The notes under the pieces: generated by a model
Databases searched by the model: none
What the model was told of the DNA's origin: nothing
What the model saw: the letters and a program-made list of their open reading frames with translations, nothing else
Assembly (NCBI GenBank): GCA_963725665.1
Contig: CAVRZA010000001.1
Coordinates: forward strand, 416,001 to 480,000
Length of the DNA: 64,000 nt
Direction of reading: 5' to 3'
Origin: an uncultured Actinomycetes bacterium
Lineage (GTDB): Bacteria; Actinomycetota; Thermoleophilia; UBA2241
Part shown: one piece after another, positions 1 to 64,000 of the stretch
Position numbering within the stretch: the first letter of the stretch is position 1
How the letters are laid out: each line of letters begins with the position of its first letter
Made by a program: the position numbers and the translations under genes

Positions 1-373
1 AGTGGGGCGTGGTGATCGAGATCTCCGTGGCGAGGTAGCCGAAGCAGTTCTCCATCTCCTCCGGCCGCGGCTCTCGCAGCGTCGCGCCGCTGCGGGGCAC
101 GCATTTCAGGAGGCTGGTGCAGAAGCTGCTCTCCCCGCCGCCGTTGTTCAAGCTCGGTATGAGGCCGGCCAGGAAGCGCAGCGCCGAGGCCCCCGCCGGC
201 AAGCCGGCCACCTCCTCCTCAGGCGACGGGGAGCGTGAAACGAACAGGACGCGGGCGTGGGGGTGGCCCGCTCCGGGAAGCGCGCGGAGCCTGCCGGCCG
301 CGATCTCGGCGCATCGCGTGCACTCGCGCTCGCTCCGCGCGAGCTGGTCCAGTTTCTCGGCTGCGTCTTCCAT
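1..373 (-). CDS. Uracil-DNA glycosylase family 4/5-like Fe-S protein, divergent (3' end runs off the window)
   Basis: Manual translation (not in the ORF track): MEDAAEKLDQLARSERECTRCAEIAAGRLRALPGAGHPHARVLFVSRSPS...SLLKCVPRSGATLREPRPEEMENCFGYLATEISITTPH. CxxC, KCxP and the downstream C match UDG-4 cluster ligands. RBS GAAGGAAGG. Confidence 0.75.
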   Translation of the reverse strand, partial: MEDAAEKLDQLARSERECTRCAEIAAGRLRALPGAGHPHARVLFVSRSPSPEEEVAGLPAGASALRFLAGLIPSLNNGGGESSFCTSLLKCVPRSGATLREPRPEEMENCFGYLATEISITTPH

Positions 374-472
374 GATGACCACCTTCCTTCGCTACCCGCG
401 CGGACGTGCGTCTCCGGTGGAGTGTCACGGCTCGCGGGAGATGGGCCTTGTGTGGAGCTGCCGTGGCGAGCC

Positions 473-802
473 TCACCGGTCGTGCCGCAGCCTGAAGTCC
501 AGCTTGATGGCGTCGGGTGTGCCGACGAGGACGAGAAGGAGCTCGCCCTCGAAGGGCGCCAGCACGACGTTCATGCCGGAGAGCTCGACGCCGACGTAAC
601 GTGTCTCGGGCTGTTCGAGCTCTTCGGCGAGCCGGGCGCCGATGTCGATGACCCCCGCGACCTGGGCCGCGATGGCCTCGGTGTCGATGCGGTCGTCGGC
701 CGAGGCGGCGACCAAGAAGCCGTCGCGCGAGACAAGGAGCGCCGCCAGGACGCCGGGTTGCTCGCGGTAGGGTTCGAGCTTGTTGACCAGGGTGTCGTCC
801 AT
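473..802 (-). CDS. Roadblock/LC7 (MglB-like) domain protein
   Basis: PGVLAALLVSRDGFLVAAS...EAIAAQVA pattern; start MDDTL after GGAGGGG. Confidence 0.8.
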   Translation of the reverse strand: MDDTLVNKLEPYREQPGVLAALLVSRDGFLVAASADDRIDTEAIAAQVAGVIDIGARLAEELEQPETRYVGVELSGMNVVLAPFEGELLLVLVGTPDAIKLDFRLRHDR

Positions 803-809
803 GCTGGTG

Positions 810-1109
810 TCAGGCCCCCTCCAAGGCGGATTCGATCTGCGTTCGCACCACCGCCGCGAAGGCGTCTGCATGCGCCTCGTCGACGAATGTGCGGGTGAAC
901 CCCTCGTGCGACCCCGCGAGCTCGCTGAGGAAGATGCTCGTGCGCGTGATCGGGGCGGTCTCGGGCTGAGCCACGACGCCGTCGAGGGGTAGTTGGATCA
1001 GAGTGTCGCCGCTCAGGAAGAGGCGGTTTGTCTCGCGGGGAGTGAGACGCACGAGGACGCGCAGCCTGACCACCTCACTCAGACGCTCGTGGGCGAGCTC
1101 GATATCCAC
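810..1109 (-). CDS. Hypothetical protein (99 aa)
   Basis: ORF in tandem with the roadblock gene, with protein-like composition. Confidence 0.55.
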   Translation of the reverse strand: MDIELAHERLSEVVRLRVLVRLTPRETNRLFLSGDTLIQLPLDGVVAQPETAPITRTSIFLSELAGSHEGFTRTFVDEAHADAFAAVVRTQIESALEGA

Positions 1110-1199
1110 GGCGCAATACTAGGTCTGGCGGGAGCGGCTGCGCAACCGCGAGGCCTGAGACCGGGAGAGCGGGAGTAGTGGGGTCGGGGAGGCGCCCGC

Positions 1200-2243
1200 T
1201 CAGGCGAAGGCGACCGCCTGCGGCGCGGCGTCGGCGACGGGTGTGGCGGCGGCCTGAGTCGCGTTGCGACCGGCGCCGGCGAGGGCGGCCCCGCTGGCGG
1301 CCGGCTCATGACGCGTCGCCCCCGTGAAGGCCTCCGCGAGGAGAGCTTCGAGCGAGCGCGTCGCCGGGAACGACGCGCTGCCGGCGCTGACCGTCTGGCG
1401 ATGCTGGCCGATGAGGCGAGCCGTGACCTCGTGGCTCACAAGGGCGGCGAGCTCCCGCGTCTCTGACGCACTGCGGCCGGGAAGCGCGAGCACGAACGCG
1501 TCCGGCGCCGGTCGGAAACCGAGGTCGTCGGGGCCGAGCAGCCGGCCGACCCGACGCGCCACCGCGCGGGCGATGGCCTCGGCGCCCGGCCGACCGTAGA
1601 AGTCCGTCGCATCGCCGAAGTGATCGAGGCGCAGACAGACTACGCCGAGTGGTTCGTGCGCGGCCAGTGCCTCGTCCATGCGCAGGCTGAGGAGCTCGTG
1701 CAGGCGGTGACGGGTGTAGAAGCCCGTGACCGGATCGACGTTGAGCACGCGCTCCGCCTGCCGCCGGCCGTCGCGCCGCGCCACGCTGGCCAGAAGGACG
1801 CCGAGGGTGACGAGCGCCGCGACCTTGACGAGGCCCACGGCACGGTCGCCGCCGAGCGTCGGGTCGGCGATGGCGAGGACGATGGTTAGCAGGAGGCTGG
1901 GGACGACGAGGAAAGGCCACTCCGCCCGCTCGCTGCACAACAGCTCGGTGAGCACGAGCAGCGGAATGGCGAGGAGGAGCCAGGTGTCGACCCCGCCGGC
2001 CGGCGCGAGGCAAAGCCCCAACAGGAGCCAGTCCGTGACCACGAAGGTGTGCGCGAGCACAGGACCTTGCCGGCGGGCGACCGAGACCGAGTACGCGCCG
2101 CTGAGGAGCCCCAGGGCAGCGACCGCGGCTCCCCCCTTGCTGCCGGCGGCAAGGGAGGCGATGACGAGGAGGACGAAGAACAGCGTGCGAGAACGCGCCC
2201 GGGCAAGCTCGGGGTGGCGACGCCGGCGACGATTGGCCGTCAC
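1200..2243 (-). CDS. Membrane protein with a degenerate GGDEF domain
   Basis: About 5-6 hydrophobic segments, then DPVTGFYTR...LDHF...FYG; the GGDEF position reads APDAF. Confidence 0.8.
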   Translation of the reverse strand: MTANRRRRRHPELARARSRTLFFVLLVIASLAAGSKGGAAVAALGLLSGAYSVSVARRQGPVLAHTFVVTDWLLLGLCLAPAGGVDTWLLLAIPLLVLTELLCSERAEWPFLVVPSLLLTIVLAIADPTLGGDRAVGLVKVAALVTLGVLLASVARRDGRRQAERVLNVDPVTGFYTRHRLHELLSLRMDEALAAHEPLGVVCLRLDHFGDATDFYGRPGAEAIARAVARRVGRLLGPDDLGFRPAPDAFVLALPGRSASETRELAALVSHEVTARLIGQHRQTVSAGSASFPATRSLEALLAEAFTGATRHEPAASGAALAGAGRNATQAAATPVADAAPQAVAFA

Positions 2244-2389
2244 AGGTGATCCCCTCGTGGCGTCACGTATCGGACGGCCTGGCTCGCCATACAGTGGCTA
2301 TTCGCCCTGCAAACACGCTCTCCTTCCACGCCGCTCGAGCAGGCTGCCGTCGCCGTTGTGCAGAGTCCTCGAACGGCGGCCGCAGCGGC

Positions 2390-2395
2390 TATAAT
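2390..2395 (+). promoter_or_regulatory. Sigma-70 -10 box for the ior operon, probably near-leaderless
   Basis: TATAAT 9 nt before the GTG at 2405; no Shine-Dalgarno. Confidence 0.6.
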
Positions 2396-2404
2396 GGACG
2401 TTCC

Positions 2405-4213
2405 GTGAACCGAGGCAGACTCTTTCTCTCCGGGAACGAAGCCATCGCCAGAGGCGCCCTGCGCGCCGGGGCGGGCTTCGCCTGTGGTTACCCTGGGACG
2501 CCCTCTACCGAGATCATCGAGGCGCTGGCGCTCCTCGGCGGCCTCACGGCGGAGTGGTGCGTCAACGAGAAGGTCGCCCTCGAGACCGCCATCGGCGCCT
2601 CGCTCGCCGGCGTGCGCAGCCTGGTGACGATGAAGCACGTAGGGCTGAACGTAGCCGCTGACCCGTTCATGGCGCTGGCGATCACGGGGGTCAACGCGGG
2701 TCTGGTCGTGGTCTCGGCCGACGACCCCGGCATGCACTCTTCGCAGAACGAGCAGGACAACCGCACCTACGCCAAGTTCGCCAAGGTGCCGCTGCTCGAG
2801 CCGTCCGACAGTCAGGAGGCCTACGAGTTCGTGGCCGAGGCCTTCGCCCTCTCCGAGGAGTTCGACGCCCCCGTCATCGTGCGCTCGACCACGCGACTCT
2901 CGCACGGAAGCGGACTCGTGCACGAGCGGGCGCGAGTGGAGCCGGCCGCGCGCGGGTACGAGCGTGACATCGCGAAGTACGTCATGATGCCGCAGAACGC
3001 GCGCGAGCGGAACCGGCGCGCCCTCGAGCGATTGAGCCGGCTGCGCTCGCGCGCGGAGACCTCCACGTTGAACGTCCTCGAGGCCGGCACCACCGACTTC
3101 GGCATCATCGCCTCGGGCGTCGCCTACGCCTACGCCCGCGAGGCCTTCCCGAAGGCCTGGTTCCTCAAGTTGGGGATGTCCAACCCCCTGCCTTACCGCA
3201 AGGTGGCGAAGCTCTTCGAGTCGGTCTCGCGGGTCGCGGTGGTCGAGGAGCTTGACCCCTTCATCGAAGAGCAGGTCAGAGCCCTCGGTCTGCCGGTCGT
3301 GGGCAAGGAGGTGATCCCGGCCGACGGCGAGCTCGACCAGGAGGCGGTGCGCGCCGCCCTGGAGCCCGTCTTGAGGACGCCGGCGCCGCGGCGCCGGCGT
3401 CCCGTCTTCCCGCCCGAGCCGAAGATCACGCCGGCGCCGCCAAAGCCTGTGCTGCCCGTGCGTCCGCCGGTGCTCTGCGCTGGCTGCCCGCACCGCGCCG
3501 TCTATGCCATGCTACGCAAGCGCAAGGTCGCGGCGCTGGGCGACATCGGCTGCTACACGCTGGGAGCGTTGCCGCCGTTGCTGTCGCTCGACAGTTGTCT
3601 CTGTATGGGCGCCAGCATCGGGATGATGTCTGGCATGAACAAGGCGTCGGGGCGCAAGGGGGCTGTAGCTGTCATCGGCGACTCGACCTTCTTCCACTCG
3701 GGCGTGACGCCGCTCATCGACGCGCACTACAACGAGGCCCCGGGTCTCGTGATCGTGCTCGACAACCGCACGACTGCTATGACTGGCCACCAGGGGCATC
3801 CGGGCAACGGGCGGCACGCCGACGCAAGCCAGGGGCCGGCGCTCGACATCGAGCAGCTCTGCCTGGGCATCGGCGTGCGCTGCCACACGGTCGACGCGTT
3901 CGACGAGGAAGAGCTCGAGCGGGTGCTCAAGGAGGAGCTCGCCGCACCCGGTCTCGGCGTCCTCGTCGCCCTCGCGCCGTGCGTCCTCATGACGACGCCG
4001 CAGCCGGAGTCGGTGCAGGTCGACGACGAGCGCTGCAACCTCTGCGGCCTCTGCGTCGATCTCGGTTGTCCGGCGCTCATCGTCGTCGACTCGACCGTCG
4101 AGATCGGCGCCGATTGCAGCGCCTGCGGCGTGTGCCTGGCTGTCTGCAAACGAGGCGCCCTGTCGCTGCCCGACCGAGGCGCGGCCGGCGAGGCCGAGGT
4201 GACGGGGCCGTGA
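2405..4213 (+). CDS. iorA: Indolepyruvate:ferredoxin oxidoreductase alpha subunit
   Basis: LSGNEAIARGA, GYPGTPSTEI, NEKVA, MKHVGLNVAAD, RPPVLCAGCPH, GDIGCY, GDSTFFHSG, C-terminal 2x[4Fe-4S]. Confidence 0.95.
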   Translation: MNRGRLFLSGNEAIARGALRAGAGFACGYPGTPSTEIIEALALLGGLTAEWCVNEKVALETAIGASLAGVRSLVTMKHVGLNVAADPFMALAITGVNAGLVVVSADDPGMHSSQNEQDNRTYAKFAKVPLLEPSDSQEAYEFVAEAFALSEEFDAPVIVRSTTRLSHGSGLVHERARVEPAARGYERDIAKYVMMPQNARERNRRALERLSRLRSRAETSTLNVLEAGTTDFGIIASGVAYAYAREAFPKAWFLKLGMSNPLPYRKVAKLFESVSRVAVVEELDPFIEEQVRALGLPVVGKEVIPADGELDQEAVRAALEPVLRTPAPRRRRPVFPPEPKITPAPPKPVLPVRPPVLCAGCPHRAVYAMLRKRKVAALGDIGCYTLGALPPLLSLDSCLCMGASIGMMSGMNKASGRKGAVAVIGDSTFFHSGVTPLIDAHYNEAPGLVIVLDNRTTAMTGHQGHPGNGRHADASQGPALDIEQLCLGIGVRCHTVDAFDEEELERVLKEELAAPGLGVLVALAPCVLMTTPQPESVQVDDERCNLCGLCVDLGCPALIVVDSTVEIGADCSACGVCLAVCKRGALSLPDRGAAGEAEVTGP

Positions 4214-4803
4214 ACGGCGCGACGAGCATTAGTCTCGCCGGCGTGGGCGGGCAGGGGATCATCCTCGCCGCCGCGCTGCTGGCGCGGGCCGCGCTGCTCG
4301 AGGGCTTCGACGTGAAGGCGAGCGAGGTCAAGGGCATGGCGCAGCGCGGCGGCAGTGTCGTCTCCACCGTCCGCTTCGGCGCGCGGGTCTTCTCACCCGT
4401 CGCGCCGCGCGCCGACGTCGTCATCGCCACCGAGCTGCTCGAGGGGCGGCGCAGCTTCGACATCCTCGTCCCCCGCGGGACGATGGTCTGCTCGACGACC
4501 CGCATCGCTCCGGGCAGCGTCCTGCGCGGCGAGCAGGCGTATCCCGACGACATCGACACAGAGGCCCGCCGCCGCGGCGTGCGGCTCCTCCTCGTCGCTG
4601 CCCAGGAGATCGCCTTATCGGCCGGCACGGCGCGCGCCGCCAACGTGGCCCTGCTGGGCGCGGCGAGCGCCGTGCTCCCCTTCGGGGAGGCCGCGTGGCA
4701 GGCGGCGCTCGAGGAGGTCCTGCCGGCGAAGATCCTCTCTGTGAACCAGGAGGCCTTCGCCCTTGGGCGCGAGGCCGTGCAGGCGCCGGCGCCGTCGGCA
4801 TGA
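4210..4803 (+). CDS. iorB: Indolepyruvate:ferredoxin oxidoreductase beta subunit
   Basis: LAGVGGQGII, SEVKGMAQRGGSV; GTGA overlap with iorA. Confidence 0.93.
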   Translation: MNGATSISLAGVGGQGIILAAALLARAALLEGFDVKASEVKGMAQRGGSVVSTVRFGARVFSPVAPRADVVIATELLEGRRSFDILVPRGTMVCSTTRIAPGSVLRGEQAYPDDIDTEARRRGVRLLLVAAQEIALSAGTARAANVALLGAASAVLPFGEAAWQAALEEVLPAKILSVNQEAFALGREAVQAPAPSA

Positions 4804-4825
4804 GAGCCAGGAGGAGGTCCCCCAG

Positions 4826-5239
4826 GTGAAGGTGACGCAGCTGACCGTCTTTCTCGAGAACCGCAGTGGGCGGCTCGCCGAGGTGACGGACATCCTCGGC
4901 AGGGCGGGCATCAACATCCGCGGCTTCTCGACCACCGAGGCGGCCGAGTACGGCATCGTCCGCCTTATCGTGCCCGATCCCGAGCGGGCGCGCGAGCTCC
5001 TGCACGATGAGGGGTTCACGACGCACCTCACCGAGGTCGTCTGCGTGGGCGTGCCCGACGAGCCCGGCGGTCTGGCCCGCGTGCTCGACCTGCTCGCCGA
5101 GCACGAGATCAGCGTCGACTACATGTACAGCATCTCGTTCCAGTACATCTGCTTCGCCCTGCACGACATCGACCGCGCCGTCGATCTGCTCCAGGACAAG
5201 GTGCAGATGCTCTCCGACGAGCAGGTACGCGCGCTGTGA
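4826..5239 (+). CDS. Tandem ACT-domain protein
   Basis: QLTVFLENRSGRLAEV...GINIRGFS and PDEPGGLARVL; RBS AGGAGG. Confidence 0.9.
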   Translation: MKVTQLTVFLENRSGRLAEVTDILGRAGINIRGFSTTEAAEYGIVRLIVPDPERARELLHDEGFTTHLTEVVCVGVPDEPGGLARVLDLLAEHEISVDYMYSISFQYICFALHDIDRAVDLLQDKVQMLSDEQVRAL

Positions 5240-6588
5240 GCCTGGCGCCGACCCGCGAGCGGCTCGCGGTCGACGACGCCGGCGGGTTCTTCTGGGAGCC
5301 TGCGGCCGAGAGCCTGCCCACGCGGGAGCTGGGCGAGCTGCAGATGACGCGCTTGCGCGCTACGCTGCAGCTCGCCCGCGAGAGGGTGCCCTTCTACCGC
5401 GAGAAGCTCGACGAGGCCGGCATCACCGTCGCTGAGGTCGACTGTCACGGGCGCGCGCAGGACCTTCCGTTCACCACCAAGATCGATCTGCGCGACCACT
5501 ACCCGTTCGCCATGCTCGCCCTGCCGCGCGAAGAGGTGGTGACCGTGCACTGCTCGTCCGGCACGACGGGCAACCCGGTGGTCGTCGGGTACTCGCGCGC
5601 CGACCTCGCCTTGTGGGCCGCGCTCATCGCGCGCACGCTGGCTGCCGGCGGTGTGGGCCCCGGTGACCTCCTACAGAACGCCTTCGGCTACGGTCTCTTC
5701 ACCGGCGGTCTGGGCTTGCACCACGGCGGCGAGCTCCTGGGCTGCACCGTGCTCCCGATCTCGGGCGGCAACACGGAGCGCCAGCTCAAGCTGATGCGCG
5801 ACTTCGGCGCCACGGCCCTTTCGTGCACGCCTTCGTATGCGCTTCACCTCGCCGAGGGGGCGCGTGATCGTGGGCTGCGGCCCGAAGACCTGCCGCTGCG
5901 CGTCGGCTACTTCGGCGCCGAGCCGTGGACCAACGAGATGCGCCTGCAGATCGAGGAGGGTCTCGGCATCGATGCGCTCGACATCTACGGCCTCTCCGAG
6001 ATGGGGGGGCCGGGAGTCGCGTTCGAGTGTCGCTGCAAGGCCGGCATGCACATCAACGAGGACCACTACCTGGCCGAGATCGTCGATCCGGAGACCCTGG
6101 AGGCGATGCCTGAGGGCGAGGTCGGCGAGCTCGTCATCACCACACTGTCGCGCGCCGCTCAGCCGCTGATCCGTTACCGCACGCGCGACCTCTGCAGCCT
6201 GATCTTCGAGCCCTGTGCGTGCGGCCGCACGCTGGCTCGCATGACCAAGCCCGTCGGCCGCAGCGACGACATGCTCATCATCCGGGGCGTCAACGTCTTC
6301 CCCAGCCAGATCGAAGAAGTCCTCATGGCCATCCCCGAGATCGAGCCGCATTACCAGATCGTCGTCGACCGCAAGGGCCACCTCGACGTCGTCGAGGTCT
6401 GGATCGAGGTCGGAGAGGACATCTTCGGCGAGACGATGGGGCAGCTCGAGACCTTCGAACGGACGGTGCAGCAGAGGCTCTACAGCGTCCTCAACATCCA
6501 GGTGAAGGTGCGTCTGAAGGAGCCGCGCACGATCGCCCGCAGCGAAGGCAAGGCGGTACGCGTGGTCGACAGACGCACGCTCGCCTGA
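5236..6588 (+). CDS. paaK: Phenylacetate-CoA ligase family protein
   Basis: LPFTTKIDLRDHYPF, SSGTTGNP, YGLFTGGLG, YGLSE, RYRTRD, GRSDDMLIIRGVNVFPSQIE. Confidence 0.93.
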   Translation: MSLAPTRERLAVDDAGGFFWEPAAESLPTRELGELQMTRLRATLQLARERVPFYREKLDEAGITVAEVDCHGRAQDLPFTTKIDLRDHYPFAMLALPREEVVTVHCSSGTTGNPVVVGYSRADLALWAALIARTLAAGGVGPGDLLQNAFGYGLFTGGLGLHHGGELLGCTVLPISGGNTERQLKLMRDFGATALSCTPSYALHLAEGARDRGLRPEDLPLRVGYFGAEPWTNEMRLQIEEGLGIDALDIYGLSEMGGPGVAFECRCKAGMHINEDHYLAEIVDPETLEAMPEGEVGELVITTLSRAAQPLIRYRTRDLCSLIFEPCACGRTLARMTKPVGRSDDMLIIRGVNVFPSQIEEVLMAIPEIEPHYQIVVDRKGHLDVVEVWIEVGEDIFGETMGQLETFERTVQQRLYSVLNIQVKVRLKEPRTIARSEGKAVRVVDRRTLA

Positions 6589-6646
6589 GCTTGCGCGAGG
6601 CGCTTCGCGCCCAGCGGGTAGGTGCGGCCGGCGGTCGTTATAATCG

Positions 6647-8542
6647 GTGCATGACCTGCCCTCGCACTCGGTCCACTCGAGGGGATCTCGCGTGACTCCG
6701 TCCGGCCACCGTCCCTTGCGCGGCCTGCGCGTCGATCTCTCCACGGGACGCGCCGAAGCCGACGAGCAGCCGGCCGAGGCCGGCCGCCGCTTCCTCGGAG
6801 GCCGCGGCCTGGGAGCCTGGCTGCTGCTGGCCGAGCGCGTCCACGAGGTCGAGCCGCTCGGCCCTGACAATCCCCTGGTCTTCGCGCCCGGACCTCTCAC
6901 CGGCAGCGGTGCCCCCAGCGCTGGCCGCTACAGCGTGAGCTCCCGCTCACCGCTCACCGGCACGCTCTTCGACGGCAACTCGGGCGGCGCTTTCGGCGCT
7001 GCTCTGCGCCGGCTCGATCTCGACTACCTGATCGTCGCCGGCGCCTGCGACGCGCCCGCCTATCTTCTCCTCGACGACGAGGGTGCACGGCTCTTGCCCG
7101 CCGCCGATCTCTGGGGACTCGACGTCCTGGCCACGCTGGCGGCCTTGAAGCAGCGCCACGGGCGCTGCGAGGCGGCGCTCATCGGCCCTGCGGGAGAGAG
7201 TGGTGTGCTCTTCGCCTCCGTCGTCAACAACCGCGGTCGTCAGGTGGGACGCGGTGGCCTGGGCGCCGTGATGGGAGCAAAGGGCCTGAAGGCCGTCGTG
7301 CTGCGCGCCGGGCGCAGTAGACCGCCCGGCCCGGCCGACGGTGAGCGCCTCGCGGCGGTATTCGCTGAGGCCACCGAGCTGCTCGAGGCCGACCCGATCA
7401 CCAGCTGGTCGCTGCCCGAGTTCGGCACCAGCGTGCTGGTGAACGTGCTCAACCAGGTCGGCGCCCTGCCGACGCGCAACTTCAGGGAGTCGGTGTTCGC
7501 GGCCGCCGAGCAGATCAGCGGCGAGGCGCTGCGCGCCGGCTTCGTCGAGCGCCACGGCGCTTGTCCCGGCTGCTTCATCGGTTGTGCACGGCGCGTGCGC
7601 ACCCTCGACGGCGGTGGCGAGGGCCCCCAGTACGAGAGCATCTGGGCGCTGGGGGCCGACTGCGGCATCGGCGATCTGGGTGCGATCGTCGAGGCCAACC
7701 AAGCCTGCAACCGACTGGGCCTGGACACGATCACCATGGGCGCCACGATCGCCTGCGCCATGGAGCTCGCCGAGCTCGGGCCGCTGCCCGGTGGGCCACG
7801 CTTTGGCGATGCCGCCGCCCTGCTGCCGCTGATCGAGGCTACCGCGGCGCGCCGCGGTCTAGGCGAGGAGCTCGCCGAGGGCTCGGCGCGCTTTGCCGCG
7901 CGGTACGGCAGGCCGGAGCTCTCGATGAGCGTCAAGCGCCTCGAGCTGCCGGCCTTCGACCCGCGCGGCATGACCGGCCAGGGTCTCGCTTTCGCCACGT
8001 CGAACCGCGGCGCCTGTCACCTGCGCGCCAACATGCTCGGTCCCGAGATCCTCGGCAGACCCGCGCTGCTCGACCGTTTCGCCACTCATGGCAAGGCCGA
8101 AGTGCTGATCGGTCTGCAGGACCTCAACGCCGTGCTGGACTCGCTGGTGGAGTGCAAGTTCGCCGCCTACGCGCTCGGCGAGGCGTACTTCGCACGACTG
8201 CTCTCGGCGGTCATCGGCGAGGCGGTCGAGCCCGCCGAGCTGCTCCAGACCGGTGAGCGCATCTGGAACGTCGAGCGGCTGTTCAATCTGCGCGCCGGCT
8301 TCACCCGCGCCGACGATGCGCTACCTCGGCGTCTGCTCGACGAGCCGGTCTCTGTCGGGCCCTCGGCGGGTCACGTGGTCGACCTCGAGCCGATGCTCGA
8401 TGAGTACTACGCGGCGCGCGACTGGGACGGGGACGGGCGGCCGACGCCGCGCAAGCTGGCCGAGCTGGGCCTGGAGGACGCGACGCCGGCCGCTGTGCGC
8501 GACCATCCGGGCGAACGGGTCAGGGCTCGACGATCACCTTGA
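6647..8542 (+). CDS. aor: Tungsten aldehyde:ferredoxin oxidoreductase (start may be 6692)
   Basis: FLGGRGLG, SPLTG, GRGGLGAVMGAKGLKAV, CxxCxxxC, GLDTIT, RGACH; TATAAT at 6639-6644. Confidence 0.92.
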   Translation: MHDLPSHSVHSRGSRVTPSGHRPLRGLRVDLSTGRAEADEQPAEAGRRFLGGRGLGAWLLLAERVHEVEPLGPDNPLVFAPGPLTGSGAPSAGRYSVSSRSPLTGTLFDGNSGGAFGAALRRLDLDYLIVAGACDAPAYLLLDDEGARLLPAADLWGLDVLATLAALKQRHGRCEAALIGPAGESGVLFASVVNNRGRQVGRGGLGAVMGAKGLKAVVLRAGRSRPPGPADGERLAAVFAEATELLEADPITSWSLPEFGTSVLVNVLNQVGALPTRNFRESVFAAAEQISGEALRAGFVERHGACPGCFIGCARRVRTLDGGGEGPQYESIWALGADCGIGDLGAIVEANQACNRLGLDTITMGATIACAMELAELGPLPGGPRFGDAAALLPLIEATAARRGLGEELAEGSARFAARYGRPELSMSVKRLELPAFDPRGMTGQGLAFATSNRGACHLRANMLGPEILGRPALLDRFATHGKAEVLIGLQDLNAVLDSLVECKFAAYALGEAYFARLLSAVIGEAVEPAELLQTGERIWNVERLFNLRAGFTRADDALPRRLLDEPVSVGPSAGHVVDLEPMLDEYYAARDWDGDGRPTPRKLAELGLEDATPAAVRDHPGERVRARRSP

Positions 8543-9542
8543 CCGAGCGGTCGGCCTCGGCGACCAGCGCGAACCCTCGCACGATGTCGTCGAGCGGCAG
8601 CCGGTCTGTGATCAGGTCGGCGACGGCGACGCGGCCGGCGGCGATGAGGCCCAGCGCGGTGGCGAGGTCGGCCGGCGCCGCGCCGTAGGCCGTGCGCACG
8701 GTGACCTCGCGTCGCCACAGCTCGGTCATGGGCATGGCCAGGGGCTCGCCCGGCGGCGGTGGGGCGAAGAACACGAACGTGGCGCCCGACCCGAGGCAGG
8801 CGAGCCCCTGCCGGATGGCCGACGGCGCACTGGTGCAGAGGATGACCAGGTCGGCCAGCCCGCCGGCGGCCTCGCGCAGCAGCTGAGGCAGCTCGTCGCC
8901 GGACGCGGCGCCGTCGATGGCCACCGCCCCAGACCGACGGGCGAAGTCCAGCCGAGATGCGCTGATGTCGGTCGCGATCACGCGTCCGGCGCCGAGCGCC
9001 AGCGCGAGCCGGATGTGGAGCAGGCCCGAGATGCCGCTGCCGACGACCAGCACAGTGGAGCCCGGGCGCACGCCGGCGTGCGTCTGAGCGCGCACCACGC
9101 AGCCCAGTGGCTCGACGAAGGTACCCTCTTCGTAGGTGACGCCGTCCGGCAGCACCAGCACGCCGCGCTCGGTCTGCAGCGTGGGCACACGCACGTACTC
9201 CGAGAACCCTCCCGGATCGAAGTTGGTGGTGTGCAGGGTGTGACAGGCAGTATGGGCACCGGAGAGGCACAGCTCGCACGTGTTGCACGGCACGTGGTGA
9301 GACACGACCACTCGCTGCCCGACGGCCAGGTGATGCACGTCGGCGCCGACCTCGACGACGTCACCGGCCACCTCGTGGCCCAGCACGAGCGGCGCTTTGG
9401 GCATCCGGTACCACTCCATGACGTCGGAACCGCAGATGCCCGATGCCCGGATGCGCACGAGGATCTCGGCCGGTCCGATGGCGGGCAGCGGGCGGTCTTC
9501 GAGGCGGATGTCGGCGTTGCTGTGGTAGACGGCGACGCGCAC
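8520..9542 (-). CDS. Zinc-dependent alcohol/polyol dehydrogenase (MDR family)
   Basis: SGICGSD, GHE, CxxCxxC-x7-C, EPLGC, GSGISG. Confidence 0.92.
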   Translation of the reverse strand: MRVAVYHSNADIRLEDRPLPAIGPAEILVRIRASGICGSDVMEWYRMPKAPLVLGHEVAGDVVEVGADVHHLAVGQRVVVSHHVPCNTCELCLSGAHTACHTLHTTNFDPGGFSEYVRVPTLQTERGVLVLPDGVTYEEGTFVEPLGCVVRAQTHAGVRPGSTVLVVGSGISGLLHIRLALALGAGRVIATDISASRLDFARRSGAVAIDGAASGDELPQLLREAAGGLADLVILCTSAPSAIRQGLACLGSGATFVFFAPPPPGEPLAMPMTELWRREVTVRTAYGAAPADLATALGLIAAGRVAVADLITDRLPLDDIVRGFALVAEADRSVKVIVEP

Positions 9543-9550
9543 GGCGTCGA

Positions 9551-10393
9551 TCAGATCTTCAGCTCGTCGTCGAGAGCGGCGTCTACAACGGCCCCGACCG
9601 TGCAGCCGCAGACGGCTCTCTGCTCGCGGTAGACATCGAAGGCCTCGTCGGCGGTGGCGTTGCCGTGCACCACGGCCCTCACCGCCTGGATCATGGCCGC
9701 CGGCGAGTCCGACTGGAAGATGTTGCGCCCCATGTCGACGCCCACGGCGCCGCCGGCGATGGCGTTGGCCGCCAGTTCCAGGGCCTCCAGCTCAGGCAGC
9801 TTCTTGCCCCCGGCCACCACTACCGGGACGGGACAGGTGGATGTCACCTTCTCGAAGTCGTCACAGTAGTAGGTCTTGACGACGTGAGCGCCCATCTCCG
9901 CGCAGATGCGGCTGGCGAGCGAGAGGTAGCGGGCGTCGCGGCCCATCGACTTGCCTACGGCGGTCACGGCCACCACGGGGATGCCGTAACGCTCGCCCTC
10001 GTCGACCAACCTGCCGAGGTTGGCGATGCTCTGGTGCTGATGCGGCGCGCCGACGAAGACCGACAGCGCCATGCCGGCGACGTTGAGGCGGATGCACTCC
10101 TCGATCGAGGTGATGATGGTCTCGTCCGAGAGGTCCTCCTGCAGCACGCTGGTGGCGCCGGAGACGCGCAGCACGATAGGTGTGCCGGTGTGCGAGGGGA
10201 TGCAGTTGCGCAACACACCACGCGTCAGCATCAGCGTGTCGGCGTAGTCGGCGAGCGGCGCGCATTGCGTCGAGGGATCCTCGAGGCCGCTGGTAGGGCC
10301 GAGGAAGTAGCCGTGGTCGATGGCGAGCATGACGGTGCGGCCGGTCTCCGGCCGGATGATGCGCGCGAGGCGGTTCTCGAGACCCCAAGACAT
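9551..10393 (-). CDS. lsrF: LsrF-like thiolase / class I aldolase family protein
   Basis: MSWGLENRLARII, MLAIDHGYFLGP, VKTYY, AGGKKLPE, GVDMGRNIFQS. Confidence 0.88.
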   Translation of the reverse strand: MSWGLENRLARIIRPETGRTVMLAIDHGYFLGPTSGLEDPSTQCAPLADYADTLMLTRGVLRNCIPSHTGTPIVLRVSGATSVLQEDLSDETIITSIEECIRLNVAGMALSVFVGAPHQHQSIANLGRLVDEGERYGIPVVAVTAVGKSMGRDARYLSLASRICAEMGAHVVKTYYCDDFEKVTSTCPVPVVVAGGKKLPELEALELAANAIAGGAVGVDMGRNIFQSDSPAAMIQAVRAVVHGNATADEAFDVYREQRAVCGCTVGAVVDAALDDELKI

Positions 10394-10581
10394 GACGTGT
10401 GACCTCCTGAGGGCCGGCCGGGCTTGGCCGCGGCGGCAGTCGTGGTGTAGCGACGCGGTCACCTCGCTCCGAGGTGGCGTCTGATACTACCAGACGGTGC
10501 CTCCCCGGGGCGACGATGAGCCCCGGGGTCTAGGGCTAGGGCGGCGAGCCAGGCGGTGTGTGGTGCGCGCGAGGGCTAGGA

Positions 10582-12723
10582 CTACGTCGGAGTGGAGGTC
10601 GGCTTCGGTGATGGTGGCTTCGTCGTCTTGGTGGGCGTCGGCGAGGGCTTGATGGTCTTGGTTACCGTCGGCGAGGGCTTGCCCTTGCCGCTCTTGCTCG
10701 GCGAGGGCGACGGCGAGGTGCTCTGCGGCGACGGGCTGATCGTCGAGTAGTGACCCTTCCACGGCTTCCAGATGGGCATGGCCACCGGCAGCGGGAAGTC
10801 GGGCAGGGGCTGGTGATCGAAGACCAGGTTGTAGAACTTGCCGAAGATCGGCACGCAGTAGGTCGCCCCCTGCACCCCGTACATGGGCGTGTTCTGGTCG
10901 AAGTAGCCCATCCACACCGCCGTTGCCAGCTTCGTGTTGAAGCCACAGAACCAGGCGTCGGTGGAGCTGTTGGTGGTACCGGTCTTGCCTGCTGAGACGC
11001 CCGAGTAGTAGGCCGGCATGGCGGCGGCGGTGCCGGCGCGGGTGTTCTGCTCGAGGATCTTCTGCACCGTGTAGGCCACGCCCTGCGAGAGCACGCGCTT
11101 GCCCTTCGTCTTCGACTTCTCGACGCGATGGTTGGGGAAGACCACTCTCTCGATGGCCTGCGGCTTGTGGTGGACGCCACCCGAGGCCAGGGTGGCGTAG
11201 GCGTCGGCCATCTCGAGCGGCGTGACGTCCTGGCCGCCGAGGACGATCGAGGGATAGGGGTAGAGGCGGGTCGTGATCCCCATCTTCTTCGCCACGGCGG
11301 CCACCTTCGCGGGACCGAGGTCGAGGCAGAGTTGCGCGTAGATAGTGTTGTCGGAGGCGAGGGTCGCCGACACCAGGTTCATGCGCCGGCTGCCGGTGCT
11401 GTGCTCGAACGTGTAGACGTCCCAGATGGGCGGGTTGCCGCCCGGGATGGGGATGTGCAGCGGGTGCGACGTGTAGTAGGTGGTGGCCGGGTTCGCGCCT
11501 TGCTCGACGACGGCGACGAGGGCAAAGGGCTTCATCGCCGACCCGGGCTGACGGTGAGCCTGGAACGTGACGTTGAACTTGGTCTTGCGCCAGTCGGTGC
11601 TTGCCGACATGGTGCGGATGAAGCCGTTGGCGGGGTCGATCGAAACGAGAGCTCCTTGCGGGCCCGACGGCAGGGTGCTCTTCAAGGAGTCGATGGCCTT
11701 GCGCTGCCAGTCGAGGTCGAGCGTCGTGTGGACCTTGAGGCCTCCCTCGAACGTCTCCCTCGCCCCGTAGCGTTTGATGAGCTCGCGTGTGACGTAGTCG
11801 ACGAAGTAGGCGGCCGGCCCTTTCTCTGTGCTCGGCGCCGACTTGAAGACCCCGAGCTTGGCCTTCTTCGCCCGGTCGGCTCGGTCCTGGGTGATGTAGC
11901 CCCTCGATGCCATCGCGTCGAGCACGAGGTTGCGGCGCTGCTTCACCACGCCGGGGTCGTAGATCGGCGAGTACTGCGAGGGGAACTTCGGCAGGGCGGC
12001 GAGCAGGGCGGCCTGCGGGAGGTCCACCTTGCTGATCGGCCTATGGAAGTAGGTCACGGCCGCCGCCTGCACGCCGTAGGCGCCGGCGCCGTAGTAGACA
12101 CTGTTGAGATACTCGGTGAGGATCTTGTCCTTGGACCACTTGCTCTCGAGCTGCCACGCCAGAACGGCCTCGCGGAGCTTCCGCGCCAGGCTCTGCTCGT
12201 CGCCCACGTAGGCGTTCTTCACGAACTGCTGGGTGATGGTGCTCGCGCCCTCGACCACGTGGCCAGCCTTGATGTCCTCCAAGAGGGCCCGCGCGACTCC
12301 CTCGAAGTCGACCCCGTGGTGCTGATAGAAGCGCTTGTCCTCGATCGCCACCGTGGCGTCCTTCATGACTTGCGGGATCTGCCCGCTCTTCACGATCACT
12401 CGATTGGTGTCGCCGTGGAGCTGAGCGATGACGACCCCGTGACGATCGTAGACGAACGTCGTCTGCGCGAGCACGGTGCGCTTGATGCTGTCGAGCTGCG
12501 GCAGGTTGCGCGACAAGGCCACGATGCTGCCCACGAACGCGGAGGCGAGCACGATGACGGCGAGCACGATGAGGATGATGATCAAGCGCCCCCAGTGGAT
12601 GCTGCCGTTGCGACGGGTGCGCCGGCGCCGGCCGCCGGAGCCGTAGCGCGTATAGCCTCGATCGCCTGATGTGGGGTGACGCTCGGTCAAGGGTCCCTGC
12701 TTTCGGGTTCCAGAGCCCGCCAT
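10582..12723 (-). CDS. Class A penicillin-binding protein (PBP1A family)
   Basis: EDKRFYQHHGVD, GASTITQQ, SAMK (SxxK), SDN, KTGT; Pro/Ser/Thr-rich tail. Confidence 0.95.
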   Translation of the reverse strand: MAGSGTRKQGPLTERHPTSGDRGYTRYGSGGRRRRTRRNGSIHWGRLIIILIVLAVIVLASAFVGSIVALSRNLPQLDSIKRTVLAQTTFVYDRHGVVIAQLHGDTNRVIVKSGQIPQVMKDATVAIEDKRFYQHHGVDFEGVARALLEDIKAGHVVEGASTITQQFVKNAYVGDEQSLARKLREAVLAWQLESKWSKDKILTEYLNSVYYGAGAYGVQAAAVTYFHRPISKVDLPQAALLAALPKFPSQYSPIYDPGVVKQRRNLVLDAMASRGYITQDRADRAKKAKLGVFKSAPSTEKGPAAYFVDYVTRELIKRYGARETFEGGLKVHTTLDLDWQRKAIDSLKSTLPSGPQGALVSIDPANGFIRTMSASTDWRKTKFNVTFQAHRQPGSAMKPFALVAVVEQGANPATTYYTSHPLHIPIPGGNPPIWDVYTFEHSTGSRRMNLVSATLASDNTIYAQLCLDLGPAKVAAVAKKMGITTRLYPYPSIVLGGQDVTPLEMADAYATLASGGVHHKPQAIERVVFPNHRVEKSKTKGKRVLSQGVAYTVQKILEQNTRAGTAAAMPAYYSGVSAGKTGTTNSSTDAWFCGFNTKLATAVWMGYFDQNTPMYGVQGATYCVPIFGKFYNLVFDHQPLPDFPLPVAMPIWKPWKGHYSTISPSPQSTSPSPSPSKSGKGKPSPTVTKTIKPSPTPTKTTKPPSPKPTSTPT

Positions 12724-12798
12724 TCTACAGGACTGGGCCGCTTCCCTTCCGGTGTTCGACGCGCGGGGGCCATGGGAGCTTCGTTCTGTCGGGCAGGC

Positions 12799-12849
12799 GA
12801 CGGCCTCGCGCGCGGGCCGGCGTCACGCCGGCCCGCGCGCGAGGCCGTC
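12799..12849. terminator. Perfect 24-bp inverted repeat centred on the tatC stop codon
   Basis: GACGGCCTCGCGCGCGGGCCGGCG-TCA-CGCCGGCCCGCGCGCGAGGCCGTC. Confidence 0.65.
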
Positions 12850-13602
12850 CTCGGTCTCGCCGAGCCGCTCCTTGGGTTGTACGAACTTCGCTATCACCAC
12901 GGAGATCTCGTAGAGGATCAGCAGCGGAAGGAACATGGCGATCATCGAGAACGCGTCCTGGCTCGGCGTGGCCACCGCGGCGACGATCGCCATGACTAGG
13001 ATCGCGTACTTGCGGTTGCGTCGCAGCCACTTGGCGTCGACGATGCCGAGGCGTGCGGCGAGCACGATGACGACGGGCAGCTCGAACACGAGGCCGAACG
13101 CCAGCAAGAAGGTGGCCGAGAAGGTGAAGTAGTCGGTGGCCCTGTTCTGCACGTTGAAGTAGGAGTCGTTGAACGACAGAAGCCAGGATAGGCCTCTCGG
13201 GAGCACGAAGAGGTACCCGAAGACGACCCCGAAGAGGAAGAGGCCGGTGCAGGCTGCCGCGACGGGGTAGAGGTACTTCTTCTCCGACGGCGCGAACGCC
13301 GGGCCGACGAAGGCCCAGAACTCGTAGATGATCACGGGCGAAGCCATGATGATGCCCATGTAGACCCACACCTTGAGGCTGACCATGAAGGGCTCGGCCG
13401 GGCTGAAGGTCGTGATCTTGCGCGCCGACTCGGGCACGTTGACCTGATCGAGCGGCGCCAGCAGCAGGTGGAAGACGAGCTTGTTGAACACGGCGGCGAG
13501 GGTCACTCCTACCAGAAGCGACGCGCCGCTGATAATGATGCGAGTACGTAGCTCATCGAGGTGCTCGATGAGCGTCATGCGCTCGTCGTGACCGGCTACC
13601 AC
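12823..13602 (-). CDS. tatC: Twin-arginine translocase subunit TatC
   Basis: MTLIEHLDELRTRII, SPAEPF, FGLVFELP, ATPSQD. Confidence 0.96.
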   Translation of the reverse strand: MVAGHDERMTLIEHLDELRTRIIISGASLLVGVTLAAVFNKLVFHLLLAPLDQVNVPESARKITTFSPAEPFMVSLKVWVYMGIIMASPVIIYEFWAFVGPAFAPSEKKYLYPVAAACTGLFLFGVVFGYLFVLPRGLSWLLSFNDSYFNVQNRATDYFTFSATFLLAFGLVFELPVVIVLAARLGIVDAKWLRRNRKYAILVMAIVAAVATPSQDAFSMIAMFLPLLILYEISVVIAKFVQPKERLGETEDGLARGPA

Positions 13603-13663
13603 GGGTGACTACCTCGCGACCAAGCGTGAGTACCTAAAGCACGGTTCTGGCGACCGCCGCGCG

Positions 13664-14121
13664 TCAGCCGGCGACCGTCTGTGCCGGGTGGTCCGCCTCT
13701 TCGCTCACGACCTCGCCCTCGACCACCTCGGGCGCATCGGCGTCGGCCGCCTCCGGCCCCGGCGCCTGCGCATCGGCGTCGACCGCCTCCGGCCCCGGTG
13801 CGCGCATCGGCGTCGACTGCCTCCGGGGTCGGTACCTGCGCATCCGCGTCGACTGCCGCCACGGGTCGTCTCCGCGACGGTCGTCTCCGCCACGGGGACC
13901 GTCGCGGCCGCGGGCCGGACGTCGCCCCCGGTCTCTTTGTCCTTGTCGTCCTTGTCCTCGAGCGAGAGATCGAAGTGGTCCTGGATCTCGCTTGTCGCCT
14001 TCCGGAACTCGCGCAGTCCCTTGCCGAGCTGGCGTCCCATGTCGGGGAGGCGCTTCGGGCCGAAGATGACCAGAGCGATCACGAGGACGATGAGGAGTTC
14101 TGGCCAACCGATGCTGGGCAT
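13664..14121 (-). CDS. tatA: TatA/TatB-family subunit with an acidic repeat tail (apparent frameshifts in the tail)
   Basis: [41 protein letters not shown]. The tail [12 protein letters not shown]...[11 protein letters not shown] continues across frames. Confidence 0.85.
13733..13860. repeat. 36-bp tandem repeat, about 3.6 copies (one copy 34 bp)
   Basis: Units begin CGCATC(G/C)GCGTCG at 13733, 13769, 13803 and 13839. Confidence 0.85.
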
Positions 14122-14490
14122 CTACCTACGCTCCTTGCCTCTTGGACGGTCAGACTATAGTAGGCGCGTGAACGGCCGGGCGCAACGACGCCGCCCGTGT
14201 ACGCCCAGCCTCCCGTCCGCTACCTGCGACGTCCTGTCCTGAGTGTCGTACTGCACCCCTCTGCACCGTCCGAGCTTCAGAGGAAATGCCTGCTTAGGGC
14301 GGCGACTGGGGAGATTGCAGGGGGCTCCGCCAGGCTTGCCGACGATCGACCGCCTCTGCTATAGTCCCGCTGCGCTTCGTGTTCCGCGGCACCGGCGCAA
14401 TCCTTCTTCTGTACGATGCCGACGTCCAGTTCGGGAGCCTGGTCTCATTGCGCGATGCCGCTCGATAGGTAGAATGCGCGACACCGTCTT

Positions 14491-14859
14491 ATGACCACTG
14501 CATACCTCACCAGTTGGCTGTACGTGGCAGCCTTCATGCTGTCGGGCGTCGTCATGGTCGTGGCCATACTCGCCATCTCGGCCATCGTCAATCCGAGCCA
14601 CCCGTCGGCGGTGAAGTACGCCACCTACGAGTGCGGCATCGAGCCCGTCGGCACGCCGTGGTCGCCGTTCGCCGTGCGCTACTACATCTTCGCCCTGCTG
14701 TTCCTGGTCTTCGACGTCGAGGCCGTGTTCCTGTTTCCCTGGACCCTGGTCTTCCGCGAGCTGGGGACGGCCGGCTTCGTCGAGGTCGTCTTCTTCATCC
14801 TCGTGCTCGTCGTCGGGCTGGTCTACGCCTGGCGGAAGGGGGTCCTGGAGTGGGTTTGA
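14491..14859 (+). CDS. nuoA: NADH-quinone oxidoreductase subunit A
   Basis: [36 protein letters not shown]; TAGAAT at 14470. Confidence 0.97.
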
Positions 14860-15413
14860 AGGACGGCCGCCGCTACCCCAAGCTCGAGGACTTCCAGCAC
14901 CCGAACATCATCGTCACCACCGCCGACCTGGTCTTCAACTGGGCACGTTCGCGGTCGATCTTCCCGTTCACATATGGACTCGCCTGTTGCGCCATCGAGA
15001 TGCTCTCGTCGGGTTTCGCGCGCTTCGACATCGCGCGCTTCGGCTGGGAGGTGTTCCGGCCGACGCCCCGGCAGTGCGACCTCATGATCGTGGCCGGCAC
15101 GGTCAACGAGAAGATGGCGCCTGTCCTGAAGCGCCTCTACGACCAGATGGCGGAACCCAAGTGGGTCATCTCGATGGGTGCCTGCGCCACCAGCGGGGGT
15201 CCCTTCTACGACGGCTACAACGTCGTCAACGGGGTCGACAAGATCGTCCCCGTCGACGTGTACATCCCTGGCTGCCCGCCGCGCCCTGAGGCGCTCTTCC
15301 AGGGCATGCTCGAGCTACAGAAGAAGATAAAGACGATGAGCTTCGTGAACGCGGACGGCGCGACTCCTGATGGCGCGGACGCGGCCGACGAGAGCGCGCG
15401 GAGCGCGACGTAG
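14850..15413 (+). CDS. nuoB: NADH-quinone oxidoreductase subunit B
   Basis: [30 protein letters not shown]. Confidence 0.97.
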
Positions 15414-15422
15414 GGCGGCCGC

Positions 15423-15917
15423 GTGGGTCTTGAGATCGGCATCGTGCGGGCGTCCATGGACGAGATCGGGGAGCGTCTGACGGCGGCGTTCGGCGACGAG
15501 CTGAGCGATCTGCGCGTGCAGGAGCCCGACACGCTGGTCTGCCGCGTCGCCCGCGAGCACCTGCACGACGTCGCGCAGCGCCTGAAGGACCTGCCGGAGC
15601 TCGGCTACCCGACGTGCAACTGGGTCGCCGGCGTCGACTTCACGACGCACCTCGAGAGCGTCTACCACCTCTACTCCTGGAGCACCAACAGCTACCTCGA
15701 GATACACGTGGAGATCCCGCGCGACGACGCGCTGTGCGACAGCGTCTGCGACCTCTTCCCAGCGGCTGACTGGCACGAACGAGAGGCGTGGGACATGGTC
15801 GGCATTCGCTACGCGGGGCACCCCGACCTGCGCCGCATCCTGCTCAGGGACGACTTCATCGGTCATCCCTTGCGCAAGGACTACGTCGACCTGATCGAGA
15901 ACCATCCGCATGCCTGA
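15423..15917 (+). CDS. nuoC: NADH-quinone oxidoreductase subunit C
   Basis: WHEREAWDMVGI, GHPDLRRIL, GHPLRKDY. Confidence 0.95.
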   Translation: MGLEIGIVRASMDEIGERLTAAFGDELSDLRVQEPDTLVCRVAREHLHDVAQRLKDLPELGYPTCNWVAGVDFTTHLESVYHLYSWSTNSYLEIHVEIPRDDALCDSVCDLFPAADWHEREAWDMVGIRYAGHPDLRRILLRDDFIGHPLRKDYVDLIENHPHA

Positions 15918-17130
15918 GCCGATCGTCGAGTCATCCATCTTCAGCGAGGCTCCCGACGAGGCCATCAGGCTCGCCATCAGGCGGGTCATGAACGAGCAGT
16001 CGGTCAGCGACCTCGAAGGCCTCGAGCTCGACACCGTCATCGTCAACATGGGGCCGCAGCACCCCTCGACGCACGGGGTGCTGCGTCTCGTGGTCACGCT
16101 TGACGGCGAGCTGATCCGCGACGTCATCCCCGTCATCGGTTACCTGCACCGCTGCAAGGAGAAGCTGGCCGAGAAGCGCACCTACTACCAGTACATCCCC
16201 ATCATCGACCGCACCGAGTACCTCGCCAGCATGAACTGCGAGTGGGGCTACGTGATGACCGTCGAGAAGCTGGCCGGCATCCGACCGACGCGGCGGGCGG
16301 AGTTCGTGCGCGTCATCGTCGGCGAGCTGATGCGCATCGCCAGCCATCAGGTCGCCGTCGGCACCTTCGTCGCCGACCTCTCGCCACTGGGCACGGCGAT
16401 GGTCTTCTACACCTTCCGCGACCGCGAGAGGATCCTCGACCTGCTTGAGGCCGTCAGCGGGGCGCGCATGATGTTCAACTACTTCCGCTTCGGGGGCGTG
16501 CGCTTCGACCTGCCCGACGGCTGGGTCGAGAAGTGCCGCGAGGTGCTCGCCGACCTGCCCCGGCACATCGACGAGTACGAGAACCTCGTGAACGACAACG
16601 CCATCTTCCTGCAGCGCTGCATCGGCAAGGGCGTGATCACCCAGCAGGACGTCGTCGACTACGCCATCACGGGCCCCAACGCGCGCGCCTCGGGCGTCGC
16701 CACCGACCTGCGCCGCACGCGGCCCTACTCGGTCTACCCGGAGCTCGACTTCGACGTCTGCTTGGGCGAGCACGGCGACGTCTACGACCGGTACAAGGTG
16801 CGCATCGATGAGATGCGCCAGTCGGTGAAGATAGTCTCTCAGTGTCTCGACATGCTGCCCAAGGGGCCGGTCCAGCTCGGCACCCTGAGGGCGCCCTACA
16901 CGCTGACGCCGCCTCCGGGCTCGGCCTACGTGGGGCAGGAGAACCCGCGCGGTGAGTACGGCACCTACATCGTCAGCGACGGCTCGCGCTACCCCTACCG
17001 TCTCAAGTTCCGCGACCCGTGCTTCATCAATCTGCAGATCTTCCCCAAGGTGCTGCGCGGCGTGAAGATCGCCGACGCCATCGCCATCTCGGGCAGCTTC
17101 GACATGGTGCTGGGAGGGATCGACCGCTAG
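15910..17130 (+). CDS. nuoD: NADH-quinone oxidoreductase subunit D
   Basis: NMGPQHPSTHGVLRL, GYLHR, ENPRGE, C-terminal IDR. No NiFe CxxC motifs. Confidence 0.96.
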   Translation: MPEPIVESSIFSEAPDEAIRLAIRRVMNEQSVSDLEGLELDTVIVNMGPQHPSTHGVLRLVVTLDGELIRDVIPVIGYLHRCKEKLAEKRTYYQYIPIIDRTEYLASMNCEWGYVMTVEKLAGIRPTRRAEFVRVIVGELMRIASHQVAVGTFVADLSPLGTAMVFYTFRDRERILDLLEAVSGARMMFNYFRFGGVRFDLPDGWVEKCREVLADLPRHIDEYENLVNDNAIFLQRCIGKGVITQQDVVDYAITGPNARASGVATDLRRTRPYSVYPELDFDVCLGEHGDVYDRYKVRIDEMRQSVKIVSQCLDMLPKGPVQLGTLRAPYTLTPPPGSAYVGQENPRGEYGTYIVSDGSRYPYRLKFRDPCFINLQIFPKVLRGVKIADAIAISGSFDMVLGGIDR

Positions 17131-18410
17131 TGGACCCCGCTCCCCGCAACCGGTTCCGCTATTGGCAATGGCTCCTGTTGGTCGCGCTCCTGGCCCTGGC
17201 GCTGGCCTGCCTTCTTCTCTACGCGATCGTGAAAGCGCCGCCGGGAGGCATCTGGAGCGCTATCGAGCCGTTCGTGCGCGCCGGCGTGGCGATCCTGATC
17301 GCGTACGCCGTCGTCTTCGTCGCGGCGCTCGTCAATATCCTCTTCGAGCGCCGCACGCTCGCCTTCATGCAGGACCGCCTGGGGCCCAACCGCACGGGGC
17401 CGCAGGGCGTCTTCCAGAGCATCGCCGACGCCCTCAAGATGATGGGCAAGGAGGACTTCTCGCCGGCGAAGGCCGACAAGATCCTCTTCACGCTGGCGCC
17501 GCTAATGGTGATGATCGGCGCCGTCTCCGTGCAGCTCGTGATCCCCTACACCAAGGGCTGGACGGGTCAGGACCTCAACGTCGGCCTCATCTACCTCGTC
17601 GCGATCACGAGCTTCACCGTGCTCTCGATCCTCGTCGGCGGCTGGGCCTCGCACAACAAGTACTCGCTCGTCGGGGCGCTGCGCGCCGGCGCGCAGATGG
17701 TCTCGTACGAGATCCCCATGATCCTCGCGCTGCTCGCCGTGGGCGCCATCGTCGGGTCCTGGAGCCTCAACGCCGTCGTGGCGTGGCAGGAGCACTACCA
17801 TTGGCTGATCTTCTACGCGCCGTTCACCTTCCTCCTCTTCTACATCGCCTCGATCGCCGAGCTGAACCGCGGCCCGTTCGACCTGCCCGAAGGCGAGTCC
17901 GAGCTGGTCGCCGGCTACAGCACCGAGTACGCCGCCATGCGCTTCGGCATGTTCTACCTCAACGAGTACGCGGGCATGACCATCATGTCGATGATCGTCG
18001 TCACGCTGTTCTTCGGCGGCTGGGAAGGCCCCTTCGCCGACGCTCTTACGATCGGCGGCGTCGCTGTCGTGCCGCTGCTCTGGTTCCTTCTCAAGACCTA
18101 CATCCTCGTGTTCGCCCTCGTGTGGGTGCGGCTCTCGCTCCCCCGCCTGCAGGTCGACCAGCTCATGAGCTTCGCCTGGAAGATCCTCATCCCCCTCGGC
18201 CTCGCCAACATCGGCGTGGTGGCGGCGATCATCCTCTGGGCGCCGCAGTGGAAGCTCTCCCTGGCCGCATACGGCTGGGTGGCGCTGCTGCTGTTCGTCG
18301 GTCTGTTCGACCCGGTCTTGCGCTGGCGGCTGCGCCGCCAGCGCGAACGGCAGCCCAAGGTGACCGAGGGCGCCGTCGGCATCGCATCGAGCGCGGCGGT
18401 GGGTGAGTAA
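17130..18410 (+). CDS. nuoH: NADH-quinone oxidoreductase subunit H (extra N-terminal hydrophobic segment)
   Basis: ERR...MQDRLGPNR, DALK, AQMVSYE, RGPFDLPEGESELVAGY, LPRLQVDQ. Confidence 0.96.
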   Translation: MDPAPRNRFRYWQWLLLVALLALALACLLLYAIVKAPPGGIWSAIEPFVRAGVAILIAYAVVFVAALVNILFERRTLAFMQDRLGPNRTGPQGVFQSIADALKMMGKEDFSPAKADKILFTLAPLMVMIGAVSVQLVIPYTKGWTGQDLNVGLIYLVAITSFTVLSILVGGWASHNKYSLVGALRAGAQMVSYEIPMILALLAVGAIVGSWSLNAVVAWQEHYHWLIFYAPFTFLLFYIASIAELNRGPFDLPEGESELVAGYSTEYAAMRFGMFYLNEYAGMTIMSMIVVTLFFGGWEGPFADALTIGGVAVVPLLWFLLKTYILVFALVWVRLSLPRLQVDQLMSFAWKILIPLGLANIGVVAAIILWAPQWKLSLAAYGWVALLLFVGLFDPVLRWRLRRQRERQPKVTEGAVGIASSAAVGE

Positions 18411-19168
18411 TGCTCGGCATGCTCAAGGCTATGCGCCAGACGATCGGCCATCTCGGGCAGAAGAAGATCACCGTGCAGTACCCCGACGAGCGCGAGCAGC
18501 TCGCCGAACGCAGCCGCGGTCTGTTCCGCGTAGTGGTCGACCCGACGAGCGACGACGCCCGCTGCCGGTCCTGCACCCTCTGCGAGACGAACTGCCCCGT
18601 GCAGGTCATCCGCGTCAACTACACCTCCAAGTACAAGCTGCCGCTGCCGAACCAGGCGCGCATCACCGAGCGCCGTCTCGACTCACAGCCCCAGGTCGAC
18701 CTCACACGACTCGATCCCATCGTCGAGGGCTACTTCGCCAGCGGCACTGGCATGATTGGGGTCTTGCAGCACACACAGGAGGAGTACGGGTACCTACCGC
18801 GCGCGGCGCTGCACGCGATAGCGCAACGCACCGGCACCTCGCTTGCGCAGATCTACGGCGTGGCGAGCTTCTACAACCAGTTCCGGCTGAGCCCGGTGGG
18901 CAAGTACTTGATCACCGTCTGCCAGGGCACCGCCTGCCATGTCGCCGGGGCGCCGTTGGTGACGGCCGCCTTCTCGGAAGAGCTCGACATCGCGCTGGAC
19001 GGCACCACCAAGGACCGCCTCTTCACCCTGCAGGCGGTCAACTGCGTGGGCGCCTGCGCCCTCGCGCCCGTCGTGAGGGTCGGCGATGACGATACCTACG
19101 GACGTATGACGCCCGACCTCGCGCGCAAGCTCGTGCGCGACCTGCGCGCGCAAGAGGGGCTCGAATGA
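18410..19168 (+). CDS. Fusion of the NuoI N-terminal half and a NuoE/HydC-like [2Fe-2S] subunit
   Basis: Residues 1-70: ITVQYPDERE...RSRG...CRSCTLCETNCP (NuoI-like, one motif only). Residues ~100-252: LQHTQEEYGYLP...GVASFY...VCQGTACHV...CVGACALAP. Confidence 0.9.
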   Translation: MLGMLKAMRQTIGHLGQKKITVQYPDEREQLAERSRGLFRVVVDPTSDDARCRSCTLCETNCPVQVIRVNYTSKYKLPLPNQARITERRLDSQPQVDLTRLDPIVEGYFASGTGMIGVLQHTQEEYGYLPRAALHAIAQRTGTSLAQIYGVASFYNQFRLSPVGKYLITVCQGTACHVAGAPLVTAAFSEELDIALDGTTKDRLFTLQAVNCVGACALAPVVRVGDDDTYGRMTPDLARKLVRDLRAQEGLE

Positions 19169-21072
19169 GCACGACGAGCGTGCGCGAGAAGCAGATCGGC
19201 GCCGCCCTGGAGCGCGCCTTCCACCCCGACGAGGTCGTGATCCGCGACGACCGGCGCGAGGTGCGGCTCTGCGCCGGCACGGCCTGTCACGCCTCGGGTC
19301 GCGTGGCCGTGCGCGAAACGTTCAAGGAGGAGCTCGCCGCGCACGGCTTGGGCGACGTCGCGGTAGTCGAGACGGGCTGCCACGGCTTCTGCGACCAGGG
19401 GCCGATCGTCGTCCTCCAGCCGCAGGGCATCTTCTACCCGCGCGTGAAGGCCAACCAGGTGGCCAAGATCGTCGAGGCGAGCATCGCCGGCGACGGCGTC
19501 GTCGACAGGCTCCTCTACAAGGACCCGACCACCGACGAGCCGATCCCCTTCGAGAAGGACATCCCCTTCTACTCACGACAGAAGCGTCTCGTCCTTGCCA
19601 TGAACGGCAAGGTGAACCCCTACTCCATCGACGACTACCTCGCGCGCGGCGGCTACCGCGCCCTGGCCAAGGTGCTCGCCGACGATGAGCCCGACGACGT
19701 CATCGAGCTCGTCGAGGACTCGGGTCTGCGCGGGCGCGGCGGCGCCGGCTTCTCGACGGGCACCAAGTGGCGCCTGGCGCGCCAGGCGCCGGGCGCGCTC
19801 AAGTACGTCATCTGCAACGCCGACGAGGGCGACCCCGGCGCCTTCATGGACCGCTCGGTCTTGGAGGGCAACCCGCACTCGGTGGTCGAGGGCATGCTGA
19901 TCGCCGCCTTCGCCATCGGCGCGACGGAGGGTTACGTCTACGTGCGCGCCGAGTACCCCTTCGCCGTCGAGCGCCTGGAACGGGCGCTCGTCCAGGCGCG
20001 CGAGCGCGGTCTCCTCGGCGACGACATCCTCGGCTCCGGGTTCGCCTTCGACGTGCACATCAGCCAGGGCGCCGGCGCCTTCGTCTGCGGCGAGGAGACC
20101 GCGCTCATGGCCTCCATCGAAGGCCGCCGCGGCATGCCGCGCACGAGGCCGCCCTACCCGGCCATCGAGGGTCTCTGGGGCAAGCCGACCAACATCAACA
20201 ACGTCGAGACCTACGCCAACGTGCCCTGGATCGTCAACAACGGCGCCGACGCCTACGCGGCCATGGGCACGGGCACCGCCAAGGGCACCAAGATCTTCTC
20301 GCTCACCGGCAAGATCAAGAACGGCGGCCTCGTCGAGGTGCCCATGGGTGCCACGCTGCGCGAGGTGATCTTCGGCGTCGGCGGCGGTATGCTGCCGGGC
20401 CGCGAGTTCAAGGCGGTGCAGCTCGGCGGGCCCTCGGGCGGCTGCCTGCCCTCCTCGCACCTCGACACGCCCATCGACTACGAGACGATGACCGCCTCCG
20501 GCGCCATCGTCGGCTCCGGCGGCATGGTCATCGTCGACGACACGACCTGCATGGTCGACCTGGCGCGCTACTTCCTGCAGTTCTCCCAGGACGAGAGCTG
20601 CGGCAAGTGCGTCCCCTGCCGCCTTGGCACCAAACGTATGCTCGAGGTCCTCGAGCGCATCTGCGCGGGGGAGGGGCGCGAGGACGATATCGAGCTGCTC
20701 GATGAGCTCGCGCACTACATCGTCGACGGCACGCTCTGCGCGCTCGGCGGCACGGCACCCAACCCCGTGCTCACGACGCTGCGCTACTTCCGCGACGAAT
20801 ACGAGGCGCACATCTTCAACAAGGAGTGCCCGGCTGGTGGCTGCAAGGCGCTCATCACCTACTACATCGACGCGGATGCCTGCACCGGCTGCACCCTGTG
20901 CGCCAAGAAGTGCCCCACCGAATGCATCTCCGGTGAGAAGAAGCTGACGCACGTCATCGACACGAGCCTCTGCATCAAATGCGACACGTGCCGTCAGGTC
21001 TGCAACTTCGGCGCCGTGAAGGTCTACTCGGGCAAGGACGCGCAGATGCCGAGCCTGGCGAAGGAAGCGTAG
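19165..21072 (+). CDS. nuoF: NuoF/HydB-type FMN/NADH subunit with N-terminal [2Fe-2S] and C-terminal 2x[4Fe-4S] domains
   Basis: CAGTAC...GCHGFC, SGLRGRGGAGF, NADEGDPGAFMDR, GAGAFVCGEETAL, GGPSGG, ESCGKCVPCR, CTGCTLCAKKCP / CIKCDTCRQVC. Confidence 0.93.
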   Translation: MSTTSVREKQIGAALERAFHPDEVVIRDDRREVRLCAGTACHASGRVAVRETFKEELAAHGLGDVAVVETGCHGFCDQGPIVVLQPQGIFYPRVKANQVAKIVEASIAGDGVVDRLLYKDPTTDEPIPFEKDIPFYSRQKRLVLAMNGKVNPYSIDDYLARGGYRALAKVLADDEPDDVIELVEDSGLRGRGGAGFSTGTKWRLARQAPGALKYVICNADEGDPGAFMDRSVLEGNPHSVVEGMLIAAFAIGATEGYVYVRAEYPFAVERLERALVQARERGLLGDDILGSGFAFDVHISQGAGAFVCGEETALMASIEGRRGMPRTRPPYPAIEGLWGKPTNINNVETYANVPWIVNNGADAYAAMGTGTAKGTKIFSLTGKIKNGGLVEVPMGATLREVIFGVGGGMLPGREFKAVQLGGPSGGCLPSSHLDTPIDYETMTASGAIVGSGGMVIVDDTTCMVDLARYFLQFSQDESCGKCVPCRLGTKRMLEVLERICAGEGREDDIELLDELAHYIVDGTLCALGGTAPNPVLTTLRYFRDEYEAHIFNKECPAGGCKALITYYIDADACTGCTLCAKKCPTECISGEKKLTHVIDTSLCIKCDTCRQVCNFGAVKVYSGKDAQMPSLAKEA

Positions 21073-21076
21073 GCTC

Positions 21077-23674
21077 ATGGCGACCACCCAGGAACGCGTG
21101 CACGAGATGGCGCCGCAGCTACGCCCCGACCAGATCGCGCTCACGATCGACGACCAGGAGATCGCCTGCGACAAGGGTGACAGCATCCTCGAGGCGGCGC
21201 AGAAGGCCGGCATCCACATCCCGACGCTCTGCTACGAGCCGCGTCTGCCGGCCAACGCCGCCTGTCGCGTCTGCATGGTCGAGGTCGAGGGCGCGCGCAA
21301 GCTGGCGGCGAGCTGCGCCACGGCGGCCGCCGACGGCATGGTGGTACGCACCAACACCGAGAAAGTGCGCCAATTGCGTCACCTTTACCTGGAGCTCCTC
21401 CTCTCCGACCACAACTCCTTCTGCACGCCGCCGTGTCGCGACGCCTGCCCGACGCACATCAAGATCCCGCAGTTCCTCGACTTCATCGCCCACGGCGACT
21501 ACAAGAACGGCGTGCGCAAGCTGCGCGAGGACCTGCCCTTCCCGGCGATCCTCGGGCGCGTCTGCCCGCGGCCCTGTGAGGGGCCCTGCCGGCGCCAGCT
21601 CGTCGAGCACCCCATCACCATCTGCTGGCTGCACCGTTTCATGGCCGACCAATGTATCGACGAGGAGCAGACGGGGGAGCTCCTCCTGCCGGTCGACCCC
21701 AAGCCCGACACCGGCAAACGCATCGCCGTCGTCGGCGGCGGGCCCGCCGGCCTCGCCTGCGCCTTCTACGCCCGTCTCGAGGGGCACGCCGTCAAGGTCT
21801 TCGAGGCGCTGCCCAAGCCGGGCGGCATGCTGCGCTACGGCATCCCCAGTTACCGCTTGCCGCGCGACCTGATCGAGAAGGAGCTCAACGTCCTCTGGCG
21901 CATGGGCATCGAGCTGCAGGTGAACAGCCGCCTGGGCGAGCACTATCAACTCGAGGACCTCCTGGCCGTCTACGACGCCGTCTTCCTCGGCCTCGGCGCC
22001 TTCAACTCCAATGAGATGGGCGTCGAGAACGAGGACGCCGACGGCGTCGTGACCGCGGTCGACTTCCTCGGCGAGCTCGAGCTCACCGGCAGCGTGCACG
22101 TGGGTCAGAAGGTCACCGTGATCGGCGGCGGCTTCACGGCCATGGACGCCTGCCGCACCGCGGTCCGCATGGGCGCGAAAGAGGTCACGTGTCTGTACCG
22201 CCGCTCGCGCAAGGAGATGCCGGCTCACCACACCGAGGTCGACGAGGCCGAGGAAGAGGGCGTGCGCCTCGAGCTGCTTACGGCGCCGGTGAAGATCCTC
22301 ACGGACGACGACGGCAGGGTCACCGGCATCGAGATGCTGCGCATGGAGCTCGGCGAGCCCGACGCCTCGGGTCGGCGCCGACCGGTGCCCATCGAGGGAT
22401 CGAACTACATCGTCGAGTGCGACCAGGTCATCACCGCCATCGGCCAGTTCCCCAAGCTCGACGGTACGAGCGAGGAGCAGGGCGTCAAGCGCACCAAGTG
22501 GAAGACCATCGACGTCGACGAGTGGAGCTATCAGACGGAGGACCCGAGGGTCTTCGCCGGCGGCGACGTGGTGCTCGGCGCCCAGACGGTGATCCAGGCC
22601 GTCGCGCAGGGCAAGAAGGCGGCCTGGAGCATCGACGCCTTCTTGCGCGGCGAGGAGATGCAGCGCGTCTCGCAGGACCTCGCCGAGCTGCACGGCACAC
22701 CGTTCATCGCCGCGCTCTCGGCGAAGTCCGACCTCGACCCGCGCGTCTCGCGCATGGCCGAGATCCCGCCGGTGTTCATCGACATGACGACCGACGTGAG
22801 CCACCCCGAGCCGCCGGCCGAGATGCCCAAGCTGGCGCCCGAGGAGCGGAGGACCAACTTCGAGCAGATCGAGCTGGGCTTCGCGGTGGACGAGGCACGG
22901 CGAGGGGCCGGCCTCTGTCTCGACTGCTACTGTCCCGCGAACGGCACCTGCGACCTGCAGCGCTACTCGATCGACTACGAGGTCTTCAAGAACCGGTTCC
23001 ACGGCCAGGAGGCGCACGACTACCCGGCCGACTTCCGCCACGACTTCATCATGCGCGAGCCCAACCGCTGCATCAACTGCATGCGCTGCGTGCGCATCTG
23101 CCGACTCGAGGTCGGCGCGAGCTGCTACGACGCCATGGGGCGCGGCTACGACACGATCGTCTCGACGGCCGACAACTTGCCGCTGCAGATGGTCGGCTGC
23201 GTCTCGTGCGGCAAGTGCGCCGAGACCTGCCCGACCGGCTCCATCGAGACCAACCCGCGCCTGCTGGCGAGCTACGACCTCGACGAGAGCCGCTGCATGT
23301 TCTGCGGCGAGTGCGTCGAGGTCTGCCCCTACGACGCGCTGGAGCAGACCGACTTCTTCGAGCTCGCCGGCTACGACCGCGGAGCGCTCGCCGGTGAGTC
23401 GCTCTACGTGCGTCAGGCGAGGTCGGTCGACCCGCTGCGCGAGACGGTCACCGACCTCGTGCCGCACGTCTCCGACGTCCTCGGCGGCGAGGGCTGGCAA
23501 TGGACGCCCATCAAGGCCGAAGAGGCTGGGGCGGACGGCGCGGCGGCCGGGAGCAACGGCAAGCCGGCGCCGGCGCCCGCCGAAGAGCCGGCGCCACCGG
23601 CGCCCGAAGTCGTCGCCGACGGGGCGGCCGGGGACGGCGACGGCGCCGGGACGGACCAGGAGAAGGCCGACTGA
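21077..23674 (+). CDS. NuoG-like Fe-S / GltD(NfnB)-like FAD-NADPH oxidoreductase fused to the NuoI C-terminal half
   Basis: IPTLCY..ACRVCMVE..SC ([2Fe-2S]); CTPPCRDACP, GRVCPRPCEGPCRR, GGGPAG, GGGFTAMD, YRRS, AGGD; CINCMRCVRIC and CVSCGKCAETCP; then SYDLDESRCMFCGECVEVCPYDALEQTDFFELAGYDR. Confidence 0.9.
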   Translation: MATTQERVHEMAPQLRPDQIALTIDDQEIACDKGDSILEAAQKAGIHIPTLCYEPRLPANAACRVCMVEVEGARKLAASCATAAADGMVVRTNTEKVRQLRHLYLELLLSDHNSFCTPPCRDACPTHIKIPQFLDFIAHGDYKNGVRKLREDLPFPAILGRVCPRPCEGPCRRQLVEHPITICWLHRFMADQCIDEEQTGELLLPVDPKPDTGKRIAVVGGGPAGLACAFYARLEGHAVKVFEALPKPGGMLRYGIPSYRLPRDLIEKELNVLWRMGIELQVNSRLGEHYQLEDLLAVYDAVFLGLGAFNSNEMGVENEDADGVVTAVDFLGELELTGSVHVGQKVTVIGGGFTAMDACRTAVRMGAKEVTCLYRRSRKEMPAHHTEVDEAEEEGVRLELLTAPVKILTDDDGRVTGIEMLRMELGEPDASGRRRPVPIEGSNYIVECDQVITAIGQFPKLDGTSEEQGVKRTKWKTIDVDEWSYQTEDPRVFAGGDVVLGAQTVIQAVAQGKKAAWSIDAFLRGEEMQRVSQDLAELHGTPFIAALSAKSDLDPRVSRMAEIPPVFIDMTTDVSHPEPPAEMPKLAPEERRTNFEQIELGFAVDEARRGAGLCLDCYCPANGTCDLQRYSIDYEVFKNRFHGQEAHDYPADFRHDFIMREPNRCINCMRCVRICRLEVGASCYDAMGRGYDTIVSTADNLPLQMVGCVSCGKCAETCPTGSIETNPRLLASYDLDESRCMFCGECVEVCPYDALEQTDFFELAGYDRGALAGESLYVRQARSVDPLRETVTDLVPHVSDVLGGEGWQWTPIKAEEAGADGAAAGSNGKPAPAPAEEPAPPAPEVVADGAAGDGDGAGTDQEKAD

Positions 23675-24183
23675 TGCCGGGCGGCGATTTCCACCCCGTG
23701 CTCTTCACGCTGACGGCGGCCTGGGTGCTGGCCTGCGGCATCGGCGTCGTCGCCTTCCGCAGCATCGTGCGCTCGGCCGTTTCGATGGTCCTCTGCTTCG
23801 TCGGCGTCGCCGGTATCTACGCCCTGCTCTACGCGCCGCTCCTGGCGATCATCCAGCTGCTCGTCTACGTCGGCGCCATCTCGGTCGTCATCATCTTCGC
23901 CATCATGCTCACCCCGGCGCAGAGCGGCGACGTGCGCCTCTTCTTCAACCGCCAGAGCCTCTTCGCGCTGCCGCTGGCGATCGCCACGGCCGCGCTCCTC
24001 ATCGTCGTGCTCGTGACCTCCGCCATCCCCGGCGTGACGTCGAAGGCCCACGGGGTCGACCTCAAGACCTTGTCGGACCTGCTCTTCAACCAGTACGTCT
24101 TCCCCTTCGAGCTCGTCTCGTTCGTGCTCCTGGCGGCGATGATCGGCGCCATCGTCCTGGCGCGCAAGGAGGAGTCGCGGTGA
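23674..24183 (+). CDS. nuoJ: NADH-quinone oxidoreductase subunit J
   Basis: QLLVYVGAISVVIIFAIML, YVFPFELVS. Confidence 0.95.
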   Translation: MPGGDFHPVLFTLTAAWVLACGIGVVAFRSIVRSAVSMVLCFVGVAGIYALLYAPLLAIIQLLVYVGAISVVIIFAIMLTPAQSGDVRLFFNRQSLFALPLAIATAALLIVVLVTSAIPGVTSKAHGVDLKTLSDLLFNQYVFPFELVSFVLLAAMIGAIVLARKEESR

Positions 24184-24500
24184 GTGCCGTCGACTGGTAT
24201 CTCGCTCTCGCCACGGCTCTCTTCTGCATCGGGGCCTACGGGGTGCTCGCGCGGCGCAACGTGCTGCTCGTCGTGATGAGCCTCGAGCTCATGCTGAACG
24301 CGGTCAACATCGCGCTCGTCGCGTTCGCCACCTTCATCCCGGCGACGCGCCCCATCGACGCCTCCAAGGGGCAGCTCTTCGTCCTCTTCGTGATCGCCAT
24401 AGCCGCCGCCGAGGTCACCGTGGGCCTCGCCATCGTGATCGCCAACTACCGCACCAAGCGTAACGTGCAGGCCGATCAGTTCGACCAGATGAAGGGGTAG
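24180..24500 (+). CDS. nuoK: NADH-quinone oxidoreductase subunit K
   Basis: RRNVLLVVMSLELMLNAVN, AAAEVTVGLA. Confidence 0.96.
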   Translation: MSAVDWYLALATALFCIGAYGVLARRNVLLVVMSLELMLNAVNIALVAFATFIPATRPIDASKGQLFVLFVIAIAAAEVTVGLAIVIANYRTKRNVQADQFDQMKG

Positions 24501-24534
24501 TGAGAGCAGTGGGAGCCACGCGGGGGACGCGCCG

Positions 24535-26430
24535 ATGAAGGCAGCCGTCGCGCTGATAGCCCTGCTGCCGCTGGCCGGCTTCGCGATCAACATCTTGCTC
24601 GGGCGGCGCTACATTCGCGACCGGGCGCACCTCGTCGGGGTGGCCACCGTCACCGTCTCGTGGGTGCTCTCGCTGTACGTCATCTACCACGCCTTCACCC
24701 ACCAGGAGGAGGCCTTCGTCTGGGACGCCTTCACCTGGATCAAGGCCGGGTCGTTCACCGTCAGCTGGGGCTTCCTCGTCGACGACCTCACGGCGATCAT
24801 GCTCGTCGTCGTGGGCACGATCGGCATGATCGTGCACTACTACTCGATCGGCTACATGAAGGACGACGAGGGCTACTACAGGTTCTTCGCCTACCTGAAC
24901 CTCTTCATGTTCATGATGTTCACCCTCATCCTGGCGGACAACTACCTGCTGGTCTTCCTCGGCTGGGAGGGCGTGGGTCTCTGTTCCTACCTGCTCATCG
25001 CCTTCTGGTTCCGCAAGAAGAGCGCCTCGCAGGCGGGCAAGAAGGCGTTCCTGGTCAACCGCGTGGGGGACTGGGGCTTCACACTCGGGATGCTGGCCAT
25101 CTTCTTCACCTTCGGCAGCCTGCAGTTCCCGGAGGTGTTCGGCAAGGCGGCCGAGGCCAACGGCGGCCTCCTCACCTGGATCTGCCTGCTGCTCTTCATC
25201 GGCGCGGTGGGCAAGAGCGCCCAGTTCCCGTTGCACGTGTGGCTGCCCGACGCGATGGAGGGTCCGACGCCGGTCAGCGCCCTGATCCACGCCGCGACGA
25301 TGGTCAACGCCGGCGTGTACATGGTCGCGCGGTCGTACCCGCTCTTCATCCACTCGCACACGGCGATGCTGATCGTCATGGGCGTGGGCACCTTCACGGC
25401 GATCTACGCCGCCTCCATCGCCATCACGCAGACCGACATCAAGCGCGTCATCGCCTACTCGACGGTGTCGTCGCTGGGCTTCATGTTCATGGCTTTGGGC
25501 GCCGGCGCCTGGGTGGCCGGCATCTTCTATCTGTTCGTGCACGGGTTCTTCAAGGGCCTCCTCTTCCTCGGCTCGGGCTCGGTGATCCACGCCATGTCGG
25601 GCGAACAGGACATGCGCAAGATGGGTGGGCTGCGCAAGAAGTTGCCGGTGACGTTCTGGACGATGATGATCGGCTCGCTCGCCAACGCCGGCCTCTTCCC
25701 GTTCGCCGGCTTCTGGGCCAAGGACGAGATCCTGGGCGTGGACTTCACGCAGGGGTACTACGTCGTGTGGGTGGTCGGGATCATCGTCGCCTTCCTCACG
25801 GCCGTCTTCATGTTCCGTCTGATGTTCCTGACCTTCTGGGGCGAGAACCGCGCCTCCGAGGAGGTGCAGCACCACATCCACGAGTCGCCGAGGATCATGA
25901 CGGTGCCGCTAATCATCCTCGCCGTGCCGGCGGCACTGGCCGGCATAGTGGTCGGCTGGCCGCCGGAGGGCGGCTGGATCCACGGCTTCCTAGAGCCCGT
26001 GTTCTACGAGGTGGAGTCGGAGGCGTTCGCGTGGTTCGGCACGGGCGGGCTGCTCATGGCTATCTCGCTCGTCGTCGTCATCGTCGGCATAACGCTCGCC
26101 TGGACCATGTACGTGCGCGACAAGCGACTGCCGGCCGCCCTCGTTGAGCGCGTCCCGTGGGCCTACCGCGCCTCGTTCCGCAAGTTCTACATGGACGAGC
26201 TCTACGAGGTCGCCGTCATCAGGCCGGTTCTCAACGGCGCCAACTGGCTCTGGGTGTTCTTCGACACGAAGGTGATCGACGGGACGGTCAACGGTATCGC
26301 GGCGCTGTGGGGATGGATCGGCACGACGCTGCGGCCGCTGCAGACGGGGCGGGCGCAGAACTACGCCTTCGGCATCTTCGCCGGGGTCTTCGTGCTCGTC
26401 ATCGTCTTCCGTTGGGTGTGGGGAGGCTGA
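24535..26430 (+). CDS. nuoL: NADH-quinone oxidoreductase subunit L
   Basis: GWEGVGLCSY, GKSAQFPLHVWLPDAMEGPTPVSALIHAATMV. Confidence 0.97.
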   Translation: MKAAVALIALLPLAGFAINILLGRRYIRDRAHLVGVATVTVSWVLSLYVIYHAFTHQEEAFVWDAFTWIKAGSFTVSWGFLVDDLTAIMLVVVGTIGMIVHYYSIGYMKDDEGYYRFFAYLNLFMFMMFTLILADNYLLVFLGWEGVGLCSYLLIAFWFRKKSASQAGKKAFLVNRVGDWGFTLGMLAIFFTFGSLQFPEVFGKAAEANGGLLTWICLLLFIGAVGKSAQFPLHVWLPDAMEGPTPVSALIHAATMVNAGVYMVARSYPLFIHSHTAMLIVMGVGTFTAIYAASIAITQTDIKRVIAYSTVSSLGFMFMALGAGAWVAGIFYLFVHGFFKGLLFLGSGSVIHAMSGEQDMRKMGGLRKKLPVTFWTMMIGSLANAGLFPFAGFWAKDEILGVDFTQGYYVVWVVGIIVAFLTAVFMFRLMFLTFWGENRASEEVQHHIHESPRIMTVPLIILAVPAALAGIVVGWPPEGGWIHGFLEPVFYEVESEAFAWFGTGGLLMAISLVVVIVGITLAWTMYVRDKRLPAALVERVPWAYRASFRKFYMDELYEVAVIRPVLNGANWLWVFFDTKVIDGTVNGIAALWGWIGTTLRPLQTGRAQNYAFGIFAGVFVLVIVFRWVWGG

Positions 26431-26432
26431 CG

Positions 26433-28020
26433 GTGAGCTGGCAGGACCAGGTGGGCTTCCCGCTCCTCTCTGTGATGACCTATCTGCCCCTGGTGGGCGT
26501 GGCGCTCATCGTGTTGTTCGCCAAGGATCGCCCAGGTCTCTACAAGCCGATCTCCCTGGTGACGACCGTGCTCGCCTTCATCCTCTCGGCCGTCATGCTG
26601 CTGCGCTTCGACACCGGGCGGCCGGGCATGCAGTACGCGCGAGAACGTCGTCTGGATCAAGAGCCTCAACATCCACTACGGCATGGGTGTCGACGGCATC
26701 GCCGCCCTGCTGATCTTCCTCACCACGCTGCTGGGCTTCATCGTCATCATCTCGAGCTGGAACTACGTGAAGGATCGCGAGCGCGGCTTCTTCGTCTCGC
26801 TGCTGCTCCTGCAGACCGGGATGGTCGGCGTCTTCTGCGCCACCGATATCTTCCTCTTCTACGTGTTCTGGGAGGCCATGCTGATCCCGATGTACTTCAT
26901 CATCGGGGTCTGGGGCGGGCCGCGAAAGATCTACGCCGCCATCAAGTTCTTCCTTTTCACCTTCGCCGGCAGCGTGCTGATGCTGGTCGCCATCATCGCC
27001 ACGGTCTACTACGTGAAGGGCCAGACCGGTCAGCTCACGTTCAACATCCAGGAGCTGACGCGGCAGGTCTATCCCTACCACCTGCAGTTCTGGGCCTTCC
27101 TGGCCTTCTTCGTGGCCTTCGCCATCAAGGTACCGATGTGGCCGCTGCACACCTGGCTGCCCGACGCGCACGTCGAGGCGCCCACGGCGGGTTCCGTGAT
27201 CCTGGCGGGAGTCCTTCTGAAGATGGGCGGGTACGGCATGCTGCGCTTCAACCTGCCGATGTACCCCGACGCCGCCGTGACGTTCGTGCCCTGGGTGATC
27301 GCTCTGAGCGTCATCGCCATCCTGTACGGCGCCCTGGTCTCGATGATGCAGAAGGACCTGAAGAAGCTGGTGGCTTACTCGAGCGTGAGCCACATGGGGT
27401 TCGTGACGGCAGGGATCTTCGCTGGCATCGCGCTGGTAGGCAACAGCGCCGGTATGGAGGGGGCCATTCTGGTCATGTTCAACCACGGCATCCTCACGGG
27501 CGCCCTGTTCCTCATGGTCGGCTTCCTCTACGAACGCACGCACACGCGCGATATCGCGGCCATGAGCCAGCTCGCCAAGCCGCTGCCGGTGCTGGCCGGC
27601 TTCTTCCTCTTCTTCACCCTGGGGTCGCTCGGGCTGCCGGGCCTGAACGGGTTCGTGGGCGAGTTCCTCAGCCTGCTGGGCCTGTTCAACTACTCGCGCG
27701 CCACGGCGGCCATCGCCGGCATCGGCGTTATCCTGGCCGCCGCCTATCTGCTGTGGATGTTCCAGCGCGTACTGTTCAACGACCGCGGTGACGCCGACGT
27801 CATGCCGGACTTCCACCTGCGCGACTTCTCGCTGCGCGAGATCGCTTCGGTGGTGCCGCTCGTCGTGTTCGCCGTCTGGGTCGGCGTCTATCCCCAGCTC
27901 TTCCTGAACCTGCTGCACGTGCCGGTGCAGCAGATCATCGACAAGGTGACGCCGTCGCTCGCCGGCGGCCAGAGCCACGGGCTGGCGCAACTGTTCGACG
28001 TCACGAGAGGGCTCTTCTAG
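26433..28020 (+). CDS. nuoM: NADH-quinone oxidoreductase subunit M (one frameshift near 26640, probably an assembly error)
   Basis: N-terminal frame VSWQDQVGFPLLS...GMQYA, then ENVVWIKSLNIHYGMGVDG...HTWLPDAHVEAPTAGS in the next frame. Confidence 0.93.
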
Positions 28021-29517
28021 ATGAACAACTCGCTGACGCTGATCCTGCCCGGCCTCGTCGTCGCCGTCGTCGGCCTGGTGCTCTTCCTCGTCGAGGCGTT
28101 CGTGTCGGCCAAGCGCGCGCTGGCCTACATCGCCGCCGCCGGCCTCGCGGTCGCCGGGGTCCTTGCCGTGCTGCAGTGGCTTCAGCTACGTGGCAGCCTC
28201 GCGCTGCCGCTCCTGCGGCAGTGGAAGGCTGCCACAGCGGGCTTCAACCAGATGGTCGCCCTCGACCGTTACGGCCTCTTCTTCACGGTCCTCTTCTGCG
28301 CCGTGGGCATCGTCACCATCATGCTCTCCGATCGCTACCTCGATCTGCATCGTGCCTCGCGGGGCGAGTTCTACGGACTACTGCTTCTGATCGTCTCGGG
28401 CATGATCGGCATGGCCATGGCGACCGACACCGTGACCCTGTTCGTGTCGTTCGAGCTCATGTCGCTGCCGACCTACGTCATGGCCGGCTACCTGCGCGGC
28501 TCGGAGCGGTCGGGCGAGGCCGCCATCAAGTACTTCCTCAACGGCGCCTTCTCGTCGGCGATCCTCCTCTTCGGCCTGGCCCTGCTGTACGGTCTCACCG
28601 GCGCCACGAACTACAGCTCGATCGCCGCCGGGTTGCAGCACCTCGAGAGCGGCAACGGCGCGCTCGTCGTCGCGCTCGTTCTGGTCGCGGCCGGCTTCGG
28701 CTTCAAGATCTCGGCGGTGCCCTTCCACGGCTGGGCGCCCGACGTCTACGAAGGCGCCCCGACGCCGGTCACCGCCTTCATGGCCGTGGGGGTCAAGGCG
28801 GGCGCCTTCGCCGGCCTGCTGCGCTTCTTCACGGTGGCCGTGCTGCCCGCCTGGGACGTGTGGTCGAACATCCTCATCGTGCTCGCCGTGCTCACGATGG
28901 TGATCGGGAACGTGCTCGCGCTGCCGCAGCGCAACCTCAAGCGTATGCTCGCCTACTCGAGCATCGCCCACGCCGGCTACCTGCTGCTGGGGGTGATCGC
29001 GGCCGGCCGCCAGCCCGAGGGCAACGGCGGCAGCGCCGTGCTCTTCTACCTCGCCGCCTACGCGTTCATGAACCTGGGCGCCTTCGGGCTGCTGGTGCTC
29101 GTCCGCAACCGGCGTCCTTTCGGCTACACGCTCGATGAGATCGCCGGGCTGTGGCGCAGCATGCCCTGGACGTCGATCGCCATGGCGGTCTTCATGATCT
29201 CGCTCACCGGCATCCCGCCGACCATCGGCTTCTGGGCCAAGTTCTACATCTTCACGGCTCTTATCGACGCCCACCTGACCTGGCTCGCCATCGTGGCCGT
29301 GGTCATGGCTGCCGTGTCCTCGTTCTACTACCTGCGCGTGGTCTGGTACCTCTTCTTCCGTGAGCAGGAGGGCGAGCAACCGCTGCCGGTCGCGGCTACG
29401 ACCGGGACGGCCGCCGCCGTCGTCGTCACGGCGCTCGGCGTGCTCCTTGTGGGTCTCTACCCGTCCTGGCTGCTCGACGCGGCGCAGAGTGCGCTGCGTC
29501 TGGTGATCGGCGGATAG
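28021..29517 (+). CDS. nuoN: NADH-quinone oxidoreductase subunit N
   Basis: EAAIKYF, FKISAVPFHGWAPDVYEGAP, KRMLAYSSIAHAGY. Confidence 0.97.
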   Translation: MNNSLTLILPGLVVAVVGLVLFLVEAFVSAKRALAYIAAAGLAVAGVLAVLQWLQLRGSLALPLLRQWKAATAGFNQMVALDRYGLFFTVLFCAVGIVTIMLSDRYLDLHRASRGEFYGLLLLIVSGMIGMAMATDTVTLFVSFELMSLPTYVMAGYLRGSERSGEAAIKYFLNGAFSSAILLFGLALLYGLTGATNYSSIAAGLQHLESGNGALVVALVLVAAGFGFKISAVPFHGWAPDVYEGAPTPVTAFMAVGVKAGAFAGLLRFFTVAVLPAWDVWSNILIVLAVLTMVIGNVLALPQRNLKRMLAYSSIAHAGYLLLGVIAAGRQPEGNGGSAVLFYLAAYAFMNLGAFGLLVLVRNRRPFGYTLDEIAGLWRSMPWTSIAMAVFMISLTGIPPTIGFWAKFYIFTALIDAHLTWLAIVAVVMAAVSSFYYLRVVWYLFFREQEGEQPLPVAATTGTAAAVVVTALGVLLVGLYPSWLLDAAQSALRLVIGG

Positions 29518-29625
29518 CGCAGGGGGCTCCGGGCGCGGGTCTCAAGGCTCCTGGGTATAATCGGCGGCGGGCCACGCTTCCCGCGGCGCGGTCCGGCCCT
29601 CGAGCGGATCCGGGAGCGCAGGTCT

Positions 29626-30396
29626 TTGAACATCCTCTTCGTAGGCGACGTGTTCGGCCAGCCCGGTCGTGACGCCCTGCTGGGGCGTCTGCCGGGGATC
29701 GTCGAGGAACGCGCCATCGACATGGTCATCGCCAACGGCGAGAACGCCGCCAACGGCGCCGGCATCACATCGAAGATAGCCGGCCGGCTGCTGGCCGGCG
29801 GCGTCGATGTGATCACGACCGGTAACCACGTCTGGCGGCAGCGTGAGGTCTACCCCTTCCTCTCGTCGTCGGACCGCATCGTGCGCCCGGCCAACTACCC
29901 GCCCGGCTCGCCGGGACGCGCCCTCACCGTAAGGCAGGTGGGTGACGAAGAGGTGGCCGTCGTCAACCTGATGGGCGGCATCTACATGGACACCGGCGTC
30001 TCTCCCTTCCGCATCGTCGACGCTCTCGTCGACGAGGCGGTCAACCTCGCGGCCACGATCGTGGTCGACATTCACGCCGAGGCGACGAGTGAGAAGGTGG
30101 CCATGGGCCGGTACCTGGACGGCCGCGTCACGGCCGTGATCGGTACGCACACCCACGTGCAGACCGCCGACGAGTGCGTGCTCCCCAAGGGCACGGCGTA
30201 CATCACCGACGTCGGCATGACCGGTCCCGTGAACTCCGTGATCGGCGTGCGCTCCGACATCATCCTGCGCAAGTTCACGACCGAGCTCCCCGTTCCGTTC
30301 GAGGTCGCCGAGGGCGACGTGCGCATCGACGCTGTGGTGATCGAGGCCGAGGGGGGCCGCGCAAGGGCGATCACGCGCTTCGAGGAGATCGTCTGA
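29626..30396 (+). CDS. ymdB: YmdB-family metallophosphoesterase (2',3'-cyclic nucleotide phosphodiesterase)
   Basis: GDVFG, NGENAA, GNH, HAEATSEK, GTHTHVQTAD; TATAAT at 29556. Confidence 0.92.
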   Translation: MNILFVGDVFGQPGRDALLGRLPGIVEERAIDMVIANGENAANGAGITSKIAGRLLAGGVDVITTGNHVWRQREVYPFLSSSDRIVRPANYPPGSPGRALTVRQVGDEEVAVVNLMGGIYMDTGVSPFRIVDALVDEAVNLAATIVVDIHAEATSEKVAMGRYLDGRVTAVIGTHTHVQTADECVLPKGTAYITDVGMTGPVNSVIGVRSDIILRKFTTELPVPFEVAEGDVRIDAVVIEAEGGRARAITRFEEIV

Positions 30397-30442
30397 TCGC
30401 TTGCGAGGTGGGGGATGGGTCCCGCCGGCCCCTCTCCTCCGT

Positions 30443-31660
30443 TCACCCACTCCCTAGCGTGGCCGGCGCCAGCCGCCAGAGCCTCACCAGTGCGGCGACG
30501 AACGTGGCCAGAAGCAGGACGTCGCGGACCACGAGCACACCGATGGCCGGTCGGTCCAGGTAGACGAGGCTCCAGTAGAGGCCGGGGAACTCGACCTGGG
30601 TCAGAACGACGGTGGCCAGGGCGAGGAGGCCGACGACGATGTCGTCGAGCAGCACGAGGGCGGCGGCGGGCAGGAGCCAGATGAAGTACTGGGGCGAGAG
30701 GACCTTGCCGAAGACCATGAAGGCGCAGGCCGTGGCGAAGACCGCGAGCGGGAGGTGGCGCGGCGCCGCGCGCAGCAGTGCGCGGCGCCGCGCCACCAGC
30801 GCGTAGGTCAGCCCCAGCGCGAGCAGCGTCAGCGGTCCGGACAGCCGCGCCATGAAGGCCGCGCCGCGCGCGTCGATGCTCTGCGAGCCAAAGCTTGTGC
30901 CGACGTCGATCCACAGCCGCCCCGCGAGGTGCGCGACGAAGAGCGGCGCGCCCAGCACGCTCTCGATCTGCAGCGGACGGTCGAGGTGGTAGAGGAACGA
31001 GTGCTCCACCCCGCTGGGGGCGACCACCAGCCAGGGCACGAAGGGCAGGATCGCCGCGAGACCGAACAGGACGAGCGTCCAGAGCGCGCGCCGGTTCCAG
31101 CCCGCGAGCAGCAGCACGACGGGCAGCAGGACCGCCGGCGTCAGCTTGACCGCGAAGCCGAGGCCCAGCACGAGGCCGGCCAGCTCGTACTCGCGCAAGG
31201 CGAGGAGCCAGATGCAGAGCGCGAGCGAGAGGGCGACCACGATGTCGAAGCGGTTCTCGACGATGGCTCCCATGGCGGCCGTGAAGAGGGCGAACGATGC
31301 CGCCGCGGCGATCGGCCGTGGGCCGCGCCGCCAGATGGCGGCCGCCGCGGCGACGACCGCGGCCGCCGCCGCCAGCGTGAAGACGAACATCTCGAAGCTG
31401 AACCAGCGCTGGTAGGAGGCGAAGTCGAGGCCGTTGCCCGCAACGGTGAAGAGCGGCACGGCGAGCGGCGGGTACTCGATGGCGAAGTCCTTGTACGGCT
31501 TGAGCCCGCTGGCGATCTTGGCGGCGTAGGCGAAGTAGATCGTGATGTCGGAGATGTCGTGCGGCCCGTACCACAGGTTGGGGTAGATGAGGCTGAAGAC
31601 GATGAGCTGCAGCAGCAGTGCGAGGCCGATCGCGACGAGCGTGCGGTGACGTGTGAGCAC
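30443..31660 (-). CDS. GT87-like polyprenyl-sugar-dependent glycosyltransferase
   Basis: PYKDFAIEYPP, RFD, KLTP, RPLQIES, KVLSPQYFIW; multi-TM. Confidence 0.85.
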   Translation of the reverse strand: MLTRHRTLVAIGLALLLQLIVFSLIYPNLWYGPHDISDITIYFAYAAKIASGLKPYKDFAIEYPPLAVPLFTVAGNGLDFASYQRWFSFEMFVFTLAAAAAVVAAAAAIWRRGPRPIAAAASFALFTAAMGAIVENRFDIVVALSLALCIWLLALREYELAGLVLGLGFAVKLTPAVLLPVVLLLAGWNRRALWTLVLFGLAAILPFVPWLVVAPSGVEHSFLYHLDRPLQIESVLGAPLFVAHLAGRLWIDVGTSFGSQSIDARGAAFMARLSGPLTLLALGLTYALVARRRALLRAAPRHLPLAVFATACAFMVFGKVLSPQYFIWLLPAAALVLLDDIVVGLLALATVVLTQVEFPGLYWSLVYLDRPAIGVLVVRDVLLLATFVAALVRLWRLAPATLGSG

Positions 31661-31689
31661 GCCCCCGAGGCCGTGCTGCGCCGGGCCGG

Positions 31690-32187
31690 CTAGCTCGCGT
31701 GCCTGAAGCTCCACAGCTTGTTGGCCACGTAGTTGATCGGCATGACGACGGCGATCGCGATGAGCTGGCTGACGACCGGGCCGAGCTGCGTGCGCGCCAG
31801 CGAGAACACGACCAGGTTCGCCGCATAGGCGACGATACTGACCGTGACGAACTTGGGCAGCTCGGTGGCCACGCGTCCCGTCGAGCGGAACGTCCAGCGC
31901 CGGTTCAGGTAGTAGTTCGTCATGACCGACACAGCGAAGCCCAGGGCGTTGGCCACGTAGTCGACGGCACGGGGGATGTCCTGGGCGCTCTTGGTCACGA
32001 ACCCCGTCAGCGAGTGCGCGAGATCGGCGCCCGAGTGGATGTGTCCGGTCAGGACGAGCCAGATGAGCAGAGTCGCGCTGAAGACGGCCACGTTGACGAC
32101 GACGCCGCTCAGACCTACGACGGCGAACCTGAGGAACTGCAGCGCGTCGGCGCGCAGCCCCTCTCCTGTCGCTGTCTGGCTGCTCAC
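31690..32187 (-). CDS. GtrA family protein
   Basis: QFLRFAVVG, NYYLNRRWTF, NYVANKLWSF. Confidence 0.9.
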   Translation of the reverse strand: MSSQTATGEGLRADALQFLRFAVVGLSGVVVNVAVFSATLLIWLVLTGHIHSGADLAHSLTGFVTKSAQDIPRAVDYVANALGFAVSVMTNYYLNRRWTFRSTGRVATELPKFVTVSIVAYAANLVVFSLARTQLGPVVSQLIAIAVVMPINYVANKLWSFRHAS

Positions 32188-32915
32188 GTCGCGTCGGTTC
32201 CTTTCGCGCGCGCTCCGGCCACGTCTCGCCGCCCGTCGTCGTCCCAGCGTTCAAGCTGCGCCCGAGCGGTCTCGAAGTCGGTCAGCGGATGATAGGCGAT
32301 GCCCTCGGCGGCGCACAGCTGCTGGAGGACCCCGCGGGCGAAGACGATGTCGGCTTCGCGCGCGAGACAGAGGTCGGCGACGCCGTCGCCGAACACAGCG
32401 ACGGCGTCGCCGGCCCGCCGCAGCGCGCGCACGGCTGCCCCTTTGCAGCCGCCCGGCCCGCACCGCGGGCAATCGCCGAACAGGTCGTCGAGTACCACCG
32501 TGTTGCCGCCCTGGGGCAAGGCTTCAAGCTCGCTCGCGTAGAGCTCGACCGGCGGCAGACGGTGCCGCTCCCAGACGCGCTCGATCGCCTCGCGGAAGCC
32601 GACCGAGACGATGGCGACCCGCGCCCCGCCGGCAAGTGCCCAGTCGAGAAAGCCAGCCAGGCCCGGCGCCGGCTCGGCAAGGTCGGCCATGGCCGCGAAG
32701 AGCTTGTCGCGAGGCGCCCGGGCGAGAGCGAACTGCTGCTTGAAACACTCGGCGTGGCTGAGGCTGCCGTCGAGCGCCCTGGCCTCCAGCGGGCGCCAGG
32801 CGTCGCCGGTAAAGCGCTGCAGGATGATCTCGTTGCACTCGTCGACCGTCACGGTGCCGTCGTAGTCGAGGACGAGCAGAAGCTGCTCGAGATGACGGTG
32901 GGCGTGCTGGTTCAT
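32184..32915 (-). CDS. HAD-IB phosphatase (MtnX-like)
   Basis: DYDGTVT, IVSVG, CxxC..GCK, GDGVAD. Confidence 0.88.
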   Translation of the reverse strand: MNQHAHRHLEQLLLVLDYDGTVTVDECNEIILQRFTGDAWRPLEARALDGSLSHAECFKQQFALARAPRDKLFAAMADLAEPAPGLAGFLDWALAGGARVAIVSVGFREAIERVWERHRLPPVELYASELEALPQGGNTVVLDDLFGDCPRCGPGGCKGAAVRALRRAGDAVAVFGDGVADLCLAREADIVFARGVLQQLCAAEGIAYHPLTDFETARAQLERWDDDGRRDVAGARAKGTDAT

Positions 32916-33144
32916 GCGTCTCCTCATCAGGGTCACACCCATTCTATGCCGTCTGCTAGAATTGACCGCCCGACGCGACTGGTCCTCCGAGGGACGATTG
33001 CCTGCACATGCGTGCGAGCGTGCGAGGCAGACGCCCGCCGCGCCGCGCCGGCGCGCCGCCGGCGGCGGCCGGCGAGCCGGTCGGTCCGGCCCGGCGACCG
33101 CCGCCGGGCAGCATCCGTCGGCGAACGACTGAAAGACCGAGGCC

Positions 33145-36100
33145 TTGGTGAACGACGACAAGCGATCGCGCTTTCGCGACGTCTCCCCGCGCGTCGAGTT
33201 CCCCGAACTCGACGCGCGCATCCTCGCCTTCTGGAGGGAGCGCCGCATCTTCGAGAAGAGCCTCGCCCTGCGCGAGGACGCGCCGCTCTTCGTCTTCTAC
33301 GAAGGCCCTCCGACGGCCAACGGGCGCCCGGGTGCGCACCACGTGCTCTCGCGCGTCTTCAAAGACATCTTCCCCCGCTACAAGACGATGCGTGGCTTCA
33401 AGGTCCCGCGCAAGGCGGGCTGGGACACGCACGGTCTGCCCGTCGAGCTCGAGATCGAGCGCCGGCTGGGCATCAACGGCAAGAAGGAGATCGAGGAGTA
33501 CGGCATCGTCGAGTTCAACCGTCTCTGCAAGGAGAGCGTCCTCACCTACCTCGAGGAGTGGGACCGCCTGACCGAGCGCATCGGTTTCTGGATCGACCTC
33601 GGCGACGCCTACTACACGTTCACCAACGAGTACATCGAGACGGTGTGGTGGCTGCTGCGCCAGATCTGGGACAAGGACCTCCTCTACCAGGGGTACAAGG
33701 TGGTGCCCTACTGCCCTCGCTGCGGCACGGCCATCTCGAGCCACGAGGTGTCGCAGGGCTACCAGGAGATCGAAGAGCCAAGCGTCTACGTGCGCTTCCC
33801 GCTGCACGCGGAGGGCGCCGCGCTGCTCGCAGGCGAGGTTGAGGGCGGCGACGCCGCCGAAGAGGGCGGTGCCGCGTCGTTGCTCGTCTGGACCACGACC
33901 CCCTGGACGCTGATCTCGAACGTCGCCGCCGCCGTGCACCCCGACATCGAGTACGCGCTCGCCGAGAGCCGCGGCGAGCGCTTCGTGCTCGCCGCCGACC
34001 TCGTCGAGCCCGTCTTGGGCAAGGGCGCCCGCATCCTGGGCACGTTCCCCGGCAGCCGTCTGGTCGGACTGGGCTACGAGCCGCCTTACACCTTCGTCAC
34101 GCCCGACAAGCCGGCCTTCGTGGTAGTCCCCGGCGACTACGTGACCACGACCGAGGGCACAGGCGTCGTGCACACCGCGCCGGCCTTCGGCGAGGACGAC
34201 ATGCGCGTCTGCCTCGAGAACGACCTTCCCGTGCTGAACCCTGTCGATGGTGAGGGCAAGTTCGCCGCCGAGGTGACGCCCTGGGCAGGCGTCTTCGTCA
34301 AGGACGCCGACCCGCGCATCATCGCCGACCTGCGCCGGCGCGGCTTGCTCGTCGCCGAGGTCCCCTACGCGCACAGCTACCCCTTCTGCTGGCGCTGTGA
34401 CACGCCGCTCCTCTACTACTCGAAGTCGACCTGGTTCATCCGCACCACGGGCGTCAAGAAGGAGCTGCTGGCGGCCAACGACGCCGTCACCTGGTACCCG
34501 GAGCACATCAAGCGCGGGCGCTTCGGCGAGTGGCTCGAGAACAACGTCGACTGGGCCCTGTCGCGTGACCGCTACTGGGGTACCCCGCTGCCGGTGTGGC
34601 GCTGCGACGAGGGGCACGTGCACTGCGTCGGCAGCGTCGCCGAGCTGCGCGAGCTGGCGGTCACGCCGCCGCCCGACGACCTCGACCTGCACCGCCCCTA
34701 CGTCGACGAGGTCGTCCTGCGCTGTTCGGAGTGCGGCGGCGAGATGCACCGCGTGCCCGAGGTCATCGACGCCTGGTTCGACTCGGGCGCCATGCCCTAC
34801 GCGCAGTGGCACTATCCGTTCGAGAACACGGACACCTTCAAGGCCCGCTTTCCCGCCGACTTCATCGCCGAGGCCATCGATCAGACGCGGGGCTGGTTCT
34901 ACAGCCTGCTCGCCGAGGGCACCCTGCTCTTCGGCGAGAGCAGCTTCCGCACCGTCCTCTGCCTGGGCCACATCCTCGACGCCGAGGGCCAGAAGATGAG
35001 CAAGAGCCGCGGCAACGTGGTCGAGCCCGACGCCGTGCTCGACCGCCAAGGGGCCGATGCCTTCCGTTGGTACCTCTTCACCGTCTCGAGCCCCTGGTAT
35101 GTGCGCCGCTTCTCCCCCGAGATGGTCGACGAGGTGGTGCGCAAGTTCCTCCTCACGCTGTGGAACACCTACAGCTTCTTCACCGTCTACGCCAACATCG
35201 ACCGCTTCGATCCCACCGCCGAGCCCGTGCCGGTGGCCGAACGGGCGCTGCTCGACCGCTGGATCATCGGCGAGCTCAATCGCCTCGTCCGCGATGTGAC
35301 GAGCGGTCTCGAGGACTACGATGCGACGACCACGGGCCGGGCCATCCAGCAGTTCGTCGAAGACCTCTCGAACTGGTACGTGCGCCGCAGCCGGCGACGC
35401 TTCTGGAAGGGCGGCCACGACCGCGACAAGCTGGCCGCCTACCACACGCTCTACGAGTGCCTTGTTACGTTGGCCAAGCTGCTGGCGCCGTACACGCCCT
35501 TCATCGCCGAGGAGCTCTACCAAAACCTCGCGTGCTCCGTCGACGCGACGGTGCCCGAGAGCGTGCACCTCTGCGACTGGCCCGTCGCCGACGCCGATCT
35601 GATCGACGAGGCGGTGGGCTTCGACATGGCCGCCGCGCGCCAGGTCGTCGAGCTCGGGCGCGCGGCGCGCAACGGCGCCGGCGTCAAGACGCGCCAGCCG
35701 CTGCGCGAGGTCGCCGTGGCGGTCGGCGAGGCGCGCGAGCGCGCGGCGCTCGCGCGCCTCGCCGACCTCATCGTCGATGAGCTCAACGTGAAGGGGCTGC
35801 GCTTCGTCGAGAGCGCCGACGAGCTCTCTGGGGTGCGCGTCAAACCCAACCTGCCGGTGCTCGGACCCAAGCACGGCAAGCTCCTGCCGCAGATCAAGGC
35901 CGCGCTGGAGCTCGTGGAACCCGCGGCCTTCGTCGCCGAGCTCCGCAGCCGCGGCGCGCTCGCCCTGGCGCTCCCCGATGGCGCTGAGGTCGAGCTCAGC
36001 GAGGGCGACCTCCTGATCGAGACGACGGCCGCCGAGGGCTACCGCGTGGAGCGCCAGGGCGAGCGCGCCGTAGCCCTTGCCGTCGAGATAGACGGGCCGC

Positions 36101-36387
36101 TGCGCGAGGAAGGGCTGGCGCGCGAGATCGTGCACGCGGTTCAACTCTCGCGCAAGAACGCCGATTTACGCATCGAGGACACGATAAGCCTGGCGTTGCG
36201 CGTGCCCGACAGCGTGCGGCAGGTGGTGGAGCGCTTCGCGTCGTACATCAAGGGCGAGACGCTGGCGAGTGAGTTCAGTCTCGACGGTGGCGAGCGCGAC
36301 CACAACGAGACGGCCCGCGTCGACGGACACGAGATAGACATCGGTCTGTCGGCGACGGGAACGATCTTCACCGAGACGTACGGCTAG
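33145..36387 (+). CDS. ileS: Isoleucine-tRNA ligase, type 2
   Basis: EGPPTANGRPGAHH, GWDTHGLP, WTTTPWTL, DQTRGWFY, KMSKS, IleRS2-type C-terminus. Confidence 0.97.
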   Translation: MVNDDKRSRFRDVSPRVEFPELDARILAFWRERRIFEKSLALREDAPLFVFYEGPPTANGRPGAHHVLSRVFKDIFPRYKTMRGFKVPRKAGWDTHGLPVELEIERRLGINGKKEIEEYGIVEFNRLCKESVLTYLEEWDRLTERIGFWIDLGDAYYTFTNEYIETVWWLLRQIWDKDLLYQGYKVVPYCPRCGTAISSHEVSQGYQEIEEPSVYVRFPLHAEGAALLAGEVEGGDAAEEGGAASLLVWTTTPWTLISNVAAAVHPDIEYALAESRGERFVLAADLVEPVLGKGARILGTFPGSRLVGLGYEPPYTFVTPDKPAFVVVPGDYVTTTEGTGVVHTAPAFGEDDMRVCLENDLPVLNPVDGEGKFAAEVTPWAGVFVKDADPRIIADLRRRGLLVAEVPYAHSYPFCWRCDTPLLYYSKSTWFIRTTGVKKELLAANDAVTWYPEHIKRGRFGEWLENNVDWALSRDRYWGTPLPVWRCDEGHVHCVGSVAELRELAVTPPPDDLDLHRPYVDEVVLRCSECGGEMHRVPEVIDAWFDSGAMPYAQWHYPFENTDTFKARFPADFIAEAIDQTRGWFYSLLAEGTLLFGESSFRTVLCLGHILDAEGQKMSKSRGNVVEPDAVLDRQGADAFRWYLFTVSSPWYVRRFSPEMVDEVVRKFLLTLWNTYSFFTVYANIDRFDPTAEPVPVAERALLDRWIIGELNRLVRDVTSGLEDYDATTTGRAIQQFVEDLSNWYVRRSRRRFWKGGHDRDKLAAYHTLYECLVTLAKLLAPYTPFIAEELYQNLACSVDATVPESVHLCDWPVADADLIDEAVGFDMAAARQVVELGRAARNGAGVKTRQPLREVAVAVGEARERAALARLADLIVDELNVKGLRFVESADELSGVRVKPNLPVLGPKHGKLLPQIKAALELVEPAAFVAELRSRGALALALPDGAEVELSEGDLLIETTAAEGYRVERQGERAVALAVEIDGPLREEGLAREIVHAVQLSRKNADLRIEDTISLALRVPDSVRQVVERFASYIKGETLASEFSLDGGERDHNETARVDGHEIDIGLSATGTIFTETYG

Positions 36388-36403
36388 TGGGGAGGCGACA
36401 AGA

Positions 36404-37099
36404 GTGAACGCGCACAGCGAGTCGTCGCTGCAGGTCATCGAGGACCTCGCCCGGCCCACGGCGCACGACGGGCTGCTCGATCTCGAGACCGGCGTCGGCG
36501 ACGTGGCCTTTGCCTTCGCGGGGTCCGTCAAGAGTGTGGAGGCGGTTGACGATCGCCCCGAGATGATCGACGAGGCCGGCCGTCTGGCTCGGGAGATGAA
36601 GGTCTCCGGCGTCTCGTTCCGCCGCGCCGATCTCTACTCTCTGCCGTTCGATGACGGCGACTTCAGCCTCGTCGTCTGCCGCAACGGCCTGCATCGCCTG
36701 CCCGAGCCGGTCGCCGCGCTGAAGGAGGCGACACGAGTCTTGAGCCCCGGTGGGCGCATGGTGGTCTTCGAGACGAGTGTGTCCGAGGTAGTCGACCGCC
36801 CGCTGAACGAGCTCGCCAAGTTGCGCGAGCCCGCCCATCGGCGGTACTACCGGCTCGACGAGTATCGCGAACTGTTCGAGAAGGCGGGCTTGCGCGTCGA
36901 CGAGGAGCGCGAGGACCGGCGTACCGTCGACCTCGACTACTGGCTCGAGGCGGCCGGCGCGTCGCACGAACATCGCGAGATCGTGCAGTCACGTCTGCAG
37001 GAGCTACCCGTGAGGGTGCAGGGGGGGATGGACCTTGCTTTCGCCGACCAGCTCGTGTCGTTCTCCTACGACGTGGTCGGCTTTCGCCTGTCGCGCTAG
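36404..37099 (+). CDS. Class I SAM-dependent methyltransferase
   Basis: LLDLETGVG, DLYSLPFDDGDFSLV, RVLSPGG. Confidence 0.8.
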   Translation: MNAHSESSLQVIEDLARPTAHDGLLDLETGVGDVAFAFAGSVKSVEAVDDRPEMIDEAGRLAREMKVSGVSFRRADLYSLPFDDGDFSLVVCRNGLHRLPEPVAALKEATRVLSPGGRMVVFETSVSEVVDRPLNELAKLREPAHRRYYRLDEYRELFEKAGLRVDEEREDRRTVDLDYWLEAAGASHEHREIVQSRLQELPVRVQGGMDLAFADQLVSFSYDVVGFRLSR

Positions 37100-37126
37100 C
37101 CGCAGCCGGCGGAGCGCCCGCCGATC

Positions 37127-37441
37127 CTAGCCGAGGAAGTCGCTCAGCTCCTCGATCAGCTTCGGTTTGGGCAGAGCGCCCACGACCCGCTTGACGATGG
37201 CGCCCTTCTCGAAGGCCAGCAGCGTGGGGATGCTCATCACCTCGTAGCCCTGAGCGACGCTGGGATTCTCGTCGACGTTGAGCTGCACGAACCTGACGCC
37301 GGGGTAGTCGCCCTCGAGCTCGTCGAGCACCGGTCCGACCATGCGGCACGGACCACACCACTCGGCCCAGAAATCGACTAGCACCTTGCCGGGTGCCTGC
37401 AGCACCTCGGCGTCGAAGGTCTCCTGCGACACAGCTTCCAC
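37127..37441 (-). CDS. trxA: Thioredoxin
   Basis: DFWAEWCGPC, SIPT; RBS AGGAGG. Confidence 0.96.
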   Translation of the reverse strand: MEAVSQETFDAEVLQAPGKVLVDFWAEWCGPCRMVGPVLDELEGDYPGVRFVQLNVDENPSVAQGYEVMSIPTLLAFEKGAIVKRVVGALPKPKLIEELSDFLG

Positions 37442-37452
37442 GAAACGTCCTC

Positions 37453-38562
37453 CTAGGATGGGCTCTCGTCGCCGCTCGCGGCCTGCTCTCCGGCCACGCT
37501 CGCGGTCCCCTCGACGCTGCCGCCGTCGCCGTCTCGGGTCTCGTTCAGTCCGGCCTCGCACGCGGCTGTGGTCGCGCCGGTTGCCTCGACGCACGCCAGC
37601 GTATCGAGGTACTTCTCGGCCTGGATGCCGGCCAAAGCGCCCTCGCCCACGGCCCAGGCGATCTGCTTGATAGGCCCGACCTTGGCGTCGCCGCAGGCGA
37701 ACACCCCCGGCTGGCTCGTGCGCAGCAGCTCGTCGGTCACGATGTAGCCCCACTGGTCGAGCTCGACGACGTTGACCAGGAACCCAGTGTTTGGGAGCTG
37801 CCCGACGTAGATGAACACGCCATCGGCGGGCACGGTCGAAAGCGCCTTCGTCTTGACGTTCTGGATCTCGACACCCTCGACCTTGGTCTCGCCGCGGATG
37901 ACGCGCGGCACCGAGTCCCAGACGAAGTGCATCTTGCGGTTGGCGAAGGCGCGTTCCTGGGCGGTCTTGTTGGCGCGCAGCTCGTCGCGGCGATGGATCA
38001 CGTGCACGGTCTCGGCGAACTTGGTGAGGAAGAGCCCCTCCTCGATGGCCGAGTCGCCGCCCCCTATCACCGCCAGTTGCTTGCCGCGGTAGAGGGCGCC
38101 GTCACAGGTCGCGCAGTACGAGACGCCCCTGCCGAGGAACTCGGCCTCACCCGGTACGCCGACCATCTTGGGCACGACGCCGGGGGCCAGGATGATCACT
38201 CTGCCCGTGAGCGTCTCCTGGTCGGTGATGACGGTCCACAGCCCGCCCGCGGCCGGCTCCATGGCGGCCACGGTCGTGATCTCGCGCAGGTCGGCACCGA
38301 ACTGGGTCGCCTGCTTCTTCATCTTCTCGGTCAGGTCGAAGCCGGGGATGCCCTCGGGAAAGCCGGGGTAGTTCTCGATGCGCTCGGTGAGCGCCATCTG
38401 GCCGCCGGCGGTGTTGCGCTCGAGGATGACCGTCGAGAGGCGCGCCCGCGCGGTGTAGATGCCGGCGGTGAGGCCCGATGGACCGGCGCCGACGATGACG
38501 ATGTCGAACGTTCCGGAGGCGCCGGAGCGAGGCTCTTGCGGCAGGATGAACTCGAGCGACAT
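37453..38562 (-). CDS. trxB: Thioredoxin reductase
   Basis: GAGPSG, ENYPGF, SYCATCDG, GGGDSA, HRRDELRA. Confidence 0.96.
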   Translation of the reverse strand: MSLEFILPQEPRSGASGTFDIVIVGAGPSGLTAGIYTARARLSTVILERNTAGGQMALTERIENYPGFPEGIPGFDLTEKMKKQATQFGADLREITTVAAMEPAAGGLWTVITDQETLTGRVIILAPGVVPKMVGVPGEAEFLGRGVSYCATCDGALYRGKQLAVIGGGDSAIEEGLFLTKFAETVHVIHRRDELRANKTAQERAFANRKMHFVWDSVPRVIRGETKVEGVEIQNVKTKALSTVPADGVFIYVGQLPNTGFLVNVVELDQWGYIVTDELLRTSQPGVFACGDAKVGPIKQIAWAVGEGALAGIQAEKYLDTLACVEATGATTAACEAGLNETRDGDGGSVEGTASVAGEQAASGDESPS

Positions 38563-38573
38563 CGGTAGGACGC

Positions 38574-39617
38574 CTAGTATAGCATCCGTTGCCGGCGTCC
38601 GAGGGCGCCGCGACGCACGAGCTCTTCGGCGATCTGCACCGCGTTGAGGGCGGCTCCCTTGCGCAGGTTGTCGGCGACGACCCACATGACGAGGCCGTTC
38701 GTCACCGTTTCGTCCTCACGGATGCGTCCGACGTAGACCGGATCGCGGCCCTCGGCTGCCAGCGGAGTCGGGTAGGCTAGCGCGCCGGGGTCGTCGACGA
38801 CCTCGACGCCGGGCGCCCGCCGGAGGAGCTCGCGAGCCTCAGGGGCCGTGAGCTTGCGTCGCGTCTCGACGCTCACCACTTCGGAGTGCGCGCCGTAGAC
38901 GGGCACGCGCACGCACGTCGCCGCGACGGCAAGCTCCGGGTCGGCGAAGATCTTCTGCGTCTCGTCGGCCATCTTCTGCTCCTCCCTGGTGTAGCCCGAG
39001 GGCAGGAAGGAGTCGATGTGCGGCAGCAGGTTGAAAGCGATCTGGTACGGGAAGTGCTCGGGCTCGACCGGCCGTCCCGCGACGACCTGGGCCGCCTGGT
39101 GCTCGAGCGCGTCGACGGCGCGCTTGCCGGCTCCCGAGACCGACTGGTAGGTCGAGACGACGACGCGGCGGATGCCGGCGGCGTCGTAGATCGGCTTGAG
39201 CGCCACGACCATCTGGATGGTCGAGCAGTTGGGTGTCGCGATGAGGCCGGCATGCGACTCGAGGGCGTCGGGGTTGACCTCGGGTACGACGAGAGGCACG
39301 GAGGGGTCCTGACGGAAGACGCTCGACTTGTCGATCACGGTCGCCCCGGCGGCCACGGCCTTGGGCGTGTACTGCCTGCTGGCGGCGCCGCCGGCGGCGA
39401 AGAAGGCCAGGTCGACGCCGGCGAACGAGTCATCGTCCAGCGTCTCGACCGTGAGACTCGCGCCGCGGAAGGCGAGCTGCGCCCCGCGCGAGCGTTCGCT
39501 CGCCAGCAGGCGCAGCTCGCCCACCGGGAACGCGCGCTCCTCGAGGATCTGACGCACGGTCGTGCCCACGACGCCGGTCGCCCCGGCGATCGCCACGGTG
39601 TAGGTGCGCTCAGCCAC
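38574..39617 (-). CDS. asd: Aspartate-semialdehyde dehydrogenase
   Basis: [37 protein letters not shown]. Confidence 0.97.
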
Positions 39618-40866
39618 GCACGCTCCCGCGATCGGCAGCCTCGAGCGTCGCGGGCTTGTCGAGCTGGAAGGCGTCGTGCAGCGCCCGCACGGCCTCTTCG
39701 ACGCGGTCCTTGGCGATGATGGCCGAGATCTTGATCGGTGAGGTTGAGATCATCTCCAGGTTGATGCCCCGCTCGGCCAGGGTACGGAACATGAGCGCGG
39801 CGACACCGGGGTTCGAGCGCATGCCGGCCCCCACGATGCTGACCATGGCGATGCCGTTGTCGACCTGGTACTCGCGCGCCGCGAGCTCCTCGACGACGCG
39901 GTCGAGCGCGGCGGCAGCCGGGCGCAGGTCGTCGACCGGCACCGTTACCGAGATGTCGGAGTGACCCTGCTCGCCGACGTTCTGGATGATCATGTCGATG
40001 TTGACCTGGGCGTCGGCGAGAGCACCGAAGACGCGCGCCGCGACACCGGGGTGGTCGGGCACCCCGCGCAGCGTGACCTTGGCCTGGTCGACGGAGTAGG
40101 TGACGCCGCTGATGAGGGGCTGCTCCATGCTTGCACCTTCCTTGCTCACCCACGTGCCCGGGCCGTCTGAGAAGCTCGAGCGCACGTGGATCTTCACACC
40201 GTAGCGGCGCGCGTACTCGACGGAACGCAGGGCGAGGACCTGAGCGCCCGAGGCCGCCAGCTCCAGCATCTCCTCGTAGGAGACGCGGTCGAGCTTGCGC
40301 GCGTTGGGGACGAGGTTCGGGTTGGCGGTGTAGACGCCGCCGACGTCGGTGTAGATCTCGCAGCTCTCGGCGCCCAGGGCGTGAGCGAGGGCGACGGCCG
40401 TGGTGTCGGAGCCGCCGCGGCCGAGGGTGGTGACGTCCTTGTCGGTCGAGACGCCCTGGAAGCCGGCGACCAGGACGATGCGTCCGTTCTCGAGCGCCTC
40501 CTCCACGCGAAAGGCGCGGATGTCGAGGATCTGCGCCCGGGTGTGCGTGGAGTCGGTCACGATGCCGGCCTGTGAGCCGGTGAAGCTCACGGCGTGGTGG
40601 CCGAGCCCGTGGATGGCCATGGCGAGCAAGGCGCACGAGATGCGCTCCCCGGTCGAGAGCAACATGTCGAGCTCGCGTTCCGGGGGATGCGGCGAGATCT
40701 CGTAGGCCATGGCCAGCAGCTCGTCGGTCGTGTCGCCGCGCGCCGAGACCACCGCGCACACCTTGTGACCCTGTTCGGCGGTCGCGACGATGCGCTGCGC
40801 GACGCTGAGGGTGCGCTGGCTGTTGGCGACGGACGTGCCCCCGTACTTCTGCACCACGGTTGCCAA
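39610..40866 (-). CDS. lysC: Aspartate kinase
   Basis: [20 protein letters not shown], two ACT domains, internal ME start typical of the beta subunit. Confidence 0.96.
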
Positions 40867-41027
40867 GGGACCTGCAGACCTCCCTGCGGGTGGGCCGACC
40901 ACCGACCGGCAACGTGAGGCCCGGTGGCGGTCCCACCGATGGGGATCCGGCACTCCTGCGATTCGACCCGCAGCGACCCGGACCTGCCGACCGAGTGCCC
41001 AGTGTACCGGATTGCGCGGGAAGCGCT

Positions 41028-41762
41028 CTACGCCTTCATGCCCTCGGGGAGCGGCGCGATGGGGGGCAGGGAGCGCTTGTGCGCGCTCGCGGCGGCGAGC
41101 GCCTCGATGCGCTCCCTGCCCGTCGAGCTCGCGCCGCCCAGGTAGGCGTCGAGCTCGGCGTAGGTCAGTCCCATCTCATGCTCGTCGGTCTGTCCCGGCC
41201 AGAGGCCGGCGGAGGGAGGCTTCTCGATGATGCGCCGCGGCACGTCCAGGTGCTCGGCCAGGTCTCTCACGCGCGTCTTGGTCAGGTTGCCCAACGGCAG
41301 CAGGTCGGCGCCGCCGTCGCCGTACTTCGTGAAGTAGCCGACGGCCAGCTCGCTGCGGTTGCCGCAGCCGATCACACGGTAGCCGAGGTGGTTGGCGAAG
41401 GCGTAGAGGGTCGTCATGCGCAGGCGCGGCTTGATGTTGGCGCGCGCCAGGTCGTCCTCCGCCAGGTCTGTGAGTGTCTCGCTCAGGCGAGCGCAGAGCA
41501 GGTCGAACGTTTCGGAGAGGTCGACGGTGGCCGAGGCGAGGCCGATGTGGTGCGCGACCAGGTGCGCGTCCGTGGCGTCGGCGGGGTCGCTGTGGCAGGG
41601 CATGACCAGGCCCAGTGAGTGGTGCGGGAAGGCACGTATGCAGAGCGCCGCCACTGCGGCCGAATCGAGGCCTCCGGAGAGGCCGAAGACCGCCCCGGTG
41701 CCGCCGCTTGCCGTCACCGTGTCCCTGATCCAGTCGCTGAGATGAGCCGCGAGCTTCTCCAC
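41028..41762 (-). CDS. nadE: NH3-dependent NAD+ synthetase
   Basis: [37 protein letters not shown]. Confidence 0.95.
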
Positions 41763-41843
41763 GGGTGCCTCCTTCGCGCTGTCGGACAGGAGCATACAGC
41801 AGCCGGTCACAGGTGGTGCGCCGGCTGAGCGTAGACTGCGCGC

Positions 41844-42485
41844 GTGAAACTCAGAGCCAGATTCGGACATCTCCCCGGTGCCGTGCCTCGATCGGATGCC
41901 AACTCGCGGGACGAAGCCGCCCGCCGCGAACGCCGCTTTCGGGCGATATACCAAGCCGACTTCGCCGCCGTGCTGGGCTACGCGCTGCGGCGGACGAACA
42001 GAGCCGAGGACGCCGCCGATGTCGTAGCGGAGACCTTCCTCGTCGCCTGGCGGCGGTTCGACGACGTGCCACCCCTCGGCGAGAGCCGTCTCTGGTTGTA
42101 CGCCGTGGCGCGGAGGGTGCTGGCCAACCACAGGCGCGGCGAGCGGCGTCGGAGCGCCCTCGGCGAGGCGCTGGCGCGCGACCTCGTCGGCGTCTGTGAG
42201 GACCCGCGTCCCTCCGATCTCGAGCCCCTCGCACGTGCCTGGGCGGACCTGCGGGAAGCCGACCGGGACATCCTCGGTCTGGCCGCCTGGGAGGGACTCA
42301 GCGGCGACCGGCTGGCAGCCGTCGTCGGCTGCTCGCGGACCGCCGCCAAGCTGAGGCTGCACCGCGCCCGCCGCCGCTTCGCCAAGGAGCTGCGACGCAT
42401 CGGATTCGAGTGGAAACCCGTGCAGGCGATCGGACATGTGCAGGGTGGACGGGCATCCGCCCGCCCCGGTACGGAGGAGACGTGA
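41844..42485 (+). CDS. ECF RNA polymerase sigma factor
   Basis: DAADVVAETFLVAWRR, WLYAVARR, AWEGLS, RLHRARRR. Confidence 0.9.
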   Translation: MKLRARFGHLPGAVPRSDANSRDEAARRERRFRAIYQADFAAVLGYALRRTNRAEDAADVVAETFLVAWRRFDDVPPLGESRLWLYAVARRVLANHRRGERRRSALGEALARDLVGVCEDPRPSDLEPLARAWADLREADRDILGLAAWEGLSGDRLAAVVGCSRTAAKLRLHRARRRFAKELRRIGFEWKPVQAIGHVQGGRASARPGTEET

Positions 42486-43627
42486 TGAGCGACCGCGAGG
42501 AGCGCGTCGACAGGGCCTTGGCCAGCCTGAAGCGCATCGACGATGAGCGGCTCGGCTCCTTGGCTGGCAGCCGTGCCGCCCAAGCCCTGTTCGAGGAGGT
42601 CGTCGCGATGGACGAACAGCAGCCGATGCCGCGAAAGCAGGGTGCCGGGGCGCGCCGCCGCACCTTGCTGCTGCGTGCCGGTGTCGCGGCGGCGGCCGTG
42701 GCGGCCTTGGTGGGCGTGCTCAGCGTCGTCAACCCGTTCGGGTCGAACGGGTTGACGACCGTGCAGCAGGCCGCCGCCGCGCTCGCGCCGCAGCAGAGCG
42801 TGATCCTACACATGAAGATGCTGGGCCGGCAGACGAACCCCGACGGCAGCGTCGTGACCTGGAGCGACGAAAGCTGGCAGGCGACGGAGGAGCCGTTCGA
42901 CAGGCGCCAGATCGAGATCGGCCCTGAAGGCAGCCGCGCTGAGACGGCGTTCGCCGACGGTCGCGGACAGCTCTACGAGGTCGACACCAACACGGTCTAC
43001 ATCGAGACCCCTCGCCTTGCAGAGTCCGCCTCGTCATCGACGGGGACCCCATCGCCGAAAGATCTCAAAGTCAGCGTCGCGCCGGGTCCCAGTCCGGGCA
43101 CCGTCAGAGTCAAGATCGCCGCGACGAATGCGGGTGACACGACGACGACCACCAGGGTCATGAGCGACAGGGACGCCAAGCTCCTCCTCGCCAGGGTGCA
43201 GGGCGGCGACGCGACGCCCCAGGTGGATGACGGCGGCTCAGCTGGGACTCTCGATGGCGAGACGGCGGATCCGTTCCGCGCCGAGATCCTCGCGATGCTT
43301 CGTTCAGGAACGGCGGTGGAAGAGGGTCGCCTGAGCATCGACGGCCGGGAAGCCATCCGTCTCGTCGCCACCCAGCGGGTGCCCGAAGGGGGTGCGCCCG
43401 GCAGTGCGAGCTACATCGTCGACGCCCGCACCTACGACCCCATCGAATGGCGCACGACCGGCGACGGTGGCGGCACCATCCTGCGCTTCGTGGTGTACGA
43501 GCACCTGCCGAACACGGCCTCCAACCGGGCTCTTCTCAGCCTCACGGAGCAGCACCCGGGCGCCCGCATCGACCGCGATCCGGCGCACTACCAGGAGGCC
43601 TCGGCCCGCCTGTTCCCGAACGGCTGA
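42485..43627 (+). CDS. Single-TM protein, putative anti-sigma factor
   Basis: Translationally coupled to the ECF gene; RRR followed by a hydrophobic helix and a large extracytoplasmic domain. Confidence 0.7.
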   Translation: MSDREERVDRALASLKRIDDERLGSLAGSRAAQALFEEVVAMDEQQPMPRKQGAGARRRTLLLRAGVAAAAVAALVGVLSVVNPFGSNGLTTVQQAAAALAPQQSVILHMKMLGRQTNPDGSVVTWSDESWQATEEPFDRRQIEIGPEGSRAETAFADGRGQLYEVDTNTVYIETPRLAESASSSTGTPSPKDLKVSVAPGPSPGTVRVKIAATNAGDTTTTTRVMSDRDAKLLLARVQGGDATPQVDDGGSAGTLDGETADPFRAEILAMLRSGTAVEEGRLSIDGREAIRLVATQRVPEGGAPGSASYIVDARTYDPIEWRTTGDGGGTILRFVVYEHLPNTASNRALLSLTEQHPGARIDRDPAHYQEASARLFPNG

Positions 43628-43691
43628 CCGCCCAGCCGGCGATCCGACGGGTCGGCTGGAGTCGTCGCTCCCTGCTCATCGGCATGAAGTA

Positions 43692-43736
43692 GCGACGGGG
43701 GCGGGCACGCCTTGCAGGCGCGCCCGCCCCCGTCGC
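43692..43736. terminator. Long GC hairpin between convergent genes
   Basis: GCGACGGGGGCGGGCACGCCT-TGC-AGGCGCGCCCGCCCCCGTCGC (one mismatch). Confidence 0.7.
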
Positions 43737-43768
43737 CGGAGACCGACTTCAGGTGACGCGGCGTCGGG

Positions 43769-45097
43769 TCACAGGATCGAGAAGTACTGTTCGATCTCGA
43801 ACGAAGTGACTTGCTCGCGGTAGCGGTACCACTCGTTCTTCTTGTTGGTGATGAAGCGCTCGAAGATGTGATCGCCCAGGGTGCGGTGGACGAGCTCGCT
43901 CTCCTCGGTGAGGTGGATGGCCTCCCACAGGTTGTTCGGCAGCGCGCCCAGGCCGATGGCCTCACGCTCGTCGGCCTGCATCTTGTAGATGTTGGGCTCT
44001 ACCGACGGCGGCAACTCGTACTCCTGCTCGATCCCCTCGAGCCCGGCCGCAAGCAGCACGGCGAAGGCCAGGTAGGGGTTGCAGGACGGGTCGGGGTTGC
44101 GCACCTCGGCGCGCACGGTGCTCTCCTTGCCGGGCACGTACAGCGGCACGCGGATGAGCGCCGTACGGTTGCGATGCGCCCACGAGATGTAGACCGGGGC
44201 CTCGTAACCGGGGACGAGGCGCTTGAAGCTGTTCACCCACTGGTCGAGCAACGAGCAGACCGCGCCCATGTGCTTGAGCTGCCCGGCGATGAAGCCGCGC
44301 GCTACGGGGGAGAGGTGGTCGGGGTCGTCGGCAGAGAAGAAAGCGTTGGTCTCCCCTCTGAAGAGGGACTGGTGGGTGTGCATGCCGCTGCCGTTCTCGC
44401 CGTGCAGCGGCTTGGGCATGAAGGTGGCGTACACGCCGTTGTGGGCGGCGACCTCCTTCGTGATGAGGCGCATGATCATCACCTGGTCGGCCATCTTCAG
44501 GGCCTTGTCGTAGTGCGGGTCGAGCTCGTGCTGTGAAGGAGCCACCTCGTGGTGGGAGGCCTCCATCACGATGCCCAGCTTCTCCAGCGTGCGCACAGTC
44601 TGCTTGCGCAGGTCGTTGCCCAGGTCGGCCGGCAGCACGTCGAAGTAGCCGCCCTCGTCGACGACCTCGGGCTTCTCGGGTGTCTTGAAGTAGAAATACT
44701 CGAGCTCGGGCCCCACGTAGAAGTCGAACCCCAGGTCGGCGGCGTGCTTGAGCTGGCGTCTGAGGATCCAGCGGGGGTCGCCTTGGTACGGCTCGAAGTC
44801 GCGGTTCAGGATGTTGCAGAAGACGAAGGCCGTGCGCTCCTGGTTCTGCGACCAGGGAAGCACACGCAAAGTCTCCCAGGCGGGCATCGCGACGATGTCC
44901 GACTCCTCGATCTCAGCGTACCCGGTGATCGACGAGCCGTCGAAGGCGGCGCCGTTCTCCATGACGCTGTCCAGCTGGGACTCCGGGATCTCGACCATCT
45001 TGAGGCTGCCCAAGATGTCGGTGAACCACAGCTGGATGTGACGCACGTTCTCGTCCGCGGCCTGCTTGCGGACCCTGGCCTGGAGCTCATTGTTCAT
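43769..45097 (-). CDS. glnA: Glutamine synthetase type I
   Basis: FDGSSI, GPELEY, HHEVAPSQHE, FMPKP, NGSGMHTH, RLVPGYEAP, EVRNPD. Confidence 0.96.
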   Translation of the reverse strand: MNNELQARVRKQAADENVRHIQLWFTDILGSLKMVEIPESQLDSVMENGAAFDGSSITGYAEIEESDIVAMPAWETLRVLPWSQNQERTAFVFCNILNRDFEPYQGDPRWILRRQLKHAADLGFDFYVGPELEYFYFKTPEKPEVVDEGGYFDVLPADLGNDLRKQTVRTLEKLGIVMEASHHEVAPSQHELDPHYDKALKMADQVMIMRLITKEVAAHNGVYATFMPKPLHGENGSGMHTHQSLFRGETNAFFSADDPDHLSPVARGFIAGQLKHMGAVCSLLDQWVNSFKRLVPGYEAPVYISWAHRNRTALIRVPLYVPGKESTVRAEVRNPDPSCNPYLAFAVLLAAGLEGIEQEYELPPSVEPNIYKMQADEREAIGLGALPNNLWEAIHLTEESELVHRTLGDHIFERFITNKKNEWYRYREQVTSFEIEQYFSIL

Positions 45098-45351
45098 AGT
45101 CTTCCTTTAGGCCGTGGGTTTGCCTCGCGCGCCCTACAGGGCGCTATGTCAGACCAGGGTTTTACCACCCTCGCGGTGAATGAGCAATACGGCAGCGGGC
45201 GCGGTCCCGTCTAGCCTCGCCGTCGTGCGTGGACGAAGCCAACGCAGCTTCGTTGCTTGCCTCGTTGGGCGAGGCTATACTAGCGCCCGATATTCCAGGG
45301 GTGGGTCAGGGGAAGGAAGGTTCTCTTCCCGGCCCGGAAAGGAGGACCTTC

Positions 45352-45501
45352 ATGGCGACCGAGGCGTACTGCGTGAAGTGCCGCACCAAGAGGACGATGA
45401 AGGACGAGAAGAAAGTCACGATGAAGAACGGCAAGCCCGCTACCCAGGGCACGTGCCCAGTGTGCAGCACGAAGATGTTCAAGATCGGCGCAGGCAAGTA
45501 G
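45352..45501 (+). CDS. Small basic zinc-ribbon protein (DUF5679-like)
   Basis: MATEAYCVKCR...MKNGKPATQGTCPVCSTKMFKIG; RBS AAAGGAGG; TATACT upstream. Confidence 0.85.
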   Translation: MATEAYCVKCRTKRTMKDEKKVTMKNGKPATQGTCPVCSTKMFKIGAGK

Positions 45502-45540
45502 TAGCACCCTCGGACCACCCGGAAGCGTAGAGCAGTCTTC

Positions 45541-45580
45541 GGCGGGGGCGGCGGGCCCGGACGGGCCCGCCGCCCCCGCC
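45541..45580. terminator. Perfect 18-bp GC hairpin
   Basis: GGCGGGGGCGGCGGGCCC-GGAC-GGGCCCGCCGCCCCCGCC followed by CGCTTT. Confidence 0.75.
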
Positions 45581-45657
45581 CGCTTTCACGCGTGCCGGGG
45601 AGGGCCGGGGGCAGGAGTGCCACAATCTGCCCCCGGCCCTCGTAGCTCACCACACCC

Positions 45658-46317
45658 TCAGGCGGTTCTCGAACTGCCCTCCGGCAGGAGAAGCTCGGCG
45701 AGACTGCTGGCGAGCCAGTCGCGGTAACGCTGCCTCGTCCAGCCCCGGACGCGGACAAGGAGCTGGTGGAGCTCGGGGCTCGTCAGCGCCCAGACCGTCT
45801 CGACGGCCTCGTCCACATCGAGCCGGAGCGGCCCGTTGGCAGCCAGGGCGTCGACGAGCACGTGAAGATTCTTCATCCGGTCGGCGTGCAGGGCGGCGAG
45901 GAGTTGCGCAAGCTCGGGGTCCGATCGCGACGCGCCCGCGACGACCGCGACGAGCGGCGCGGCGCGCTCGAGGCGGAGCACGATGTCGGCCGCGAAGAGC
46001 CGCAGTTGCTCGTGTTGATCGGTCGCCGCGGCCACGGCGCGCGGGCCCTTCTGCTCGGGCACAGGCGCAGGGTCGTCGCCGCGAACCGCACTGCGGACGA
46101 GTTCGCCGAGCAAGGAACGTTTGTTCCCAAAGTGGCCGTAGACGGACTCCGCCGACACATGAGCCCCCTCAGCGATCGCCGCGATGCTCGTGCCCTCATA
46201 CCCGCGCTCCCGAAATAGGGTCGCGGCGGCGTCGAGCACCAAAGCGCGCGTCTGCTCTGCCTGTTCGCGCCGGCGCTCAGAGTGATAACGGCGACGTTGG
46301 TTAGCATCTTCTGCCAT
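45658..46317 (-). CDS. TetR/AcrR family regulator
   Basis: LFRERGYEGTSIAAIAEGAHVSAESVYGHFGNK HTH. Confidence 0.93.
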   Translation of the reverse strand: MAEDANQRRRYHSERRREQAEQTRALVLDAAATLFRERGYEGTSIAAIAEGAHVSAESVYGHFGNKRSLLGELVRSAVRGDDPAPVPEQKGPRAVAAATDQHEQLRLFAADIVLRLERAAPLVAVVAGASRSDPELAQLLAALHADRMKNLHVLVDALAANGPLRLDVDEAVETVWALTSPELHQLLVRVRGWTRQRYRDWLASSLAELLLPEGSSRTA

Positions 46318-46323
46318 ATTGGG

Positions 46324-46360
46324 TACAGTGCCACAGTATCTACTACAGGTAAACTGTATC
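46324..46360. promoter_or_regulatory. Two tandem TetR-type operators, TACAG-N5-CWGTA
   Basis: TACAGTGCCACAGTATC at 46324 and TACAGGTAAACTGTATC at 46344, in the divergent intergenic region. Confidence 0.7.
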
Positions 46361-46375
46361 CAAAGGGAGGACCCC

Positions 46376-46825
46376 ATGTCCAGCCCAGAAGTGCTCGCCC
46401 GCCGCTTGATCGAGGAAGGCTTCAACGAGGGCAACCTCAGCGTCGCCGACGACCTCGTCTCCCCCAGCATGGTCGAACATCAGAACTTCGGACCGGATCA
46501 CGCTCCTGGAGCGGAGGGCGTCAAAGCGGTGATCTCCTCGCTGCGGCGCGCTTTCTCCGACTTCCATCTCACCATCGACGACCTCGCCGTCAACGGCGAC
46601 ACCGTCTGGCTCCGTATGACCGGCACTGGCACCAATGACGGTTCGTTCATGGGTCATCCACCGACAGGCCGCCCGATGCGTACCGACGTCTTCGACGCTC
46701 TCCGTGTCGAGAACGACCGCATAGTCGAACACTGGGGAATCCCTGACCGTCTGGGCACCCTCTTCCAGCTCGGACTGGCCGAGCCACCGCGTGCCGCCTC
46801 TTCGTCTACCTCGATGCTGACCTAG
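46376..46825 (+). CDS. SnoaL-like ester cyclase family protein
   Basis: LRRAFSDFHLTIDD, GTNDGSFMGHPPTGR, IVEHWG. Confidence 0.9.
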   Translation: MSSPEVLARRLIEEGFNEGNLSVADDLVSPSMVEHQNFGPDHAPGAEGVKAVISSLRRAFSDFHLTIDDLAVNGDTVWLRMTGTGTNDGSFMGHPPTGRPMRTDVFDALRVENDRIVEHWGIPDRLGTLFQLGLAEPPRAASSSTSMLT

Positions 46826-47005
46826 ATTCGGTGCGCGGCAGCTCAGTGATCCGCGAGCCCTCTCCAAGCGGCTCGAAGGCATACGGCCGAGGCCGGGGGC
46901 GCTGGATGCTTCCCACACGCCCTCGGCCTCGGCAGCCTCTCAGTGGTCGCGCCTCTCAGGCAGCGGACAAGACGCATGTCCGCGTGGCCCGTGGTGCGAC
47001 GCTTG

Positions 47006-47731
47006 TCACGCCGCCGGTCGCAGCTCGTTCTTGGAAGCGGTCGTGGAGGCGGACTCGACGGGCTCGAAGCCGAGCTGCTGCAGACCAGACGCCCTGAATC
47101 CCTTGACGACGAGGTAGACGCCCAGCGAGAACTCCCACAGCGCGATCGGGAGTGTGAGGAGCCCCGACATCGCGGAGCCATACTCGTTGGCGCCGAACAA
47201 CGTGGCGATGCTGGAAGCGACGAGCAGGGGCGCGCCGATGAATCCCAGCACGGGCAGGACCCGCGGCACCAGGCGCGACTGGTACAGCAGGTAGCCCAGC
47301 AACACGGCGTTCACGGCCGGAATGAGGCTTTGTCCGAGGATGAACGTCCAGTCATGCAGGCCGACCAGCGTCTGGCCGGTGGCCAGCGCACCTGCTCCGG
47401 CTCCGGCCTGCCGCAAGTTCACCACCGCCAGGAGGCTGAAGGCGCCGACGAAGATCATGGCGGCTTCCAGGGTCCGCACGCCGACGAAGCCCAACGCGAC
47501 CCCTTCGTTCTGCCGCTTGACCACCGGGTAGAGCGCCACGGCGGTGCCGATGCCGGCGAGGGCCACGATCAACTCCAGGACGACGCCGATGAACACGCGA
47601 GTGTCCGGGCCGGGGCCGACGATGTAGTTCGCCCCACGCACCGAACTGTAGAGAAACAGGGTCGGGATCGAGACAAAGGTGAGCAGGTAGAGCAAGCCCG
47701 CGGTCAGCGAGATCTTTCTAGTCGAATCCAT
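47006..47731 (-). CDS. DUF4386-like membrane protein
   Basis: AGLLYLLTFVSIP, GTAVALYPVVKRQNE, RLVPR, WEFSLGVYLVVKGF. Confidence 0.8.
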   Translation of the reverse strand: MDSTRKISLTAGLLYLLTFVSIPTLFLYSSVRGANYIVGPGPDTRVFIGVVLELIVALAGIGTAVALYPVVKRQNEGVALGFVGVRTLEAAMIFVGAFSLLAVVNLRQAGAGAGALATGQTLVGLHDWTFILGQSLIPAVNAVLLGYLLYQSRLVPRVLPVLGFIGAPLLVASSIATLFGANEYGSAMSGLLTLPIALWEFSLGVYLVVKGFRASGLQQLGFEPVESASTTASKNELRPAA

Positions 47732-47935
47732 CTTGACCAACTCCTTGGGTCGGTGCTTGGTCGAGCCGGCGATTGCGATAATGAACGTACTGCCATTTGG
47801 GAGGAAGACCCCTAATTTTCTCGGTGATGTCTGACCATGCCCCGTCTGGCGCATGGCGAACCCCAGGGCCCGTTTGGGGCGACTGGTCAACGCTCAGAGC
47901 GAGGTGCGGCGCCGGCGACGCTGCGGGAGGTGCCG

Positions 47936-48025
47936 CACGGTTCCTGCAGATTTAGCAGCTTCTTGGCAACTCGTGGTATCCTTGCCGAGCCGCAGCAGAG
48001 GAAAACCCCTGCAAAACGGCACAAT
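47936..48025 (+). repeat. Diverged copy of the segment upstream of tRNA-Arg (52535-52623)
   Basis: Shared TTCCTGCAGATTT..GCAACTCGTGGTAT..GCCGCAGC..CCTGCAAA.CGGCACAATG. Confidence 0.8.
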
Positions 48026-48035
48026 GTGTCCTCTG

Positions 48036-48605
48036 GGCCGACCTCGACCTGGAGCGCGGCTTCGTCAACGTCTGCCGCACCGTCGAGGAGGACGAGGACG
48101 GCAGCCTCCTCGAGTACCCGCCGAAGAACGGCAAGGCGCGGGTGGTGCCGCTGCCCGCCGCGGCCTGCGAGGAGCTGCGCACCGCTCTCACGGCGCAGAA
48201 GGAGTACCGCCTGGCGCATGGCGGCTCTTGGAACAGGCGGGGAGGGTCGTCCCCAAGAAGGACGGCACCCAGATTGCGCCCTCGACCCTGAAGAGCCGGT
48301 GGTGGAACTGGGTGGCGCGGCAGAAGATCGATCCCCACCTGCCGATGCACGGGCTGCGCGACTCGCTCGGCACTTGGGTCTACGAGGAGTACGGCGTCAA
48401 GCAGGCGCAGGAGTGGCTCGGCCACTCCGACCCGGCGACCACGCTGCGCCACTACGTGCGCCTCACCACCGCCGCGCGGGCGAAGGCGGTCGCCGGGCTC
48501 GACGAGGTCACGCGGGCCGCGCTCGAGCGCGCCGAGTAGAGCGTCCGCGAGGACGCCCGGCCCGTCCTCGACAACGTCGTGTCGCTCGCAAGCCGGAGGC
48601 GCTGA
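48036..48605 (+). pseudogene. Tyrosine integrase C-terminal remnant, family A copy 1
   Basis: DLDLERGFV...PPKNGKARVVPL (frameshift) ...HGLRDS...LGHSDPATTLRHY; internal TAG ending at 48539. Confidence 0.85.
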
Positions 48606-48674
48606 CCAAGCCGAGCGGCGGCTCGGGTCACGCTAGTGCCCATTCGTGCGACAGTCTGCGACGAGCCACGCTCG

Positions 48675-49598
48675 CTAGGCGGCCTTCGGGAAGTCGCGCC
48701 GTACCACCTCCTCGAGACTCGTCGGGTGGACGCTCGGGTAGCTCCGCGCCGTCTCGCTGTCGTCGAAGGCCATGTCCGTCGTGTCCATGACGACGGCGGC
48801 CTTGGCCTGGCGGGCCATCGTCGAGCTGAAGGGCCGCATGATTACCGACATGGCCCGCAGCATCGGCAGCGGTATGTGCCGCTCGCGGCCTGAGGCGCCC
48901 GTTAGTTCCTCGAAGCGGTGCACGAGCTGGTTGACGCTCAGATCGTCCGGACCGCCGACGTCGATCGCCTGGCCACGGAGCCCGTGATCGACCAGGGCCA
49001 GTTCGATGAAGGCCGCGACATCGCGCGCCGAGACGAAGTTGATGGGATTGTCACCGCGCCCGAAGATGCGCGTCTTGTGGTCCTGGAGCAGCGGCGCCGC
49101 GACAAGCGCGGCCCAGACCTCCATCGACGGCGTGGGGCGGATGATGGTCCATGGCAGGATCGAAGACGTCAGGACCTGCTCGACCCGGTACTTGATCCGT
49201 CCCAGCTCGAGGGGGCTGTCCGGGGCGGCGCCGTGCAGCGAGACCAGGACGAAATGACTGCTGCCGGCGTTCTCCGCCGCGCGGATCAGATTGATGTTGC
49301 CCTGCAGGTCGGCGCTGCGTAGATCGCCGCCGTGTGGCCGGCCAAAGGCCGAGAAGGCCGAGACGACGGCGTCGCAGCCTTCGACCGCTGTCTCGAGGAC
49401 GTTCTGGTCCCGCACATCGCCCGGCACGACCTCGATCATCTCATTCTCCACGCTCCTGGCTCGCTCCGCGTCGCGGGCCAGGATCCGCACCTCGAAACCG
49501 TGCTCAGTCAGTCGGCCGACCAGATGGCCGCCGAGCGTGCCGGTGCCACCCGCGACGGCCACCAGACGAGGTTGATGCTCCTGCTGTTGCGTGCTCAT
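48675..49598 (-). CDS. NAD(P)-binding NmrA/atypical SDR family protein
   Basis: VAGGTGTLG, GDVRD, TIIRP, FVSARDVA, GGPD. Confidence 0.88.
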   Translation of the reverse strand: MSTQQQEHQPRLVAVAGGTGTLGGHLVGRLTEHGFEVRILARDAERARSVENEMIEVVPGDVRDQNVLETAVEGCDAVVSAFSAFGRPHGGDLRSADLQGNINLIRAAENAGSSHFVLVSLHGAAPDSPLELGRIKYRVEQVLTSSILPWTIIRPTPSMEVWAALVAAPLLQDHKTRIFGRGDNPINFVSARDVAAFIELALVDHGLRGQAIDVGGPDDLSVNQLVHRFEELTGASGRERHIPLPMLRAMSVIMRPFSSTMARQAKAAVVMDTTDMAFDDSETARSYPSVHPTSLEEVVRRDFPKAA

Positions 49599-50011
49599 GC
49601 GACTCGCCTCCCGCTCGCCAGGTCGGTGACTGCCTGCTCGATGCCGGCGCCACTCTCATCCACGGGCTCCATGTAGAGGCGCATCCAGCGGACGACGTCG
49701 TCGCGCTGGCCCAGGATGATGACGCCGCGCATCACCCATGGGCTGCCGTCGCGGCCCGTGCCACGCCACTCCCACTCCGTCCAGACCTCGTCCCCGTATG
49801 CTGCCCAGCTCTTCAGCTCGGCCTTGAGATCGGGCACGCTGCCGAGGATCTGCGTCCAGTTCTTGCGCACCTGCTCGCTCCCCCGGAACGAGCGGTCAGG
49901 GTGTGCGGGCTGGTCACTGTCGTAGTCGGGGTCGAAACATGCCGTGAGCGCGTCGAGATCGTGGTCATTGATGGCTTGCTGCATGCTCTGCACTATGCGT
50001 GGGGGGTTCAT
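49595..50011 (-). CDS. SnoaL/NTF2-like protein
   Basis: AINDHDLDA, DQPAHPDRSFRG, RLYMEPV. Confidence 0.85.
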   Translation of the reverse strand: MNPPRIVQSMQQAINDHDLDALTACFDPDYDSDQPAHPDRSFRGSEQVRKNWTQILGSVPDLKAELKSWAAYGDEVWTEWEWRGTGRDGSPWVMRGVIILGQRDDVVRWMRLYMEPVDESGAGIEQAVTDLASGRRVA

Positions 50012-50183
50012 CACCACATCACCGACTCTCGCAGGAGCCACGGCCCAACGGCGCTGACCCTGCCGAGACCGCTGCTCGCTTCCGTTTCTCCGATGTCGGC
50101 AGTGTTCCCGAGTTCGTCGGGAAGAACGCACCGCCGCCGCCCTGCTCGCGTCGTGAGCAACCCTCCCTCAGCGCGTCAGATAC

Positions 50184-50212
50184 TTGACAGTATCATTGAT
50201 ATCATCAATCAT
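50184..50212. promoter_or_regulatory. -35 TTGACA overlapping region with palindrome ATTGAT-ATC-ATCAAT (probable MarR operator)
   Basis: AT-rich patch; palindrome at 50195-50209 just before the marR ATG at 50220. Confidence 0.7.
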
Positions 50213-50219
50213 ATCCGCC

Positions 50220-50720
50220 ATGGACCACCCGCCGATCTCCGCGCACGACGAAGGGCTCTTCGAGCATGATGTCGGAGTCAGCTACCTGCACCTGCTGCGC
50301 GAGGTGCTGCTCACGTACCGGCTTCTCATGCGGGGGGCGACGGCCGAGTTCGGGGTCTCGGGCGCCCAGTTCGAGGTCCTGCGGCAGCTCGCCCTGGCAG
50401 GCGGTCGCTCCATGACCTCGGCGTTGGCGCGCGACCTGGCCGTCGACCCGGCCGCCGTGACGCGGCTCGTCGCCGGCCTGGAGCGCCTCGAGCTGGTCTC
50501 GCGCGAGGACGATGTGCGGGACGGGCGCCGGCGGCCGGTGCTGCTCACGCCCGCCGGCCGCGCCATGATGCTCGACTTTCACGCGCGCATGCACGCCCGC
50601 GAGGCCGCGCTGGCCGAGTCTATCGACCAGGCGTCGATCGACGGCGCCATGCGTGTCCTCCAGACCATCAGAAGCGTCTTCGACCCCAGCGCGCTGCGCC
50701 GGCCGAGCCAGTCCAAGTGA
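50220..50720 (+). CDS. MarR family regulator
   Basis: QFEVL, LARDLAVDPAAVTRLVAGLE, DGRRRPVLLTPAG. Confidence 0.92.
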   Translation: MDHPPISAHDEGLFEHDVGVSYLHLLREVLLTYRLLMRGATAEFGVSGAQFEVLRQLALAGGRSMTSALARDLAVDPAAVTRLVAGLERLELVSREDDVRDGRRRPVLLTPAGRAMMLDFHARMHAREAALAESIDQASIDGAMRVLQTIRSVFDPSALRRPSQSK

Positions 50721-50730
50721 GGAGACTCTC

Positions 50731-50994
50731 GTGAATGCGAACCCTGGACGCCTGGACGCCTCGAAACCGCGGCGCCGTCACAGCCGGACCACGACGCCTT
50801 TCGTCGCCCTGGATCGATCGCTCTGCAAGGCGTGCTGGTGTTGTGTAGCGGCCTGCCCCGAGGCCGTCCTCGGCAAGCTGGAGTTCGGCTGGCACAAGCA
50901 CGCCGTGGTCGACTCCGGCGAGCTTTGCACCGGATGTGGCAAGTGCCTGAAGGCATGCACGTCCGGAGCGCTCAGCGGCCGCAGCGTCGCGTAG
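50731..50994 (+). CDS. 2x[4Fe-4S] ferredoxin-like protein
   Basis: CKACWCCVAACP and CTGCGKCLKAC; RBS GAGGAG. Confidence 0.85.
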   Translation: MNANPGRLDASKPRRRHSRTTTPFVALDRSLCKACWCCVAACPEAVLGKLEFGWHKHAVVDSGELCTGCGKCLKACTSGALSGRSVA

Positions 50995-51113
50995 TCGATG
51001 GGTCACTTGGGCGGGGACCTTCACATGGACGCGCCAGAGAAACAGACGTCGAGCGAGGTCCTGCCTTGGGCTCTGATCGGCGTCTATTTCGCGGCCAGTC
51101 TGGCCGACAAGAT

Positions 51114-51432
51114 CTACCCGAACGCCGCCTGCGGCGTGACCTTCGTCGTCGCCGCGAGGGCGCCAGCCGTTTCTTCGAACGGAGTGCCGGGGTCGGGCCA
51201 GTGCAGCTGGTAGAGGTCGATGTAGTCCGTGCCAAGGTTGCGCAGGCTCGACTCCACGCCCTCCCTCAGCCAGGACGCGCTCGAGTCCCTGACGAGGGTG
51301 TCTCCCTCCATGCGCAGCCCGCCCTTGGTCGCCACGATCACCTCATCGCGCCGGACCCGTTCCCACAGCGCCTCGCCCAGCAAACGCTCGGACACGCCGA
51401 AGCCGTAGCCCTGTGCCGTGTCGTTGGCGAAG
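51114..51432 (-). pseudogene. Aldo/keto reductase internal fragment
   Basis: DTAQGYGFGVSE, IVATKGG, SLRNLGTDYIDLYQLHWPD; both ends missing. Confidence 0.8.
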
Positions 51433-51451
51433 ATGTGTGGGAGTGTCACAG

Positions 51452-51779
51452 AGCACCCTCGACCATGAAGAGCCAGTGGTGGAACTGGGTCGCCCGCCAG
51501 AGGATCGACCCGCATCTGCTCATCCACGGCCGGCGCGACTCGTTCGGTACCTGGGTCTGCGAGACCTACGGCGTCAAGCAGGCGCAGGAGCGGCTCGGCC
51601 ACTCCGACCCGGCGACCACGCTGCGCCACTACGTGCGCCTGACCACCGCCGCAAGGGCGAAGGCGGTCGCGGGGCTCGACGAGGTGACGCGGGCCGCGCT
51701 CGAGGCTGCCCAGGCGCAGTGCATGGAGGACGAGACGCCGCCGAACAATGTTGTCGAGTTGGCCAGCCGACGCCGCTGA
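51452..51779 (+). pseudogene. Tyrosine integrase C-terminal remnant, family A copy 2
   Basis: APSTMKSQWWNWVARQRIDPHL...LGHSDPATTLRHYVRL, closely similar to 48276-48605. Confidence 0.85.
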
Positions 51780-51839
51780 AGCTGTCAGGTGGCGGCGACC
51801 TCCAGGGACGTGGTGCGCTTCAGCCGCGACTGTGAGCGC

Positions 51840-52211
51840 TCAGCTCACCGCTTGCTTCACGAGCGCGGTGATCTTCGCCTCCTCGGCGGCGGTCAACTTC
51901 TTCACCGCGAAGGCGACTGGCCACATTGCGCCTTCGTCGAGGTTCGCCTCGTGCTGGAAGCCAAACGTCGCGTACCTCGTCTTGAATTTCTGTGCGCTTT
52001 GGAAGAAGCACACGACCTTGCCGTCCTTGGCATACGCGGGCATCCCGTACCAGAGTCTTGGCGAGAGAACTGGTCCGTTGGCTTTGATGATCGCATGGAG
52101 CCGCTCGGCTATGGCGCGATCAGGTTCCGGCATCGCGGCGATGTTTGCGAGCACCTCGGCCTCGCCGTCGGCCTTCTTCGTTGCCTTGTTCGCAGCTTTC
52201 TTCTCAGCCAT
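51840..52211 (-). CDS. DUF1801/YdhG-like protein
   Basis: [29 protein letters not shown]. Confidence 0.85.
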
Positions 52212-52309
52212 AGTGCCTTCCCTCCTATCTGCGGAGCTGTCAGTGAGGAATCAACGCGGTCGGTTCAACGAACAGCTTGTACCCGGCGCAGCGGGCCGAG
52301 AACATACAT

Positions 52310-52510
52310 ACCCGCCTGCGTGGTGTGGCCGATGGAGAAGATCGCCCGCGTCGTCGTCCGCGCCCGCGGCCTGCAGGTCCACGCAGCCGGCGTGCTCGCC
52401 GGCTTCTCCGGCCTCAGGGTCGGGGAGGTCGCGGGCCTGCGCTGGTCCGACCTCGACTTCGACCAGGGTTTCGTGCATGTGCACTTCACCATCGAGGAGG
52501 ACGAGGACAA
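52310..52510 (+). pseudogene. Tyrosine integrase internal remnant (box I), family A copy 3
   Basis: SGLRVGEVAGLRWSDLDFDQGFVHVHFTIEEDED, homologous to the start of copy 1. Confidence 0.8.
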
Positions 52511-52623
52511 GACGCCGGGAAGGGTTCCACCGTCGCGTTTCCTGCAGATTTGGCAACTTATTAGCAACTCGTGGTATTCTGGTCCGGCCGCAGCGGGACA
52601 AAGTACCTGCAAATCGGCACAAT

Positions 52624-52699
52624 GCCCTCGTAGCTCAGTGGATAGAGCACAGGTTTCCTAAACCTGGTGTCGTAGGTTCGATTCCTACCGGGGGCACCA
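52624..52699 (+). tRNA. tRNA-Arg (anticodon CCT)
   Basis: GCCCTCG acceptor stem, TAGCTCAGTGGATAGAGC D-arm, CAGGT-TTCCTAA-ACCTG anticodon arm, GGTTCGATTCC T-arm, encoded CCA. Confidence 0.97.
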
Positions 52700-52946
52700 G
52701 TTTTCCCCTGCATATGGCGATTTCGCCTTCCTGCTCGAGGCCTCATTCTTGGCCGAATCGGCAAGATTGCCGACATTTTGCCGACGAGACGCACGGCCAC
52801 AGCAGGCTACTGCAGGGCACGGGGCAGTATTGAAGGGCGCCGCGACGGAGTGAGAGCTCGTCTGGTTCACTACGGACATGGGTCGACTGAAGCGTGCGCC
52901 CGTCAAGGCGGCGCAACTTTGAGAGGGTCGTAGCCGTTCGCGGAGC

Positions 52947-53789
52947 CTACGAGGCCCGATCCTCCCGGACTCGCGCGCGCTGTACCTGCCGCGACCGCTC
53001 GTGAGCCCCCTGCCCCCGTCGCAGCAGGATGGCGGCCGGCACGACGGCGATGAGCACCCCCAGCGCCACGAGCTGGGCCTCGCGCAGCCCGAGGAAGAGG
53101 ATGACGTTGACGCGCTCGAAGGAGATGAAGAAGCGCCCCAGGGAGTAGAGCCCCAGATAGAGCAGGAAGGCCATGCCGTCGGTCTTCAGCCGCGGCATGG
53201 CCCAGAGCAGGATGGCGATCACAACCAGCAACCAGAGCTGCTCGTAGACCGGCGTCGGCTGCGTGGGGACACCGAGCAGGTTCGCCGGCAGCAGCGCATG
53301 CGGGTTCTTATAGACGAACCCCCAAGGGAGCTTCGTGGCGTAGCCCCAGGTGTCGCCGTTGATGATGTTGGCGCACTTGCCGATCAGCTGCCCGACTGGG
53401 ATGGCCAGCGCCAAGGCATCGAGCACGCGCAGGAAGGGCAGCTTCTTCCAGCGGCAGTAGATGAAGACCGCTAGAACGCCGCCACTGATGACGCCGTAGA
53501 TGGCCAGGCCGATGAGCTGCAGCGTCCAGAGCTGCCCCGGGTGGTGCCAGTAGAAGCCCAAGTTGTCGAGGATGTGGAAGAGCCGCGCCCCGGCGATGCC
53601 AAGCGGGATGGCAAGGAGCAGCATCCCGTAGACGTGGTCGGGGTCGATGCCACGCCGCCGCAGCTGGCGCGCAAAGACGTAGGCGCCGACGAGCACGGCG
53701 ATGGCCATGATGACGCCGTACCAGCGCACGGCGAACGGCCCCAGGTGGAAGAGGATGGGGTCGATGTTGATCGTGATGGAGCCGGTCAC
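52947..53789 (-). CDS. lgt: Prolipoprotein diacylglyceryl transferase
   Basis: IDPILFHLGPFAVRWYG, GARLFHI, GQLIGKCANIINGD, PTPVYE, GRFFI. Confidence 0.9.
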   Translation of the reverse strand: MTGSITINIDPILFHLGPFAVRWYGVIMAIAVLVGAYVFARQLRRRGIDPDHVYGMLLLAIPLGIAGARLFHILDNLGFYWHHPGQLWTLQLIGLAIYGVISGGVLAVFIYCRWKKLPFLRVLDALALAIPVGQLIGKCANIINGDTWGYATKLPWGFVYKNPHALLPANLLGVPTQPTPVYEQLWLLVVIAILLWAMPRLKTDGMAFLLYLGLYSLGRFFISFERVNVILFLGLREAQLVALGVLIAVVPAAILLRRGQGAHERSRQVQRARVREDRAS

Positions 53790-53838
53790 CGGGCAGTCGC
53801 CTCGAGCACTTCTTCCCCCCGACAGGTTTGGCTATTCC

Positions 53839-53857
53839 GAAAATGGTTATCAGTTTC
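53839..53857. promoter_or_regulatory. Zur (Fur-family) box
   Basis: GAAAATGGTTATCAGTTTC, an imperfect palindrome between divergent lgt and znuA; a zur gene ends the operon. Confidence 0.75.
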
Positions 53858-54784
53858 AGCGTGGTTGCCAACCTGTCACGTCTACTCCATCGCCCTGTGC
53901 CCGGCGCGCTCGCCCTGTCGGCTCTCCTTGCGCTGCTTCTCTCCGCCTGCGGCAGCGGCACCTCGACAGCGAGCGGCGGCGGCAAGGTGAACGTCGTGGC
54001 CGCCGAGAACTTCTGGGGCAACATCGCCGCGCAGATCGGCGGCGGCCACGTCCAGGTGACCTCGATCATCTCCGATCCCAGCGCCGACCCCCACCTCTAT
54101 GCCTCCAACGCCGCCAACGCCGCCGCCGTGGCTCGTGCCCAACTCGTGATCGACAGCGGCGCCGGCTACGACACCTTCATGAACGATCTTCTGAGCGCCT
54201 CGGGCGCCCATCCCGCGGTCGTCTCGGCGCAAGCGGTTCTCAAGGTAAGCGGCGCCGACGCCAACCCCCATCTCTGGTACGACATCCCGCGGGTGCCCGC
54301 CGTCGCCGCCGCCATCGAGCACGCGCTGGCCCGTATCGACCCGGCCAACAAGGCCGCCTTCGAAGCCAACCTCGCCAAGTTCGATCGCTCGTTGGCCCCT
54401 GTGAAGGCGGTCATCGCAAAGATCAAGGGCAAGTACGGCGGCGCACCGGTCGCCTACACGGAACGCGTGCCCGGCTACCTGCTCGCCGACGCGGGGCTTA
54501 CGGTGGCCTCGCCGCCGGGCTTCGCCAGTGCCATCGAGAACGGCAACGAACCCGCCCCCGCCGACGTGCAGGCGATGAACACCCTGCTCAGCGGGCACAA
54601 GGTGCGTCTCCTTCTCTACAACGAACAGGCGGTGAGCGCGGTCACCCAGCGCGTCCGCTCGCTGGCGCAGCAGAACGGCATCCCCGTGGTCGGCGTCAGC
54701 GAGACCCTGCCGCCCTCCGATGCGAGCTACCAGGCGTGGCAGCTGCGCCAGGCGCAGGAGATCCTGCGCGCGCTGGGCGGCTAG
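53843..54784 (+). CDS. znuA: Zn/Mn ABC transporter substrate-binding lipoprotein
   Basis: Lipobox LLSAC, VVAAENFWG, DPHLY, NPHLWY. Confidence 0.9.
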   Translation: MVISFSVVANLSRLLHRPVPGALALSALLALLLSACGSGTSTASGGGKVNVVAAENFWGNIAAQIGGGHVQVTSIISDPSADPHLYASNAANAAAVARAQLVIDSGAGYDTFMNDLLSASGAHPAVVSAQAVLKVSGADANPHLWYDIPRVPAVAAAIEHALARIDPANKAAFEANLAKFDRSLAPVKAVIAKIKGKYGGAPVAYTERVPGYLLADAGLTVASPPGFASAIENGNEPAPADVQAMNTLLSGHKVRLLLYNEQAVSAVTQRVRSLAQQNGIPVVGVSETLPPSDASYQAWQLRQAQEILRALGG

Positions 54785-54788
54785 CGTC

Positions 54789-55637
54789 GTGGCGCGGGAC
54801 GGGAAGCTGTGCGGAGAACGGAGGTCCTTCTGCGCCTACGTGGCGCGACGTGGCCTTCGGCGCGCGCACACTCTGGCAGGGCCTCACGCTGGAGGTCCGC
54901 CGGGGCGAGTTCCTGGCCGTGCTGGGACCGAACGGCTCGGGCAAGACGACGCTCCTGCGCGTCCTTTTGGGGCTGCAGCCCCTGGCCGCCGGAACGGTCG
55001 AGATCGCCGGACAGCCTCCCCATCGCGGCGACCCCCGCGTCGGCTACGTGCCCCAGCAGCGCGCCTTCGACCGCGACCTCCCCGTGCGGGGGCGTGATCT
55101 CGTTCGCTTGGGCCTCGACGGACATCGCGCGGGCTGCCCCTTCGGCGCAGAAGCGTGCGAGCGCGCGTCGATGCGGCGATCTGGCTGCGGTCGGCGCGGC
55201 AGACTACGCCAACGCCCCCATCGGCCGGCTCTCGGGCGGCGAGCAGCAACGACTGCGCATCGCCCAGGCGCTGTTGGGAGATCCGCTGGCGCTGCTCTGC
55301 GACGAGCCGCTGCTCTCGCTCGACCTCGCTCACCAGCAGGCGATGACGGCGCTCCTCGACCAGCGGCGGCGCGCGCCGGTACGGCCATCGTCTTCGTGAC
55401 GCACGAGATCAACCCCATCCTGCCCTACGCCGATCGCGTGCTCTACCTCGTGGGCGGCCGCTGGGCGGTGGGCACGCCCGAGGAGGTCCTCACGAGCGCG
55501 CGCTTGAGCGCCCTCTACGGCGCCCCCGTCGAGGTCGTTCGCCTGGGGGACGCATCCTGGTGGCGGCGGCGGACGAGAGCGACTACACCGAGCCCGAGGG
55601 CCACACCCACCACCTCGAGCAAGGGCGCATCACGTGA
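54789..55637 (+). CDS. znuC: Zn/Mn ABC transporter ATPase (several frameshifts)
   Basis: GPNGSGKT, GYVPQ, LSGGEQQR, LLCDEP and VTH spread over different frames; His-rich end. Confidence 0.8.
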
Positions 55638-56509
55638 GCCTGGGCTCCTACCTGCAGCTGCCGTTCGCACAGCACGCCCTGCTCGCGGGCGCCCTGGTGG
55701 CGGTCACCTGCGGCCTCATCGGACCCTTCGTCATCACGCGCCGCATGGCCTTCGCCGTGCACGGCGCCAGCGAGCTCGCCTTCACCGGCGCCGCGGCGGG
55801 GCTCCTGGTCGCCGGCGACGCCGTCGCCGGCGCGCTCTGCGGCGCCGCCGTGGTCGCCGTCCTCATCGGCGTCCTCGGCGTGCGCGAGCACGAGCGCGAC
55901 TCGGCCATCGGGGTGGTGCTCGCCGCCGGCCTGGGCCTCGGCGTTTTGCTCTTAAGCTACTACCACGGCTTCGCCACGGCGGCCACCAACATCCTCTTCG
56001 GCGACATCTTCGGCGTCAGCAATCACCAGCTCGTCCTGCTGCTGGCGATCGGCATCGCCGTGGTCGTCGTCATGGCGGTCATCTACCGGCCGCTGCTCTT
56101 CGCCTCGGTCGATCCCGAGGTGGCCGTGGCGCGCGGCGTGCCCGTGCGCCTGCTGGGGCTGGTGTTTCTCTTCGTCTTGGCCTTCACCGTCACCGAGGCG
56201 GCCCAGGTCGTCGGCACGCTGCTCGTCCTGAGCCTGGCCATCACCCCCGCCGCTTCAGCACAACGTTTGGCGACGAGCCCCTTCGCCGTGTTCGGCCTGT
56301 CGATCGGCTTCGCCTTGATCGCCGCCGACGGCGGCATTCTCGCCAGCCTGCAGAGCAGCACCGTCAAGCCGAGCGTCTTTGTGACCGGCATCAGCTTCGG
56401 TATCTACGTGCTCGCGCGCCTTCTCGGCCCCCGTCTCAGGGGACAGCGGCGGGTGGTACCATCGGCAGTGGAAGGAAGGGAGACTCATGGACAGCAAGCA
56501 ATCTCCTGA
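55634..56509 (+). CDS. znuB: Zn/Mn ABC transporter permease
   Basis: FAVHGASELAFTGA, ILFGDI, RPLLFASVDPEVA. Confidence 0.92.
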   Translation: MSLGSYLQLPFAQHALLAGALVAVTCGLIGPFVITRRMAFAVHGASELAFTGAAAGLLVAGDAVAGALCGAAVVAVLIGVLGVREHERDSAIGVVLAAGLGLGVLLLSYYHGFATAATNILFGDIFGVSNHQLVLLLAIGIAVVVVMAVIYRPLLFASVDPEVAVARGVPVRLLGLVFLFVLAFTVTEAAQVVGTLLVLSLAITPAASAQRLATSPFAVFGLSIGFALIAADGGILASLQSSTVKPSVFVTGISFGIYVLARLLGPRLRGQRRVVPSAVEGRETHGQQAIS

Positions 56510-56957
56510 TCAAAGCCGAGCAAGGACGACCCGACAGGGCGAGGCCGTGCTGCGCACCGCCCAGTCATCGGAGCTCTTCCGCAGCGCGCAGGACATCCAC
56601 GCCGAGCTGCGCGCCGCCGGCGAGTCGGTCGGGCTGACGACCGTGTATCGTCATCTCCAGTCGCTGGCGGATGACGGTGTCCTTGACACCCTGCGGACGG
56701 GCGAAGGCGAGCTCCTCTACCGCTGCTGCCGTATGGACGAGCATCACCACCATCTGGTCTGCGAGAGCTGCGGCCGAACGACCGAGATCGAGGGCGCCGA
56801 CATCGAGCGCTGGGTCGAGAAGGCAGCGGGCAAGCACGGCTACACGAGCACGAGTCACACCCTCGAGATCTTCGGCCTGTGCGCAGCCTGCCATGAGAAG
56901 GCAGTCGCAGAGGGAGCCTCTTTCCACGGTGTCGACTCTGGCAGGAACGCCAGGTAA
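56487..56957 (+). CDS. zur: Fur-family regulator, Zur-like
   Basis: FRSAQDIH, GLTTVYRHL, HHHHLVCESCG, HTLEIFGLCAAC. Confidence 0.9.
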   Translation: MDSKQSPDQSRARTTRQGEAVLRTAQSSELFRSAQDIHAELRAAGESVGLTTVYRHLQSLADDGVLDTLRTGEGELLYRCCRMDEHHHHLVCESCGRTTEIEGADIERWVEKAAGKHGYTSTSHTLEIFGLCAACHEKAVAEGASFHGVDSGRNAR

Positions 56958-57073
56958 CACGCTCGGGTCGGACGGCCATCGCTCGGACCGCCAGCTCGAA
57001 GAGTGCCGATCTGGAGAGTTTCGTGCTGGGCCGTGAAGTGCAGCGCCGCCTCGAGTGCCTGGACCGACCTCGG

Positions 57074-57345
57074 CTACGTCCCGGCGAACACCAGCCCCGC
57101 GATCAGCGCCGCCGCCTCCTCCTGCATCGCCGGGATGGCGTGCGAGTAGGTGTCGAGAGTGATGGAGACGGTGGCGTGGCCGAGGCGCTCGGAGACGACC
57201 TTGGGGTGTACGCCGGCCTGCAGGGCGAGGGTGGCGTGCGTGTGGCGCAGGTCGTGCAGTTGGATGCTCGGCGCCGCCTTCTTGACTGCCTGCCCGAAGA
57301 AACGACTCGACGACCTCGGGGTGCGGGGCCTGGCCGTCCTCGTGT
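57074..57345 (-). pseudogene. Tyrosine integrase 3' remnant, family B copy 1
   Basis: LHDLRHTHATLALQAGVHPKVVSERLGHATVSITLDTYSHAIPAMQEEAAALIAGLVFAGT*. Confidence 0.88.
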
Positions 57346-57447
57346 GTGAAAGATCACCTCCTTCTTCGACGGCAGCGCTGCAACGGCATCAGCGGGTCGA
57401 CGGCGGGGGAAGCTTGTCGTACGAGATGCGATCAGAGGAGGACAAGC

Positions 57448-57801
57448 ATGCCACTGCAGAAGAAGAGTTTCGCTTCGCCGGATGAGGTGCGGCCCATGGC
57501 CGACAAGGGTCGCGTCGAGATCCTGCGGGTCGGCGATGGCGTCGTTGGCAAGGCTACGTTCGAGCCCGGTTGGCGCTGGTCGCAGCACGTCAAGCCGATC
57601 GCCGGCACCGACAGCTGCCAAGCGGCCCATCTCGGCTATGTCCTCTCCGGGCACCAGAAGGTAGTCATGGACGATGGCAGCGAACTCGAGTTCGGCCCCG
57701 GCGACGTGGTCGCCATCCCTCCCGGCCACGACGGCTGGGTCCTCGGTGACGAGCCCTGCGTCCTGCTGGACTTCGCCGGCATGGAACACTACGCGAAGTA
57801 G
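57448..57801 (+). CDS. Cupin domain protein
   Basis: FEPGWRWS, SCQAAHLGYV, IPPGHDGWV; RBS AGGAGG. Confidence 0.9.
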   Translation: MPLQKKSFASPDEVRPMADKGRVEILRVGDGVVGKATFEPGWRWSQHVKPIAGTDSCQAAHLGYVLSGHQKVVMDDGSELEFGPGDVVAIPPGHDGWVLGDEPCVLLDFAGMEHYAK

Positions 57802-57827
57802 GGGATGGCGGAGACCAGCGCGTGAGC

Positions 57828-57912
57828 GAGGCGCTCTGAGACGACCTTGGGATGCACTCCCGCCTGCAGGGCGAGAGTGGGGTTCGTGTGGCGCAGGTCG
57901 TGCAGGGCGGGG
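57828..57912 (-). pseudogene. Tyrosine integrase remnant, family B copy 2
   Basis: PALHDLRHTNPTLALQAGVHPKVVSERL. Confidence 0.82.
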
Positions 57913-58154
57913 CGCACCTCCGCTAGCCGCTACCTCGCCGGCGTCGCGTCGGTAGCGTGTCGGCCGGATAGGGAGAGCTACTGCACGTCGCGCCACTCTT
58001 CAGTTTCCGACACGATTTGAAGACCTGTGACCGCGACCGACACACCATCACGGCTGGGGCAACGCCGAGAGAGGATTTCCTTAGTCCGGTTCTGGCAATC
58101 AATCGTGGAAGCGCCGCGGTCCAGACGGCGAGACGATAACGAAGGAGGCACGCC

Positions 58155-59564
58155 ATGGCGACCCCGGCTCGCTCGGCGCTCGATCCCCTCTCGGAGTTCG
58201 AGGCCGGCTTTCATGGCACCCTTGTGCCCCCCGGCCAGAACGGCTACGAGGAGGCGCGCGCGGTATGGAACGGCATGATCGACAAGCGCCCGCGCGCGGT
58301 GGCACAGTGCAGCGACGTCGAAGACGTCGTACGTGCAGTCGATTTCGCCCGCCGCTACGGCTGGCCCCTCGCCGTACGCGGCGGCGGTCACAACGTCGCC
58401 GGACTGGCGACCTGTGAGGGCGGGCTCGTGCTCGATCTCTCGGCGATGAACGGCGTCGAGGTCGACTCCCAGACCAGGCGGGCGCGCGTCCAAGGCGGCG
58501 CGATCTGGCGGGACGTCGATGCGGCGACGCAACCGCACGGGCTCGCCGCATCGGCAGGGCTGGTGTCGCAGACCGGTGTGGCCGGCCTCACCCTCGGCGG
58601 AGGCATCGGCTGGCTGCGCCGCAAGTACGGCCTGAGCTGCGACAACCTCCTCTCCGCCGAACTCGTGACCGCCGCCGGCGAGCGCGTGCACGCGAGCGAG
58701 CGTGAGAACCCCGAGCTGCTGTGGGCTCTGCGCGGCGGCGGCGGCAACTTCGGCGTCGTGACAACCTTCGAGTTCGCGCTGCACCCGGTGGGCCCCGAGA
58801 TCGCCTACGCGCTGGTCTTCTTTGACGGCGCGCAGACGGTGCAGGGCCTGCGCGGCTTTCGCGAGCTGGCGCGGTCGCTGCCTGACGAGATCGCGCCAGT
58901 CCTGTTCACGGGAGCCGTGCCAGAGGCCGAGGGCATCCCGGCCGAGATCGTGGGCAAGCCCATGCTGGCCGCCGCCGCCGTGTACGTCGGCCCGCCCGAG
59001 GAGGGCGAGGAGCGGCTACGCTCGCTGCGTGACCTCGCCACGCCGCTGGCGGACCTAAGCGGCCGCATGCCGTACGTCGACATCCAGCAGTTCCTGGACG
59101 AGGACTACCCGCGTGGCCGCCGCTACTACTGGAAGTCGGCGACCATCGGCGAGTTGAGCGACGAGGTCATCGACATCGTCGCCGACTTCGCGGCGCGCCA
59201 GCCCTCGCCCATCAGCACCATCGACGTGTGGCTGATGGGTGGCGCCCTGCGCCGCGAGCCGCCGGGCGGAGCCGCCTACAGCGGGCGCGAGGCGGGCTTC
59301 CAGGTGAATCCGGAGGCCGACTGGGACGACCCAGCGATGGACGACGCCAACGTCGGCTGGGCGCGGGGCATCATCGAGGCGTTGAAGCCGCACACGGTCG
59401 GCACGTACCTGAACTTCCCCGGCATGCTCGAGGAAGGCGAGCAGCAGCTGCGCCTGAGCTTCGGGCCGCACTACGAGCGCCTCACCCAGGTCAAGCGGCG
59501 CTGGGACCCGGACAACCTGTTCCGACTGAACCACAACGTCCCGCCAGCGACCGCGGCACCCTGA
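58155..59564 (+). CDS. FAD-binding oxidoreductase (BBE-like)
   Basis: RGGGH (covalent FAD His), GLTLGGGIG, GGGGNFGVV, KRRWDPDNLF. Confidence 0.93.
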   Translation: MATPARSALDPLSEFEAGFHGTLVPPGQNGYEEARAVWNGMIDKRPRAVAQCSDVEDVVRAVDFARRYGWPLAVRGGGHNVAGLATCEGGLVLDLSAMNGVEVDSQTRRARVQGGAIWRDVDAATQPHGLAASAGLVSQTGVAGLTLGGGIGWLRRKYGLSCDNLLSAELVTAAGERVHASERENPELLWALRGGGGNFGVVTTFEFALHPVGPEIAYALVFFDGAQTVQGLRGFRELARSLPDEIAPVLFTGAVPEAEGIPAEIVGKPMLAAAAVYVGPPEEGEERLRSLRDLATPLADLSGRMPYVDIQQFLDEDYPRGRRYYWKSATIGELSDEVIDIVADFAARQPSPISTIDVWLMGGALRREPPGGAAYSGREAGFQVNPEADWDDPAMDDANVGWARGIIEALKPHTVGTYLNFPGMLEEGEQQLRLSFGPHYERLTQVKRRWDPDNLFRLNHNVPPATAAP

Positions 59565-59788
59565 CGCGCGAGAAGCCGAGCGGTCATGATCCGCGCATGG
59601 GCGCGGGGCCATTCCTCGATCCCTGAGGAGGATCGACCGAGGCCGAGGGGACGAGTCGCTGGGATCTTCGCGCCCACCGTGCTGCGTCGTCGATAGCTGG
59701 AGCTGCGCTGGAAGCGATGGAGGCGGCCCTCCGCGGCGAGTGCGGGTTCTGGTGGGGAGAAGCTGTTGGACGGGCTCACGAGCGCGTC

Positions 59789-59888
59789 TCAGCCCTGAGC
59801 GAACACCAGCCCCGCGATCAGCGCCGTTGCCTCCTCCTGCAGAGCGGGGATGGCGTGGCTGTATGTGTCGAGGATGCTCTGCACGGTC
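59789..59888 (-). pseudogene. Tyrosine integrase 3' remnant, family B copy 3
   Basis: TVQSILDTYSHAIPALQEEATALIAGLVFAQG*. Confidence 0.82.
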
Positions 59889-59942
59889 CGGCGGGAAGAA
59901 ACGAGGAGTTGGCCAAGGTCCATGCTTGGCCAGGAGGGCGAC

Positions 59943-60860
59943 ATGACCCGCTACGAGATCATCGAGGCGCCCAGCGTCCTCGGCCTCTTTCCCAAGGGCG
60001 TTGAACACCTCCCCCAGGCCTTGCTCGATGCCGGGCTCGTGGACCGGCTGGCCGCGGCCCGCGGACCTCTGGTCACGCCGCCTGCCTACCACGGCGAGCG
60101 CGACGCCGAGAGCGGCTTGCTCAACGCGACGGCACTCGCCGACTACGCCCGCGCGCTGGCCGATGAGGTCGGTTCCGTGCTATCGAGGCGCGCGTTCCCG
60201 ATCGTGCTCGGCGGTGACTGCAGCATCCTGCTGGGATCGCTCCTGGCGCTGCGCCGGCGCGGACGCTACGGCCTGCTCTTCCTCGACGGCCACGCCGACT
60301 TTGCCCATCCCAGCGAGGAGCCGTCCGGCGAGGCTGCCTCCATGGACCTGGCGCTGGTCACCGGCCGCGGCCCGCGCGTCGTGGCAGATATCGACGGTTG
60401 CGGTCCGCTCGTGCGCGACGATGACGTCGCGCTCCTCGGCTACCGGGTCTTCACGGATGGCACCGATCGGCACCTCGGCACGCACGTGCGCGACACGGCC
60501 ATCCTCGTCGACGACCTCAACGACATCCGTCGTGACGGCTTGACTGCCGCCCTCGAAGCGTCTCTGGCGCGAGTCGCGCGCGACGACCTCAGCGGTTTCT
60601 TCGTGCACCTCGACGCGGACGTCCTCGACGATGCCGTCATGCCTGCCGTCGACTACCGCACCCCCGGCGGCTTGCAGTTCAGCGAGGTCGCGCGGATCGT
60701 GAGCGCGGCACTCACTACCGGCAAGGCCGTGGGTCTGGAGCTCACCATCTTCAATCCGGCTCTCGACCCGGACGGCTCGCTCGCACGCGAGCTCGTCGAT
60801 ATGCTCGTCGCCGGGTTGAGCGCAAGCGACGCGCACCAAGGGGGCGCGTTGGGTCGATGA
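59943..60860 (+). CDS. Arginase/ureohydrolase family protein
   Basis: GGDCS, DGHADF, HLDADVLD, ELTIFNP. Confidence 0.9.
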   Translation: MTRYEIIEAPSVLGLFPKGVEHLPQALLDAGLVDRLAAARGPLVTPPAYHGERDAESGLLNATALADYARALADEVGSVLSRRAFPIVLGGDCSILLGSLLALRRRGRYGLLFLDGHADFAHPSEEPSGEAASMDLALVTGRGPRVVADIDGCGPLVRDDDVALLGYRVFTDGTDRHLGTHVRDTAILVDDLNDIRRDGLTAALEASLARVARDDLSGFFVHLDADVLDDAVMPAVDYRTPGGLQFSEVARIVSAALTTGKAVGLELTIFNPALDPDGSLARELVDMLVAGLSASDAHQGGALGR

Positions 60861-60890
60861 ACTGACCTTGAGCGGCGCGGTCGGTACCTA

Positions 60891-60977
60891 CTAGTCCGCG
60901 AACACCAGCCCCGCGATCAGCGCGGCGGCCTCCTCCTGCATCGCCGGGATGGCGTGCGAGTAGGTGTCCAGGGTGAT
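60891..60977 (-). pseudogene. Tyrosine integrase 3' remnant, family B copy 4
   Basis: ITLDTYSHAIPAMQEEAAALIAGLVFAD*. Confidence 0.85.
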
Positions 60978-61003
60978 AGGACGCGAACCCGGTGCGTCGG
61001 GCA

Positions 61004-61859
61004 CTAGGGCGTAACGCTGGACCCTAGAGTTCCGGAGGAGTCCGAAACGGCGCGGCGTCCTCTCGGGCGTGTGCTAAACGTCTCGAGCACGAGGGCCAGG
61101 GCGATACCGCCGACGAGTCCGCCCAAGAGCCCCACAGCAGCAGCGGTCTTGGGGCGCGGTGCGTAGGGCCCAGCCGGCGCGGTCGCAGGCAGCACAATCG
61201 TGGTAGTCGCCCGTCGCCGCCTCCGCCGCCTTGGCAAGGTCCTGCAGCCGCGCCTCAAGAGCGAAGTAGTCGGGCGAGCGCCGCGACTGAGGCGAGGAGA
61301 ACGCCTTCAGCCTCTCCCTTATGACCTTCTGGGCGTTGGCGATTTGAGCAAGCTGCTGGTCTCTGCTCAACTCGACGATGGCCCGGCCATAGGCGTTGGC
61401 TACGTCGGCAGACTCTGCCGCACTGGGACTCGTCGCGGAGAGGTTGAGCTGATTGACGACCTGACCGTTGTAAATGCTTGTGGCACCGCCGCCGACCAGT
61501 TCGGCAGAGACCCGGTAGGGTAGGCGCGGAGTGCTGCCGAGGATGCGCTCTGCCCTTGCGACAACGGCGGGATTCGAAACGATGCCAGCGGCGCTCGTGT
61601 AGAGGGCGGGCGCCGGCGCAGCCTGGGGCGCGGGCTGCGACGCGGGAGTGATGAATAACGGGTTGCGGGGGACCATCGGGGGCTGGTAGATCATGACGAC
61701 GGTCGCCCGGTACATGGGCGTCTCTCGCAGCGCCAGACCGTAGGCGCCGAGAGTGGCAAGGGCCGCCACTCCAAGCACGGCCCACTTCCAGCGCCACAGC
61801 ACGCGTGGGAAGCCGCGGAAGCTCAACCCTTCTGGCCGGTCCCTGGTACCCTGCGCCAT
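61004..61859 (-). CDS. Wzz/polysaccharide co-polymerase-like protein (frameshift near 61200)
   Basis: VLWRWKW + TM, PMYRAT, AADVANAYGRA-like helix, then PATAPAGPYAPRP + second TM in another frame. Confidence 0.7.
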
Positions 61860-62166
61860 GTGCTTCTCCTGCGGAGGCTCTCGTAGCAGTGTACCTCATC
61901 GCGAATCCGTGGAGGCGGTGAAGGCTGCGCGACGTCTCCTTGTCAGGCGCGCTCTGGCCTGTGCAGGTTCACCCGGCCCGACGAGGAGCGGCCTCGCGGC
62001 GACGCCGGAGGGTCTTCACGCCACGGTCACCGCAACCGTGGCGGCGCCGGCTAGCGCACGGTACCAGCGCGTTGCCGGCCCACTCTCCAATCCCAAGTCT
62101 GGAGACCGCCGCTGTGGGGGACACCCCGGTCAGCGTCGCACCGCGTCGTCCTTGTGGGGGAACGGC

Positions 62167-63417
62167 CTACCTGGCCGCGAACACCAGCCCGGCGATCAGC
62201 GCTGCCGCCTCCTCCTGCATCGCCGGGATGGCGTGCGAGTAGGTGTCGAGCGTGATCGAGACGGTGGCGTGGCCGAGGCGTTCTGAGACGACCTTGGGAT
62301 GCACGCCGGCCTGCAGGGCCAGGGTCGCGTGCGTGTGGCGCAGGTCGTGCAGCCTGATCTGCGGCAGCATCGCCTTCTTGACGGCCTGACGCCAGTAGCG
62401 TGAGACGTCCTCGGGGTCGAGGGCCTCGCCGTTCTCGAGCGTGAAGACGAGGCCCGTCTCGACCCAGCCCTCCTCCCACTCGCTCTGCTCGTCGAGCTGG
62501 CGCTGAGCCTGGGCCTTCAGGACCTCGACGGTGGCCGGGTCGAGGGCGATGACGCGGCGGCCCTTGGCCGTCTTGGGCTCGCTCACGACGACCTCGCCCT
62601 TGATGGGGATGAGGGCGCGACGCACGGAGAGACGCGCGTTCTCGAGGTCGACGTCGCCCAGCGCAGGCCGAGGGCTTCGCCGCGCCTCATGCCGGTCATG
62701 GCGATCAGGTGCCAGAGGGCGTGGAGGCGGTCGTCCTTCACCGAGTCGAGGAACGCCTTCAGCTGCTCCTTGGTCCAGGTCTGCATCTCCTTCGTGCCGT
62801 CGCCGTTGCCGCGCGGCGGGTCGGCGGCATCGAGCGGGTTGCGTGCGATGTAGCCCCATCTGACCGCGTCCTTGCACGCCTTGTGCAGACAGGAGTGCAC
62901 GTGGTGGATGGTCATGGGGGAGAGGCCCTTCTTGCCGTCCTTCTTGCCGTTCTCGACGAGCTTGGCGTAGAGAGCGTTGACCTGCGATCCGGTGAGCTTG
63001 GCCAGCTTCATGGCGCCGATGTGCGGCACGATGTGGTAGTCGACGTGCTGCATGTAGGAGTTGTAGGTGGAAGGGCGGATGGTCGCCTTCACCGCCGGCA
63101 GCCACTCCTTGGTCAGGTACTCCTTCACGGTCATCTTGGTCGGCGGCGGTAGGTCTGCTGCTCGACGGCCACCAGGAGCTTGTTCATCGCCGCCTGGCAC
63201 TCCTTCTGCGTGGCGAAGCCGCCCTTGATCGCGCCGGCGCTCGCTCGATGCTCTCTGCGAGTTCGCCACCACATCTGGGGCACGACGTCTTCGGTCTTGC
63301 GCTCCACCCAGTAGCCGCTTCTTGCAGGCTCGGGCAGCGCTGGGCGTCGTGCATGCCGACGTCGACGATGTACTCCCAGCTGCCGGGGTCACCGCGTTTG
63401 CGGACGTGGCCTCTCAC
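62167..63417 (-). mobile_element. Tyrosine integrase, family B, near full length with several frameshifts
   Basis: MRGHVRKRG N-arm, MTVKEYL..W core, TGMRRGEALGL, PKT, HDLRHTHA, LGH, LDTYSH. Confidence 0.9.
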
Positions 63418-63740
63418 TGCTCGGCATCCTTCGCACTGGTGGGACTATGCGCTTGGCTGTCGTGACTCGGGCACTCGCCCGCCTTGCCTGGCACAGCCGG
63501 CCCCAGCAGTCCCATTTCGCGCGCGCGCTGCACCCAGCGGCGCAGCGTGGAGAGCGAGACGTACCGCTGCTCCTGCATGTAGGCGTAGGGGTTTGTGGGA
63601 TGTCGCAGCAGGCCCTCCCTGTAGAGAGCGGCGATGTCCTCGTAGAACGGGGGCTCGTACGCGCGTCGACCGCTCCGAGCGGGGCGCTTGGCAGGTGGCG
63701 CGGGCTCCGCGAGCAGCTGGGCTAGGCCGAGCAGGCGGGC
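63414..63740 (-). CDS. HTH protein coupled to the integrase (5' part frameshifted or uncertain)
   Basis: Manual translation FYEDIAALYREGLLRHPTNPYAYMQEQRYVSLSTLRRWVQRAREMGLLGPAVPGKAG...EQ*; stop overlaps the integrase GTG. Confidence 0.55.
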   Translation of the reverse strand, partial: ARLLGLAQLLAEPAPPAKRPARSGRRAYEPPFYEDIAALYREGLLRHPTNPYAYMQEQRYVSLSTLRRWVQRAREMGLLGPAVPGKAGECPSHDSQAHSPTSAKDAEQ

Positions 63741-64000
63741 TCGTCGAACCGACCTACGTCGGACACTCAGGATTCGAGTTCAGGAGATGAGGACGGAGGA
63801 CGCAATGGAACCGCGAGTTCTCAGTGGAGGGAGGGCGCACCCACCTCTCCCATCTCCACGTGCAACCACCCTGCAACCCACTAGTCCCCAGAGGCTGCCC
63901 GAGTCGACATGAGGTGTCCGGGCGGAGAGGCCTCCCCCGGCCCGCGGAGGGTATCTCCGTCACGCTGTGAATGGCCATGAGGGGCCTCCCCGGTGGCATG

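Follow-up and report, generated by a model that had tools for sequence, protein, structure and literature searches.

The gene cluster presented here very probably encodes a working variant of complex I, found in one family of Thermoleophilia, in which NuoEFG would be replaced by a BfuABC module whose genes lie inside nuoI. Each end of this module carries one half of the divided NuoI, and profile matches and conservation point to the two halves pairing with each other. The window analysed is a stretch of 64,000 nucleotides from an uncultured Actinomycetes bacterium (GCA_963725665.1, CAVRZA010000001.1:416001-480000), and all positions below are counted from its first letter.

Layout of the nuo cluster

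The cluster comprises 13 genes, all on the plus strand. An ORF scan of the window revealed neither an intact nuoI nor any further NuoI-like ORF between nuoH and nuoJ, the canonical nuoI position, as the preliminary description had stated. Three ORFs are inserted there: 18410-19168 (252 aa; P0001), the N-terminal half of NuoI fused to NuoE; 19165-21072 (635 aa), a BfuB-type NuoF by Pfam; and 21077-23674 (865 aa; P0003), a NuoG/GltD protein that ends in the C-terminal half of NuoI. Between the two halves lie 4.6 kb of these three genes. From nuoH through nuoJ the genes overlap or nearly do so, with the nuoH stop overlapping the start of P0001 (TAATG), followed by ATGA, TAG plus 4 nt plus ATG, and a P0003 stop that overlaps the nuoJ start (TGATG); the tight packing noted earlier is thus borne out.

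The flanking genes NuoA, B, C, D, H, J, K, L, M and N all score as Nuo with Pfam and NCBIfam profiles, and this single cluster contains the core required of complex I, including an N2-type NuoB. Upstream of the insertion lie nuoA (14491..14859; Pfam Oxidored_q4, 127 bits, and NCBIfam NuoA), nuoB (14850..15413, start uncertain; NCBIfam nuoB_fam, 235 bits), nuoC (15423..15917; Pfam Complex1_30kDa, 137 bits, and TIGR01961), nuoD (15910..17130; Pfam Complex1_49kDa, 313 bits, and NuoD models at 436-460 bits) and nuoH (17019..18410 as the longest ORF). The NCBIfam NuoH match (327 bits) begins at residue 89, and the real start of nuoH probably lies further downstream. NuoB carries the tandem-cysteine motif GLACCAIEM followed by GACATSGGP and PGCPP, which we take to be the ligands of N2. 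Downstream follow nuoJ (23674..24183; PF00499, 114 bits), nuoK (24186..24500, start approximate; PF00420, 94 bits, and NuoK models), nuoL (24535..26430; TIGR01974, 742 bits), nuoM (26433..28020; TIGR01972 at positions 74-485 only) and nuoN (28021..29517; TIGR01770, 425 bits). In the source assembly a 1-nt insertion near 26638-26640 moves the first two helices of nuoM to another frame. The extra base is evident against four relatives, and nuoM is in frame in 11 of 12; unless the insertion is a consensus error, this copy of the locus may be inactive.

Two NuoI halves on two module subunits

In P0001, the N-half occupies residues 1-74 (18410..18631), of which residues 9-74 match positions 3-66 of the 121-position NCBIfam NuoI model TIGR01971 (45.1 bits, E 6.7e-12) and align with Thermus Nqo9 residues 8-71. 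It comprises an N-terminal helix, the TVQYPDE and RSRG segments and a single motif, C52-x2-C55-x2-C58-x3-C62-P63 (nt 18563-18598), whose residues are invariant across 40 aligned homologues. A linker without a family match (residues 75-103; 18632..18718) leads into a NuoE/BfuC-type thioredoxin-like [2Fe-2S] domain (18719..19168; residues 104-245, PF01257, 149 bits), over which a single-chain AF2 model has a pLDDT of 84-96. Mean identity is 78% in the N-half and 53% in the linker, the least conserved stretch of the protein. The first ORF is accordingly a NuoI N-terminus running into NuoE, as first described.

P0003 begins with a BfuA N-terminus containing a Fer2_4 [2Fe-2S] domain (21077..21358; residues 19-94, PF13510, 73 bits), followed by a GltD/NfnB-like insertion (21422..22654; residues 116-526, PF14691, PF07992, and TIGR01316 at 380 bits) with two [4Fe-4S] sites and FAD and NAD(P)H Rossmann folds, whose best PDB matches are NfnA/StnC. 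The Fe-S chain of BfuA comes next (22916..23233; PF22117 Fer4_Nqo3 and Fer4_7), with a four-cysteine site (C614/C617/C619/C625) and a HoxU/NuoG-like 2x[4Fe-4S] ferredoxin-like domain (C665...C675, C708...C718-P); all 12 cysteines are invariant in 42 sequences and mean identity is 90%. Directly behind it, the C-half (residues 726-771) and a conserved NuoI-like extension to residue 811 (23252..23509) match TIGR01971 positions 69-114, with 54.8 bits as the score for the whole protein, and align with Nqo9 residues 73-129. The lone motif C740-x2-C743-x2-C746-x3-C750-P751 (nt 23294-23329) is invariant across 42 aligned homologues, and the C-half has a mean identity of 86%. The remainder (23510..23674) is the Pro/Ala/acidic tail already noted behind the NuoI second half, together with the stop; it is variable (26% identity) and at least half filled in only 8 of 41 homologues. 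A 24-nt unit is tandemly repeated twice in the tail region.

Together the halves cover TIGR01971 without overlap, the NuoI-specific N-terminus included, and on the intact nuoI that the same genome encodes elsewhere (L010) the tblastn matches of the N-half (9452-9258, 38% identity) and the C-half (9251-9096, 35%) are separated by a gap of two codons. The preliminary description had expected the halves to score jointly as a NuoI; their coverage is indeed complementary, but neither half protein alone reaches the family cut-off of 113.05 bits, which the intact paralogue exceeds (149.2 bits). Its concern that they might resemble generic ferredoxins more closely does not hold for the N-half, since the best 31 matches of the first 95 residues of P0001 among solved structures are all NuoI/NDUFS8/TYKY chains. 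For the C-terminal piece, FwdF polyferredoxins do rank above NuoI, but only because as many as eight repeats, none above 22 bits, are summed; the best single stretches of the C-terminal 151 residues fall on the second motifs of NdhI/NuoI.

The two CxxCxxCxxxCP motifs of a NuoI are found here one on each of two polypeptides. On its own, such a motif provides three of the ligands of one cluster and a single ligand of another. Because the halves co-occur, their cysteines are invariant and they are the sole NuoI copy in the near-complete genomes checked, it is strongly implied that N6a and N6b are assembled in trans between the two proteins. Single-chain AF2 models have a pLDDT below 50 over both NuoI halves, and likewise over the ferredoxin domain of BfuA itself, which leaves them neutral on pairing.

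By its sequence and domain order, the inserted set is assigned to the Nfn/Stn-type BfuABC modules of the electron-bifurcating flavoenzyme family. The main text of Schut et al. 2022 (PMC9304861) defines the family by a BfuB with an FMN domain, SLBB, the NuoF [4Fe-4S] and ferredoxin-type 4Fe-4S domains, together with a NuoE-like BfuC. The NuoF-like protein has an N-terminal [2Fe-2S] domain (residues 31-105), FMN/NADH, SLBB and NuoF [4Fe-4S] domains and a C-terminal 2x[4Fe-4S] domain (566-617), with matches to PF01512, PF10589, two copies of PF00037 and an N-terminal PF01257, and with the NuoE-like BfuC beside it; its SLBB match (PF10531, 25.1 bits) lies under the 27-bit cut-off. Among solved structures, the protein is closest to full-length BfuB subunits (7t2r_B at 861 bits, 8oh5_B and 9n5u_B; range 746-861 bits), whereas the highest score for a canonical NuoF is 415 bits, confined to residues 138-549. 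The best solved relatives of P0003 are the NfnA/StnC chains 9bov_A (625 bits), 8oh5_C and 9n5u_A, to whose residues 5-700 its residues 18-747 align. The GltD/NfnB-like FAD-NADPH insert behind the [2Fe-2S] domain is that of NfnABC/StnABC. The C-terminal NuoG/Fdh-like domain of their subunit A is absent from P0003 (865 aa against about 960-1180 aa), which beyond residues 725-747 consists of the NuoI C-half and the tail.

Proposed electron path, spread and alternative readings

In the arrangement we favour, the break in NuoI would fall in the loop that separates its cysteine motifs, with the membrane-proximal helix and motif 1 forming the N-terminus of the NuoE-like BfuC, and motif 2 and the NuoI C-terminal segment forming the C-terminus of BfuA, right after its own 2x[4Fe-4S] domain. 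The halves would fold jointly into a normal 2x[4Fe-4S] NuoI fold, in which N6a and N6b each receive three cysteines from one of the polypeptides and the fourth from its partner; the pair would thereby complete the electron wire and hold the module fast on NuoB/C/D/H. NuoE is far from NuoI in canonical complex I, so the linker of about 30 residues must bridge the distance, or the module sits differently. We infer NADH and NADPH as substrates: NADH, oxidised at the BfuB FMN, and NADPH, oxidised at the GltD-insert FAD, would both deliver electrons to the central cluster of a Y-shaped Fe-S junction in BfuA, with the GltD arm on the 'A3' branch, as in NfnABC. From the 'A4' branch, electrons would cross the split NuoI, reach N2 of NuoB and finally pass to menaquinone, powering the NuoH/J/K/L/M/N pump; reduced ferredoxin, entering at the BfuB/BfuC ferredoxin site by confurcation, is a possible co-substrate. 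In solved Bfu enzymes the Y-junction is present, Nfn uses the A3 branch, and the A4 branch plugs WorS at 10.7 Å (PMC12318220, PMC12018979). Pairing in trans is physically plausible because designed half-ferredoxins dimerise and function in vivo (PMC12648291).

It is possible, though unlikely, that the same architecture runs mainly in reverse, with the proton motive force pushing menaquinol electrons into the module to yield NADPH or, by bifurcation, reduced ferredoxin; these would supply biosynthesis or the ferredoxin-dependent enzymes of the genome. Bfu enzymes are described as reversible (PMC9304861), ferredoxin-linked enzymes are at hand (IOR-like and AOR in the window, OFOR elsewhere in the genome), and a canonical nuo operon with the intact NuoI paralogue gives the source genome a second complex I. 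Against this, PntB is present in the genome for NADPH supply, and in all five genomes checked (97-100% complete, one a single contig) the NuoI models match best to the two halves, which lie about 4.8 kb from each other. The split enzyme thus has the only complex I-type NuoI in at least these five genomes, which fits forward respiration.

The halves might instead remain unpaired, the C-half extending the BfuA chain by a third cluster of incomplete or different ligation and the N-half serving just to anchor the protein to NuoH/NuoB and carrying at most one cluster. We judge this quite improbable. The summed FwdF matches and the lack of a confident single-chain fold for either half would suit it, but the ligand count of a lone motif, the invariance of both motifs and the NuoI-specific flanks (N-half: TVQYPDE and RxRG; C-half: the segment behind the motif) all argue for pairing. 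Moreover, the two extra motifs always occur together, in all 14 Nuo-type and all 4 OFOR-type complete loci (18/18) and in none of the 13 generic NfnABC loci, and in both proteins the halves belong to the best conserved segments.

A reading in which the module is a soluble NfnABC-type transhydrogenase, just co-transcribed with nuo genes that use another NuoI or none, is very hard to sustain. The module is nearest to soluble NfnABC/StnABC; even so, intact NuoI is missing from 37 of 80 other genomes of the family, only the halves fill the role in the five near-complete ones, the N-half has a NuoI-specific N-terminus and the best NfnA/StnC alignment stops at residue 747 of 865.

The wider genome search proposed in the preliminary description recovered the full-length fusion in 67 of 79 other genomes of this Thermoleophilia family, a group of soil and peat actinobacteria. 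P0001 has at least 120 homologues, with at least 92% query coverage and 61-100% identity among the matches listed, and P0003 at least 120, with an architecture common to those among the matches listed. nuoH is immediately upstream in 19 of 19 Nuo-type loci, the C-half is followed by nuoJ in all 14 loci that extend far enough, and all operon ORFs are intact in a closed genome of the family. An assembly chimera, a frameshift artefact or a decaying pseudogene, as the at least one 1-nt indel (nuoM) and several truncated-looking ORFs elsewhere in the window might suggest, is scarcely credible given this recurrence, the 19 independent MAG loci, the strong residue conservation, a GC3 of 0.90-0.95 in the three inserted ORFs and the public contigs of four runs from three studies that bridge every junction, and a chimeric layout is refuted by the family-wide recurrence and the bridging contigs.

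Relation to known systems

We found no description of a split-NuoI complex I in the literature searched, and within that scope the earlier claim of an undescribed architecture stands. The locus resembles canonical NuoI/Nqo9/TYKY (NDUFS8) in the nuoH-nuoJ position, N-terminal helix, YP-E motif, both CxxCxxCxxxCP motifs and post-motif segment, and differs in being two polypeptides, each fused to another subunit, rather than one. A Bfu module on a complex I with intact NuoI was already predicted in 2022 as Nuo-Bfu, a 14-subunit complex I with BfuABC input in Geobacter and others (PMC9304861). There too, a Bfu-type NuoF with an extra [2Fe-2S] and 2x[4Fe-4S] feeds a quinone-reducing, proton-pumping Nuo core, and the module genes occupy the middle of the nuo cluster. 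As set out in that main text, however, Nuo-Bfu has a 14-subunit A-N set, implying a separate NuoI, and a BfuA without GltD, and NuoI, a split, a fusion, GltD and Actinobacteria are unmentioned there; the present locus has 13 genes, a BfuA with a GltD/NADPH domain and a module inside nuoI with both ends fused to NuoI halves.

NfnABC/StnABC, as described in PMC10482914 and PMC12018979, share the three subunits, their domain order and the GltD insert, which follows the [2Fe-2S] domain of BfuA and precedes its remaining domains; they are soluble, whereas the present module is predicted to be membrane-bound via Nuo and its BfuC has the added NuoI N-half. In the account of WorABCSL (PMC12318220), a Bfu 'plug' on a polyferredoxin wire, BfuA is likewise reduced to its N-terminal Fe-S domain, and electrons pass from its A4 cluster to a ferredoxin-type partner that BfuA touches through a C-terminal adaptor. 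In WorABCSL this adaptor is an alpha-helix that binds non-covalently; in the present locus the adaptor would itself make up one half of the partner's ferredoxin fold, and BfuC would bring the other. The semidoxins (PMC12648291), half-ferredoxins that are either designed or putatively natural, similarly consist of a beta-alpha-beta half with one cysteine motif that must pair for two [4Fe-4S] clusters, but they are described as free homodimers of about 30 residues, in contrast to the obligate heterodimer within two large respiratory subunits proposed here.

A sister module, present in this genome (contig C2) and in its class, has the same split ferredoxin joined to a 2-oxoacid:ferredoxin oxidoreductase (OFOR). 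On the BfuB tree this version nests within the Nuo type; it is without PorD, the split NuoI-like ferredoxin being in its place, and PorB is fused to BfuA. The predicted Por-Bfu (PMC9304861) and the NADH-dependent phenylglyoxylate dehydrogenase PadEFGHI (the latter compared by NCBIfam name alone) likewise join an OFOR to NuoE/F-type or GltD-type subunits, although in Por-Bfu, as described, the Por subunits are four separate proteins. In an unrelated Bfu lineage, HdrA is also split between its two cysteine motifs.

If the halves pair, both proteins are needed to build the clusters connecting module and pump, and the same split connector would serve two partners, a complex I core and an OFOR.

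The nuo cluster and the two halves of NuoI

On the plus strand of the window, nuoA, B, C, D and H are followed by three open reading frames and then by nuoJ, K, L, M and N in one tight cluster. The three ORFs, P0001 (18410-19168, 252 aa), P0002 (19165-21072, 635 aa) and P0003 (21077-23674, 865 aa), all on the plus strand, occupy the interval between nuoH and nuoJ, with start and stop codons overlapping or 4 nt apart at all four gene junctions; as the preliminary description had claimed, no intact nuoI lies between the two genes. Our domain analysis placed residues 9-74 of P0001 on positions 3-66 of the 121-position NCBIfam NuoI model TIGR01971 (45.1 bits) and residues 726-771 of P0003 on positions 69-114 (54.8 bits), so that the two halves match the model consecutively, as had been anticipated. 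Beyond its NuoI N-half, the remainder of P0001 is a NuoE-type [2Fe-2S] domain, and P0003 reads in order through Fer2_4, a complete GltD-like insert, a four-Cys site, a 2x[4Fe-4S] domain, the NuoI C-half, a conserved segment and a variable Pro/Ala/acidic tail. The claim that the halves are fused to module subunits thus holds, with the N-half on the NuoE-like P0001 and the C-half on the NuoG/GltD protein P0003.

Comparison with solved structures gives the same identities. For the first 95 residues of P0001, which align to residues 8-71 of Thermus Nqo9, the top 31 rows consist exclusively of NuoI/NDUFS8/TYKY chains. At the other end, the alignment of the final 151 residues of P0003 covers Nqo9 residues 73-129, and the best single stretches fall on the second motifs of NdhI/NuoI; polyferredoxins outrank NuoI for this C-terminus only through the summing of many weak repeats. 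Every solved complex I that matches either half does so through a single subunit, which goes by the name NuoI, NDUFS8/TYKY or NdhI. When the halves are aligned to the intact nuoI in the canonical operon of the same genome, they fall side by side with a gap of two codons, and the cut therefore falls in the loop that separates the two Cys motifs. Half coordinates were taken from the model and BLAST alignments; a MAFFT alignment with intact NuoI, which placed both halves on motif 1 through an internal-repeat effect, was set aside. Single-chain structure predictions were made from shallow alignments of 40 close relatives for P0001 (mean pLDDT 70, residues 13-77 below 50) and 42 for P0003 (mean pLDDT 62, residues 617-865 below 50, a stretch that takes in BfuA's own ferredoxin domain).

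The NuoB of the cluster has the tandem-Cys N2 motif. A promoter and terminator scan returned one promoter-like site (14336-14365), not above chance, and a search for insertion footprints at the junctions returned nothing beyond the low-identity matches that are usual in GC-rich coding DNA, and one repeat of 24 nt, present twice, in the P0003 tail. Within nuoM (26630-26690) the window reads GCGCG where four relatives read GC-CG, and this 1-nt insertion puts the first two helices out of frame with the remainder; nuoM is in frame in 11 of 12 relatives and its product is intact (528 aa) in the closed genome G014, and the insertion may be a consensus error of the assembly. Two further ORFs align to no more than the central part of their Pfam families, namely 51114-51629 (aldo/keto reductase, family positions 37-126 of 291) and 54809-55399 (ABC_tran, positions 88-136 of 137), and these may be more indels in the assembly. 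The only tRNA in the window is tRNA-Arg(CCT) at 52624-52699, with a phage-integrase-like ORF (62583-63392) about 10 kb downstream.

Recurrence and conservation of the split

The split NuoI is real and under selection. Short-read contigs from four DNA runs in three studies span each gene junction and both fusion joints, which answers the call for read support made in the preliminary description, and every ORF of the split operon is intact in the closed genome. The proposed search of other genomes for the same layout was also productive: among species-representative genomes, nuoH lies directly upstream of the N-half fusion in 19 of 19 loci, and the C-half is followed by nuoJ to nuoN in all 14 loci that extend far enough. 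The best 120 listed homologues of each fusion protein agree in length and domain content, several of them being labelled Thermoleophilia at source. Our class sample comprised 401 genomes, from the window's own family (f1) and eleven other families. Among the matches listed, one starting at residue 1 occurs in 67 of 79 other f1 genomes and, across the other eleven families, in none of 321 genomes. Among these 321, the genome G344 is unpublished and enters this tally alone. Intact NuoI is absent from 37 of 80 other f1 genomes; in five f1 genomes of 97-100% completeness that lack it, one of them a single 1.66-Mb contig, the NuoI model is best matched by the two halves, which lie about 4.8 kb apart. 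Within the two lone motifs, one CxxCxxCxxxCP per half, all eight cysteines are invariant in the aligned homologues, and mean identity to the window's sequence is 78% for the N-half and 86% for the C-half, against 53% for the linker and 26% for the P0003 tail in the eight of 41 homologues that fill it.

Several variants were seen beside this main group. A close unsplit sister operon was sought in the neighbouring family f4 and rejected, the best NuoD relatives there being just 42-50% identical. P0248 and one relative, P0415, form a distant, lysine-rich second lineage with the same N-half::NuoE fusion (41% identity), known from two Logan contigs alone; a metagenome scan for the gene context of P0248 returned nothing. 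For three relatives, P0171, P0187 and P0188, the gene call passes from the NuoI C-half into NuoJ in frame and without a stop, as seen in the sequences of the first two and in the Pfam list alone for P0188; these calls reflect either a genuine triple fusion or an indel error. In one relative, P0151, a 1473-aa gene call with both BfuB and BfuA domains is an apparent fusion of the two subunits.

The inserted module and a proposed assembly in trans

The sequence comparisons further indicate what was inserted. P0002 holds every domain by which PMC9304861 defines BfuB, a subunit of the electron-bifurcating BfuABC flavoenzymes, although its SLBB match is slightly below the Pfam cut-off. Its best solved relatives are full-length BfuB subunits from NfnABC/StnABC and from bifurcating hydrogenases (746-861 bits), whereas canonical NuoF matches only the core (at most 415 bits). 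Residues 18-747 of P0003 correspond to the N-terminal 700 residues of NfnA/StnC, which carry a C-terminal NuoG/Fdh-like domain that P0003 lacks. On these matches the module is assigned to the Nfn/Stn-type BfuABC; its subunit A has the NuoI C-half in place of that C-terminal domain, and its subunit C has gained the NuoI N-half. The BfuB C-terminal ferredoxin domain, reported to be the ferredoxin site (PMC12018979), is kept in P0002.

In 2x[4Fe-4S] folds each motif supplies three of the four ligands of one cluster and the remaining ligand of the other, and a lone motif therefore cannot carry a normal cluster pair. The two lone motifs co-occur in 18 of 18 complete loci of the split clade, compared with 0 of 13 generic NfnABC loci, and we infer that together they would rebuild NuoI in trans. 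In solved Bfu enzymes the N-terminal domain of BfuA is reported to hold a Y-shaped cluster set with A2 at its centre, in which Nfn and NiFe enzymes feed by way of A3 and FeFe and Wor enzymes by way of A4 (PMC12318220; PMC12018979), and the C-terminal adaptor of WorA places the partner ferredoxin cluster at most 10.7 Å from A4 (PMC12318220). The GltD insert of P0003 sits in the same place as that of Nfn, on the A3 branch, and the NuoI C-half begins 21 residues past the last Cys of the A2/A4 domain. Electrons would most likely pass from FMN or FAD through A2, A4, the NuoI clusters N6a/N6b and N2 to menaquinone. Since the ferredoxin domain of BfuB is kept, confurcation of NADH and reduced ferredoxin is possible for the split enzyme, by analogy with the putative activity proposed for Nuo-Bfu (PMC9304861).

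The genome also encodes ferredoxin-linked enzymes, a haem-copper oxidase, a [NiFe]-hydrogenase and PntB. In the window, positions 2246-8542 hold a ferredoxin-linked catabolic gene cluster with an IOR/OFOR-like TPP enzyme, an ACT-domain protein, an AMP-binding (phenylacetate-CoA ligase-like) enzyme and a tungsten-type aldehyde:ferredoxin oxidoreductase. Contig C4 of the same genome carries a canonical nuoA-N operon (L010 2900-19000, minus strand) with NuoEFG and intact NuoI (149 bits), whose subunits are 33-52% identical to those of the split operon, and haem-copper oxidase subunit I (C4:585010-586350) lies about 20 kb from it.

Related split systems and implications

A sister cluster of the 2-oxoacid:ferredoxin oxidoreductase (OFOR) type lies on contig C2 of the same genome (L009 9361-17469, minus strand), in the order porG, porA, NuoE-like protein, BfuB, BfuA/GltD protein. 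The NuoE-like protein (250 aa) has a lone motif at its N-terminus, and in the BfuA/GltD protein a third lone motif reads on in frame into PorB; PorD is absent from the cluster. The ferredoxin halves of this system score as NuoI rather than PorD, and the OFOR-type halves lack the first 25 NuoI residues. OFOR-type loci occur elsewhere (L028-L031; family f4; also L091-L093). A careful 31-row BfuB tree, with 12 other Bfu enzymes as the root and the long-branch loci L018 and L027 excluded, unites the Nuo and OFOR types in one clade (100/100), and its six OFOR-type rows form a clade (97/99) nested inside the Nuo type; none of 200 bootstrap trees recovers the Nuo type as a single clade, and a quick 66-row tree agrees. 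Gene conversion between paralogues could mimic this nesting. As judged on the BfuB gene alone, the OFOR version derives from the complex I version and carried the split NuoI along.

A parallel arrangement involves HdrA. In two Thermoplasmata loci (L040 9746-19505; L052 9695-19610) the BfuC N-terminus corresponds to positions 44-150 or 17-123, respectively, of an intact HdrA paralogue at 65% identity, a part that takes in the first Cys motif of the ferredoxin domain inserted in HdrA. Past its own A4 motif, BfuA corresponds to HdrA positions 137-1027 (L040) and 107-1001 (L052) at 52-54% identity, starting in the second-motif region, and the intact HdrA paralogue and MvhD adjoin the split HdrA in both loci. 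In the Stahlbacteria locus L065 (4527-10409) the Pfam layout alone gives a BfuC with an HdrA-like N-terminal fragment and one Fer4 motif, and a BfuA with an HdrA-like C-terminal part. In the BfuB trees the HdrA-split loci fall outside the Nuo/OFOR clade; the same topology has therefore arisen at least twice, with the HdrA case independent.

Complex I and POR associations of Bfu enzymes, Nuo-Bfu and Por-Bfu, were predicted from gene clusters in 2022 (PMC9304861). There they are described with separate subunits, whereas the split complex I has fused NuoI halves, and the main text of that paper makes no mention of NuoI, split, fused, GltD or Actinobacteria. Our literature search, supplements such as the PMC9304861 clade tables aside, returned no split NuoI, NuoI-NuoE fusion, GltD-NuoI fusion or split HdrA, and nothing closer than Nuo-Bfu and Por-Bfu, in agreement with the initial impression that no complex I of this architecture had been described.

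A wider reading, which we offer tentatively and would not yet favour, is that a bfuC-bfuB-bfuA cassette placed between a partner's two Cys motifs is a recurrent, portable means of hard-wiring Bfu modules, and that the Thermoleophilia enzyme is a four-substrate proton-pumping complex I. Under such a scheme the two inter-chain clusters would be wire and clamp at once, in three settings: NuoI in complex I, OFOR, and independently HdrA of Thermoplasmata and Stahlbacteria. OFOR would have acquired the cassette from complex I with the NuoI-derived halves still on, and the Thermoleophilia enzyme would confurcate NADH and reduced ferredoxin, and also take NADPH, onto menaquinone.

NuoI is a universally conserved core subunit of complex I. 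Here it is split naturally and widely, in some genomes as the sole NuoI, with clusters that would be common to two fusion proteins; clusters so held would mean that the fold tolerates a cut between its halves. The split protein would be a present-day heterodimeric parallel to the "half-ferredoxin" stage that has been proposed in the evolution of ferredoxins, and suggests that redox modules can be joined through gene interleaving within a ferredoxin domain, beside docking surfaces, with the same connector apparently reused for OFOR and a parallel case in HdrA. It also provides a concrete complex I whose input module has predicted NADH, NADPH and ferredoxin sites, and bears on whether Bfu-type complex I enzymes confurcate and on the route by which the N-module was gained. 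Peat and wetland metagenomes commonly contain the hosts, and the enzyme may therefore have a bearing on redox balance in these habitats.

Follow-up and report, generated by a model that had tools for sequence, protein, structure and literature searches.

Why should the accessory genes of a genomic island be divided, often one by one, by copies of the 3' end of an integrase gene? The question is raised by an island of a soil actinobacterium, and the same pattern recurs in related genomes. We analysed the locus within a window of 64,000 nt, by which we mean the whole stretch of DNA under study, and compared it with 80 related loci (numbered with the prefix L) from Thermoleophilia/Actinomycetota MAGs. 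These loci are part of 256 relatives from a single contig scan and have flanks of up to 10 kb. Their MAG names (MFD, bog, palsa, binchicken) point to several different projects, and the set presumably spans short-read and long-read assemblies. The window ends 583 nt upstream of its near-full integrase gene, with the element body outside. The explanation that we favour, and which we believe about as readily as we doubt it, is that small cargo modules would be added, removed and swapped by recombination in the final ~40-100 nt of the integrase gene.

The preliminary description had reported five pieces of one integrase, all on the minus strand, with a znu/lgt block between the first tail and a tRNA, and each of these was found in its place (Table 1); the block is zur-znuBCA-lgt and the tRNA is tRNA-Arg(CCT), both to the left of the tails. 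The largest piece, E, had been called near-full and does carry both integrase domains, yet it has five frame-breaking indels (+1, +1, +2, -1, -1) as assembled when compared with four intact relatives. It belongs to the tyrosine recombinases, with a SAM-like domain at the N-terminus and an insert (CxxC...CxxC) resembling a Zn-ribbon. Uniform assembly error is not supported as the cause of its broken frame, since six other genes (~6 kb) are intact; poor consensus at a multi-copy gene may be responsible.

Table 1 Features of the array and its surroundings, with positions in the window
Feature	Position	Strand	Basis or remark
Small ORF directly upstream of the integrase	63414..63578	-	ORF list
Integrase E, near full length	62167..63417	-	Pfam PF00589 + PF14659; three-frame reading; comparison with 4 intact relatives
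Terminal block of E (last ~22 codons + stop), the unit repeated downstream	62167..62238	-	
Module 1: ORF, 'Wzz-like'	61074..61859	-	Pfam PF02706, E = 2.9e-4, below cut-off
Tail D: final ~28 codons and stop from one integrase allele	60887..60977	-	91.2% identical to E over 91 nt
Module 2: arginase-family gene	59943..60860	+	Pfam PF00491
Tail C: last ~30 codons + stop	59789..59887	-	Most diverged terminal copy
Module 3a: FAD-linked (BBE-like) oxidase	58155..59564	+	Pfam PF01565 (FAD_binding_4) + PF08031 (BBE)
Piece B: fragment from inside the integrase (residues ~358-389 of 418)	57820..57905	-	
Module 3b: small cupin	57448..57801	+	Pfam Cupin_3/Cupin_2
Tail A: last ~90 codons	57074..57350	-	PF00589 at 5e-10; 270 nt, 85.9% identical to E
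Innermost cargo: lgt, znuA, znuC, znuB, Fur-family (Zur-like) regulator	52947..56957	lgt -, others +	Pfam
tRNA-Arg(CCT) + ~100-nt conserved arm	52624..52800	+	ARAGORN, Rfam; junction at which the island is attached to the chromosome

Consistent with the preliminary description, A, C, D and E encode SHAIPA(M/L)QEEA(A/T)ALIAGLVFA and lose their similarity within two codons of the stop. The minimal shared core of the terminal block is located at about 62177-62213 (blastn with a 161-nt query, anchored display of 52 unique solo tails). Piece B has neither the 3' end nor the terminal block and is cut ~19 nt from the stop codon of the cupin gene. Tail A is frameshifted in its 5' third, and its last 59 residues before two variable terminal codons are identical to those of E despite 15 synonymous codons among the 90 compared. 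Tail D differs from E by 5 synonymous and 2 non-synonymous changes and tail C by 7 and 7, so that each copy has its own synonymous changes, as had been claimed. The tails of the window are separate alleles shaped by protein constraint. The repeats exceed chance, because they span 74-270 nt at 85-95% identity and the same architecture is present in 27 other loci.

The arginase-family gene, which scored 108 bits on TIGR01229 (cut-off 227.6), is convergent with the tails and its stop codon lies 27 nt from tail D. The oxidase is BagK/FevA1-like at 246 bits, which is below the cut-off. An ORF is indeed present where a Wzz-like gene had been described, but this assignment is weak and NCBIfam gave no match; its GC3 is only 0.77, and it is possibly a decaying gene. 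The innermost cargo, in which znuC has two frameshifts, sits between the last tail and the tRNA-side arm. The small ORF upstream of the integrase, without a match in Pfam or NCBIfam, could by eye encode an excisionase-like helix-turn-helix. No Rfam family other than tRNA was found in 47000-64000.

The integrase family is that of a canonical tRNA-Arg(CCT) integrase, and the arrays sit within the island, from the integrase stop codon to the tRNA-side attachment site. A full tRNA-Arg(CCT) convergent with the integrase is present in the window (the tRNA itself at 52624-52699) and in L003, L005, L017, L018, L022, L026, L029 and L038. Many other loci have partial tRNA-Arg copies after their arrays, reaching from about nt 24-32 of the tRNA to its 3' end and including the arm. 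Among the 28 loci with downstream tails, such a copy follows the last tail in 15, and in none of the 28 does a tRNA scar lie between the integrase and a downstream tail. Distant family members are found 70-200 nt from a convergent tRNA. An origin of the tail from the tRNA site was rejected, as local alignment against 52560-52830 scored 16, compared to a mean of 17.6 and a maximum of 26 for shuffled sequences.

At the DNA level, the related loci share only the ~1.3-kb integrase gene, and no conserved element body was found across them. Genes for Prim-Pol, AAA_25, FtsK-gamma, Rep_O and methylase proteins lie upstream of the integrase in L004, L009, L012, L013 and L036, and ordinary genes do so in L011, L015, L025, L027 and L031. 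Deposited phages and plasmids contained no close relative of the integrase (none above 39% identity); the best matches came from B. cereus plasmids (38.6%) and from phages of Bacillus and Paenibacillus, whose integrases reached 30-34%.

Across the 80 loci and the window, same-strand integrase 3' ends were observed downstream of the integrase in 28 loci. A tblastn search with an intact 418-aa integrase found 133 copies, namely 61 full ones, 62 that are 5'-truncated and retain the 3' end, and 10 that are without it, four of which are pieces of frameshifted full copies. The truncation points are far from uniform: away from locus ends, 40 of 57 truncated copies begin in the last 82 of the 418 residues, and 17 are long, with a start before residue 337. 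The repeated block comprises the last 12-30 codons. All 68 solo tails detected by blastn lie on the integrase strand, and the 52 unique ones form a nested series, truncated to different extents from the 5' side and all ending at the stop codon. At only ~26-40 nt, the shortest are short substrates for RecA-type recombination.

Among the 68 loci with at least 2 kb downstream, 26 had one or more downstream tails, and tails lie downstream of the integrase in 26 loci versus upstream in 8. Tail spacing is gene-sized, with a median of 1126 bp (range 300-5862, n = 54), and the 54 inter-tail segments contain one ORF in 25 cases, two in 14 and none in 10. Most array ORFs (52/70, 74% in one orientation) are antisense to the integrase. 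Tails of the same array differ from each other by 5-15%, and solo tails show little additional decay at codon positions 1 and 2 (0.079 vs 0.065 in intact genes, p = 0.32). Neither decay nor tail length followed a gradient along the arrays (Spearman 0.008, p = 0.95); an order with the newest module next to the integrase is therefore not supported.

Related arrays contain common modules in different orders with breaks inside tails, as would be expected from the cargo shuffling that the preliminary description had suggested. L009 corresponds to L004 plus an aldo-keto reductase gene and a 105-nt tail, with flanks of 99% identity and a crossover that maps inside the tail. L017 and L063, with integrases only 75% identical, have a common 5.6-kb distal block at 96% that begins inside a tail. 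Other modules recur at different positions or in different arrays (L007/L033, 92%, same MAG; L007/L024; L027/L063; L001/L024), a DUF6518 module occurs in six loci, and one cargo common to L007 and L019 is inverted between them. Of the non-edge ends of blocks with at least 94% identity, 4 of 18 fall in tails, which make up 2.1% of the sequence. The mapped homology breaks lie at differing query positions, ~72-81 in L004/L009 and ~97-106 in L017/L063 and L007/L033. In other arrays, none of the window's own four cargo genes turned up at close identity. A 44%-identical homologue of the oxidase lies between tails in L056, and lgt is the integrase-adjacent cargo in L014, L001 and L002; the cupin, the arginase-family gene and the Wzz-like ORF had no matches in other arrays of the locus set.

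Taken together, co-orientation, 3'-end retention, gene-sized spacing, separate alleles and reordered shared modules support the earlier idea that the integrase 3' end may serve as a recombination anchor. In the mechanism that we propose, the segment is the cargo end of a tRNA-Arg(CCT) island. The island belongs to a Thermoleophilia family that resembles AICEs (actinomycete integrative and conjugative elements) or prophages. The integrase gene is situated at the far side of the island, pointing to the tRNA, and an expandable array of one- or two-gene modules extends from its stop codon to the tRNA-side attachment arm, each module delimited by the final 36-270 nt, in copy, of a same-family integrase gene. 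The integrase end would act as a second, element-internal recombination site distinct from the tRNA site; modules would enter beside an integrase tail, get lost again and pass between related islands. That the tail is a putative recombination site is suggested by the breakpoints. We infer that the crossovers are site-specific and performed by the family integrase, that the recombination core lies around GCGCTGATCGCGGGGCTGGTGTTCGC, and that modules may travel as small circles with one truncated tail. As integrase E is broken as assembled, the array of the window is inert unless another of the family's many integrase copies acts in trans.

A bolder version, which we put forward tentatively and would sooner doubt than accept, is a gene-capture platform in which the tRNA-island integrase of Thermoleophilia docks cassettes at the last ~12 codons of its own gene. 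Single-gene cassettes would each carry a truncated copy as a mobile site and be inserted, excised and traded among the many integrase copies of a genome and among species, with an integron-like outcome, an independent origin and double-stranded, coding-derived sites. Several points speak against the mechanism that we favour. It does not account for the rise of the first module with a truncated tail, the integrase of the window is broken, and the window's cargo, apart from lgt and the distant oxidase homologue, was not found in other arrays. The cargo inverted between L007 and L019, the missing gradient along arrays, the scattered homology breaks and the lack of clear synonymous constraint, dyad symmetry or consistent hairpins in the tail also count against it. 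In addition, the literature searched yielded no tested precedent for a second type of site in an integrase that already has a tRNA site.

The scattered homology breaks would also fit homologous recombination. On this explanation, which we consider rather unlikely on balance, the conserved 3' ends are portable homology for RecA-dependent crossovers, gene conversion or synthesis-dependent copying, through which modules with their flanking tails pass between arrays, with no site-specific step at the tails. Ten or more integrase copies per genome, with multiple loci derived from single assemblies, would provide the partners, and the indel between L004 and L009 is flanked by 105-nt repeats of high identity. 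Further favouring it, the tail of 38 intact integrases showed no clear extra synonymous constraint (0.35-0.44 vs 0.26-0.57 elsewhere), and the tails have neither a convincing dyad symmetry nor a consistent single-strand hairpin (DNA-fold z-scores of -0.37, -0.65, -2.93, -3.38, +0.18 and -0.66 for six 81-nt strands). However, any part of the 1.25-kb gene should then work equally, and homologous recombination leaves unexplained the nearly constant retention of the extreme 3' end (62 copies vs at most 10), the length of most tails (<100 nt), the origin of those of ~26-40 nt and the first tail duplication.

Serial insertion and decay of whole islands had been named as the alternative in the preliminary description. 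Here, tandem integration at tRNA-Arg would be followed by deletion of element bodies and integrase 5' parts, leaving selected cargo and stumps. AICEs are known to integrate in tandem at an Arg-tRNA (PMC2440964). Tandem integration with degraded remnants is likewise known from the tycheposons of Prochlorococcus islands, in which, according to bioRxiv 10.1101/2020.12.28.424599, older elements are displaced inward as new ones integrate at the same tRNA, and fragmented integrases and partial tRNAs are left among the cargo. Tandem units bounded by partial tRNA-Arg copies do occur in our set (L007, L011, L018, L022, L025, L038), L018 having a partial tRNA 166 nt before a 5'-truncated integrase, and the 17 long truncated copies would fit as well. 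Within the arrays, however, tRNA scars are absent, and simple serial insertion and decay is therefore disfavoured. It would also not predict truncation points skewed to the last 20% of the gene, regular gene-sized spacing, solo tails without added decay, or a most complete integrase that usually lies farthest from the tRNA (26 vs 8 loci), the reverse of 'newest next to tRNA'. We regard this explanation as unlikely. The preliminary interpretation as a whole is partly supported.

It is quite improbable that the tails are kept for the cargo genes, for example as antisense-strand promoters or terminators, and not as recombination sites. The predominance of antisense array ORFs, with cargo stop codons 27-50 nt from the tail end in the cases read, would suit such a role, but no promoter-like and no terminator-like site was found in 56900-63600, the minimal tails are G+C-rich coding sequence lacking an AT-rich -10-like element by eye, and module exchange at tails would stay unexplained. 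Least credible is chimeric joining of strain variants at the repeated integrase end during assembly: the window looks error-prone in places (the indels of E and the frameshifts of znuC), but its single-copy genes glnA, lgt, znuA, znuB, the oxidase and the arginase-family gene are intact, tails differing by 5-15% within one array would not collapse, and the architecture is repeated in 27 other loci, whose MAG names suggest several projects.

If the integrase end is a recombination site, abundant soil actinobacteria would collect and reshuffle small metabolic and regulatory genes in mobile islands, and the literature searched contains no account of such a route. Cassette-like gene capture would then have a concrete case other than integrons that can be put to the test, and rows of unrelated single genes in tRNA islands would be explained. 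Co-oriented integrase 3' ends at gene-sized spacing would provide a signature for other lineages, and a short portable site with its own enzyme could find use as a tool for recombination. Should a multi-copy gene undergoing plain homologous recombination be all that is involved, the arrays would still be a clear example of integrase remnants structuring cargo exchange.

In full-text searches of one literature library, arrays with integrase 3' ends as boundaries were not found to have been described, and we compared them with known systems. Like AICEs, the island has a tyrosine integrase whose attachment site lies in the 3' part of the adjoining tRNA gene, and upstream genes in some relatives encode Prim-Pol/PriCT, AAA_25, an FtsK-gamma protein and a DNA methylase. 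In contrast to AICEs, in which host-beneficial genes are rare according to a review, kilobases of cargo separate the integrase stop codon from the tRNA-side arm and are divided by integrase 3'-end copies. Tycheposons differ in their punctuation, which consists of partial tRNAs, whereas here it consists of integrase 3' ends.

ICESt1 and ICESt3 with their cis-mobilizable elements are examples of site-specific accretion. PAISt of Streptomyces turgidiscabies excises in modules (PMC4057263). In these systems as here, direct copies of one gene's 3' end delimit modules and one tyrosine recombinase lies at the island end, and our arrays consist of direct repeats of one sequence in one orientation, as in site-specific accretion. 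Their repeat, however, is the 3' end of a chromosomal target gene (bacA, fda) and an ordinary attachment site, whereas the repeat here is part of the integrase gene and exists alongside the tRNA site. Modules of PAISt are also 100 kb or more, compared to ~1 kb here.

A site within the integrase reading frame is known from archaeal SSV-type 'suicidal' integrases (PMC8371274) and from Riemerella RAP44-like phages, where integration splits a 1317-bp integrase gene into parts of 1293 bp and 43 bp (PMC12169736). There, the site is the chromosomal attachment site that matches a tRNA, and integration divides the gene. In our arrays, the tail has no similarity to the tRNA region, the tRNA site is separate and the reading frame is restored by the partner copy. 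An SSV-type split gene was rejected as the state of this family in view of the 61 full-length copies and the rarity of N-terminal fragments (at most 10/133).

The cassettes of integrons have attC sites at their ends, which fold into imperfect hairpins, and the integron array starts at attI upstream of the integrase gene, with a common promoter. The likeness lies in one recombinase gene beside an array of modules that each end in a site-like repeat of variable length; a further, partial likeness may be seen in the 25 of 54 segments with one ORF and in the bias of orientation (74% of ORFs). The array studied here extends downstream of the integrase stop codon, not from an upstream attI, its ORFs are mostly convergent with the integrase, and its repeats, instead of being imperfect palindromes, reproduce coding sequence co-linearly. 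An integron integrase was rejected, an intact family member scoring 38.8 bits on TIGR02249 (cut-off 265) and 22.9 bits on NF011946 (cut-off 435), as was attC-like folding of the tails, which was inconsistent, with only E folding better than shuffles. The earlier comparison with integrons thus holds for the outcome, not for the enzyme or the tails, and we rate the array as site-specific accretion of a new form, integron-like in outcome only.

The window (68% G+C) carries on its minus strand, between 57074 and 63417, one long integrase gene, E, along with four shorter fragments from that gene's family, A to D (see table). E is readable only across three frames and, compared with four intact relatives, contains five frame-breaking indels. 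Considering that glnA, lgt, znuA, znuB, the oxidase gene and the arginase-family gene of the window are all intact, E is either a pseudogene or the product of poor polishing at a multi-copy gene; the integrase gene is multi-copy, as several of the related loci surveyed here stem from single assemblies. In A, C, D and E, similarity runs to two codons before the stop codon, with none beyond. The cargo between the pieces comprises a cupin, an FAD/BBE-type oxidase, an arginase-family gene and a weakly supported Wzz-like ORF. The copies diverge by 5-15%, and a 59-residue stretch identical in A and E is written with different synonymous codons. This confirms the claim of the preliminary description that the copies, each with its own synonymous changes, are not recent duplicates. 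The ABC ATPase gene znuC, which adjoins the intact znuA and znuB, spreads over two frames and needs two shifts; either the gene is a pseudogene or the assembly has an error here.

Coordinates of features in the window and in related loci (L-numbers)
Feature	Locus	Coordinates	Strand	Remarks
Integrase E	window	62167-63417	-	near-full; Phage_integrase and SAM-like N-terminal domain matches
Integrase piece A	window	57074-57350	-	last ~90 codons
Integrase piece B	window	57820-57905	-	internal piece, cut beside cupin stop codon
Integrase piece C	window	59789-59887	-	last ~30 codons
Integrase piece D	window	60887-60977	-	last ~30 codons
Solo tail, 138 nt	L003	10767-10905
glnA	window	44001-45116
znuC	window	54780-55540
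lgt (prolipoprotein diacylglyceryl transferase)	window	52947-53789
lgt	L014	10937-11733
lgt	L001	8133-8894
lgt	L002	8791-9594
Second integrase family, whole region	window	47938-52624
Second family, middle to C-terminus	window	48033-48600
Second family, C-terminal tail	window	51453-51776		89% identical to 48276-48527
Second family, N-part	window	52322-52513
Duplicate of 89 bp upstream of tRNA-Arg	window	47938-48026
Displaced pre-tRNA/tRNA-Arg copy entry	L003	14940-14978; 12428-12503
~40-nt motif ending tRNA-side arm	window	52753-52792
~40-nt arm motif copy	L038	9961-10000		85-92% identical
~40-nt arm motif copy	L056	8659-8696		85-92% identical
~40-nt arm motif copy	L041	14083-14121		85-92% identical

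Scanning species-representative genomes once with the C-terminal 163 residues gave 256 relatives; of these, 80 loci with flanks of up to 10 kb were kept, mostly from MAGs labelled Thermoleophilia or Actinomycetota. DNA-level similarity across loci was limited to the ~1.3-kb integrase gene. With an intact 418-residue family member as query, we counted 133 integrase copies: 61 full, 62 truncated at the 5' side with the 3' end kept, and 10 without the 3' end, four of which are parts of frameshifted full genes. When copies near locus ends were left out, 40 of 57 truncated copies started in the last 82 residues. All 68 solo copies (repeated 3' ends, or tails) found by blastn were co-oriented with the integrase, and at least one tail lay downstream in 26 of the 68 loci having enough downstream sequence, as against an upstream tail in eight. 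The median distance from one 3' end to the next is 1126 bp; 54 inter-tail segments hold one ORF in 25 cases and two in 14, mostly antisense to the integrase (52/70 ORFs). The 52 unique solo tails are nested 5' truncations anchored at their 3' ends, with a common denominator of ~36 nt that extends to the stop codon. In 14 loci, the array genes belong, as in the window, to ordinary families with roles in metabolism, transport and regulation (e.g., aldo-keto reductase, zinc-type dehydrogenases, another FAD/BBE oxidase, amino-acid permease, SnoaL, GNAT and a two-component pair), and none encodes a recombinase. The integrase-tail array is a family trait. Solo tails retain the codon-position pattern of the integrase gene and are not more decayed at positions 1 and 2 than intact copies (0.079 vs 0.065, p = 0.32); no decay trend was found along the array. 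One solo tail in L003 has its catalytic tyrosine codon replaced by TAG and is otherwise well conserved.

The family is one of conventional tRNA integrases. In the window and eight related loci, a complete tRNA-Arg(CCT) is found 2-9 kb downstream of the integrase and in convergent orientation to it. Many others have, downstream of the array, a partial tRNA-Arg that begins at nt ~24-32 and extends to the 3' end, together with a conserved arm of ~90 nt. Distant family members have other convergent tRNAs 70-200 nt away. On the feature maps, the order reads 'att - integrase - tail - tail - att'. Among the 28 loci with downstream tails, a tRNA-Arg attachment copy follows the last tail in 15 and lies between integrase and tail in none; the arrays therefore sit inside the island, from the integrase stop codon to the tRNA-side arm. 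Upstream of the integrase, some relatives have genes for Prim-Pol/PriCT, AAA_25, an FtsK-gamma protein, Rep_O and a methylase, others ordinary genes. In L007, L011, L018, L022, L025 and L038, partial tRNA-Arg copies 6-10 kb apart enclose an integrase and its tail array, and these units are tandem islands; one L007 unit measures only 6.5 kb, its integrase beginning 76 nt past the partial tRNA. The ~40-nt motif that ends the tRNA-side arm recurs directly upstream of integrases elsewhere and is possibly an arm-type binding or regulatory site common to both ends of the circular form.

On the 5' side of tRNA-Arg, the window has a second integrase family, likewise broken into pieces with cargo between them (NmrA-like, SnoaL, MarR, ferredoxin, an aldo-keto reductase fragment and DUF1801). 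A duplicate of the 89 bp directly upstream of tRNA-Arg also occurs there, and the order is swapped: copy, 67-bp overlap and C-part on the left; N-part, overlap, copy and tRNA on the right. Such an arrangement resembles both ends of a circle recombined within the integrase gene. L003 has a displaced copy of the pre-tRNA region and nt 1-39 of tRNA-Arg (100% identical) 2.4 kb past the intact tRNA; MerR and CCG/Fe-S genes occupy the interval. This suggests that elements enter the same tRNA-Arg from its 5' side. The distance from glnA to tRNA-Arg is 7.5 kb in the window vs ~0.7 kb in L005 and L029, so this side also gained DNA in the window.

Comparison of loci placed several crossovers in the tails. 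L004 and L009, on one contig, are 99% identical across the integrase and a two-gene module, L009 having an extra unit of an aldo-keto reductase and a 105-nt tail; polymorphisms place the crossover within the tail. L017 and L063 differ in their proximal modules, and their integrases share just 75% identity; they have in common a 5.6-kb distal block (96% identical) that starts within a tail. The preliminary description proposed looking in related MAGs for changed cargo order, and modules do recur in other orders among the related arrays: a ~800-bp module that directly follows the integrase in L033 takes second place in L007, a locus of the same MAG, its similarity beginning ~38 nt ahead of the left tail's end, and further modules recur in other contexts (L007/L024, L027/L063, L001/L024; DUF6518 in six loci). 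Of the 18 ends of high-identity blocks that are not at an edge, four are within tails, which make up 2% of the sequence. The lgt gene is integrase-adjacent cargo in several loci (protein identity 67-82%), in L014 in the order integrase, lgt, DUF6518 module, tail; genomes with such loci may thus have additional, island-borne copies of lgt.

New modules would join or leave by recombination at the end of the integrase gene. Such recombination would account well for the asymmetry, for tails this short, for spacing of about one gene and for the missing tRNA scars, and we give this reading an even chance. Homologous recombination at the multi-copy integrase gene is a serious rival, given that synonymous change in the tail is not clearly suppressed among 38 intact genes, mapped breaks differ in position, neither a dyad nor a consistent hairpin was found in the tails, one of the shared cargoes occurs in inverted orientation, the tail bears no resemblance to the tRNA site, E itself is broken, and, apart from a distant oxidase and lgt, the window cargo was not found in the other surveyed arrays. 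Insertion of whole islands in series followed by decay, initially proposed as the alternative, explains the asymmetric, short, gene-spaced and scar-free tails poorly, though some long stumps probably do derive from tandem islands (e.g., L018).

Recombination at the integrase gene's end can be set beside known systems. The suggested likeness to integrons extends to the outcome but not to the enzyme, which fails integron-integrase models; nor do the tails fold into a consistent hairpin. Accretion of streptococcal elements reportedly punctuates modules with one gene's 3' end in a similar way. Arrays bounded by integrase 3' ends were not described in the literature searched. A review (PMC8371274) restricts integrases that carry a site in their own gene to archaea, and for a Riemerella phage an attachment site is described inside the terminal part of its integrase gene (PMC12169736); both kinds of site match tRNAs, unlike the tail here. 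AICE-type tRNA islands follow the same chromosomal integration logic (PMC2440964), PAISt is alike in having modules punctuated by copies of one gene's 3' end (PMC4057263), and tycheposon arrays present the tRNA-scar version of the same pattern (bioRxiv 10.1101/2020.12.28.424599).
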